A DNA stretch of 59,815 nt, counting the filler, from Squatina squatina (taxonomy: Eukaryota), in NCBI GenBank assembly GCA_031763465.1. It is 4 parts of 4 records of this genome, joined end to end, with 100 filler letters (N's around TTAATTAATTAA, not from the genome) between each part and the next. Parts side by side here need not be neighbours in the genome. Positions count along the whole stretch, not along the records: positions 46,749 to 59,815 come from JARFOE010000192.1; 3 more parts are not named here. One strand, written 5' to 3'. Below, piece after piece: positions 1-59,815 of this stretch (its first letter is position 1; the number at the start of each line of letters is the position of its first letter). The notes below the pieces were generated by a model. The model made no database searches and was not told the origin of the DNA. It was given only the letters and a program-made list of their open reading frames with translations. The position numbers were made by a program, and so were the translations under genes.

Positions 1-3000
1 TCAAAATCCTTGTCCCTGTTTTCAAAGACCTCCCTAGCTTTGCCTGAGTGATCGTCTCCAGCTGTCTGTCCCATGTCGTACCCTTCTCCCCTCTAATGCC
101 GGTTGATGCCAGTTCCTTCCACGCCATCATTGGAGGCCAACCTTTCAGTCACTGAAGCCTGACTTTCCGAAATTCTCTCCCAAGACTATTTTATCTTGCT
201 CCCTCACCTTCTAATAATGAAAACCGATTCAACCAGACCTTCATTGCCCCCTTCCCCCAGCATCCCTCCTTTTCCTTTCCGTTGTCCACCGCTCTCCTTT
301 GTAAAGTGCTCTGAAACGGTTCTTCTATGAGGAGTGTTGTGCGCTGCTCCCTGCTGATCGCTTGCTCGGGGGAATTCACTTGTTACTCATTCTCTACAAA
401 TGGCTCAACCCATCTTAACCTTCTTGCTTGGCCTTACTTTCAAAGGGACTCATTGTTCTGTCGTTCTTAGGTTTGCCGACTGCTTTGTTAGTGATGAAAT
501 TGTTCTATTTGATATGGAATATCCCACCAAGCCAGCCATGGTGAAAAACTCATTAACATTTTCTGTCTTTCTGAGGAACCAGCTTTTCACTCAGTACAGT
601 AATAGTCTGATCATGCATCCTGGCAGGAATCCTAACCACGTCTATTCAGATTACTACACTCCTCCAGATTCTTAGCAAGCCCAGTTGCAACTCCCACTGG
701 CTTTCCTAATCCTGATAGTTTATCTCATTCTCATGCTTCCCGCCTTTGGCAACTATACTTCCTACAGAAATAAACAAGTCTCACACTTTTGTTTTATCGG
801 TGTTCCTGTGTTATCTTCAGATACCTGCCACCAACACCCATCCCACTTCTGCTTTCAGAGGTGTACTTTTTAAACTTGACTTTGCAGTGGCTGTTTGTGA
901 TGGTAGAGTTGTCAGCATCTCGATAGCGATGCAAGAGGTACATCGGTGAGCAAGAAGCCCAGTTACGACCTGTTTGTTTCATTTCCTCTTGCTGATCTTC
1001 TCCCGTTTCAGATTTTCCGACAACATGCGGCAGTCCCCTGGCTGAGAGACTTGGTAGACTGTTTGTTCTTAGCCTTGACCTACGCTACACTGCAAGTTAG
1101 CTCCTAGTGAAGAACAAGCCAGGGTTGCTTTCCGTTTGACATTTCCTCCCAGTGAGAAGAACTTTGCAAGTGTTAGCNNNNNNNNNNNNNNNNNNNNNNN
1201 NNNNNNNNNNNNNNNNNNNNNNNNNNNNNNNNNNNNNNNNNNNNNNNNNNNNNNNNNNNNNNNNNNNNNNNNNNNNNGGAAGTTCTGAGTGAGAATGAAC
1301 CGAAATCACCAAATAGCAGACATTTGTTTTTTATTCCCTCACCAGGAGAGTGAAGTGTGAGGTCCGAGCGTCTGTGGTGAGCAAGGTAAGGATCTGCTGC
1401 TGTGAAGTTGTGGCGTGTGATACAGATTCTCATGAACCACCACATGCTGCACCTTATGGACCCCTACGACTGGGACTGTTCCTTTAAAAGAGAACAGTTC
1501 AGGCGGAAGATGCTGCCACGGGGGCTCCACACACCACATGTTTGGTATAAACTTGCACTGTATATAATTTCCTCACAGATCAAGGAACATTTGTAGTTTG
1601 TAGTCTGTTGTGGATTTAGCATGGGGACTGAAGCTAGCGGCTGATTAGTGGCATCCAGCCATACGGATTCCTGCTCGATGCATCAAAGCTGCAGAGTATC
1701 CAGAGGTTAGGAACTGGGAGCCAGTTCTAATAGAAAACACTTCAGCTACACGAGTCCTGAGGATGGACCACACATCAGTGAAAGTGATTAATTATGAGCA
1801 TCCTAACAAACATGTAATAGTGCAGTTACAAAAACCTAACTGGGCCAACTTCCTGCTTCGAGCTGCACTCATCATGAAAGCGTGCCTTATTACAAGGAAG
1901 GAAGTTTTGAGNNNNNNNNNNNNNNNNNNNNNNNNNNNNNNNNNNNNNNNNNNNNNNNNNNNNNNNNNNNNNNNNNNNNNNNNNNNNNNNNNNNNNNNNN
2001 NNNNNNNNNNNTTTAATTGAGGGAAGAGCTCCTGCAACGCGGCAGCACCACCCCTGGCCACTGATGGCGCTGCTGATCTCTGCGCCCCAGAACCATCTCT
2101 TTGGCGCTCCAAGAGGCAGGAGGAGCACCCTATTCGGGAAAAATTTCCTGAATTCTGCACTTTTTTACCAAGGTAAGCACTGGGCGCTAATGGGGCGCTT
2201 TTCTACACTTTTGGGCCGGCAACACGGGGCAAGAGAATTTTACCTCCATATACTTATCAGGATAACGGCCCTACTAACAAAGGTCTCAACACAGAGTTAA
2301 CAAATATAGACACTGGACATAGTCCTATTTTCTGGTAATCCCACCTTCAGAAGGAGATCTAATAAAAAGCACACATTGACCGGCTGAAATTGTCTTCAGC
2401 ACTTGGAAGTTTTATTCTCGAACATTAACAAGACTTAAACTGTCCTTTGTTAAGTGATCAGAGTTTCTTTCGTGTTGCCTTGCTGACGAGACTCTTTGTT
2501 ATTAACTTCAATTAGAAGTGGCTTGTCAGAAAAGCTGAAGGGATTCCATGTGTTATGTGGTTTTAATGAAGGAAGCTTCTTAGAGAAAATGACAGAGCTT
2601 GGTTTGGAGCTTTGCAATAACTCTGTGCTGGTGCAATATAGTATCCGTAAATTCTGGCTCCACTAAGTAAGAGCAGCTGGATGAACAGATGTTGCACCAC
2701 TGCAGTTCCTGCCATTAGTTATATACCCTTAATTTGAAAACAAAATGTTTCCTTTATGTAAATGCTTTTTAATTACATTGGATAATTTTTTTTCCAATTT
2801 CTATGAATGCTGCAGTTTACCACAGTGGAAATAGAAATTATATTTCGCTGCAGTGAAATATAATCTTTGATGTATGATCCAACTTCACCATAGAAACTGC
2901 CCAGCAACCAATCAGAAACAATGACATCTTACATTACTTAAACAAACCTTTTCTCTCTTTGACTGACACCACAATTGCTAAAAAAGAGGGTGGCAACATG

Positions 3001-4887
3001 GAATCAGATCAACTTGTTTCCTTTGGACTCATTGGGACAATTTAAAAATAAAACAAAAGCAGGTTATAGAAGTGCCCCTGCATTCAATAAGCCTGTCTGG
3101 TCCAAATTCTCAATTGGAGTAAACAGATTTAAATGCCCTGAATTGAATGCGATATAACTCAGTACCTGGCTCCAATGAACTAGTTAGCAATAAGGGACTT
3201 ATCAAAATATGGTCAATGTTTGGTTTATCCCATTGAGTTGTATGGCTTGTAACCAGTTCTTCTGCATGGTACCTCAGCACTTGGCACATCAATCTCACAA
3301 GATAGTTTTGCCCTTGACAAATACAGCAACAACTTGCCATTTACGTAGCGTCTTTAACGTAGTAAAACGTTCCAAGGCGCTTCACAGGAACGTAAAGAGA
3401 AAACAATTCAATAATGATTTGGTATTAATGTTGACNNNNNNNNNNNNNNNNNNNNNNNNNNNNNNNNNNNNNNNNNNNNNNNNNNNNNNNNNNNNNNNNN
3501 NNNNNNNNNNNNNNNNNNNNNNNNNNNNNNNNNNNTGGTTTCCGTCGAATGATACAGAGCTGTTTTATCTTCACATTGCCCAAAGGTCCAGTTTTCTATC
3601 AGGTTTAAAGATGCACCACTTTCATGAAAGAAATAGGCAATCCTTTCATGTTTTTTACGCACAATATAAATCCCATCAGCATCACATCACTTGCTGGAGA
3701 TGCCACTGGATTGAAAACAATATGTGTCTCTTTAATCCACGCTGTATAAAATAAAATTGCCAAACACTTTCTGTGAGGATAACTTCACTACAAAGTTTGA
3801 CAGATCAGCCATTTATTTTAAGTGTTGGCAGTAATGTGGGGGCCACAATGAAGGAGGAGTGAGTCAAGTTAAATTAACATAATCTCACAAAGAGCTGATA
3901 AACCCACATCCAACAACATTATTGACTGTAAATGTGCAGTCATCAGAATTATTACCTTATTTTATAAAGAGAATAAAATCATTATCCTCAATGTCCCTTT
4001 GGTTCCGCGACGTTTCTATACGTTTTGAAAACCATCCTGTTTAAACAGTGCGCAGGCCAACACTGGGGAACTGACTCAGAGAGTTACAGAGCATGCCAGT
4101 GGAGGAGCAGCACTGACAGTAAAATCACTGATACACTCCATTGACTTTAGTGCCCAGAATGCAGTTAGTGGCTGTTGTGTTTGCTCAGTGAACACAAGCC
4201 ATTCATTGCATCGTACACTCTGGGATTACAAAATTAATCATTTAAACATACGCTTAAGTGGTGTTGAGGATGTAAATCATACTTAAACTGTTAGCTGGAG
4301 CACTGGTGTTACCAGCAATTGGCTGAATACTGATCCCTTTGCTCTAATGCGCATTAGCAGATAGCTTAAGGACTGATCCAGTTGGCAGCAAGCAAGATGG
4401 CAGCAAGGCACGATAAAATCCCGCATTCTCAAACAAACTCAACTACCATGCCTCAAATTTTAATTTCTATCAATGCTCAGCTGTTTTCATAGTAGACATA
4501 ATGGGCCATTCATGGTTACCCGACTGATTCCNNNNNNNNNNNNNNNNNNNNNNNNNNNNNNNNNNNNNNNNNNNNNNNNNNNNNNNNNNNNNNNNNNNNN
4601 NNNNNNNNNNNNNNNNNNNNNNNNNNNNNNNGAGAGAGAGAGAGGGGGGGTGGTGGGGGGACAGAATAAAACACCAAAAAATCTTACTTTCAAATCAGGA
4701 AGTGGCTGAGCTGAAGCATGGTGTGTTTTTGTTTAAATTTATATATTTTTTTCCTACTTTACAATTCTAAATCCGAGAGTGCCCAGAAGTAACCATTACG
4801 CCGCTGCTTTTTAAGGATGTGGGTTCCGATCAGACAGTATTTTCCACTCCAGGGACAGAACCACACACACACTCTCTCTCTCTCTCG

Positions 4888-4951
4888 CCGGAAAATGAGC
4901 CAAATTTGGACGGGGAGTGCCGTGACGTCAGCCGGGCTTTGCCCTAATATG
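4888..4951 (+). promoter_or_regulatory. Serum-response element (ETS + CArG), CRE and a second CArG upstream of EGR3
   Basis: CCGGAAA (4888-4894) lies next to a perfect CArG CCAAATTTGG (4900-4909). A palindromic CRE TGACGTCA is at 4923-4930. CCTAATATG[n] (4943-4951) is cut off by a gap. This is the typical EGR-family immediate-early promoter layout. Confidence 0.8.
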
Positions 4952-5263
4952 NNNNNNNNNNTCCAGTCGGCTCGAAGATGGCAAAAAAAAAGTGCAACAC
5001 TCTCGGCTGCAGGCCGATCTGCACAAAAAAAATAGCAAAAATGCACCAAGGGGCGATTCCGGCTGGGTGTGCTTTTTTTTGGACCCCGTGCAATGCAAAG
5101 AAATAAAAATGTGATTCTTTTTTTTCTCCCCCCGCCCTGGATTTTTTTGCAAGGCTGGCGCTGCCGGTTGCAAAAAGGCTGCCCCGGCTGCTTGCTGCTC
5201 CCTCGAGGCTCGGCTCTGTCACTCAGCTGCAAGCCCCAATGTTCCATGGTGCGCTTCCACCTC

Positions 5264-5344
5264 CGACGTCACAGCAGCTCTGCTCTTTGCATGTCCATGT
5301 AAGGGCACCTGCGTCATGGTGCTTTCCTTTTGGCGCTATATATA
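5264..5344 (+). promoter_or_regulatory. EGR3 core promoter: CRE-like, CArG-like and TATA box
   Basis: CGACGTCA (5264-5271), CCATGTAAGG (5295-5304, one-mismatch CArG), TGCGTCA (5310-5316) and TATATATA (5337-5344), about 290 nt upstream of the ATG. Confidence 0.7.
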
Positions 5345-5636
5345 CCGGAGGACCGTATTCCTCCAGCAGTCCAGTATTGCATTGCAAGCTATCAGCAGAG
5401 GCAGGAGGGGAGAGATAGACTGAATATTTTTTTTTTATAAAAATTCTTTCTCTGATTACTAACTCAATAACTGCAGCTTCCGTCCAATTCCTGTTCAGCT
5501 TGGATGTGCCTGGCGGATTGTTTCATTTTATATATATATATAAAAAAAGAACTATATTTGTGTCTGTCCATTCGCTGTGATCTGGGACTGGCATTTATTT
5601 ATTGAAAGAGGATACCCCCGCTGTTTGCGCTCTGAT

Positions 5637-5799
5637 ATGACAGGGAAGATAGTGGAGAAGATCCCTGTGACGATGAGCAGTTTGTTGAACCACCTGCAGG
5701 ATAGTATCTACCCTGAGGATGAGATTGTCTCGGCGGTGCCCACATCCATGAACATTTTTAACTCGGATTCAGCCAGCGCCTATAGCCAGATGGGTGGAG
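5637..5799 (+). CDS. EGR3: Early growth response protein 3, coding exon 1
   Basis: Translates to [54 protein letters not shown], resembling the EGR3 N-terminus ([20 protein letters not shown]...). Phase-1 donor G|GTAAG at 5800. BIN3 lies downstream on the same strand, as in human. The zinc-finger exon 2 is not in the assembled sequence. Confidence 0.9.
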
Positions 5800-7699
5800 G
5801 TAAGACACTAGCCTCACCTCAATACCAATTATAAAGTAATAGCGATGCACGCCATTTGGCGTTGAACGGGTCATTTTCAGTATTTCATAATGAATGTGCA
5901 CCTATTCAATTCCGTTTTCCATTTACAATATATTGCATGCAATGATGCCGTGCTGTGCCGGAGTGATATCAATGTACATTTCATGGGCTACTACACTATA
6001 ATATGACTGGCCCGAATGGTTCTTGGTATTATCTAGAATGCTGTACAGTTACAGCAATAATAGAGTTGTACGATCTGGAATAATACAGTATACTGCTTGC
6101 TTCTATTGCATGGAGTTGGGTAAATGGGAGATTGGCATGGTACAGTAGAAGGTTTAATATATTGCCTTTTGTATTTGTAACAATATTCCTGTAGTTAATA
6201 TGTAGGTTTGGCACCCAGGAATATTATAAATTATTAAAGAGGCCTATAAATTAATAAATATCTGAATTATATCCATAATGCTGCATTAAAATATGTTTAT
6301 ACAGTAGTCCAATATTCATAAATTGGAATATGATATAGTTCTAGTGTCTAGAATATAATGGAGTCACCGAGTATTCCACTAAAGTCACTGATTACAAAGT
6401 CCTCTCCGCAATAAAACTATCCGGCAAACACGATATATTTAAATACATATTTCTCACTTTGTCCCTGCAACCCTGCAACGTAGGAGATTGAGCCCTATAA
6501 TATTGCAGTTGTTTTAATGTATACAATAACATGTCATGTGTCCCTCAGCTCTTGTATGCCGCAGCTGAGTATGTAACAGAGAAGTTGCCCATGAAATAAA
6601 ACGCAGGGTTTTATTATTCACACATCGTGGCATTGTGAAAAAACATTACAAATTTCAATGAAGAAAATATTTGTAAATTTAGCCTACTTTATTTTGAAGA
6701 GGAGCCCATTGGAGGGTAGGTTTTGTTTTGCGTTTGGTGTGCAGAGAGGAAAAGGAGAAAAAGGGAGCCATCAGATAGAAGATGCTTTAACCTCCTGAGC
6801 GTCCATTACAGAGTCACTTTGGCAGAGGTTGGGATCCACCCATTGAGTTAATGGTGCATGGTGGGGAAAGATCTAATTAGGGGGAAAAATAAACCAATAA
6901 CGAGGGAAGGGAATAATTCCAGAGATTCAAATTGCCCAGTCTCTTCCCTAATAGTCAACCTGCGCATAATTTACTTCACTGGAGTAAGAAAAGAAATTAA
7001 AATTTGACATTTTTAAAATCTCTAGGAATATTTTACCATCTGCAGGAATGAGTCTGCACAGTTTGGATTCTTCAATTTTTGGACCAGAGAGATTGATTGG
7101 CAATACATTAACATTTATCACGTCGTTAAAAAGGTACTTGTGCTGTTAATTACCAGACTTAACCTTCTGTCGAGAGTTTAATGGGTAATCAATGTGCAAG
7201 TTCTTTAAAATAATATGGAGGCTAAGGGCGAGAGGCCATTTGCATAAAGCAAACGGAAGAGTGGCTTAAATTGGTTCTGGGATTCGTAACTTACAGCATA
7301 TCTCTTTATCCCTTGAGTTTCCTGGTTGGTTTGATTAATAATGGTGTGTGTCATTAAAACGCTTTTTTACAGCAAGATTCAGCCCAATATCACACTCTGA
7401 ATCTATTAATCAGTTCTAGATTTTCTCAAGGTGAACTTTTGAAAAATATTTTCCCCCAACCTTTGAAATGGAATGCAACACATATTTCAATTACTTTTAA
7501 TTTCTCTTACAGAAACTTTTTAGTCATATGCTTTCTACTGTGGGACAGTGATGCCTGCAATAGATTTTGTTTAAGTCTATCCTGCTGAATTTTTTCTTAT
7601 GCTGTGCAGTACTCAAGCATCTCAAGCTCAATGTTTCAAGATAAGCTGTCTGTGCCAGCTATTAAAAATAATAACATGCATGAAGAATGCAAGACAATT

Positions 7700-7800
7700 C
7701 ACCACATGGCCTGCAGCGGTTCAAGAAGGCGGCTCATCACCACCTTCTCAAGGGCAATTAGGAATGGGCAATAAATGCTGGCCTTGCCACAAATGAATAT
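7700..7800 (+). mobile_element. 3' end fragment of a shark LINE
   Basis: CTGCAGCGGTTCAAGAAGGCGGCTC...GGGCAATAAATGCTGGCC followed by an A-rich tail. Recognised from memory as a common elasmobranch LINE 3' end. Confidence 0.5.
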
Positions 7801-7944
7801 TAAAAATTATAATCATCATTTTTGCATTTTCACTTGCCAAATTGTCCATATGCATCTTCTGGCATATTTAATGTATGATGATTTGCATTAGCTTCAATAG
7901 TCCAAAACCGCGTTGCCTGTTGTATGGTTACATGAAAAATCTTA

Positions 7945-8107
7945 GGCCGGGAATTTTCTTGCACCTGCTCCTGCTTCCACTCTGCCACTGTAAATTCACT
8001 GGAAATGCAACGAAAACCTCACTGTGCCTGTAAACAGGGTTTCTGCCACACTCTGGTGACATTACGGTGGCGATAGAATGGAAGGAGCTCCAAGGAAATT
8101 CCCAGCC
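7945..8107. mobile_element. PIF/Harbinger-type MITE (163 bp)
   Basis: TIRs GGCCGGGAATTT...AAATTCCCAGCC with a TTA target-site duplication on both sides (7942-7944 and 8108-8110). Confidence 0.75.
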
Positions 8108-11100
8108 TTAGAGTTCAGACAAAACATGCCATTTCCTGACTACATTTCCAAGGTCTAGAACTTCCCTACTGTTTTGGGCATAATTTCAGTGCCTAATCAG
8201 GGCAAGCAATTTTTTTTAGAAGTCATTTACATTAGTTTTCCACGCCAAAAATCAATTCCCCTGAATTTCTCAGGCTTTTTGACTCTCCTTGCCTGTCGAA
8301 ATCCAAGTAGGCTAATTTAAATCTATAACAATGTTGGCCAGTGGCTCTGTAACTCCAGGTTTCCTGCTTTTATACTGCAAAGCACTCAGAGTAACTTAAG
8401 ACTGAGAATTAGAAGGCACAGCTGTTGTCAGAATCAGCTGAGACCGGCAAAAGTAGGGCGCAGGAAAGGAACGTATTTGAGGAGGATGTACCCACAGCTG
8501 AGCCTGAAGAGTGTGGAGTATTTCAGTCGCAATTTCCGCAGCTGGGATGAACTTCTGCAGTGATCTTTTTGTCTTTCTGCCCCGACAAACTTGGACTTGT
8601 TTCTCACTGCTTCTGATAGTAGGAGACCGGCGGGAGACTTTCACCTCCCCCCNNNNNNNNNNNNNNNNNNNNNNNNNNNNNNNNNNNNNNNNNNNNNNNN
8701 NNNNNNNNNNNNNNNNNNNNNNNNNNNNNNNNNNNNNNNNNNNNNNNNNNNNACACATAATGGAACCGACAGACTCTTCCCATCTCTCCTCCCCGCTCGC
8801 CCCAAAACACCTGCTTGCTCTCCAACTTTGCACAATCTCGGGAGGGTAAATTGCTACCCGGACAGTGGACTGCCAGCCAGCCGAGAGTTCAAATGATGTT
8901 AATCACACGAAAAACATTTTTTTTAAAGTCAAGGAGTACCTATGTTTTCTTCGGGAGCCCCCGCCCCGACCCTCCAACAACCGCCAGACAGACCGAGTGT
9001 GTTGTCTCCTTTGAATTGATGCTATCTTTAGTTGACTTGTGGGTGTGTGTGTGTGTGTGTGTGTATGCACTGCAGTTTCCTAATGCAAGCAGGCTCATTG
9101 GGTTGGATCTGGGGAGCAGCCGCGAAAACGGGAGCGCAAGTTCGACCTGCAAAAACCATACCACTTGTACAATCAGAACTTGTGTTGTTCATTTTCCCCT
9201 TTTTTGTCATTTTTTCCCCCCCAAAAAAGGGGGAGCACACTTCGGCACCTTGACTGAGCACTCCCAGTCATTGAATATCACAGCATGTTACTGCACGATA
9301 ACATTACTTTCCATGGAATCTGTGCGCAAAAAAAGTTTTAAGCTCTTCTTTCAAGGCAAATGTTTTCATTTTTGGCTCGGTACGGTTTTTAATGTCTGCA
9401 TGTGAAAGGTTTTCTGTCAGACATGGGATCAAAATGGTTTGATATTTACAGTTAAGAAGAAACCTGTGAGAAATGCTTTTTTCCTGGAAGATTTTTGCAT
9501 AAAGTACAGTATTTTGAACAGAGATGTATTATATTTTGTGGCTTTATTTTTAAGATTTAATTGTACCTTATAATAAGGTACAGGCTTGATTTTGTGAAGA
9601 GGCGGTGGTTCCTCACCGATGTTCTCATTGGCTTATTGTCTATTGTAATGCAAATACTGTAATTTAGTTAAAGTATAGGCATTTGCAAGATAACTAATGT
9701 ATTGTTGTACCATTTGCACCGTGCGCAAATGTTGAGACATAAATATATTGTGTTTGCTGAGAAAACTGTGTNNNNNNNNNNNNNNNNNNNNNNNNNNNNN
9801 NNNNNNNNNNNNNNNNNNNNNNNNNNNNNNNNNNNNNNNNNNNNNNNNNNNNNNNNNNNNNNNNNNNNNNNATCTGAAGCTCATACATGCACGTGGCTCT
9901 TTACGTTGCTGCTGCAGAGTTCAAGTCACCAGCGGCTCCAAGTGATAGTGGTTTCATTGCTCAGTGGCATTGTTAATTGGGAGAGAAAAGAAATCAGTGA
10001 TGAATTCACTTTTTAAACTTTGAATGCCAAGGCCACGCTGAGCTATTTGGAATGTTTCCTGCACAGTTAATATTCTTTGACATTGATTTTCTTACTTTGT
10101 CAGCACTTGCGCTAATGCGACCTTATTTGCATCTGAACACGAGGCCTCTGGCATCGCAGGTTGGTCACTGCAGGCCTGTACAATTGCCCTTGATAAAACT
10201 CTGAATGGCTGGCAGGCTGTGCTCATTTTCATAGCAGCAAAGTGCATGCAAATACACAATGTCCAAAATGCTTGTTGTAATATAGTGAAAGAGCACTTTA
10301 TTCAAAATGAATCGGAATTTGAAGCATGCCGTAATTCATATGCTGCCCTGTGATCTCAAGCGTATAATCACTGCTCGGGTCAACATTTAAGACAATCTAG
10401 GCTGTAGTTTGAACTGGACTCCGTCTGTCCTGCAAGCTGACAAAATAATAACACTCTTTTTCAGGACAGCTTACGTCTTAGAGCAGTTCCATTGTCGAAT
10501 GTTTTTGTCCAGGTTCCAGAAAGCGAATGGAAAGAAAATGGTGACATTTCTTTCTTCTGTTCCTGTGGGCTCAGCATTGAAGACAATGGGGATTGTTCGT
10601 TGGTCTAAACTTGTCCTGAGAGTTTCCTTTGTCGACGTTGCTTTGTGATCATTTGTTTAGTTTGAGCACGGAGATTTTCCCCATTGATGAGGACCTTTTG
10701 CTAATGCTGTATCACACAATGCTTGTGTAACTAGGACTGGTGTCAAAGACTCACTTTCTTGTTTATGAAGGGGTGAGATTTTTAGTCTACGAATTGCACT
10801 TCTCTTACGAGCAGGTCAATGAGTTCAAGTGCATTTGAAATGGCAATAAAAAAATGATTGGAAATAGAGTCCCATACCTGCCCTGTGGGCAGGATGAGAG
10901 AACCGTGACTGCATTGCAACTTCCTGCTACCAGATCTCATTCCTCAGCACCGTACTTGAGCTAGAGATGCCCTGGAAGCCATATTGGTTTAAACCATACA
11001 GCGGGCACATTATTTAAAGCCACTGTCTTGACCCCAGTGAAGTGTTGCGGGGCTTGGCACAGTATAAGAAAAATGCACCAAAAGCAGAAAATGCTGGAAT

Positions 11101-11330
11101 TAGTCAGAAGGTCAGGCAGCATCTGTAGAGAGGGAAGCAGAGTTAACGTTTCAGGTTGATGACCTTTTCGTCAAGAGCAAATCCAGAACACAATTTAAAA
11201 TTCAATCAAAACTGCAGGACATGTGGAAATATGTATAAATTGGTATAAAATTGTGAAAGGCAAGTTTAAGACTAAAGTCAGAAGCACAGCTTCACACAAC
11301 AAAATGAATATCTAAAATGGTGTTCCAGGA

Positions 11331-11385
11331 AGGACAGTGGGACAGTGGGGCTGTGGGAAAGTGGGGCAGTGGGACAGTGGGTTCT
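11331..11385 (+). repeat. 8-bp tandem repeat (GGACAGTG)n, degenerate
   Basis: ggacagtg ggacagtg gggctgtg ggaaagtg gggcagtg ggacagtg read directly from the sequence. Confidence 0.8.
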
Positions 11386-11904
11386 GAGGAAGGGGTGAGC
11401 TAGATGTACCAAATGGTCTCCTTTATTTATGTGCACTTTGTAATTTTATGACCATTGACCGAAGCCTGGAAGCAGGCCGTCTCCCTGGCCTCTTGTCTGG
11501 GGTCTGATACTTGAAGAAAGGAGACCAAAGTGGTGAAATTCGCTCGTGCCTGGTTGGAGGGCTCGCACTCAAAGAATTCTGGCAAGTAGCGCCTCCGATC
11601 GGAGGTGAGATAAGGTAGAAAAATTTGCATATTTTTTGGTCCAGGTGCGATCATTGGGGCGTTCAAACCCTCTTAAGGCGCAGATCGGGAAGCATTGCAG
11701 CGGGTCCCGGAGGCGCAGCACGAGCAGGAAGCAGTGGCTGCAGCAGCTCATTTGGAAGGTGAGTTGGCGTACGTTTTGTTTTCCAGGTTGCAGGCCAGTG
11801 GAGAAGAGGTGTTGGAAGAAGCAGCAGGAAAGAAGAGGCTGTCGGTGAGCTTGTCGAGGTGCAGGTAAGTGGTGATTTTCTTTTGCAGGAGTGGCCAGAT
11901 TCTG

Positions 11905-12292
11905 TTCCATGTATCTGGGCAACTTCTTACCCATGCATGTGGGCAGTTTCTGTTCCATGCATGTGGGCAGTTTCTGAGCCATGCATGTGGGGAGGTGATG
12001 TGCCATGTACGTGGGGAAGTGAAGGGGCAGAGCAGGGTATAAAACGGGGCAATAATGGTGCAATAAAAGGGAGGGGGCCATAGGTCAGCCAGAGCCCATG
12101 CCATATGTCAGCCCAATCCCATGCCATATGTCAGCCCGATTGGGACCATCGGCGGACCAGAGCCCATGCCATACGGCAGACTGATCAGGGCTATCCGTGG
12201 GCCAGAGCCAACAGCATACAGCAGCCCAATCGGGGCCATGGAGCTGGCAGAACTGATGGCATATGGCAGCCCGATCGGGGCTATATTCAGGG
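11905..12292. repeat. Compound minisatellite (24-bp units then 45-bp units) inside a GC-rich repeat element
   Basis: About 5 copies of CCATGCATGTGGGCAGTTTCTGTT-like units (11905-12015), then about 4 copies of CCAGAGCCCATGCCATACGGCAG...-like 45-mers (12089-12292). Confidence 0.75.
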
Positions 12293-12961
12293 GNNNNNNN
12301 NNNTGTAAATCTCAGTCACTGATGTTCAGCGCCTACAACAAGATGGCAGCCGGAGCTGTCAGAAAAGTGGAACGCCAACTTTTGTAGACATTGCATTTGG
12401 GAGGACTCTTTAGACGCAAAGTTTGGGGAAATTTGAAACGGGGCACCAACGAGGTGCCGCGTGCACTGATGACCTCATCGGAGGCGCTATCTCGATCTCG
12501 CCTGGCCGTGGTGGCGCAAAGGTTTTCCCCTAGTGNNNNNNNNNNNNNNNNNNNNNNNNNNNNNNNNNNNNNNNNNNNNNNNNNNNNNNNNNNNNNNNNN
12601 NNNNNNNNNNNNNNNNNNNNNNNNNNNNNNNNNNNTCACAGCCAATGAATTACTTGTATCTTGTTAAAATTGCTAATTTTTACTGATTTGCACATCCTTC
12701 TAAGAAGTAGAGACAAAAGCAGTTTTTTTTTTACTGACAAAATCAGCTTGAAACCACTCTATATACACACACCAACCAAGCAAGACTTGATTAAAATATC
12801 TGGAATGTGTTCCTGTCTAGTAACAATTTCAGCTTGTCAAAAGAGAAATCGAGGCGGTGCTCCCAATCAGGGTATGAGACTGGGACTTGTTCTCCATTTA
12901 TACCCCGCAACAAAAGCAAAATACTGCGGATGCTGGAAATCTGAAATAAAAACAGAAAACT

Positions 12962-13172
12962 CTTGACCCAGGGAACTCGCTACCACAGGGAGCTGAGGCG
13001 AATAGTCTCGATGCCTTTCGGGGGAAGCTGGATAAGCACATGAGGAAGAAAGGAATAGAGTGTTCTGATACAGTTAGATGAGGAAGGATGGGAGGAGGCT
13101 CGAATGGAGCATCAGTGCCGACATGGACTGGTTGGGCCGAACAGCCTGTTTGGTGCTGTATATTTTATGTAA
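12962..13172 (+). mobile_element. CR1 LINE 3' end
   Basis: GGAACTCGCTACCACAGGGAG...GACTGGTTGGGCCGAACAGCCTGTTT...GTGCTGTATATTTTATGTAA, a CR1-type 3' terminus. Confidence 0.65.
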
Positions 13173-14145
13173 TAAATTCCCCACTCTCATTCTTTCCGTG
13201 TGAATCTTTCCTGTCTTCTGTGTGCGTTTCCTTTGCTCATTCATTGACTGTTCAGTAGATCGTGCCTAAAGTTCAGTGAATGAATTCACATTTCCCTTTC
13301 ATTCAGCCTTTTTTTTTTAATACTGCTGCCAGTGCCTCACATTTTAAACCACTTGGCCGGAACAGACTGGTTTCAATTCCCACTTCCTGGTGGGTGGATG
13401 GACGGATGTGTAGGATCACTTTGGGGACAGCAGGCATTCCTGAAGGCTGTTTAAATATCCGATGCCTCCTCTTTCTCAGTCGCTTTTGCTTGATTTACAG
13501 CTTAAGATTGCACATCTGCTGCAGTCGGGAAGAAGCTGTCGTGTGACGTTGGCTGTGGAATACATGATGTAATCATGAATTCTCACCGTCAGTCTGTATA
13601 TATTAGCATATTGGCTGTGGAAAAGTTCTGTGCATTCCTTTAACCTGAATAACTCTACGTATAGTGATTTACACGGTTTGCCGATTTATTTCCCACCGTG
13701 GTGATCAGCTCGATCCGTTTGGAAGTACCATCAAACCTTTAACCCTTCGATGACTGCTGCAGCATTTCCACTTCCAAAATTAAGGCCATAGTTTTTTTTT
13801 TAAACTTTCCATTCTGAGATTGTGGACCTAGCAATATTCTGCGGTTCCATACGTTTTCACAGCTGGGGAATAGTGTGTACTCAGGGCGGGACCTAAATGA
13901 CAGGAGAAATGGGTGATGAANNNNNNNNNNNNNNNNNNNNNNNNNNNNNNNNNNNNNNNNNNNNNNNNNNNNNNNNNNNNNNNNNNNNNNNNNNNNNNNN
14001 NNNNNNNNNNNNNNNNNNNNATCAACTGAACTCAGCAATGGCCAACCCCTTGTTTCCCCTCTTCACAGCTGTTTCCAGCTCTAGTTCCTCATTGCCGGTT
14101 TAAAATCTCTAAGATCACATTTCTTTGGTTGCTTTTATTTTCTAG

Positions 14146-14280
14146 GCAAGAGAGGAGCTGAGGCCAGTCCGTGAAGATTTTGAAGCCAAAAACAAGCAGC
14201 TGCTTGAAGAGATGCCAAAGTTTTACAACAGTCGCATTGATTACTTTCAGCCGAGCTTTGAAGCTCTGATTCGTGCACAG
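14146..14280 (+). CDS. BIN3: Bridging integrator 3 internal exon (BAR domain)
   Basis: tttctag|GCA...CAG|gtaggc, 135 nt, phase 0/0. Translates to AREELRPVREDFEAKNKQLLEEMPKFYNSRIDYFQPSFEALIRAQ, nearly identical to BIN3 as I recall it. Missed by the ORF track. Confidence 0.93.
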
Positions 14281-17202
14281 GTAGGCAAGCAGGCTTGACT
14301 TTTTCTAACTCTCATGCTGTCTCTATTTCCTCGGAATCGGTTACCAGTTGCTCAGTATTAGCCAGTTATCTCTCCAGCGCTGGAGCAGAATGGATTCTGT
14401 AGGAGCCGTTCTGATTCATTGACAGCGATGGGCCGCTGTTCCATGGGAGATGTGCTTTTCAATTTGCTTCAAGTGGTTTGAGTGGTTGGCATGATGTTTC
14501 ACAGTTTGCTGTGTTTCGTGAGTAGTATTGGTGCATTCGTCTGCAACCCGTAGATTTCTCTTCACGCTGAAGTACTTGTGTAGGATGAGAGTTTGAACAG
14601 AACTCAGCATTTCTGAGAGGGAAATTGGGAACCAACTGTTTAAATCTTTGGACATTTTATGGACATCTTATACTCTAATTGTCATACAGCTTTTATGATT
14701 ACATAATTTTGGTTCCTAAAATTGCTATTTGGGATTGAAGCAATACGTTGCTGAAGGTCAGGTGTTGAAATATTTCCAACGGCAGAGATGAGGCAGTTAT
14801 GGTTGCCAGATACAGCGGCTTATCCTTCCTACTTTACTGCTCTTTTCTGAAGGCACAAACCCTCGACGGGGTATGACTCTGCGAGTGCTGACCAAACTCT
14901 GGTGCCTTGTTCAAGTGGCTATTCATCATGCAAAATCTTATTGGGTATTGGAAGGCTACTCCACTTTGAGAGGCATCNNNNNNNNNNNNNNNNNNNNNNN
15001 NNNNNNNNNNNNNNNNNNNNNNNNNNNNNNNNNNNNNNNNNNNNNNNNNNNNNNNNNNNNNNNNNNNNNNNNNNNNNTTTAAAACAAATACAAAAAGAAA
15101 TGGCCACTTAGGTGAGGCAATGGAGGGCAACTGATGCCTGTAGAACCTTTGCCCTAATAAGGAGGTCTTCAGGAGAGAAGGGAAGAGAGTAAATTGATGG
15201 GGAGAAGGAATTTTAAAAAGTCTGTCCGTACAGTTTTTTTTCTAACCAAGAACTGGTACTAATTAGTGTAAGTAGCGTTTCGCTACTGACATAGCTGATG
15301 TGGATTGCCCTGAAACTGTGACCCAGTGTTTAGGCAGTTGATGAATACTGCACCATTGATTGCTTGGATCTTTGTAAGAATGGAACGCAGCGTCCTATTG
15401 CTCCTACTTGTCAGTTCAGAGAAAATGCCACGCAATAGATAGATAACTGAGTGCCGTAAACAACTGCAGAGCTCCAGACGAGAAATTGTCAAACTTTTGG
15501 CCTTAAGTTGCCTTAAAGTCGAGGGGTGTATAAAATTGTTATAATGAGCTCCCACGGTCGAAATAAATGTCGAGCAGCCTCGACGTGTTAATTTGATTAG
15601 CAACTCATTTTAAGATAGACTGGAGTTGGAACAGATATAATTGCCTGTGATTAATTCCAATGGCCTGTTTCTCAGCTCCCTCTGCATGTGTCACTAATAT
15701 GGTTCCTCATGCTGTCATGGTACCGATGAGTTCTCTTTAATCCTTTGCTGTACTGCCACCAGCTGTAATGCTGCCAGCTCTTGTACTTCATCTAAACTAG
15801 ATTGGATTGATGGCACATTTCTCTTCAAAAAGTGTTTCTTGGCTCATTTAATCCATGATGCATCCATGATGCGAAGCATGTTAGTACATCAACGCACGGT
15901 GTGACAGAATGCTCGGGTACGGGCTCCCATCTGCAGCTGTTAAACTAACTGCTCAGGTGTAGCTGGTATCAGATTTTCAATATTTTAGTTTGATCTAATA
16001 GCAATTAATCTTTTTATAGGGTCACCATGAGTTACCTATATGTATATATTAAAAATATTACATTTGTGCCACTTGAATTCACATTTTTGTGTCAATTTTT
16101 TCCCATTCTAATTTTCTACATTCACATTTTGCCGATGTTAACTTGTCACGCAAATTGCGCGGCCAGGGACTGAAGCAGCCTTTCTGCTGTCTGCGCCATC
16201 TTGCTTTTTTCCCCCGAGTTTCCGGAGGTAATTATTTATTTTTCAATTCAACTTTTATATTGTATTTTTAACCAAATGTTTCTGTTCTAAGTTTCTCATG
16301 GCCTGATTTCTTAGCTACTTAAAAAATAAAAATCATGGTTTAAGTGGAGTTCCCTTGCTCCATTTTTTGACCTTGTCTCCTCTACAGCCAACCCTGATTC
16401 ACAAGCAATAAGTTGAATGTTCTAGCCTGGATGGCTCTTTTTCGGCCAGCACAGACACAAAGGGCCAAATAGCCTCCTTCTGTGCCATAGATTTCTATGA
16501 TTCTATGAACATGGCTACAGGAAGGGGATGAGTGGGGGTAATCTGCAGGACTATGTTGTGTTTCAGGAAGGATAGAGAAGGAAAGAATGTGGTGGAATGG
16601 CTCGAGGGAAGGTTTATACTCTGGTGAGAGGATGGAACTGGGAATTGCGAGTATAAATGTAAATTCTTCCTGTCTAATTACAGTTCAATCAAACCAATGA
16701 AAGCCACAATAAATCCCCTTTGACACAACTCCAATTAACTTTCTATTTTGTTAAAGTAACAATTTCTCACAGGTCTCACATGGTTTTGTTAACCCACGTT
16801 CCTGCTCACATTCACTTTCTGTCCTGCCTTACTTGGTTTCTTAGATCCCGCAATTAATTTATGACTGTTAAGTAAAATGAACAAGTGGTATCTGGTACAT
16901 TAGAGTCTTTCAAAGAAAGCAGTTACTAAAGCAACCCTTAAATTACAACTAGTCAGAGGACAGATGAGATGGTGGGAAATGCTCCAGACACCATTCATTG
17001 TAACAATTACTTTCATGAGTTCATATACATTCAAGTCATTGATCAATCGCCCCTGGAAAGGGGAGCCAATCTCAGGAAGCCTGTTCAGGAAACTGCGGCC
17101 CTGATTTTCTACCTGTTACTTTAGATGGACTGATAATGAGGCACCACAGGTCATGTTCCTGAACCCCGTTCCTTGGTGCCCTATAAGGGATTCAGTCTTC
17201 CA

Positions 17203-17330
17203 GTGCACAGCCCAGCTCTCTATACACCTGGGTTATACGACACTTGGAGCAAGGTGCACAGTCCTGGTCTCCATATTCCTGGGTTGGACCACACTGGGGG
17301 CACTGTGCACAGTCCTGGTCCGCAAATACC
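17203..17330 (+). repeat. 51-bp minisatellite, about 2.5 copies
   Basis: GTGCACAG recurs at 17203, 17254 and 17305 with similar flanking sequence. The unit resembles the CR1 motif TGTGCACAGTTCTGGTCTCCATAT. Confidence 0.65.
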
Positions 17331-17374
17331 NNNNNNNNNNNNNNNNNNNNNNNNNNNNNNNNNNNNNNNNNNNN

Positions 17375-17386
17375 TTAATTAATTAA
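17375..17386. other. Artificial scaffold-concatenation linker
   Basis: TTAATTAATTAA centred in a 100-nt N block (17331-17430), with stops in all six frames. Identical at three places in the window. Confidence 0.95.
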
Positions 17387-18715
17387 NNNNNNNNNNNNNN
17401 NNNNNNNNNNNNNNNNNNNNNNNNNNNNNNAAACCAGAAAAATCATCAAGTCCTATCACCCCAGACTACACCCATGTTCACAGGGGGAAGGGGGAAGGGA
17501 GAAGGGGGGGAGAAGTTCCCTGCATCGACAGAAATTGTCAAACATTGATTTTAATAATCCTTTCATAATAAGCAGTGAACAGTCAGAAACCATTCTGCAA
17601 GGCCATCTAGAAATATAACTGGCGTAGCCACAGAAGAAATCGAGACGTGATACTTTACATCTCCTTCAGTGCAATACAATAAAGCCGGGAGGGCTTTCAC
17701 ATTTAATTCAGCAGCTCATTGGCTTGCAACTGTAACTGTAAGCTACATTCACTAGAGGAGTTCTAACTGTGGGAACAGTAATATCAGCAGATTGTNNNNN
17801 NNNNNGATTGTTGATAATTTGTATTAATTCCTGTTTGTAGCATCCATTCTAGGATGCATATAGTGACACCATTATTCCCGGCCAGAATGGAGATGATTGG
17901 GTAATCCCCGGTTAATCACTGCTGCCTGCACTGCCTGAACAAGACTATAAATCTGCTTTTATACTTGTTTTCTTTTCATTTGAATTCTGGAAGTCTTAGG
18001 TTTGTGAGTTGGCTCCCAGTGTTTACACTGTTTCATCCGAGTCTACCAGTCTCCTGCCACTCTATGGAAAACAGATTAACCGCGTAAATGTCAAGAGTGG
18101 AAACACTGATAACAAATTCTGAATGAAAAAGCCAATATAAAAGAATTGTAAATTTTCACCTACTTTAGCAGCCAAGTGGGTTTTTTTGTGGTCCTTTAAT
18201 CACTGATTCCCAAAAGATTAGGCTTAAAAATACAATTCTACTATTTATAAATCATATATAGTAACCCATAAAGATCACAGCAACTGATAAGCTGATTTTA
18301 TAAGCAGAAACCAAAATCTGCAACCACAGTGATATCCAAGTCAGTAATGACGAATCACTCACCGCTCTTTCTGATAGGTTCAGTGTTGGCAGGTGCAAAG
18401 CACGGGTGTGAGATGTCTTCCAATCCACAGCCATTACATTACCATAGTTATCAGTCAGTGCATTCCAAATCCTGGAGAGAAAACAGATGCATCAACAGAA
18501 TGACAATGAGATAAGTGACTGTCCACAATCTGGCAGAAATTCAACTTTGCCTCAAGCGCACAATGCAACGTTCGATCCAGCGCAACAATGTCTCAGTCAT
18601 AATCTTATACAAGTANNNNNNNNNNNNNNNNNNNNNNNNNNNNNNNNNNNNNNNNNNNNNNNNNNNNNNNNNNNNNNNNNNNNNNNNNNNNNNNNNNNNN
18701 NNNNNNNNNNNNNNN

Positions 18716-19514
18716 TATAGATGTGGATCATTTTCCATACCTTGGGAGCCTCCTCTCAGCGAGGGCAGACACAGACGATAAAACCCAACACCACCTCCAG
18801 TGTGAAAGCACAGCCTTCGGCTGCTTGAGGAAGAGAGTGTTTGAAGACAAAGACCACAAACCCGGCACCAAGCTCATGGTCTACAGGGCAGCAGTGATAC
18901 CCACTGTCCTGTATCCATCGGACACATAGTCATTGTACAGCAGACAACTCAAAGCACTGGAGAAACACCAATGCTGCCTCCGCAAAAGCCTGCAAATCAG
19001 CTGGCAGGATAAACGCACCAATGTCAGCGTCCTCTCTCAAGCCAACATCCCCAGCATCGAGGCACTGGTCCCACTCAACCAGCTGCGATGGGCGGGTCAC
19101 ATCGCCTGCATGCCTGATTCAAGGGTCCCGAAACAAGCACTCTATTCCGAGCTCATGGCAAGCACCTTCCAGGAGGGCAGAGNNNNNNNNNNAGGAAACG
19201 CTTAAAGGACGTCCTCAAAGCCTCGCTGAAAAAATGCAACATCCCCATTGACTCATGGGAATCTCTGGTCCAAGACCGCCCGAACTGGAGGAGAAGCATG
19301 CGCGAAGGCGCCAACTGCTTCGAGTTTCTCCGGCGGGAGCACAAGGAGGCCAAGCGCAGGCAGTGGAAGGAGCGTGCAGAAACATGAGCATCCCATCCTC
19401 TCGCCCCATCAAATACCACCTGCCCCACCTGTGATCGTGTTTGCGGATCCTGTATTGGACTTTTCAGCCACCTCAGAACCCACAACTCCGGAGTGGAAGC
19501 AAATCATCCTTGGC
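18716..19514 (+). mobile_element. RTE-clade LINE, C-terminal RT region, degenerate
   Basis: VDHFPYLGSLLS...TKLMVYRAAVIPT...QLRWAGHIACMPDSRVPKQALYSEL. Contains an in-frame stop and frameshifts. Confidence 0.85.
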
Positions 19515-19614
19515 NNNNNNNNNNNNNNNNNNNNNNNNNNNNNNNNNNNNNNNNNNNNNNNNNNNNNNNNNNNNNNNNNNNNNNNNNNNNNNNNNNNNNN
19601 NNNNNNNNNNNNNN

Positions 19615-20175
19615 CGGCCTCTGCACAATCCGGCAAAGCAACCGGCAGGATAAACGCACCAACGTCAGTGTCCTCTCTCAGGCCAACTTCCCCAGCATCG
19701 AGGCAATGATCACGCTCAACCAGCTGCGATGGGTGGGTCACATCGTCCGCATGCCTGATTCAAGACTCCCGAAGCAAGCACTATATTCTGAGCTTTGTCA
19801 AGGCAAGCGCCTTCCAGGAGGGCAGAGGAAACGCGTCGAGGAAATCCTCAAAACCTCACTGAAAAAATGCAACATCACCACTGACTCATGGGAATCTCTG
19901 GCCCAAGACCGCATGAACTGGAGGAGAATCATCTGCGAAGGCACCAACCACTTCGAGCTTCTCCGGCGGGAGCACATGGAGGCCAAGCGCAGGCAGCGGA
20001 AGGAGCGCGCAGATAAACAAGCATTCGATCCACTCGTCCCATCAAGTATCACCTCCCCCACCTGTGGTCGAGTTTGCGGTTCCCGTATCGGACTTTTCAG
20101 CCACTTCAGAACCCACAACTCCAGAGTGGAAGCAAGTCATCTTCGACCCTAAGGGACTGCCTAAGAAGAAGAAGA
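19615..20175 (+). mobile_element. RTE-clade LINE 3' end with (AAG)n tail
   Basis: QLRWVGHIVRMPDSRLPKQALYSEL...TCGRVCGSRIGLFSHFRTH (C2H2-like end), followed by GGGACTGCCTAAGAAGAAGAAGAA. Confidence 0.9.
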
Positions 20176-20271
20176 ACTGAACATTGGAGGATGAGATATC
20201 TAGAATATACTTGGATTTCAAAAAGTATTTGATAAGGTTTTAAGTGGGGTAAAAGCTCACACAATTAATAT

Positions 20272-21040
20272 TGGCCCAGACTTTGCTCTTAGCTGCTCAG
20301 AGTTTTTGCGGGCTTGTCAACGGAGATTTCCTCTAACCAGCGTCTTTTCCTGCGCGGCACCCTCTACAGGCCATCTGTGGTGTCTGTGGACAGGGCAAGG
20401 GCTCCTCAATCAATCAGGTCGAAGAATCCTTACTGAGAAATGCAGGGGCTGAAAGTGCCCTGTTCTGCACCTCCCGTTAGCACTTCTGGGGGCTCTAATG
20501 GGGTGTGATACTGTTTTCGCCCTGGGGAGGGCGCACAACTGGCTCCTGTGAAATTGCACAGGAGTTAACAGAGGCACTGACATGCCAGCGCAACTGCCGA
20601 TGATGTCATTGTTGTGCACAGCGGCTCTTTTACATCCCGCAGTGGAAATAGGCCAGCGGCCCCCGAGGCTGCTGTGAGCGGTGTCAGCGTAGCCTCACAG
20701 GTCGCGAACAGGGCCAACCTCCACTCCAAGGGCAAATGTTAAAGGGAAGGTGTGCTGCACGTGCGCCACCTTTTTTTTCTGGCCAACTCACCTGTCGGCC
20801 TGTTCCAATCTGCTGTCGCGTGCAGCCCAGAACTCCATCTGTGTGTGGGGCTGTGGCCATGGCACCGTGCAGACCTGGTGGCCCAGTGCAGGCCATCAAA
20901 AGGCCTGCAGAGCTTGCAGCAGCCCTCCCCTTTAACGGAAGGGGAGGGGCATTGAAATGCGTTAGCACTACGTGGAGAAGCCGTGTCGTGCTCCCGAACC
21001 CGCCCGCGTAACGTCCCCAAACCCAGAGCAATTTCACCCC
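20272..21040. mobile_element. GC-rich non-autonomous element, probable Harbinger MITE
   Basis: GC-rich block with no coding capacity. It ends in GCAATTTCACCCC, like other MITE ends here, and shares motifs (CCCCTTTAA, CTGCAGC) with 23856-24544. Confidence 0.5.
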
Positions 21041-21429
21041 AGTCAAGTCTAAACAAGGGAGTGTCAACCAGAAAATATAAATTAGTATTAAATGATGTAC
21101 AGAAAACAAAATAAACATTGGGAAATACAGATGGGATTAAGGGAGAGAGACAAAAGAGGCAGACAGTAAACTTAAAATAAATATTGATTTTTTTTACATC
21201 TCCAATACTAATNNNNNNNNNNNNNNNNNNNNNNNNNNNNNNNNNNNNNNNNNNNNNNNNNNNNNNNNNNNNNNNNNNNNNNNNNNNNNNNNNNNNNNNN
21301 NNNNNNNNNNNNATATGCCACAAAATTATTTTATTTAATGTCTTTGAGGTGAGACTCCATTTTTAAATTTGTGCTTTAAGGGCATATTTTTCTGCCCTTC
21401 TCGATACAATGATTTTTTTCAATGAGTTT

Positions 21430-22165
21430 CATCCCTCTCCCCTTTTTTGAATAAGTGTGTAACAATCCTCCAGTCCTCTGAAAGCACTCCCATATCCAAG
21501 GAGAATTGTGGCCAGAGGTTCTGCTATCTCCACTCTTCCTTCAGCAAACTAGGTTACATCCCATCTGGACCAGGTGACTTGTTAACTTTGAATGATGCCA
21601 ACCTATTTAGCATCTCCTTTCTATCCATTTTTGTGCTATTCAACATCTTTATTCCCTCCTCCTCTACTGCAACATTAACTTCATCAGCTTCTGTTATGAA
21701 GACAAATTCAAAGTACTCATTCAGTACCTCAGTCATACCCTCTGCCTCCACAAGAAGGTTTCCTTCTTTGTCCCTAATCAGCCCCACCATTTCTTTAACT
21801 ATCCTTTTACTTTTTATATGTTTATTAAAGATTTTTGAGTTTCCTTTTATGTTACCCGCTAAACTTTTCTCATATTCTCCTTTTGCCCTTCTTACGTCCT
21901 ATTGTCAATTTCCTCCTGCACTCTCTGTATTCTGCCTGGTGTCCTTCTGTATTCTGTACCTGACATTTGTCATAAATCTCCTTTTTCTCTTTTATTTTAA
22001 CCTTTATTTCCTCTGTCTTCCAGGGAGCTCTAGTTTTGGATGCCCCACCTTAACTCCTTATAAGAGTAGGCTTGGTTTACACCGGAAGTATTTCCGCCTT
22101 GAAGGCCTGCCATTTCTCATTTACAGTTTTCCTGGTCAATGTTTGTTTCCAGTTCATCTGTGCTA
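21430..22165 (-). mobile_element. CR1 LINE ORF2 fragment (between endonuclease and RT)
   Basis: The minus strand encodes VGLIRDKEGNLLVEAEGMTEVLNEYF...FKVNKSPGPDGM, the typical CR1 KSPGPDG region. Confidence 0.85.
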
Positions 22166-23046
22166 GCTTTAATTACCCACCTAAATTTGGAGGAAGTGGA
22201 GTGGCTTGTGAGTGTCCTGGTGATACTGAGCTTACCCAACCTCACCCATCAGCCTGGATGAAAAAGGCCAATAGCAAATGTTGATGGCTGGCATATCTTG
22301 CTGATAAACACAATGAACTGGTTTAATACATCAGTCTTGATGCAAAACAGCATTACTGCATGATTATGCTGACAGATGGGACTGGATCAGGTCTGCCCAC
22401 CGTGTGCATCATAATGCACCAAACATGCACAGATTGCGAGCTCTGATTTTGATGTTGGCCTACCTGGGTATGAGAACCAGACAGTAGTGTAAATACAGGT
22501 GAGAGGCAAACATAGGTTGGTTTAAACATAACCATGCTTTACAGATGTCCCTGTCTATAATAGATTAGTTTGCACATGTCTGAATGTATCTGACATGTTT
22601 ATTATTTTGTTGTTATTCACTGTCTTTGAAAAGTGACATTTTTACAAATCATCTTCTTGTGTTTATCAAACATTGTAAAGCAGTGACACAAATCACATTA
22701 AAATGTCTCATTTCATTGCAAAAACATCATATTATTTGCATGTGATCTAATTGTGATGGAAATTATGCACGATTGTTTGTGCTGTCTCACTTCCCAGCAG
22801 TAAGATATTATGGGGTAGGTTTTCACATTTACCAGTGGAGCAGAGGGGGGAAATTGGGTGGGTCAGAGAAACACATCTGTTATAGAACAACAATAGTAAC
22901 CACTTGTATTTATATAGCGCCTTTAACGTAGTAAAACATCTCAAGGNNNNNNNNNNNNNNNNNNNNNNNNNNNNNNNNNNNNNNNNNNNNNNNNNNNNNN
23001 NNNNNNNNNNNNNNNNNNNNNNNNNNNNNNNNNNNNNNNNNNNNNN

Positions 23047-23455
23047 CTCCACAACCCCCACCAATGTCTCCAATGCCAGGTCATTGAACCGAGTGGCTCT
23101 TCTAAGACGATTTGTAGCAGCCATCTCAGAGCTTCCTTCCAGCTCTGTGAAGTCCAGCAATGATGAAAATGCCCATGTTCTGCCTGAAATGACATCCCCT
23201 GTAAGAACTGGAATAAGCAGGAGGCTGATTATTACTGAATGAAAGTCAGCTGAAATTGGGAACAGCTCTGGTAATAGCACTCCTGCCACAGTGTCCCACT
23301 GAGGCCATTGGCGCCTCAAATACCACCTCCCTTAATTTCTGAGGTGAAAATGCCCAATTTTCCACAATTTTGCAGCACATCTTGCCAGGCGCTAACTGTT
23401 GAAAAAGTTAAAACTTAGTGCCCCAAATGGGGCACAACCGAATTTTGTCCCCTTA
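23047..23455 (-). mobile_element. Harbinger element end with start of Myb/SANT-like ORF
   Basis: ATG at 23124 starts MAATNRLRRATRFNDLALETLVGVVE, resembling the R-x-P-RF-S-D-x-x-LE-x-LV start of Harbinger Myb-like proteins. The element ends GAATTTTGTCCCC followed by TTA. Confidence 0.55.
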
Positions 23456-23624
23456 ATTCCTACATGAAAATTTCTACATAGAATTATGCTGAAATGACAA
23501 CAGGGAAACAAGCCAAACAGCTCAACAAATCTGTTGATGTTTATCCGGCCACAAGCAACCCATATGTTGGTCCTGTTTCCACATCCCTTCATTCCCTTTT
23601 CTCCAATCCCCTATCAACATTATT

Positions 23625-23855
23625 AGTATTATCATGGATAGAGGATTGGGTAATGGACAGAAAACAGAGAGTAGGGATAAATGGGTCTTTTCCAGGTTGG
23701 CTGGGTGTAACTAGTGGGGTGCCGCAAGGCTCAGTACTGGCGCCTCAGCTATTTACAATCTATATTAATGACCTAGATGAAGGGACCAAGTGTAATGTAT
23801 CCAAGTTTGCTGACGATACAAAACTAGGTGCGGCAGTCAGCTGTGAGGAACATAA
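23625..23855 (+). mobile_element. CR1 reverse transcriptase fragment (5' part)
   Basis: WIEDWVMDRKQRVGING...SGVPQGSVLAPQLFTIYINDLD...SKFADDTKLG, with the RT motifs QGSVL and FADD. Confidence 0.9.
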
Positions 23856-24544
23856 AGGGCGAGAAATTCCTCTCCTGTTACGCCCCGTTAGCGCCTCCGA
23901 GGGGCACTCATGGGACAAAACAGGAAAGAATGGCGATGGGAGGCAGCCATCTCACCTCCCAGGGAGTTCAGCTGGGGCACAAAGGCCTTTGCGCCTGGCG
24001 AGCTAAATTCTGTGGCGGGTCGACACATGACATGACAAAGATGCACACTGCACCGCGTGACAGCAACTCCCTTTGCAGCCCATTTGCGTCCAGCGGCCAC
24101 AGCGCCGGGCAGTTACAGTGACAGCAAAACCTGTAGCTGCAGTGGCCCTCTTAAAGGGGAGGGCCGATGCGTCTGCAGCCGCCATCTTTATTTATCGGCT
24201 GACTTGATCGTCGGCCGAATGATGGCCCACAGCCGGATCGGGCCATCATCCCCTCGCCTGGCATGTTAGGCTGGCCCAGTGTCTGGCTGTGGGGTGCCAT
24301 CAGGATGGCCAGCGGCCTTCCCCTTCAAGTGTCAGTACGCTGACGTCACGCTGACGTGGTGCTGAGGCCACGCCAGCAACGGACAAGACCAGCCGCGCCA
24401 GTTCCGGCCGGGAGCGTACTGTGGGTCACCCCCGCCCCAGAACGACTAATTCTGCAGTGGGTGGGGCGGGACGGGAGCCGGTGCGAGAAATGCCGGCTCT
24501 CACCCCGTAAACACCCGAAAAAGGCGCGAATGAATTTAGGCCCC
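23856..24544. mobile_element. Harbinger-like MITE inserted into the CR1 RT
   Basis: A GC-rich block with imperfect TIRs (GGGCGAGAAATTC / GAATTTAGGCCC) and a TAA/CAA pseudo-TSD. The CR1 sequence resumes immediately after it. Confidence 0.7.
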
Positions 24545-24938
24545 CAAGAGACTGCAAAGGGATATAGATAGACTCAGTGAGTGGGCAGTAAGGTGGCAGA
24601 TGAAGTGTAATGTAGGGAAATGTGAAGTTATTCACTTCGGTAGGAAGAATTGAAAAACAGAATATTTTTTAAATGGTGAGAAACTTTAATGTTGGTGTTC
24701 AGAGAGATTTGGGGGCTCTTGTGCAAGAAACACAAAGCTAGCACGCATTTACAGCAAGGAATAAGGAAAGCAAATGGCATGCTCTCTATTTCAAGGGATT
24801 TGGAGTCTAAGAGTAAGGAAGTCTTGCTACAATTTTACAGGACTTGGTGAGACCACACCTGGAGTACTGTTCACAGTTTTGGTCTCCTTATCTGAGGAAG
24901 GACAGACTTGCCATGGAGGTGGTGCAACAAAGGTTCAC
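24545..24938 (+). mobile_element. CR1 reverse transcriptase fragment (3' continuation)
   Basis: RLQRDIDRLSEWA...KCEVIHFG...[20 protein letters not shown]. Confidence 0.9.
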
Positions 24939-26350
24939 NNNNNNNNNNNNNNNNNNNNNNNNNNNNNNNNNNNNNNNNNNNNNNNNNNNNNNNNNNNNNN
25001 NNNNNNNNNNNNNNNNNNNNNNNNNNNNNNNNNNNNNNAATTTTCCCAATGAGTGTTCTGTGAATTGTGCAGCAATTTTCTTTGACATTCTTGGACCAAG
25101 CTGCAATCCTCTCCTGTGCTGTGCAGGAAGGGTGCAAGTTATGCATTCAAATGGTACTGAGAGAGAGCCTCCAATAAGTGCTGGAGCTCTAACTCCATTT
25201 ATCATTCCAGCAGACTTCTCGCCCTTCCCGTACTGGCAGAGGCAGTTATAAAATTGAACAGATCAGAACCCTGCCATCTGGCTATTTGAAATATTATACA
25301 TGGCAATTACCAGAAGAACAATATGAGTAGCAATTTTGTAGCTGATTGGATTTACAGCTAATGGGATCCTAATGCCATTTTCCGAGAGCATAAGCTAGCC
25401 TATTGTATTACAGAAATAGTCAGCTGAAAACTAGTTATTTTGGAGCACTAATTTTAATGATTTGTGACCTATACTGAACCCTCATCTCCAGTCAGACTGT
25501 GAACGAGGCAGCAGACTTTATCTTCCCAATGCATGAAAAATTATGCTCACGGTTCAATTCAGAGAGTGGAACCTTTACCAAATAGCAGTTTTCATCCAAT
25601 TTACAGTGTACAAAGCAAAATATGGGTAATCTGGTTTAAAAGCTGCCACCTAATTCACATCTTATCGAAATTGGCAGTTGGCGATGTAGGGAAAAATGCA
25701 TTTTCATTTCCCAGTGCAAAGGTAACATATTTTAATTGTGTTCATGTAACAAACAGTTCTGGTTGTGTGTAATAGAAAAATACTGTCTCTAATGTGTAGT
25801 CCTTGTAAGGGATAATCCTGCTCCTTGTAACAGTGGGCTGCACTAGTGCCGCGCATCTCTCCAGTGATATCTTGGCCTTGCCCTCCATTATATTGCATAT
25901 TTCAGTGTTGGTCAAAGTGCTGCGACTGTGCTGAACTTGACTCAGTGGGAATGGGACTTGTGAAGCACAAACGTAATTGGTGCCAGCTTACTTTGTAGCC
26001 GCTTGTTCAACCGCAGGAGCCGACAGCTTTAGTTCTCCACAACAGGTCAGGCGAGCCAACCGGAGACAATTCAATTTACAGTTTAATCTTTTCACTTGAA
26101 GCCAGGTGCGACAACACATTATTTTGCTTTGCAGTCATTCGCCAACACTTGTCCATTCCACATTGATCCAGCTCGCATTGTTCATTGAGCGTGTGCGTGC
26201 TGTGTCCAAAGCCTCGCATTCGATACTGATGAGCCATCCACTGACTAGACATTCTAGCTTGAGCATTATTACTTCTCGATGGGACGTACAAGTATCAAGC
26301 TTAAAAAAGTATGCGATTATCTTTATGGAAGCCTGTTGGGTATAAATTAC

Positions 26351-26478
26351 CTGAGTGAGAGAGCGCCAGTCCATGTGGGCACTGCCAATATAAATGTGCT
26401 TCTTGTCCACCACCCAAAAAGAAGAATGAAGCTTGCCACCAATAATGGGAGTCATGTTGATGTACTTCACCAGTGCAC
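26351..26478 (-). CDS. PLD5-like (PLD3/4/5/7 family) phospholipase D exon with degenerate first HKD motif
   Basis: ccag|GT...CAG|gtaatt, 128 nt. Translates to (G)ALVKYINMTPIIGGKLHSSFWVVDKKHIYIGSAHMDWRSLTQ, which aligns with the PLD3/4 motif LH[TS]KFWVVD...GSANMDWRSLTQ but has K->S and N->H. Confidence 0.88.
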
Positions 26479-29400
26479 CTGGGAGTTAAACAGCCAATAA
26501 CTAGTCATCAGTTGCTACTTATCAGCATCTTCAATTGATACAGTGAAACATAGAAGACACAAGATTTCTTGCCACTGAGTCAGATGGTTGTGGGTTTGAG
26601 CAAGTTATAAAATATTATCGCGTTACATTCTTTAAAAACTGTGCATGCATAAGAGTAAAAAATACCTATCAGAAGGGCATGTTCTGAAAAAAGAAAATCT
26701 GTCAGCCCTGCACGTTCGTAGGTAATTANNNNNNNNNNNNNNNNNNNNNNNNNNNNNNNNNNNNNNNNNNNNNNNNNNNNNNNNNNNNNNNNNNNNNNNN
26801 NNNNNNNNNNNNNNNNNNNNNNNNNNNNTGTTAATGTCACTCTATTCATTCACATATTATTAAATAAATTAGTCTGTTGGTTTATAATTGGCCTGGTCAT
26901 CAGTTTTCCAGAAGATGAGATGAGATTACAGTATCCAATTCACAAGAAGTTTTCATTGTTATAGCCCCTGGGTCTTCAGACAGTATGACCTAATTGGGCA
27001 TTCCTAAGTGTAAGGGACAGGGTGTCTACTTAAGGGAAAGACCAATAATGCTGAAATAGATTATTTAGTGCAGACCAGAAATTTGTAATCGCCAGGTTTA
27101 CACTTTTAAAAAAAAAAGCTGTTGTCCTCTTAACTTCTACCTCTGGTCTATAAACATTCCACAGTCAGAGAGGGCAGGCAGATGACTTGCATTGAGGCTT
27201 TGACCAATTCTGCTCATGAGCTGCTCATTGAGAATACTCCTTCCACTTTTCTTTCCACATGAATAAATGTCCACAATCTGATTTTTGACTTTCTACAAAA
27301 CTGAGGCTACTGGACAAAACGCCATGGCAGCGTGGAGTCAAGTTGCAAGAGATTGATGGGGATCTGCAATGTCAGATAGATCAAGAGAACCCCCCAGAAC
27401 AATGGCACCCAAGGCTTTGCATTTAATATCTGTTAAGTTATCAGCCTGTATAGTTATCGACGCATCCATGAACTTATGCTCTCCTTATTGCTGGCACTGC
27501 TATACAGGTGAAGTGGGAAAAAAAAAAATCAGACCAGAAAATATAATCATTCCAACAAGTCACACACTGACGTTACAGTGTGCAAATCCATCACATAATC
27601 GGTGATGGGCTTTTAGCTTTGTAACAAACATTCTCTGTGACAAAGATCTGGGAAAAAACTTTATTTGAAACACATTAGAAATGTAAAAATACAAATGAAC
27701 ATACATAACCAAATAAAAATAAATAGAGCCAATAGTGTTCGTACAAAATCAGGAGAAAACCATATAACTGCAAAACAAAGACAATATTACAAATTACAAC
27801 ACAAATGTGTAAACACATAAATCAACACAAGAAAGTGAAGTGCTTAGCTAGCATATTTAGAAGTTGGAAAACTCATGTCATTGCTATTTACTAGAGAAAC
27901 TCTGTAGTATACCATCTCATTACTTTTCCATCTATGGGGTAAAACTGTGCTTTTGCTATTGTAATAGCTTCTAGCCAAAGAGAGAGAGTGTGAGGGAGAA
28001 AAAAAATACAGGCAACATGTGGTAGTCTCGTTATTCCTTTCTCAAAGTTTGGAGGAAAAAAAACACTTTTTAATCCACGCAATATTCAAAAGGCATTTTT
28101 CCAGCAGTATGTAAAGTTAGATTGGAAGCAATTCTATATTGCCAGCCTAATGCCTGTTCCTAGCTNNNNNNNNNNNNNNNNNNNNNNNNNNNNNNNNNNN
28201 NNNNNNNNNNNNNNNNNNNNNNNNNNNNNNNNNNNNNNNNNNNNNNNNNNNNNNNNNNNNNNNNNNNNNNNNNNNNNNNNNNNNNNNNNNNNNNNNNNNN
28301 NNNNNNNNNNNNNNNNNNNNNNNNNNNNNNNNNNNNNNNNNNNNNNNNNNNNNNNNNNNNNNNNNNNNNNNNNNNNNNNNNNNNNNNNNNNNNNNNNNNN
28401 NNNNNNNNNNNNNNNNNNNNNNNNNNNNNNNNNNNNNNNNNNNNNNNNNNNNNNNNNNNNNNNNNNNNNNNNNNNNNNNNNNNNNNNNNNNNNNNNNNNN
28501 NNNNNNNNNNNNNNNNNNNNNNNNNNNNNNNNNNNNNNNNNNNNNNNNNNNNNNNNNNNNNNNNNNNNNNNNNNNNNNNNNNNNNNNNNNNNNNNNNNNN
28601 NNNNNNNNNNNNNNNNNNNNNNNNNNNNNNNNNNNNNNNNNNNNNNNNNNNNNNNNNNNNNNNNNNNNNNNNNNNNNNNNNNNNNNNNNNNNNNNNNNNN
28701 NNNNNNNNNNNNNNNNNNNNNNNNNNNNNNNNNNNNNNNNNNNNNNNNNNNNNNNNNNNNNNNNNNNNNNNNNNNNNNNNNNNNNNNNNNNNNNNNNNNN
28801 NNNNNNNNNNNNNNNNNNNNNNNNNNNNNNNNNNNNNNNNNNNNNNNNNNNNNNNNNNNNNNNNNNNNNNNNNNNNNNNNNNNNNNNNNNNNNNNNNNNN
28901 NNNNNNNNNNNNNNNNNNNNNNNNNNNNNNNNNNNNNNNNNNNNNNNNNNNNNNNNNNNNNNNNNNNNNNNNNNNNNNNNNNNNNNNNNNNNNNNNNNNN
29001 NNNNNNNNNNNNNNNNNNNNNNNNNNNNNNNNNNNNNNNNNNNNNNNNNNNNNNNNNNNNNNNTGACTTGTTACCAATAGCTCTTGCATAACTTCTCATT
29101 TTATAACCAGGTGTAACAGGCAAAGGATTAATCTTGAGTGCAAAGAATAATTCACCCAGTTATTCAGGTTGATTCTGCTGATATTGTCAATCCTATTGAC
29201 CAATTTTACTGACACAAGAACATGACTGCACGTGAAGCACTGTCAGTCGGGAGCTGCGAGATACAGTGAGCTACTTCCAGACCAGCAACTACTGTTGTAA
29301 CAGTTCATCAGTACAGGATATGCAGGAGGTTGAGTGGATTTTCCATTTTTCACCCCTTCCTAAGAAGAAAGGTTGTCTCCACTCTCAGCCGTTCCATTCA

Positions 29401-31182
29401 GCTCCAGCTATTAGAAGTTGGGGGTGTGACCTGCCATCCTACTGCTCTTTGATGTAAAAATTCTGACATGAGAATTCCGAACCTGTAAGAGCACCTTACC
29501 GATCCTGCGCTCCCAGAAGGGAATGTGAGATTGGAGAATTGGCGGCACAGTGTTGCAGTTACAGCTCTGACCCATGCCCCCGCCAAACACAACTCCCTAC
29601 TGCGAATATAGTATAGTGAATTTATTCTCTAAAATATGGAATTAGTAATGGTTGTTAAACCAACTGTATACAGTTTGTAGTATCGTGACCATCCCCATTA
29701 TTTAAACTAATCAGGAAGTTGAATGTACACAGGTGACTTTCGAAAATGAAAATGCTCTGTTAAATTTCTCAGTGAGGAAATGTTTCAAGGTATTAATTTA
29801 ACATTAAAATAAACATATTCAACTCAAACAAGCTTCATTAAAAACATGACATTCCATAATTCCAGCAGCACAGGACGTGTTCAATAAAGTATTTGATCAT
29901 CTATGGCTATACTTGTAACCTTGAATCCTGTTCTTTAAAGGAGTTGATCAGTGTAACATTAAGTGGTTTTATGGGCAATTTTATTCTGTTGACTCATGCC
30001 CCCAAAAAAACCTCTGCTGAGAATGCCCTAAATTCAATTCACATTGATGCAGCTAGCTAGGAGACTTCCTCCCATTAGATGCAAAACCATGCCAGAGAAG
30101 TGAAAGAGTGCACTGCCTCACTGTGCCCACTTAATCCATCTACAGTTTGCTTTAAGAAATATATACACTAATTCGCACTGATGCTGTACAACCAGAGTTG
30201 GGTAACTGAGATTTTGTTGGGAGTGAATCACTTATGAGCCATTGATTTGTGAGTGGTCCTCTAGTTAGGCTGATCAGTTCACTGCAGCACAATGGAAAGC
30301 ATCCCAATTATTCATCTGAAGAACTGACAAATTACAGTGTAATCCTTCAGTCAAATTCTATAAAGCCAATGCAACTATTATGCAAATTTTTGCTGGTTTG
30401 TGACTTTGTTTAAATCTGATGGATAAAGAGAAAAAAACGAAAATCAATAACCAACACAATGCTCCAATCCTATAGCTTACACGTTGTTGCTAATAGTGCA
30501 ATAATGTATAATGCTGAAAATGTTAAAATCAACAGGACTTTTCAGCATTACAAGTCGTCAACCTACTTCTGACCACAGCATAAAGCACAGATTTTTTTTT
30601 CCAATATTACAGTAATTGCTGAATATGTTTTCTACTTTGTACAGTTAAGCAATATCCTATGCCGAGTCTGTGGTTTACATACTAAACGCAATTAACAAAC
30701 AGCAGTTCTTTGATTCAACAGAACATATGGTTCAACTGACCAATATACTGAGCAGTTTGGCACCAATGTTTTTCGATATTTTTTTTTAAGCATGTATTGC
30801 CTATACACAAGTCCATTTTACACAGTGCTTAAACACAGTATTTCTATTCCAGTTTCAATAATAATGCCAATTTGCTTCTCCATTTTGTTTTGAAGACGAC
30901 TCATGAAGGCCAGGACAGCTGTTGATGTGGTTCACATTTCACTGCACACATCAGACAATGAGTCTTCCCCTCTCCCCCCCCCTAATGTTTCATTATTGGA
31001 TGGACACAAAGCTTAGAGCTGTAGCAAAATTAACGTGGCGAGGAAAGCACCACAGGAAGCAGGAAAATACCTTGAGGCTAGTTAAATGGCAAGCAAAACT
31101 GTTCTCAGTAACACAGGCCAGATCAAAAATGTTGTGCCTGCTGGTATGTGCTCCGCCTCTTTACAGACACCACAAAACAGTG

Positions 31183-31370
31183 TTACTCATGCAAAGTATT
31201 ATCTTTGCCCTCCCCATTGTGTTTGTACTGGCTGAAATGGTTGCTGTAGTCAGAGTCAGAGGCAGTCATCTGAGGACGTCGAGTTGGACTAAATTTGTGC
31301 TTGGGCTGTCCAGACAAACAGCCACACGCTGAATCCAACGCACCATCTGGATCAATCATCGCATTGATGG
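31183..31370 (-). CDS. CEP170-like terminal coding exon
   Basis: tttttag|CC ATC AAT...TAA. Translates to AINAMIDPDGALDSACG...SDSDYSNHFSQYKHNGEGKDNTLHE*. AINAMIDPDG and the final residues resemble the CEP170 C-terminus. Confidence 0.85.
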
Positions 31371-32243
31371 CTAAAAAGGAAAACGCAGTAACTGTTAAAC
31401 AAGTGTGATTTCAATGGGTTATAAGTAACAATGATAAATCGGTCAGATTTTTCTTAACTTTTTTTTTTACTCAATTTGTATTTCATGTAAAATTAATGCG
31501 CTCACTCATCTCTGAATAGCATTTAATTTCTACAAGCACATTCTAGCAGGTCCACAAATTAGCTAGTCTCGTTAAATTTGTCCAGATAGACATTTAAGAT
31601 ATTTTTTAAGTCAGGAATATTTTACAGAATCAAGCAGTTATTTCAAAGGCTTATGACACAGTAGTAACGCAAATACGTCAACTTTTAGACTTAAAGTGTT
31701 CAATATGACTAGGCTAAAAAAGGTCTTTGGAACGGATTCTCAGTCAGGTCAGAGGCCGAGGGAAACAGGTATTTTTTAAATTAGGTAAAATGTACAGATG
31801 GAATAAGTTATATTAGAAATCAAGTACAAGTTCAAAATATATAGAGAAAGAAACAGGGAGAATAGAAGCGATGTGCTTAAGTGTTTCATTTGCACAGCAT
31901 ATGGTTAATACTACAATAATGAAACTACACCAAGGAGCTTTATTTCTGTTCCAGTTAATGTATGGCCTGAAAGCCTTAAAAAAAAAGCCTGGGATACTGG
32001 AATACAGATTTGCCAGCACTCCCAACGGTTACAATTCACCAGGCTCTGTATAATGTGAAGATCAATTAGCTTGCTATATTGGACCAAGACCACCACGAGG
32101 CATAGGAAGCAGAGTAAATAACATAGATAATGTAATTCTGCCATTTCTAAATTACATTACAGAGCCTGGTCATAACTAGCCCTTGGCAGAATGCCAGTGA
32201 AACATCAGATGGCAAGAATTGAAAACAGTGTAATGCCACTTAC

Positions 32244-32295
32244 CTTGGAGTTGTTGCTCTACCTTTTTCAACTCCTGCAGGATTGATGAAATCTC
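32244..32295 (-). CDS. CEP170-like penultimate exon
   Basis: taag|GAG...CAAG|gtaagt, 52 nt. Translates to EISSILQELKKVEQQLQ (CEP170: EISSILQELKRVEKQLQ). The phase matches the terminal exon. Confidence 0.88.
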
Positions 32296-33710
32296 CTTAA
32301 AAAAAATAAGAAGTATAATTCATGTGTTCCGAACAAGCAGTTGAAACTTCAGATGCAATCGTAATATATCAACCATTTTAATCCCGGCCAGAGTACAGAC
32401 ACTAATTGCTGATAAGTTACAAGACAGAACACAACAATCTTTTGGAAAAGACTGCAAAGAAAAAGGCTCAACACTGAACTGTAAACAAGCAAGAAGGAAT
32501 GAAATAATAATTTAAAGTTGTACAGCTAGGGTTCACAGAAGGTCTGAATACAAATCCAGTGCTAAAAATGACTCAAGATTCAGCGATAGGAATCATTTTC
32601 AGATCTTGTAAGTATGGTAAGGTACCTTACTTTAAGCCCTGGGCTAGGCATCAATGTTATAACGGACAGGAATGCAACTCTTTAGAGTTGTTAAAACATT
32701 GAGGCCAAATCCATTACGATACAACACACATAATTACTAATGCACTTAAATACAAGAGAATGAACTTTATCTCATAATAAAATGTTTTATATATTCCTAC
32801 CATATTTTAAATTATTAAATTTAAGTGTTGACCAGACCTGACCAATATTGTCTGGATTGTTAAAAATGAAGCTAACCAGGACTGTAATATTAAACGAGGG
32901 ATCTCAAAATACACACTTTCATTTTCAGCTTATCTCAAGATCTTCTTGTGTGATTTTTTTAAAAAATGAAATAAAATTTTAATAGGAACAGTAATTTCCC
33001 TTTCTTGTCCTGCTAAAAGGTGGTATCAGAGGCTTTCTCTTCCCCAAAATTAATGCAGTTNNNNNNNNNNNNNNNNNNNNNNNNNNNNNNNNNNNNNNNN
33101 NNNNNNNNNNNNNNNNNNNNNNNNNNNNNNNNNNNNNNNNNNNNNNNNNNNNNNNNNNNNCAGGGAAAACCGGTCTGGGTCAGTGGTGTGGGGAGTGGGG
33201 GGAAAAAAGAGGGCATGAAGAGGCTGCCGCGTAAGGTAATGATGTCACACGCCGGCCGCTGCGCCACTGGTGGTGGGGCATTTATGCCAGCAGCGCCCAA
33301 GGCCCAATTGTGCTTTTATAATTTTTAGGCCTGTACGCTGATTTCACGCCTGGATTGCTAATCGGCGCAATCTTGCCGTGAGGTCAGACAAATTGGGCGT
33401 CCACTAGATATAACAAAGTTCCCAGCCAGATTCAGGAACTTTTTAAAGATCGCTTTGCACTGGTTGCACTGCAGACAGTGCTATGCTAACGTGGTGCAGG
33501 ACTTCCTCTTTGAGGTGGGTGGACACCACTTGCTGAGATTCAATCTTGCCAATTTATACACCACCCAAGTCTTAATGCAGTTTGTGCTGATGTGAAGCTA
33601 AAACCATTGTTCATCAATGTAAGCTGTACAGTGTAACTGGTGTGTAATTCCCTCTTCATTCTTTCTCACTTCCATTAACAAAAAAAGCATATGTAAAGCT
33701 CTCTAATTAC

Positions 33711-33799
33711 CTGATCTTTAGCGCAGTTTTCTCCATTGCATGCCTTATCTTTTGAGACAGCTGGGATACAGAGGTCAGCATCAAACTGTCTAAAACGGC
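33711..33799 (-). CDS. CEP170-like C-terminal domain exon
   Basis: tttag|GCC...AG|gtaatt, 89 nt. Translates to AVLDSLMLTSVSQLSQKIRHAMEKTALKIR. The next expected exon is absent and is probably in the 33061-33160 gap. Confidence 0.82.
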
Positions 33800-34033
33800 C
33801 TAAAATATAAAACATACCAATGAGGGAATACAGGAAACAGAATACATGTCACGTTTAATTATAAATGCAACTGGAGCTAGACTTCTGTATTACATTAGAT
33901 CAAACATTACATTTTTAAAATGTTGAATAATCTCACTAGCCCTGTTGGTACTCCTAAAGATGCAAGAGGGTACCACCAAAAGATGTATANNNNNNNNNNN
34001 NNNNNNNNNNNNNNNNNNNNNNNNNNNNNNNNN

Positions 34034-34045
34034 TTAATTAATTAA
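34034..34045. other. Artificial scaffold-concatenation linker
   Basis: TTAATTAATTAA centred in a 100-nt N block (33990-34089). Confidence 0.95.
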
Positions 34046-37000
34046 NNNNNNNNNNNNNNNNNNNNNNNNNNNNNNNNNNNNNNNNNNNNGTCCACCCCAC
34101 TAAATGGGTCCTTTGCTCATTGATATGGTCTGTGGGTAGTAATGAGTTAAATGTCCATCTGAATTTCAATAAATTCTATAGATTGTGGTGTGAAGCAGCA
34201 CATTAACAGCACGAGCTTCAGTGCACTCGGGACTGCTGACCAGTCTGGTGTAGGTAAATCACCATGACATCCAGTGTGTAACTGGTGCCTGTTTTCATGT
34301 GTTCTGTCTGCCGGTGGTTTATTCATTATACTGCCCACCTGTCGCCCAGTTCTGCCTGGGCAGGTGGTGGAATCAGAGTTTGAGTCTAAGTTTTGCAGTC
34401 TATCAAAACCTTTAAGAACGCTTCCACATGAGGCACAGAAGGAAATGGAACAAAATGGCGTTCGACTTTGAAACCCAAATGTTTTGGTTTGTCTCGTGGA
34501 CATTGTTGGAGAGCCCGCTTGTACCTGACTGCCCATAGTCGGGTTTGAGGTGACCCTGGTCTGATTGTAATCTTTTTATGCAGGGATTGCCAAACAGCTG
34601 GGATCAAGCTTTGGATGGAGTTTGCATATGTGGAGCGTACTTTGCCTGCATGGCCCAGGGCTCCACTCCACAAGTGACCTGAACCTGCAAGAGCACCAGG
34701 AGGCACAAATGGGATGTTCTCCTGGTCAAGTGCACACACCTGCCTTTACACCCATCAGTGTGTGGGATAACTCATTTAGTATTTCTTAGTGATTTTTAAT
34801 AAAAGATTTAAATGTGGGTGTTTGTTTCCGTACGTGATACCTGCAGGTGGCAGGACATGGGGGTGAGACACACTCCTTTAACAGCAGGCCATCAGATCTA
34901 AAGGCAGTGTTGTCACTGAGCTTGTTCAGTGTATGGTACAAATATCAGTTTTGTGAACCTGTATTCACCAATACATCATCCAGGACAAAACTCTCTCTCC
35001 AGTCACGGCCCTCGTTTGGCAGATTCTATAGTTCAAGACTGCGACGAGTTCACTGGGCCACTATTTGCTGAAATCTGGGGACAACACTGCAAATAGTCCA
35101 TGAGCCTCAATTCATCATTTCTGCTTTCATGGCAGAACAGAAAATTGATGTGCGTGAAAATGTCTTCACCTCTTTCAACCCTTTGCTCTGCTGCTGCTAA
35201 ATCTGCATTAACCAATAATGTCAATGACACTTTAACAACCAAAAAAATCAAAGACGCTGTTGACATGTGAACATTTCATGTATGTGTTGTCTCTTCAAAT
35301 AAAAGAAGGCAAAGAATCAAGTGTGCAATTAAAATATTGTGAGCACTGATGTATAACAGCTGAAAAGTTATGTACTGCACAGTGCTACAGATAAATGAAA
35401 AGATAACATTGGACAATCTTGAAAGCAAAATCTATGTAGCTAGTTATTTCAATGGGTTTGGAAACCAATGAAACACATTTAATTCTTCACTGAAAATGGA
35501 GCCAATTAGAATACTTTCTTTAATAGTGTGATCATTTAAACATCATATATCCTACAATTGAATTTTCTACTGATTATGGCAAGACTCCCCAACCTGGCTT
35601 CAAAATGGTTATGAGATACATAATAAGGAAATATGTCTATTAACATTGGTTAGAACTTTTGCAGAAAATAACTAAAATTTATAAGTGAAGATCAAAATCA
35701 GACTACCCAATTTTTAGTGACAGATTAATTGCGATGAAGATAAAAAAGAAAAACAATCAGTAAAATAAATGCTGAACTCATGATTTGGGAGGGTAACTGG
35801 CCTTTTCTTTCATGTGAGAAAGGCTCACATAATGTGAACATACCCACAGCACTTCAAAGTTAGACAGCTTTTTTACTTGTGACTTTAAAAGCAAATTTCA
35901 CTGCCAAATGCATATTATTACCCATTTATTACATTTAAAGAAACTATTAGAAACAGGCTGAATAATACTTATATAAATGTATTTTTTATTAAAATACAAA
36001 ACTAGGTTCCCTATGAGCTTACTCTTGCTTTTTTCTGGTTTATTTTCACACCATCAGGGTAGATGTGATAAAGCAAGCAAGCACGCCATAAACTATTCGC
36101 ACATAGCTCGCATTTTCAGAGCCTGGTATCTCATTACAAATTTCTTATTCTGCTCCAGGAAGCAGATGACACCAGATAATGCCAGTTATCAGTCATTACG
36201 GNNNNNCCAGTGCCTGAAGGTCCCCGCTGTTCCTAGATTATTTTCTCCAAAGCCTGTTTTGTACAGCTGTGCCAGAGGTTTGAGCTAGCTGCTGTTCAAA
36301 TTGTTGTCCTAATGTATCAGGAGACACCAAGATTGGTAACTTAAGCTACAATAGAATATTTTATTTGTATTTTATTCAAAGCATATTTCTCTTCATAAAT
36401 TCCTTTTTAAGTTATTTGATTTAAAGCTTTCAATTAAAGCATTCATTTTTTAGGCATGCATACAATAAATGAATCTCATCAACATTAGCATGCATATTTT
36501 ATTTTCAAAGGTAGGATTGTTCAATGCAGCAATGATCCGATGTAGCTACTTAATTACAATTAACTTTTAATACAAATAATCTCACTAAAATATTTATGCG
36601 GAATCCAAGCTAAACATCCATCAACTTTCAAACTCTGATATTTAAAATAACTCTTATTAACAAACACCCACTTAACACTAGCATATTACCATATCCCATG
36701 GCTCTATTTGTAATGAATTTCATCCCCATTATTACTTTGGAACTCGTGGGAATTGTGCAGCAGTATCCAACTTTCCNNNNNNNNNNNNNNNNNNNNNNNN
36801 NNNNNNNNNNNNNNNNNNNNNNNNNNNNNNNNNNNNNNNNNNNNNNNNNNNNNNNNNNNNNNNNNNNNNNNNNNNNCAGCAATTAAACTTTCCTTTGCTT
36901 ACTTAGTAATTAGACTTTGTGGCCTTAAAGGGATACAGATCCACCTTAGCAACAAAATAAGATATAATAAATTACATGACAGACATTCCTACCCTTATAA

Positions 37001-38492
37001 GATAGCACATATTCCAACTTACCATGAGCAACAAATATAGTTCTGAAGTTTTAAATCTAGTCAGCAATAGGAAACAGTTTTTCATATATGTTCATCTGAG
37101 AAAGCAATTTTACAAATAGTAATTGCAGCCTTACCATGAACAAAGATATTCCGCTGCCCCATACCACTCCCAGCCTCACTGTTCAATAGATTGTTAGGAG
37201 GTGCTCAAAAGCAGCACTGAAGTGAGTAGATTTAACTTGAATCTTGCATTTGCAGATGGCCTGGTCTGAGATTGAATTCTGCTTTCCACATAGGGAATTG
37301 CAGGGGGAAAACCCCTTATTCCATATTTGCTCACCAACAAGCTAAGCCATTGGCAAAACACATCTGAGTATGCGCAGAATTAATTTACATTAATGTTACT
37401 TTACAGGAATAGATAATCGTGAAGTTTTGACTGAAATAATGTTTGATGTGGTACTATAAAACACAGAATTTATCATGATTGATGCACTGTTCGTTAGAAA
37501 TGTCCAGAATTTGAAACTGAAGGGGCCCCATTGTGAATTCGAATACAGTTTAGTAAATAGAACTGTCTTGAGTTTTTGTTACTGTTTTGCTCTTATGCTT
37601 TAGTAAATATTTGATGATGTAAGTTATGCGATCATAACCGCAATGACTTGGTAACGTACAAGTAGGAGAGCGGAAGAGACCCAAAGAACTGAAAAGATTT
37701 AGGTTTCCGCATTGGTAGTTCATGGTTAACTCTTAGCTGACTCTGAAGAAACCATATATTAAAAAGGTTAATCAATTTAGATTAAAATAATTCATCAAGT
37801 AAAGTTGCAGCTCAAGTTCATCTCATTAAAAAGTGAATGTGTGTATATTTTATTAATAGCCTAGTGGTGTACTCCCAAGGCAAATTGACTGGAAGAAATA
37901 ATTTACCTACAACAGAAATTAAAACCATTAATATTAGCAAGCAACAGCACGCTATGTAATATCAAACATCTTTAAAACCTCTTCACTGCATTTCACCCCC
38001 ACACGCAGACTAAATATACCAAAATCAATGGTTTGTATCAGTTTAGGTACNNNNNNNNNNNNNNNNNNNNNNNNNNNNNNNNNNNNNNNNNNNNNNNNNN
38101 NNNNNNNNNNNNNNNNNNNNNNNNNNNNNNNNNNNNNNNNNNNNNNNNNNCATCTATTGATGACTTCTAACCATCAAGATATGTGAAATAAGTAAATTAA
38201 GAGCAATTAATTTCCTATATTGTGACAGCCAGCCACAAGAAGCTTTCATTTTTTTTTGAAACTGCAAAATGGAACAAATTGATCCATACAAGAATAAAAC
38301 AGTATTCTATTGAGCCAATTCTGAATTTGTCCTTTTCAGTATTCAGCTCCATAGCCAGCTGATAAAATTCATCGACAATTTATATAGAACTGTTTTTTGT
38401 GAAGTTTACTATCATCTCATACGGTTAGTCAGTTACCATCATCAAGGAGCTGCTGCACGATAGACATTAAAGAAATAAGATAAATCTCTTAC

Positions 38493-38645
38493 CAATCTGT
38501 TTATGCGAACAAACTCTTCTGGAGTTTTGGCCCATAGTGGAAGCTCTACATCAGACACCACAGTTCCATCATCCATCACACCCAGATTGTAATTATTGGA
38601 ATTGACAAACATCTCCGGAAGATAATAAAATTCAGGAATCAGTTC
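38493..38645 (-). CDS. LRBA: LRBA BEACH-domain exon
   Basis: acag|GAA...TTG|gtaag, 153 nt. Translates to [65 protein letters not shown] favours LRBA over NBEA. Confidence 0.88.
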
Positions 38646-39021
38646 CTGTGTAAGAAATAAACAATCATCCATTTTACTAAAATAAGGGTTTAACAGCCCA
38701 ATCATCAAAATTCACACACACATTTAAGTAATGCACGAACCATCCTAATAATAGGTTATTTTAATCTGCTAAGTATGTCAAGCTTGTTAGCCACAGTAAA
38801 CTTGTTTTTGATGTACTGAAGAAATTTAAATATGGCTGTCACTATAGATTAACTTCAGTTCAATAAAGCCCAACTGGTTAAAAACTATTCATCACAAACA
38901 TATGCAATACCAGCACACTTCAATGACCAATGCATTTATAATAGTCCCGATAACCAACGCAGAATTGACAACAGTATGCTGGACAATTAGTTAGGACATC
39001 CATGACAATTTAACTAAATAA

Positions 39022-39510
39022 TAGCCCTAAAATTGCGGTCGGAGGCTTACTGTGGACGAAAGCCTCTGACCTTTAAAAAATGTATTAAAGTGCCTGGTGG
39101 TCCGGGAGATTCGCACACTTGCAATCCTGGGCTTCTATTTGCAGGCCAGTGTAGAGGCCCACGTATCCCATGGACATATGCGCTTCGTCTGCATCTCTGG
39201 CATCACGTGGGCGGGCACAACCAATTAAGATAGGGGTATTCCCATTCTTGCTTATGGTAATTCAGAATTACCATAAGTATGAATGGGAATACCCCAAAAA
39301 CACACAAACACAATTAAATAAATGGGGGGGGAAAAAAGTTCACATTTAATTTAATTAAAATGCAATTTAATTAAATATTTTATACCAAAATTTTTTTTTT
39401 GAATTTTTAAAATATGTTTTAACAGGCCTAAAAATAAACTTACCTTAATGGACAGGGTTTTTAATATATGAATGTGATAAAATTCTATTTTTCTATTTTT
39501 TTTAGAACTC
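39022..39510. mobile_element. Interspersed non-autonomous element carrying an internal 63-nt palindrome
   Basis: Starts GCCCTAAAATTGCGG (MITE-like end). A GC-rich part is followed by the palindrome at 39233-39295 and an AT-rich part, and is then truncated by CR1 ORF1. Confidence 0.5.
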
Positions 39511-39514
39511 TTAC

Positions 39515-39769
39515 TCCTCCTGCGCTATGTGGGAATTCAAGGACACTTCCAATGTCCCTGATGACCATGTGTGCAGGAAGTGTATCCAGCTGCAGCTACT
39601 GGCTCACCGCATTGTGGAGCTGGAGCTGCAGATGGATTCATTGTGGAGCATCCGCGATGCTGAGAAGTACGTGGATAACACGTTTAGTGAGCTGGTCACA
39701 CCAGAGGTAAAGAGTGCACAGGCAGGAAGGGAATGGGTGACCGCCAGGCACAGTAGAAGAAGGCAGGTA
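39515..39769 (+). mobile_element. CR1 ORF1 fragment (Cys cluster and leucine zipper)
   Basis: SSCAMWEFKDTSNVPDDHVCRKCIQLQLLAHRIVELELQMDSLWSIRDAE..., typical of CR1 ORF1. Confidence 0.8.
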
Positions 39770-40137
39770 NNNNNNNNNNNNNNNNNNNNNNNNNNNNNNN
39801 NNNNNNNNNNNNNNNNNNNNNNNNNNNNNNNNNNNNNNNNNNNNNNNNNNNNNNNNNNNNNNNNNNNNNACTCCTCCTCAGATCTTTCCAAATCGTTACT
39901 AAAGCAAGTTTCACAATCCACATCCCAAACATACATTAAGCATTCATGGACGGTATCCAGGGTGTCTCCATTAACAAAACACTCAAACCCAAAAACGCAT
40001 TGTGCAATATTACTGATGAAAACCTCAGCATGCTTGTGTGAAAGATTCTGTCGAGTATTTTAAAGAAGGCACCTCAGGGCTGATTGGGAGAGGTGGGGAG
40101 GGGGGCGGAAAAGAGGCTGGAGGCAGGGGTTGGGAGG

Positions 40138-40522
40138 GACTTGCATTTATACAGTGTGTTCCATTATCTCGGAATGTCCTAAAGAGCTTTACAGCCAATG
40201 AAATATTGTTAAGTGTGATGATGCCCAGATCATCTTTTTATTTTGGAGTGATGTTGGTTGAGGGATGAATATTGGCCAAGGCACCAGAAGAATTCTCCTG
40301 CTCTTCTTCGAATAGTGCCATGGATCTTTTTCATCCACCTGAGAGGGCAGACAGGGTCTCGGATTAATGTCTCATCGGACAAACGGCACTTCCGACAGTG
40401 CAGCACTTCCTCAGCACTGCACTGGAGTTTCATCCTGTATTTTGCCCTCATCTTTGTACAGGGGCTTCAATCCACGACCTTCTGACACAGGCGAGAGTGC
40501 TACCCACTGAGCCAAGGCTGAC
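40138..40522 (-). mobile_element. Deu-domain SINE (SacSINE/AmnSINE-like)
   Basis: Reverse-complement copy of 41272-41700, with CAGTGCTGAGGAAGTGCTGCACTGTCGGA...GGCCAATATT core and an L2-like tail. Confidence 0.75.
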
Positions 40523-41271
40523 ACAGTATCACAAGATAGATTTGTATGAGGAAGCCCATTCAGTGCATTTCACGTAACCAATCGGGAATTCCCCTACAGT
40601 TTGTTCCTCACTACATTCAGCTGTTCCTTAAATGATTCCAGGTTTGTAGTCTCCACTATTGTACCCAGAAGTCCATTCCATGTGTTGATCGATCTCTGTG
40701 TGAAGAACTTCCTTTGCCTTTGAACCTGTGTGGTCTTGTCCTGTGGTCATGATTTAGTTTGAAGTAGTGTTCTGGATTTATACTGTCTGGGAACTTTTGT
40801 AGGTAACCATTTTCCAAATGCGTTCATGGACATCAGAGCCCTGAAATTCCACAGACGTTCTCCCGGTTTCCTGCTGTAACTCAGCGGGAGACCGGCATAA
40901 CCCCTCCCCTCCCCATCCCCCGCAAAAACTGGCGGAGACCTGACGTAACCAGAATTTCAGAGTCTGAGTGTGGGGTGAGCGGGGTGGGAAGGAAGGAAAG
41001 TGTTATAGCCAAGATCCACATATGTGCACATTCCAGTAGGAGTTACTAGCTGATGACAAGGAGTGATAGACCTACCTCGTCTTTCCTTGCATTGAGTAAA
41101 GTCATGGCTCTGAGTGAGCTTGCCTACCTCAAAACAGCCCAGGAATTGAACCCGGAGCCTTCCTACTCTGTATGTCTCAATGCATTTATTCATTGAAACC
41201 TCAGGAGGCATAGCATCAAGATCCAGAACTGTTGTGTGGTTTGTGTATGATACTTACATTTTTCTCCCATT

Positions 41272-41700
41272 AGTGGCACAGTGTGTAGCCCACTCACCTT
41301 CTAAGGTCAGAAGGTTCAGCACAAAAATCGAGGCTGACGCTCTAATGCAGTGCTGAGGGGAGTGCTGCACTGTCAGAAGTACCGTCTTTTGGATGGGATG
41401 TTAACCGAGGCCCCGTCTGCTCTCTCAGGTGAACGTGAATGATCCCATAGCACTGTTTCAAAGAAGAGCAGGGGAGTTATCCCCAGTGTCCTGGCCAATA
41501 TTTATCCCTCAATCAATATATCAAAAACAGATTATCTGGTCATTATCACATTGCTGTTTGTGGGACCTTGCTGTACGCAACTTGGCTGCCATGTTTCCTA
41601 CATTACAACAGTGATTACACTCCAAAAGTACTTCAGTGGCTGTAAAGCACTTTGAGATGTCCGGTGGTCATGAAAGGTGCTATATAAATACAGGTCTTTC
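41272..41700 (+). mobile_element. Deu-domain SINE (SacSINE/AmnSINE-like)
   Basis: Degenerate tRNA-like head, Deu core (GCAGTGCTGAGGGAGTGCTGCACTGTCAGA...CCTGGCCAATATTTATCCCTCAA) and an L2-type 3' end (GTAAAGCACTTTGAGATG...GCTATATAAATACAGG). Confidence 0.8.
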
Positions 41701-43446
41701 TTTTATAACCAAAGAGCAAAATAAAATTCAGCATCGACTATTTTAAAAAGGCAATGATAGATAGCTCCTGATCAGTAAACAAAAAATCAACGATTCAGTG
41801 ACAGCCATCAGACATGGCTCAAGGGAGAATAGCACATAGCATCTGGCTCACTCAGTATCAGCCTCCTTGGCTGTATCGATAATACTAACATATTCCTCCC
41901 ACAATTTCTTAGCATGAAATGTGCCCTATCTGCCTTGCCAATTTCGGAATTGCCCCATTTGTCCCCCCACACACCACCATTGTTTTGTTCATGTTTATGT
42001 TTGCATCTCTGGTTTAAACTGCTAATTAATCTTCAGAAATTTAACAATGCTGAAGGCTGTCACTTAAAATAACCGGATTCTTTGACAAAAATTGAAGGAT
42101 GGCATTGCTCAGTAGCAAATCCAAATGAGCATGCCCACTTATTTTTTTTTATAGTAGATTGGTGCTGATTGAGAGCAGATGGTTGTTCTCAGCTAACCTA
42201 CGGCAAAATTGGATGGCATTGTTTTCCAATGCAAATAGCAGCTCCCAGTTGACGATATTGTAATTCATAGTTTGCAGGTGGTTAATCCCAATTTATTATT
42301 AATGTATTTCGAGGCCCAAATTGATTTGTCTTCACGTCTTCACCTTTGCACTTGCTGTTCCTAGGATAATTCACCTAGGAGGCAGATCGAAAATGTTAAC
42401 TTTGAAATGAGATATAAGGTCATATATGCTTCTGCTAAGAGTTCCCCAGCATTATGTAACTTGTCTCCCAATAAATACTAAATGCTAAAAAATACAAATT
42501 TATCAAAACTGATACCTTTTATCTTAAGGATTGCTGTATCAGTTTTTATAAACTAAATTAGTCACCTTGGGGGAATAGGTTAATAAAGAAAATACATTCA
42601 GAATACTAACATGAGGGTTACAAATTGTGAATGGGATCATATTCAAAATTAATTTGTTTTTATTTTTAGATTAAGGTTAAGGACAAAGACAAAAGCCTGG
42701 CACTTTGGTTGGTGCTACCCAGTCATTCAAACATGCATAGCTAGGAATTTGGAGGTAAAGGGGAAATAATATAATTCAAGTTGTTATACACAATACTCAA
42801 AGGGTTCTAAATCAAAATGTGAGAACTTAAAGATGCTCTGGTGGTACAGCTGCTACCTCTAATAAGGCCATTTTGTCAGGAGTCATCAAATTACCAAGAA
42901 CACGACAACGTTTTTTCATAGTTATGGACCTGCATCATATTTTTATGACTTGTTATATTTATCGAAAGACTGAACCGCTTGATATCATATTTCACCCATG
43001 CTAAACCATTAAATTGTCTGCCCTCTGCAGTCTCCAATAATATTTTATTTCAGGTTCATGCATTAAATACCACAAGATGATTTCTCTTTGCATGAACTAA
43101 AATCTGCACAAACTGCCAGATTTTATTGAACAAATGTGGATACAGTATAGAGAGAGAGAGAGAGAGAAATTTTTACTTTTGTTTAAAAGGTGGCTAAGCC
43201 GATATGGCGCGCTTTACACTATCGTCAAAAGTCAAAATTACCTGGAGACAGAGAATGAGAATAAACAAAAAGTCAATGTTACCTTGGTCATCTTAATTAT
43301 TGGTGAGATTTTGTAACATTGAAAATTTCAACATGTTGTTGCCAACNNNNNNNNNNNNNNNNNNNNNNNNNNNNNNNNNNNNNNNNNNNNNNNNNNNNNN
43401 NNNNNNNNNNNNNNNNNNNNNNNNNNNNNNNNNNNNNNNNNNNNNN

Positions 43447-43886
43447 GGACCGTTACGGCTGCGCGGGGGGCCAAGAATCTACCCTCCTATTTCTCATCTA
43501 CATGCCACCTCTCGACGACATCATCCGAAAACACGATAACAGGTTCCACACGTATGCTGACGACATCCAACTCTACCTAACCAGCATCTCTCTCTATTGC
43601 CTGATTTGTCATGTGGCTCTACTGCCTGTATCCTATCTGGTTCTAAGTCCCATTCACACATCACCCCTATGCTCGCTGCCTAGGCTCTAAGCTCTGGAAT
43701 TCCCTCAATACATCTCTCTCTTCCTTTAAGATGCTCCTTAAAACCTACCTCTTTGACAAATTTTTGAACACCTTTCCTAATATCTCATGTGGCTCGGTGT
43801 CAAATTTTGTTTGATAATGCTCCTGTGAAATGCCTTGGGACATTTTACTATGTTAAAGGCACTATGTAATTGCAAGTTGTTGTTGT
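43447..43886 (+). mobile_element. L2 LINE RT fragment plus 3' end (internally deleted)
   Basis: LLFLIYMPPLDDIIRKHDNRFHTYADDIQLYL (YADD motif), then an L2 3' UTR ending GCAAGTTGTTGTTG. Confidence 0.8.
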
Positions 43887-45275
43887 TCTGTGACTTCATG
43901 TTCACTTCAATTCCAATTTGAATATCGCATTGTGCAAACAAAACTGACTTACTCGCTTCCAATACCTTGCTTTGGGTGAAGGTAGAAGAGGAGAAAATCT
44001 TGATTGATGCAACTGTTATACCTGATACCATTATATAACAGATATATTGATCTGCATTTTCTATTTATAATATACATTTAAAAACTCTAAAATGATGTGA
44101 TTAACTGGATACATTTTCTATGCCCAAATCAGTGGCCTGAGATTATTTTTCTAACAGTAGAGTGTTTTTAATGATCTGTAATTCTGTTCATTTTCTCTCT
44201 ATTGGAAGTCTTCACTTTTGTTTTTTTTTTGAGGGGGGGGAGGGAGAGACTGCAGTGGGTAGGGCTCAAGAACTTTGCTCCTATTTTCCACAAATCTTCA
44301 CACAAATGCCTTTGCAGACCTCCCACTGAGATTTAATAGAAGGAACAGGAACATTTTCTTAAAGGGTTCTGGAATATGCATTATAGTCACAGTACTAAAA
44401 GCCTAAAAACCTGAATATGCTTTATATTTAGATAAATTATCTGATCCTGGAAAAATGCCATGTGTTTCAAATTTTAAAAAAATGAATGAGTAGTTATTTT
44501 ATGATTTAAAAAAATTCAAGTAACAATGGGACTCTGGTAAATTTATATTATTGATATTTAGGGAAATATTTCAAGTTAAGATAGCTTTCATCAAAAACAA
44601 GCAACACAAAGAAAAGAACAATTAATTTGCATTTGTTAAAAGGCACTACCATTAGAACATTCAGATAGGTTCAAACAAAGGTTATATCCCAGTACAGCAA
44701 TGTAAGGATTAGGCCTTTGCTTTGATNNNNNNNNNNNNNNNNNNNNNNNNNNNNNNNNNNNNNNNNNNNNNNNNNNNNNNNNNNNNNNNNNNNNNNNNNN
44801 NNNNNNNNNNNNNNNNNNNNNNNNNNACAATTGTTAATTAGCCCAGCAATGAACATTCCAAAAACCTTATCATTTTTGCTAATTAAGAAAATGCACTTTT
44901 GGTGTTCGTGTTTACATTTCCTTTATTATTTGAGATACTTCAAAGTGTAGAGATTGAGTACAAATCATGGATTAAAGTGATGACAGCTGGTGAACGGTGT
45001 CACAGATGGTGTGTATAACTGCATAAAATAACAGCCAGCTACCTAAAAAATGGAAAAATGTACAGTTGATTTGGTAGCAGGCACATATTGGAGCTCCCAA
45101 TTTAATGCTGCAAGATCAATCCTTCTGGCCAATTCATCGTGTGGTTATATATAATGGATGTCAGCAGAAATGCAAATTTACCCATTAATGCCGCTCATCT
45201 TGTGATGGTCCTCACGTGCACTCCTAAAACAGGCTCTTCTCACCACTTTTCATTAGAGGTGGATGTTCGGAACAT

Positions 45276-45496
45276 TTAAGAAAGGTCTGAAATCACCTCA
45301 TTAACTGTAAGGTCGCTTAGTTCATCCAGACTAATGTACTTGTGATGGATCTTCTCCTCCGTCACTGCCACTACCCGCACACCATGCTTGTCCTCTCCCA
45401 GCTGGCAGCCTATAGCCGAAGTCACCACCATATCCAGATTGTTGAACATTCCACCGGCGTTCCGATGGTAGTGGCCGGAGAAGACCGCTTTTACTC
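45276..45496 (-). CDS. CPPED1: Calcineurin-like phosphoesterase domain-containing 1, terminal exon
   Basis: ttttccccag|GA GTA...TAA. Translates to [73 protein letters not shown], with the metallophosphatase GHxH motif. The ORF track lists only a different frame here. Confidence 0.92.
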
Positions 45497-46692
45497 CTGG
45501 GGAAAAAAATCAAAATAATCAATCAGTCCACTGTGCAGGAAGGTCTTTTGAAATGAAAAAGATCACAGAAGATTCATCCTGGTGTCCATTACCCTTACAT
45601 AAACTGGATATTCTGCACACATGGAAATACACTGGGTATGTCAGAGAAACCGACCCATTGTTGTGCTGCATCCATATGCAATTTAATTCTGTGATTAAAA
45701 CTTACACTGAATGTAAGTGCATGAAAACACAAGAACAGTGAAATCTTCAGGTTGTTGACATTAAAAGCTTGTGTTTTTAATCGTGGTTTTGGACTGCTGT
45801 ATCCGTTGAATAGAAAAATATATTTGAGTTGAAATATACAGCTGAATCCTGTTAATGTGAATACCCTGGAGGAGATTAAAATGTTCCATTTATCACTTCA
45901 TCCTCACTAGACAAAGCACATTTACACAACACAGATTTGGAATCAATTCGTAAATAAGAACATTTTACTGTTCTTTTCGTGAAGCATTTTCTTTATAATT
46001 TCACTGAATCTGTTTCCAGAGGACAGCCTACCAGGTTCCACAAAAAACAGTGTCTGAATGCTGGGAGGTGGGGAAGCGCCTACCTTTTCCTCTTGGTCCC
46101 ATGGACAAGATTAGAGTTGCCGTGATGTGAACTGAGATTTGAATCCCATATATTCCTCATTCACCATACTGCACAATTAGAGTTTCAACTGCCTACACTT
46201 TTGTGGAGTTAATTATAGCCTAAAGCTCAGTTAAATGGAATTTATTTCTTAAATATGAAGCCTTCTCCTCAGTTGGTTAGTGGCAATTCCCATGTTATAA
46301 CCAGGTATGCAATTTCCAGTCACTGGAACATCATCAATGGTATTTAAAAGAAAATCAAGCTGAATGGAACATATCCGAGACAGTGCATATTTTGTTAGAT
46401 GTCGCGCTTTGATTTTATAGTCCAGTGGCCTGAGACCTGCTGGATAACAACAAGTATTTATAAAGTGCCTTTAATATAATAAAATGTCTCAAAGTGCTTC
46501 ACAGGAGTATTATAAGACAAAAAAGATGACATCAAGCCACATAAGGAGAAATTAGAGTGGTTAAATACAATTTATGTCTTAAATATGAAGCCTTATCATC
46601 AGTTGGTTAGTGGTAATTCCCATTTTATAACCATATATGTACTTTCCANNNNNNNNNNNNNNNNNNNNNNNNNNNNNNNNNNNNNNNNNNNN

Positions 46693-46704
46693 TTAATTAA
46701 TTAA
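46693..46704. other. Artificial scaffold-concatenation linker
   Basis: TTAATTAATTAA centred in a 100-nt N block (46649-46748). Confidence 0.95.
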
Positions 46705-47969
46705 NNNNNNNNNNNNNNNNNNNNNNNNNNNNNNNNNNNNNNNNNNNNCTGACATACTTTATGTTAGTAAACTTAAGAACTCAGCAGTGTATGTCAGAGT
46801 TATTAGTTTTCTGCTGTTATGCTCTTGTAATGGGAAAATGTTGCATCTTCTATTATATTGGATGTATATAGTGTTTTATTTTTGACCAGATAATTGTTCA
46901 TTCTACCTGCAGGTAGTTATTGTAGCTTTTAATCTTGCAGCAGTATCTTTAAATTTGATCTACCCTCGAATAATTAGCTGATTTTGAGAGTACGAGGAAA
47001 CATGGGGCAGACTCGTGGAAGGTTGAACAACATACAAATTTTTCTCCAAAGTGCAATTTCCAATTTCCACCTAGATGATCTATGTTTTTGGACATTCTAC
47101 ACATAAGACAATGGTAAATAAAGATCCAAAAATCTGCGCAGAGGTTCATCTGAGCACAAGTATTGAGATGTGCTCACCGGGAACCCCAACTGTTGATTCC
47201 CGTGTATCTTCTGGGGTCAGGGGGAAGAATTTTTATTTACCGCTGCAATGGTAGACACCCGCACCAGTATGTCTAAAGTACCCTTCACTTTAGCAAGGAG
47301 ACCAGAAAATCTGACAGAAATTCCTGGGCCTGGGGTGGCGAGGGTGGGGTGGGGGCGGCGTGGGGAGGTGATGGGGGCAGAGGCAGGCAATGCTGCAGGG
47401 TAGTGGAGGGAAAATGCTTTTTATAACAACAATGGTTCTGCTGACATGAATTCATTGCTGCTGAAGGTGTACATTAATAATGGACATATTTGTTGGAATG
47501 TTGGGTATTGCACAGTCAAACTGAGTGAATAATATAACAGAAAAGCTGGAATTCTCTCTAAACTTCCAAATTACTAAGTTGTCAAATGTGTTGGTTAAAA
47601 TGAAAGTGGTCAGGAACAGAGTTTTTTTATGTAGAATAGTCCACAGTGATTTTAACAGATAGCTATTCTCAGCAGGAACTAAACACAAACCTGTTTTGTT
47701 TCATTTAAGCAATGATTCAGCAGTCTATGAATGAGACTCTGCCAGCCACAAAAATACAGAGGAATATTCCAGCACTGAACTAGACACTCACAGAATTATC
47801 TATCTTCCCTGCTTTCAACATTTCGAGCATAGTATTAATGACTTAAAAGGGCACAAAAAGCAGCAATCATTACTGATAAATGGGCCACTGCATTTTAACC
47901 ATTTTTCCAGCTTAATTTTATTTTTTCTCCATTTGGTGAAATTACTAAATTGCCTGTTGACAGCAAACA

Positions 47970-48170
47970 TGCACTGCCACTTCAGCATGCTACTGGGCTG
48001 ATCTATCACATTTCGGCTTTCTTTGTATGCATGCTGTCCATTGTGTGTGTGGATTGCGCACTGGAGTCATAAGCCCTGTCATCAGCGGATAGCCCTTGCT
48101 GTCCAGTAGCCATCCTTTGGTTTGCCGTGATGGCTCAAATACTGATGGCACTGTGGACTGCTGCAGAATG
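47970..48170 (-). mobile_element. Harbinger (HARBI1-like) DDE transposase relic
   Basis: YILQQSTVPSVFEPSRQTKGWLLDSKGYPLMTGLMTPVRNP, then a frameshift, then GQHAYKES-RNVIDQ. This matches the WLLGD.GYP...LMTP...YN..H...R..IE signature, with catalytic residues decayed. Confidence 0.75.
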
Positions 48171-48291
48171 TAGGATGCCAGGCATTAAACCNNNNNNNNN
48201 NNNNNNNNNNNNNNNNNNNNNNNNNNNNNNNNNNNNNNNNNNNNNNNNNNNNNNNNNNNNNNNNNNNNNNNNNNNNNNNNNNNNNNNNNNN

Positions 48292-48442
48292 TTCCCCATT
48301 ATAAATTCCCACGTTTCTGACTGTAAGGGACCTACATTTGTCTTCAGTAATCTTTTTCTCTTCACATATCTATAGAAGATTTTACAGTCAGTTTTTATGC
48401 TCCCTGCAAGCTAACTCTCATACTCTATTTTCTCCTTCTTAA
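48292..48442 (-). mobile_element. 5'-truncated CR1 ORF2 fragment abutting a MALRD1-like exon
   Basis: IKKEKIEYES*LAGSIKTDCKIFYRYVKRKRLLKTNVGPLQSETWEFIMG, the typical CR1 K-x-FY-x-Y...VGPL region. Confidence 0.85.
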
Positions 48443-48519
48443 TAAATCCAGTTGTCCTCCTTGTTCCCAGTCACTGACCACATCAACAGGGGCATTCCGT
48501 GCTCTCCAACACTGTATAC
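48439..48519 (-). pseudogene. MALRD1: MALRD1-like MAM exon truncated by CR1, with premature stop
   Basis: ttccag|GTA TAC...TGG ATT TAT TAA gives VYSVGEHGMPLLMWSVTGNKEDNWIY*, a MAM W-x-x-x-G-N-x-x-x-x-W motif. The rest of the domain is replaced by CR1 sequence. Confidence 0.7.
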
Positions 48520-50317
48520 CTGGAAGAGAGAAATATTTCCCAAAACATTACCGAGCTGACAGAAAGCAGAATGGATCTTCTCATTTTTCATTTTTGGGTC
48601 ACTGGTTATAGTTTTTCTTGCTTTGGAGCTACTTGCTTCAGAAATAAGCTTTTCTGAAACATCAAAAGTCACATTTTATGGGAAGTGTCAACCTGGAAGT
48701 TGTGAATCTGAACACTTACCCGTTTTACTTTTGTGTCAGACCAACACGTATGAATGGACGGACTCCAAGAAAAGATAATACAATTGCTATGTATTGCTTT
48801 ATTGCTTATTTTAGGGAAGCCAACATTTCAAACAGATATTGTTTACTTTTAAACATTAATCCCAAGATTGCAAGAATCCGCTCCTGATAAGAGTCTCACT
48901 TGACACAAGCACAGATCAGTGAGCTGGCCAAGGAGCTTAGTGCATCCAATTTGTGGCACCCCAATATTTCAGTCATTAAAATCAATAGAAATAGAAATAG
49001 TTTACCTCATCACAAAAGAAAATCAGCCTGTGACTTATACGCAAGTAGGTTCTAAGGTCCAGAAAAATAGACTTCTGAATTTATTTTGAAATAAAATTTA
49101 CTGATATTAGGAACTTGAGACAGAGGGTAGTTTTTCTAGAGTTCTACAGTGCAGCCAGCACATATCGGAAAATTGCGGTTGATGCCCATGAATTTTTGAT
49201 ACACCTTGAAAGCAGACAAGGGGGGCCCAATTCGTTTGTGCGGAGTAGGGAGCAGTAGCTCTGAAAAAAAGGTCCCATTAGCACCGGCGCCGAGCTGCTG
49301 CTAAACACTGCCGCATTTCTGGCCACGACGCTGCTGAGCTGGATGACCACCTCATCTGTGGCACTGGAGGGGCGCTGTTTGCAATGCTACATGCAACTGG
49401 TCTGAAGGCTTCCTCACCTCCCTGGGCAATGTGGCCCTTAAAAACAATGGGGAGTTTGCCTTTCGATCTCTGCGCTGATCTATGTTGCAGCAGAGATGCA
49501 AACAGTGTGATGTCTGGTACAGGGCATGCCCATCGTGGCCAACACTTATGCCACCCTGCAATGGGTAATTCTTGGCTCTAGGGCGACCAATCAGTAATGA
49601 AAACGTCTGAAATGAAAAGCTGCCAAATTTGACCTCCGANNNNNNNNNNNNNNNNNNNNNNNNNNNNNNNNNNNNNNNNNNNNNNNNNNNNNNNNNNNNN
49701 NNNNNNNNNNNNNNNNNNNNNNNNNNNNNNNNNNNNNNNTGGGGGATTGGGGGGATAGGGGATGGAGGGGAAGGGGGATGGGAGCCTGGGGGAAGGGGAA
49801 TTGGGGGATGGAGGATGGAGGATGGAGGGGTATTGGGGGATGGGGGATGGATGGGGAATCACAGCCAAGTCTCACTCAACATCCATTTTCAGTCCTGGGT
49901 TACTAGATACGGAGATTTGTAATCCTGCTCTAGCTGTGATCAGTTGACTCAGTACAGACAAGGTACGAAATCTTTGATGTTCCCAGTTTGCAGAATCATG
50001 TGGTGCATTTACCTCATTAAAATGCTGGTCAGTGCCACAAAGTAGGAAAGCAGCCGGCAGCCTTGGATTAAGTCACAGCTACAGTAACAGTAAAATAGCC
50101 GTTACCAATCAGTAATGGCTAGGAAAAGTAAACATAATATACTTGGACATTGATTTGCTTTCATTTTAAGAAAAGGTTAATTGCAGAAAATTATACATGT
50201 GCTATAATGGATTATTCTTCACTTAAAGTGAGTGAATGGAAACAAATACTTTATTCCCTTAGAACTATAATTTGCTCTGAAACACTCTTCTGTGGTTGAT
50301 AAAGCATGTTTATTTAC

Positions 50318-50482
50318 CAGGTGTGTGATCAGTTACCGGGCCAATTCCTGCAGTGATGCTTTTGTTTCCTATAGTCCAGTCAAAGTCGTCATCTTTGTTT
50401 TGCATTAAGCTACAGTTAGTGAACCACGACCTTTCTGTTGGACCATCAAAGCTGCAGCTTCCTGGAATGTTAACAAATTGTG
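50318..50482 (-). CDS. MALRD1: MALRD1-like exon (start of a MAM domain)
   Basis: ttcag|CA...CCTG|gtaaat, 165 nt, phase 1/1. Translates to QFVNIPGSCSFDGPTERSWFTNCSLMQNKDDDFDWTIGNKSITAGIGPVTDHTP. Confidence 0.85.
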
Positions 50483-50649
50483 CTGAAGAAACACAAACAA
50501 AAACTTATTTTAATGTAGAATTGACACCAAACCATTTAAAACGAATGTANNNNNNNNNNNNNNNNNNNNNNNNNNNNNNNNNNNNNNNNNNNNNNNNNNN
50601 NNNNNNNNNNNNNNNNNNNNNNNNNNNNNNNNNNNNNNNNNNNNNNNNN

Positions 50650-50895
50650 CTCTCTGCCTCCCTCTCCACCTCTCTCTCCTCCTCTCTCTCTGCCTCTCTC
50701 TCCTCCTCTCTCTCCGCCTCTCTCTCCTCCTCTCTCTCCTCCTTAAAACCCACCTCTTTGACAGAGCTTTTGGTCACCTGCCGTAGCTTCTCCTTATGTG
50801 GCTCGGTGACAAATCTTTGTCTCATAAACACTCCCGTGAAGCACCTTGGGGCATTTTACTAGGTTAAAGGTGCTATATCACTGCAAGTTGTTGTT
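50650..50895 (+). mobile_element. L2 3' end with CT-rich 12/24-bp tandem expansion
   Basis: (CTCTCTCCTCCT/CTCTCTCCGCCT)n at 50650-50742, then CCTTAAAACCCACCTCTTTGAC...GCAAGTTGTTGTT. Confidence 0.7.
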
Positions 50896-52023
50896 ATTGG
50901 ACTGGGGTATAGGGAGTAAACTTTTGAAGTTGCGAATGATACAAAGTTTGGCAACACAGTAAATCGTGAACAGGGTCGTAGCAGACTTCAGGAGGACAGA
51001 CTGGTGAAATGGGCAGACACATGGCAGATGCAATCTAATGGGGATAAACCTTATTGAATCTCTATAAAGACCTTGATTAGATCAGCCCCTCAACCTTCTA
51101 ATCTCGAGGGGAAACAAACCAGATTTATTGTTAAAATAGAAGCTCCAGTGAGTGATATACTTTAACAGAATTCAATAACATGGTCATTCTTAGATTGTTA
51201 TATTAGAATGTGTTTTCAGATAAAGATTTTTGTATCTCAAGAATTTTAGTCTGCAGTTAACCTTCTTCAGCAGTAGAAGTGAAATAAGATGTCCACTTCA
51301 TAGAATCCACATGGTCACTCAAACAAAGGAAGGTGGGCTTACTGTGGGGCACATCTTCCTGTGTCTTCACTCAAGATGCCCCATGCCACCAAACAGCTCA
51401 AGGACAGTGAACACAAACCTAAATTTCAACTAAACTAACCCCAAAATACTCAGTTCCATCATACAGTCCCAGATCCCTGTTTTGCTTGTCTCAGACTCAG
51501 CTTTGTATGGCACAGTGGAATTACCCAATCTAGAAGAAATCCAAAATCCAAGCTAGCTAGAAGCACTTTCACTTGTATTAAATGTTTATTTGTACCACTG
51601 ATTTAAACACCAATGTTAGTAGTAGATTCTATTGGGCTCTGGATACAATAGACTTGGATTAGTTTAGATTGAACTGAAATGATCTGAATATAAATTGAGG
51701 TTGGCTTAGTTATAAACACAAGAGCTGAGTAGCAAACAAAATCATCATGACTATAGATGAAGGTGTAAGTGTCAAGTAAACTCGTGCAAAGTAATCACTG
51801 TATTGCTGGTCTTGTCATCAGGCCAATATTCATTGGGAACAGAGCAATGTTGTTTGGCAGAGTCTCTTTTTGTTTTATTCTCAAGACATAAAACAAAACA
51901 ATAAATCCTCTGTGTATCATAGTTATCAAAATAATAGGATCTGGAAATCCAGTGAACTTGGCTTTTTACAATTGACTGAAGATTAAATCTGCGTGATTCA
52001 CCCAAGCTTGATTAATTACTTAC

Positions 52024-52223
52024 TGCAGATGACTGGATGCTCATCAGAATGATCAGCACAGTCATTGGTGAAGTCACAGNNNNNNNNNNTTGTTGGCAAA
52101 TGAATACTCATCAGATTTGCACTGTCTGTCTGGGATCAGAAGAGGAGCACAATTTTCAAAGGACATGTCATCGACTGCAATATCACCCATGTAACTCACA
52201 CCTCGCTTGGCTCTTAAGAAAAC
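52024..52223 (-). CDS. MALRD1: MALRD1-like exon (end of MAM plus LDLa), with a 10-N gap inside
   Basis: tttacag|GTT...TGCA|gtaagt. Translates to VFLRAKRGVSYMGDIAVDDMSFENCAPLLIPDRQCKSDEYSFAN[gap]CDFTNDCADHSDEHPVIC, which matches MALRD1 RAKRGISYIGDVAVDDISF. Confidence 0.87.
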
Positions 52224-52479
52224 CTGTAAAGATTTAACAAACATTCAGGTATTATTTTAATCCACTGCTTATTCATGATGACATATAAGATGCCTGTATT
52301 AAATTCATTTTGTTTTTTTTTCTTTCAAAACACATAGGCTATGTTTACTATTGGCAACTGTATTGCGCACTTTTTCTTCCCCCGGTATTTGCCTCTTTTC
52401 TGCTTCATCTTCAGCAAGCGCTGGCAACCTTCGGGTTCATTGGGTGGTCAGAAGCTTAATGGGAATGGGGTTGAGGAAG

Positions 52480-53560
52480 CATGAGGTCGATTTCCTTAGT
52501 GAGGAAATGGGGAGGGGGGATATGGGAGAAAAACTAGGGAGAGATGAGTGTTCAGGGCTATGTGGTGGAGGGGGTGGTTTTGCCATGTGGACAATGGGAA
52601 GAGGAGGAAGCAGCTAAATCAACTTGGTGACAAATAAGTCATGAGCTCTTTGCGCTGTTAGAGGTAAGGGTGGAAGGAGCAGGAGAGAGGCACTAAAGGA
52701 AGTATTTAGGAAGAAGTTAGCTGTGCTCTCCAAGGTGATCCTGGAGAAGTGGGTGGTTTTGGCAGGGGAGAGTGTGACCTGGTAAAGCTTCATGTGATTC
52801 AGCCAGATCTGGCAATGGATGTCTCAGCCCGTTGTATACCAGATACCCTCAAGGACTTGAGTTTGTGAAGATGGCAGCTGTATCTCAAGAACAACTGTGA
52901 TGGGAGAAAGTGAAGGTTTTGCTGGAACAATGGCATCGAAGGTGGAGGTCAGGGAGTGGATATGTAAATCAACTATTGTGGCAAATGGAGGGCCAAAGCT
53001 AGGCAATTGGGAGGTTGAAAGTACAGTTATAAATGACATGGGGGAGAATTATTTTCCAGGGGAAGACATAGATTGGAAGGGGATAGGAGGATGTGGGTGG
53101 TGAGAGATACAAGGTAATGGTCAAAGATGACTTTGTCATTGATGGAGACCACGAGAATAGAGAGGTTATGGGAGGTGGTGGGATTAAGGAAGTGGTCAAT
53201 GATATGGATAGATGTATTTTAAATGGGAGGAGTGGATTAGGGAGAGGAGGGCAGTGAATTCAAAGGAAAGAGCTGAGATGAGGAGTTGCTCAGTGCAGAG
53301 GCCGAGGAAGGAAGATAACCTGGGGAGGAACTCAGGATGAGGCTTGGTGGGTAGTAGACAATGAGGATTTTAAAAGAGTGGCAAAAGGAATGGGACCTTT
53401 ATTACTGTGGCCTGTACAAGAAGAATGGCCAGGTGATCAAGGTACCACAGAGCACTTTCACAGATCCCGGGGACTGTACTCCAGCTTTAGGGGAGGGGTG
53501 TGTGAAGAAAATTGCCATAAAAAAGTAGGTAAAGAAGCAATTTTGGGTCTATCCAAGTCT
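52480..53560 (-). mobile_element. Old L2-type LINE ORF2 (endonuclease region), degenerate
   Basis: Purine-rich plus strand with decayed motifs (FKILIVYYPP..., HQIWLNHMKLYQV) on the minus strand and many stops. Confidence 0.55.
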
Positions 53561-53975
53561 GTGTCCAGGCATATAATTTTAACTTGGTTCCACCAAACTA
53601 TCAACACTTGTATTTTCGTTAGCCCATGATAATTGCACTCTGATAAAGTTTCTAATGGATTAACTATGTATCAACGAACTAGCCATTAGAAAGCAAAGCG
53701 ATATTTCACAGCCTTTCCATCTAATGTATCTTAGTTTGTTAAAGTTCCTTTAAAATTCAATCTGAATGCTGTGAATGTGATGTTTGATCATTGATTACTT
53801 TAAATGGTAATTCAGCTCTAAATTGCTATTGCAAGAAAATAAGGGCGCCCAATTCGTGTTTTGGGCGTTGGTAGCNNNNNNNNNNNNNNNNNNNNNNNNN
53901 NNNNNNNNNNNNNNNNNNNNNNNNNNNNNNNNNNNNNNNNNNNNNNNNNNNNNNNNNNNNNNNNNNNNNNNNNNN

Positions 53976-54215
53976 TTTCCCTGCTCCGGAGGGTGGTGGG
54001 TGTCTGGAATTTGCGGCCCAAATTGGTGGTGGAGGCAGAAAACCTCAACTCTTTTAAAAGGTACCTGTACCTGCATCTAAAGTGCTGTAAGCTGCAGGGC
54101 TACCGACCGGGTGCTGGAAGGTGGGATTAGAATGGGTACGTAGTTGTTCTTTGAGCCGGCACGGACACGATGGGCCAAATGGCCCCCTTCTGTGCTGTAT
54201 CTTTTGCATGATTCT
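53976..54215 (+). mobile_element. CR1 LINE 3' end
   Basis: RRVVGVWNL...VVEAENLNSFKRYL, then a 3' UTR with GATGGGCCAAATGGCC...GTGCTGTA and an ATTCTA-type tail. Confidence 0.8.
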
Positions 54216-56244
54216 ATTCCAGATACTTGTCGATACTGTGCGTATTGAATCATTTGATCATATCTTGACAGATAATCATGTATGCGATACACCATTACAG
54301 GACACTGTTAGAAATAGTTGGAAAGGGATCAATAATGATAGATTAAGATCAGGTAGCATTTGAGCAACTGACAATGGAAAGAGCTGCTGATATACTTATC
54401 AAAATTACTAATGAATGAAGCAATTTTCTTTTCTTTGTTTAAGATGGCACTTTGTAAATGACACTACAGAACTCCATTTGTTCCCTTCAGGCAAGATTAA
54501 GGAGGGAATGTACAAATGCAATTGACCTGAAAATGTATGTGCCCGGGGATTTTTAATAGTAGTTAGGTAAGAAAGATTTGCATTTATGTAGCATCTTATC
54601 ATGTCATCAGGATGCCCAAAGTGCTTCACAATCAATTAATTACTTTTGTCGTTGTTATGTGGGCAAGCAGTGCAGTGAATTTGCACATAACAAGGTCCTG
54701 CAGCTAACAAAAAATAGATTACATGACTGAATTGCCCTCCAATTGCACAGTACAACAAGTTACTGCTAAACTGAAGTTACCAGGTATTTCCCGTGTGAAA
54801 TGTATTTTAAAAGCATATTAATAATGTGCACAGATTTGAAAATTAAGGAATTAGTTAGATCAGTAAGATTAACAGGATTTACTCAGGTTTATCTTGTAGT
54901 TACTGTGGATGTCCTTTACCCTTGATGTATTTTTTCTAAGGGGAAAGGGCATGCGTAATCATACAGCTATTCACACTGAAATAATAAGACATTGAGCCAC
55001 AATTTGCTATTACTGGAACAAAGGCAATTTCAAATAAATCTAATCGGGAGCAGACTGACTCAGTTCAAAGAAACATTAAAGCTGAGTTTCTGCTCACATC
55101 CTGACACATTCCAAGAAACCTTCTCACCTCATGCTCCCAGGTCCAAACATCCTATTACCAATCACTGGTCATCCATTGCTACCTCATCCCAATACCCCCT
55201 GCCATTGCTACACAATTCTATGACCTCCCCTCCCACACATCGGGACTCCCATCCCACTTCTATCCACGAGGGTCTACCTCAAATTCCCACAGCTCAGATC
55301 TTCAGTACGACTACATTCCACAATCTCATTCCCAGTACTACCGCATCACAAAATAACCTCCAGTATTGCTGAATCCCACAAATCCACACTCTTTTCTCCT
55401 ACATCCTGACACCACCCTCCCAAAACTACCTCACCTCACCCACTAATTGTCTACCTGTGACCCAGACAAGTTTATTTCACTTTACTCCGTACCTTTACCC
55501 ATGCCATTTTCTCCTTCATCACCACTCTAACCTCTTCACATTTGCATCTCATAACTTCTTTTGCACACACATCAGACCCTAAACTTCCTTGTTCTAACAA
55601 TTGCTCTAACGCGTATTGGGAGAAAAGGATGTAGCACGTCAATATTTCAAAACTCCAGTATTGAAGCACAAGTGAGAGAGGATATAAAAAAGGAAAGTGC
55701 AGACACAGAATCACTTTAGGTAGAATTTATAGACAGTAACAGAGGTAAGCTATAGAACCCCAGGAGTAGGGTGACAGCCCTGATCAGGAACGGTGGGGTG
55801 AAATAAGAAAGGCAAATAGTAAGGGCCGATAGTTATTTAAGATTTTAACTTAACAGAAATTGGCTATGACAGTGGTGTCTCTACTGGTAAGGTACGGAAA
55901 GGATTTCGAGAGTTAATGGAAGACTGTTTTATGGCTCCATTTGTAAAAGAGCCAACCAGGAGAGACAACATCTTGGATTNNNNNNNNNNNNNNNNNNNNN
56001 NNNNNNNNNNNNNNNNNNNNNNNNNNNNNNNNNNNNNNNNNNNNNNNNNNNNNNNNNNNNNNNNNNNNNNNNNNNNNNNTAGCACTTCAGCCAAGATTAA
56101 TTATCATTGTTAGCAAATAGTGATTGAGCTAACGAATGATAAATCTGGACATTTATGTATATGTATGTAAAATAATTTATACAAATATTCTTTTCAAGTT
56201 AAACTTGGATGAGCTAACAACATCCATTCTCAAGTTCCACTTAC

Positions 56245-56612
56245 CACAGTTGTCTTCATCAGACCCATCACCGCAGTCATCCACGAGGTCACATACTTGT
56301 AGCCGGTCAATGCAAGCTCTGGTTTCTTCACACCAAAACCGCTTTGCGCCTTCGCAGTTCTCTACAGCTTGTGGGAGGGAGCAGTTGGCAAACACAATGT
56401 CATCCACCGCTGCCACACCATCATAGATGCTCAGGCTGACTTTCACCAGTGTAAGATGGAAGGGTCGAGTTAGACGCCCAAGTTGCACTGAGCCTTGCAG
56501 CCACTGATTGTTTTGAGTGTTGTAAGTCCGCCAGACCACAGTGTGACTTTGGACCCCCTCAACCTCCAGGTACATTTTTGCTGCTCCTGCAGCCTGTCCA
56601 TAATTATAGTAC
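56245..56612 (-). CDS. MALRD1: MALRD1-like exon (MAM C-terminal half plus LDLa)
   Basis: ctacag|G TAC...TGT G|gtaag, 368 nt, open frame. Translates to YYNYGQAAGAAKMYLE...QLGRLTRPFHLTLVKVSLSIYDGVAAVDDIVFANC...FWCEETRACIDRLQVCDLVDDCGDGSDEDNC, a strong match to MALRD1. Confidence 0.92.
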
Positions 56613-57089
56613 CTGTAGCAGATATAAAATGGCAGATAATTTGTTCAGACATTAAACATGTTCAAAAAGCAACCACTTAGCAGCGGCTAAAGTATCACAT
56701 TAGGATTAAAGTCAGTTAAAAAAAAAGTATTTGGGAGAAATATCTGTTTAAAATTATAGTAATTACCATGCAATTTTAACCTACATTTTGTTCCAGTGAA
56801 TAAAAGGATACATATTTCAGGTGAAGCTGGGACTGGGCCAGTGAAAAAATTACCCTTAAAGCTTCTCCTTCCTACTATAGATTTGTTAATGACGTGTATA
56901 AAATGAGCTCAAAATGTATAGGGCATTAGTACAAGTACCAACAACTTTAACAAATGATCTTAAAGTGCATTAGATGGATCTGCTACTTTNNNNNNNNNNN
57001 NNNNNNNNNNNNNNNNNNNNNNNNNNNNNNNNNNNNNNNNNNNNNNNNNNNNNNNNNNNNNNNNNNNNNNNNNNNNNNNNNNNNNNNNN

Positions 57090-57280
57090 GGGCTGTGGAT
57101 GCTCATTTGGTGAGTATATTCAAGACAGAGATCGATAGATTTTAGACTCTAAGGGAATCAAGGGATATGGGGATTGGGTGAGAAAGTGGAGTTGAGGTAG
57201 AAGATTGGCTATGATCTTATTGAATGGTGGAGCAGACTCAAGGGGCCGTATGGCCTACTCCTACTTCTTCTGTTCTTATA
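57090..57280 (+). mobile_element. CR1 LINE 3' end
   Basis: AVDAHLVSIFKTEIDRF and a 3' UTR TGAATGGTGGAGCAGACTCAAGGGGCCGTATGGCCTACTCCT. Confidence 0.8.
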
Positions 57281-57534
57281 AAATACTCTTGAAAATCTAT
57301 CCCCTTAACCATGCTTTTAGTTCCCTTTCTCTTTAATATTCCCATCACTGCACCCTCCCCACCCCACCTCCAGCTTTCCATTCTTCTCTCTTCCTTTTAA
57401 ATTACTCTGAAACATTCTACAATACTGGTAGGTCAGACATTTACAATGATCATGTTGATATGACTGGCAAGCTTTTGGGCTCAGTTTCCTGTTACATGTC
57501 AGTGAGCAACAAAGAGATAGCAGTGAGTACTCAC

Positions 57535-57681
57535 CTTGGTTGGTATTAGTTGTGTGGTCTGTAATAGGTAATCCTGACCCTGAGGATGTTTGGGCCTGTC
57601 CTCTAACCCACACAGAACCATCTGAGTTCAGCTGCTTCCAGTCACAGAAACTGGACTCAAAGCTGCACAAGCTATAATTTG
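57535..57681 (-). CDS. MALRD1: MALRD1-like exon (start of a MAM domain)
   Basis: ttccag|CA AAT...CAAG|gtgagt, 147 nt. Translates to NYSLCSFESSFCDWKQLNSDGSVWVRGQAQTSSGSGLPITDHTTNTNQ. Confidence 0.88.
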
Positions 57682-58253
57682 CTGGAAAACAAAAAGCAAA
57701 AGAATGGAACAGTGTTAACGTATTCAGAGAGCTTCTCAGCGTTGCATGGAAGAGGTCTCCACCTTCCCTTTTATGGTACACTGTAAAAATGATGGACCAN
57801 NNNNNNNNNNNNNNNNNNNNNNNNNNNNNNNNNNNNNNNNNNNNNNNNNNNNNNNNNNNNNNNNNNNNNNNNNNNNNNNNNNNNNNNNNNNNNNNNNNNT
57901 CAGTAATAATTTAATCCCTGATACTTTTCTCTGTACAATACTTCTGACAAATTCATAAAAAGCATTTATGAGCAACAGATTTATGAATGGATGAATGTAC
58001 AGAGAAAAATCAGGAAAGGGCTGCATATAATTTTCACTATGCGCTCATGGAGAATATTTGCCTTCAAATGTTTCCATGGATAGAGGACTGCATAATTCAG
58101 AGATGGAAATGTAATCAGTACTTTTTAAGATTTTTCCTACATTCATCCTAACAATCCTGGAAAAGCATTCAAACACACTTTCATGGGTTGAAATGTTAAA
58201 ACCAACACAAAGCAAAAATGTAATATTTGACCAAAGAAAAACAAGTGACCTAC

Positions 58254-58461
58254 AGCAGACAGCTTTTTCTTCATCTGCACCATCACAGCAGTCAGCCTGG
58301 AAGTTGCAAACTGAATTCATAGGAATGCAGTGACCTGTTCCACAAGTGAATGTTGAAGGTGGGCAGGATTCTGGTAAAAGTGCCTCTTCACAGTCGTTGA
58401 ATCGCAAACTATCCACGGCCAAGAACCCTACTTTGCTTTTAATAGCACCTACAAATGTAAC
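58254..58461 (-). CDS. MALRD1: MALRD1-like exon (end of MAM plus LDLa)
   Basis: ctacag|GTT...TGC T|gtagg, 208 nt. Translates to VTFVGAIKSKVGFLAVDSLRFNDCEE...CPPSTFTCGTGHCIPMNSVCNFQADCCDGADEEKAVC. The phase joins the next exon. Confidence 0.88.
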
Positions 58462-59195
58462 CTGTAGAAACAGAGGGACATTAATCAGAAACTGAGTAAA
58501 ACATGACATTTACGTTACACTGAAGCATAAGAACATAACTAGTTTTTAGTGACTGAAGGACTGAAATTCTATGGCTTATCCAGTGCACTCGCACTGTAAG
58601 ACCAGACTGAATGCCTGGAAATTAGGCCAAGAATCACAATATCTGGGCCCAATCAATTTCCACTGGGCCTTGTTTGGGGCAAACTCTTTCCGGGTATGTC
58701 TTCTGAATTTAATTTCTTCCTTTGTTAACTTCTAAAAAGTATCATACACACCTCCCCGCACCTGAGAGCTCTTCCACCCAGAAGGACAAGACCAGCAATT
58801 TCAATGGGAACATCATTGGTCTTAAGTTGCCCAGCAAGTCAGATGTTATCCTGATTTGGAAATATGCAACCTACATTTTTTATATCGGGCACATTGGTGT
58901 TAATGTGTGGCGCTAATGTGGTTAGCCTGTCTTCACGAGATGGATGGTAAAATGAGTAACGCTTTTTAAACATTAAACTGACATTCCCGATAATCACCAG
59001 TAAACAAAGTAAACCACACTTGTTTAAAAAAAGTCAAAAAACTGCAACTTCACAATTCATGAAGACCATTGTAAAGCTATGTTATCATATACCTCNNNNN
59101 NNNNNNNNNNNNNNNNNNNNNNNNNNNNNNNNNNNNNNNNNNNNNNNNNNNNNNNNNNNNNNNNNNNNNNNNNNNNNNNNNNNNNNNNNNNNNNN

Positions 59196-59415
59196 CGCTA
59201 TACTCAAGTGTGGTCTATGTAACCTGTCCTCCTAAGTTAACCCTTTTAGCCCAGGCATCATTCTGGTAAATCTGTGCTGCGCCCCCTCTAAGGCCAATAT
59301 ACCTTCCCTGAGATATAATGCCCAGAACTGACGCAGTACTCTAAATGGGGTCTAACTAGAGCTTTATATGACTGTAATGTAACATTCACTCCTTTGTATT
59401 CTAGTCCCCTTTGAG
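59196..59415 (-). mobile_element. CR1 RT fragment
   Basis: The minus strand reads [42 protein letters not shown]. Confidence 0.75.
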
Positions 59416-59815
59416 ATGTTGGGTTTCCAGTTTTAAGATTCATGTCAATGCTAAAATGCTAACAGATGTTAATTACAATGGAATGGAAAGTGTACGAGAA
59501 ATGCATAACAGAATGCACTAAGTGCACACAATCAAGCAGCAACATCAAACTTTTAGCACTGTAAATATTTCTATGACTAAATTAAGACTACCTGAAATTG
59601 ACTCAGGCATGAAAGCAGCCGCACTTCCCCTTTGTTCCATTGGTTTCCGGTTGGTGTCTGTTCTTCCCACAATATTATTTCTCCCTGGAGGTTACAGCAT
59701 GAAAATATTTGAAATCAAAGTAATGGCATATTATTAAACATGAGGTTAATTCACATTTTCTTCAGCCTTGCTCTGCTAGCTTGCCAATCAGTTTTATTAT
59801 TTTTATATCTACATG

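Follow-up and report, generated by a model that had tools for sequence, protein, structure and literature searches.

A MALRD1 exon joined to a CR1 fragment in Squatina squatina: a candidate gene loss that is likely an artefact of library or assembly

MALRD1 exons in a thinly covered assembly

The window analysed here is a 59,815-nt stretch of the Squatina squatina genome assembly GCA_031763465.1, made up of four scaffolds joined by linkers and broken into 43 contigs with a median length of 1196 bp, most splits being 100-N gaps. The scaffold that begins at 46749 carries seven exons of MALRD1 on the minus strand in colinear order, the junction exon described below and six upstream of it. A preliminary description of this DNA had placed that exon correctly within the order of the gene, but had counted only five others. 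The top named hits are MALRD1 proteins, at 80-84% identity in elasmobranchs, and identity to elasmobranch orthologs amounts to 78-83% across 262 shared columns. Five of the upstream exons are open with intact AG/GT sites: those at 59592..59684, located by ortholog alignment, at 58254..58461 (with an LDLa repeat), 57535..57681 and 56245..56612 (the end of a MAM domain together with LDLa), these three located by ortholog and domain hits, and at 50318..50482, located by ortholog alignment with a splice-site check. The remaining one, at 52024..52223, was aligned to orthologs and is interrupted by a 10-N gap at 52080-52089. MAM (PF00629) and LDLa (PF00057) domains score above cutoff in three exons and alternate along the gene. 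Elasmobranch MALRD1 genes are alike in these colinear MAM and LDLa exons, the difference being that one exon is cut short in the present assembly.

The exons visible in the window cover 415 residues, or about 21% of the protein, with about 79% of the coding sequence lying outside. The 10-N hole falls inside a single-copy exon, in which it leaves 9 residues missing, and points to thin coverage. About 10 bp from this gap, the codon at 52100-52098 (minus) encodes Phe where 12 of 12 orthologs have a Cys of the LDLa repeat, most simply and likely a base error near a contig end, with a real second lesion as the alternative. A separate observation concerns the predicted Rhinoraja MALRD1 (P0003), whose residues 1817-1837 follow the membrane anchor, are absent from Mustelus and Pristis MALRD1, and match a repeat-like piece of the window at 59211-59273, possibly a repeat absorbed into that gene model.

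The junction exon, the CR1 fragment and their likeness

The seventh exon is present as a 5' part of 26 codons (48442..48519, minus) that belongs to a MAM domain and is opened by an acceptor AG at 48521-48520. Its translation, VYSVGEHG...GNKEDNWIY, is 85% identical to residues 1240-1266 of Mustelus MALRD1 (P0004) and 81% identical to Pristis. Directly after these codons the sequence passes without a gap into a retrotransposon fragment, and the join creates a TAA in the MALRD1 frame (48439..48441, minus). In orthologs the exon continues, for example as ANVIVSNNYPF in Mustelus, and it is whole in all four elasmobranch orthologs that cover it. Its 3' half is absent from the window, in which a search at up to 3 mismatches gave 0 matches and tblastn with 69 orthologs gave no hit. 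Since large stretches between exons are likewise missing from the window, however, the lost half carries little weight. In 4 of 4 elasmobranch orthologs a further 275-371 residues, including a hydrophobic segment, lie beyond the join, and truncation of the protein before its transmembrane end, as initially proposed, would indeed follow if the join were real; the join itself is likely an artefact.

The fragment beyond the join (48292..48441, minus) is 150 bp long and was identified by protein homology as a decayed piece of a non-LTR ORF2, for which we take the clade name CR1 to apply. Read from 48441 to 48292, it has seven hits among ORF2 proteins (76-83% identity, E values 3e-16 to 6e-14), in the same orientation as the exon. 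Domain scans of two ORF2 relatives found the endonuclease in P0080 and RVT_1 in P0076, and the fragment corresponds to the linker between endonuclease and reverse transcriptase. Compared with all six references, 6 of its 49 residues are private, including a stop at 48413-48411; these references come from other species and carry 0-5 private changes each, so that part of the count may reflect subfamily difference or read error. Such private residues, with a stop among them, indicate that the fragment does not represent an active element, and it is not the young, near-intact copy that a retrotransposed insertion into an undecayed gene would call for. At the DNA level, the fragment had 0 matches among metagenome contigs in public collections, and no locus could be confirmed for it in metagenome, viral or genome contigs.

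The fragment reaches the end of its contig, where it directly adjoins a 100-N scaffold gap (48192..48291), and the lesion thus lies 150 bp from a gap, whereas a gene loss should be clear of assembly gaps. In short-read assemblies it is ordinary for contigs to end within repeats. Another CR1-like hit, at 55829-55978 (plus), also terminates a contig, at 55979. A single contig nevertheless crosses a CR1 copy that is older and about 750 bp long (21425-22169, minus), and a decayed CR1 therefore need not terminate a contig. With a further piece at 23626-23835 (plus), the CR1-like sequences elsewhere in the window are of differing age.

The last 21 bp of the exon before the join (48442..48462, minus) themselves resemble the CR1 sequence that would lie just upstream of this point, with the exon version kept. 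CR1 proteins align without a gap up to 48461, 20 bp into the exon, where RRTTGFI faces RRTKGLI, and a CR1 contig of one sequencing run (X1) covers 48428-48462, mismatching at 4 of 35 positions. As the places of these mismatches are not given, the match within the tract is 17 or 18 of 21. Run X1, which agrees with the window at 131 of 131 bases over 49050-49180, is from this species or one very close to it, and might not constitute evidence independent of the assembly. We estimated chance levels against a CR1 stand-in of 1313 bp (window 23626-24938; CR1 identity is demonstrated for its first 210 bp): 18/21 was reached by 3 of 32,430 sampled 21-mers and 17/21 by 15 of them, which, scaled to a 4-kb element, corresponds to a chance of about 1 in 700-3,500 for a match of 17-18/21. 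This rarity argues that the join was selected by likeness, and an overlap at the join, as a chimeric fragment or misjoin would have it, is present. The main sequence features set out in the preliminary description are therefore confirmed, namely the MAM exon with its acceptor, the gapless switch to CR1 ORF2 in the same orientation, the in-frame TAA, the missing remainder of the exon within the window and the likeness of the exon tail to CR1.

These data bear directly on the possibility that target-primed reverse transcription placed a 5'-truncated CR1 in the exon, its 5' end annealing to the target flank, in which case the second half of the exon would lie past the CR1 3' end, accompanied by a 3-5 bp duplication. 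The shared orientation, the start in the middle of ORF2 and the retention of the target version of the tract are what an annealing model predicts, and a study of 5'-truncated CR1/L2 insertions (PMC4245944) describes microhomology joining and 3-5 bp duplications for inserts of the L2/CR1 type, with a similar mid-ORF2 start and target-side version. The shark join differs from those cases in the 21-bp length of its likeness, in the decay of the copy, and in that the 3' end and any target duplication would fall beyond the contig end. A site chosen by the endonuclease would carry a 17-18/21 likeness only about once in 700-3,500 for a 4-kb element, and the stop and five other private changes would demand either an old insertion, ruled out by the intact exons described below, or trans mobilisation of a dead copy. 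We consider such an insertion very unlikely. Both the decay of the CR1 piece and the extent of the likeness speak against the microhomology-guided 5' joining of a new element that had been proposed for this locus.

Conservation of the gene and evidence from related species

The MALRD1 coding sequence in the window (1245 nt, the visible ~21% of the whole and a sample in which conserved exons are favoured for placement) contains, the join aside, 0 stops and 0 frameshifts, and canonical dinucleotides are found at 13 of 13 splice sites of the visible exons. We simulated neutral decay with an indel rate taken from the intron alignment between the window and a related species, relative B (six indels, five of them not a multiple of three), and obtained 0 lesion-free replicates in 4000 at 4% decay and again at 5.5%. 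When indels were left out, lesion-free replicates made up 4.8% at 4% and 1.4% at 5.5%; with indels at lower levels of decay, they made up 1.8% at 2% and 15% at 1%. Over the 262 shared columns, the protein branch of the window MALRD1 is the shortest among five elasmobranchs (0.044 vs 0.161 for Mustelus), and 3 of the 262 columns show a private change at an otherwise invariant position, compared with 3-7 in the four other elasmobranchs. The cross-elasmobranch comparison that had been suggested as a check on gene loss therefore gives, at the protein level, an exon that is intact in the other species but no sign of relaxed selection in this one. Further lesions, as would be expected of a unitary pseudogene, come down to the single Cys-to-Phe change near a gap.

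A CR1 copy resident in the exon since its insertion would entail some 4-5% decay of MALRD1, and the exons show otherwise. An old, fixed loss of the gene in the shark lineage, dated by the roughly 5% decay of the CR1, could appeal to the decayed fragment and to the one Cys-to-Phe change, but is contradicted by the uninterrupted frames, the complete set of splice sites, the lack of lesion-free replicates at 4-5.5% and the shortest protein branch; we regard it as extremely unlikely. Old loss of MALRD1 is accordingly rejected, and a very recent one, with decay of 1-2%, is still compatible with these data.

Seven sequencing runs were listed as matching, the best of them sharing at most 0.12 of sampled words and none being an RNA run. 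Four of these (X1, X2, X6 and X7) were aligned to 48428-49180; the other three, X3-X5, derive from one sample with X2. The most informative alignment comes from relative B (run X2), of which a 2403-bp contig follows the window from 49180 to exactly 48442 and then continues into an intact exon, reading ANVIVSNNYP as in Mustelus (translated by hand). The two sequences differ by 55 mismatches over 739 bp and are about 8% apart in the intron. Within the 78 bp of the exon there are at least 2 differences, by hand translation one silent and one a His-to-Arg change at which the window agrees with Mustelus. The likeness to CR1 is ancestral: relative B has no difference from the window in 48442-48499 among the 40 of 55 differences listed, and the rays Pristis and Rhinoraja share the residues GNKEDNWIY. 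On these same grounds, we rejected a gene conversion in which CR1 had overwritten the exon tail.

The alignment with relative B also speaks to the idea that this contig holds a stray second copy of the exon together with the intron upstream of it, the working exon lying elsewhere in the genome. A second copy elsewhere is conceivable, but the alignment to the single contig of relative B spans 739 bp and shows stronger conservation in the exon than in the intron, making a duplicate highly improbable. In the shark itself, the junction is covered by 0 of the 4 aligned runs: X1 matches 49050-49180 but nothing over the exon. The remaining two of the four, X6 and X7, of each of which about 6 in 100 was read, yielded 2 partial reads and 0 reads, respectively, none at the exon.

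Origin of the join and remaining features of the window

Taken together, we consider that the exon-CR1 join is probably a chimeric library fragment or a misjoin in a thinly covered assembly. In such a case, an exon strand ending at the ...NWIY codons would pair with a genomic CR1 copy over the tract that matches at 17-18 of 21 bases, and would be extended on the CR1 template, or a contig end would be extended by reads of this kind; with no intact read bridging the spot, the chimeric path would become the contig end and die after 150 bp, or one read length. We favour this origin because CR1 templates are abundant, because a lone fragment can end a contig where coverage is thin, and because the path dies after one read length. 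The position of the join 150 bp from a contig end, the undecayed exons, the intact exon in relative B and the decayed CR1 partner all support it. Treiber and Waddell (2017, PMC5553932) describe amplification chimeras from MDA libraries that mimic transposon insertions and carry complementary overlaps of 2-21 nt. The shark join resembles these in that a complementary overlap links unique sequence to the interior of a repeat and no element end is present. It differs in that the published chimeras were seen in reads of MDA-amplified fly DNA, whereas here the join lies in an assembly contig and has an imperfect overlap, and the library may have been of another kind. The homology-guided joining of a sequence with a repeat is a mechanism of known kind.

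Counting against an artefact is that a real, recent rearrangement would yield the identical sequence. Most likely a deletion, it would have joined the exon tail to an old CR1 lying downstream on the same strand, guided by the 21-bp likeness through annealing or a template switch during repair, and would have removed the exon donor to leave a null allele that is heterozygous or, alternatively, was fixed not long ago. It would explain the homology-selected join, the decayed partner and the undecayed exons equally well, and a null allele could persist, as mice deficient in Malrd1 are viable and have raised bile acids (PMC8804323). No supporting read occurs among the four aligned runs, however, none of which covers the junction in this species. 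A downstream CR1 with this segment in the same orientation is also required, and in the contig of relative B only 30 unaligned letters are visible. Per genome, moreover, such events are by our rough, uncomputed judgement rarer than chimeras in a thin assembly. We therefore hold a recent rearrangement to be possible but rather unlikely, and the stronger proposal that one shark lineage recently fixed a null MALRD1 by recombination between the exon and an old CR1 at the ancestral 21-bp likeness, before the gene could decay, to be improbable. The weighing of artefact against germline event is itself a judgement rather than a computed prior.

With an artefactual join as the preferred reading, we infer an in vitro or in silico origin for the join and a MALRD1 that is functional in this species. 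An assembly chimera, which the preliminary description had itself named as the case that would refute it, is the likeliest reading, and gene loss stands as a candidate only, the feature being likely an artefact: the other exons are undecayed, and a missing half-exon is expected in an assembly of this kind. The proposed connection with bile alcohols fares no better, given that all four elasmobranch orthologs covering the exon keep it whole.

The role of MALRD1 in FGF15/19 signalling and bile-acid control is known from mouse and human data (PMC8804323). Validated losses of bile-pathway genes in mammals, namely CYP8B1, ACOX2 and SLC27A5, are described in PMC6296402 as backed by 20 or more reads, with the ancestral allele absent, selection relaxed and no assembly gap involved. 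The shark MALRD1 is comparable in being a bile-related gene with a lesion that may inactivate it, but shows none of these four features. Searches by title or the start of abstracts found no report of MALRD1 loss in the literature on MALRD1 gene loss or on MALRD1 in sharks, and PMC7694183 names scymnol in its reference list only. PMC11101090 has passages on a case in the dog, either a translocation or a misassembly. A real join would deprive the allele of the exon donor and end the protein ahead of the final LDLa repeats and the membrane anchor, likely making it null. If the join were also fixed, a natural MALRD1 (Diet1) null would exist in a shark that uses bile alcohols, and one could test whether the MALRD1-FGF19 feedback known from the mouse is needed in a bile-alcohol vertebrate. 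The likely lesson is one of caution: in a thin assembly, an exon joined to a repeat through an imperfect likeness close to a contig end looks like a gene loss.

Elsewhere in the window, the three linkers (17331-17430, 33990-34089 and 46649-46748) are identical, each consisting of 44 N, 12 AT bases and 44 N. They separate scaffolds, and genes flanking a linker are therefore not genomic neighbours. An exon at 38445-38711 (minus) encodes part of a BEACH domain closest to LRBA and reads LPLWAK where LRBA and neurobeachin have LPPWAK, either a variant or an error. The exon at 45279-45509 (minus), without a Pfam hit above cutoff, is one that we take to be CPPED1-like. It shares a single 12.5-kb scaffold with the LRBA-like exon, and if its identity is right, unrelated genes have been joined there. 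Finally, an exon at 26138-26485 (minus) contains a phospholipase D motif (PF00614).
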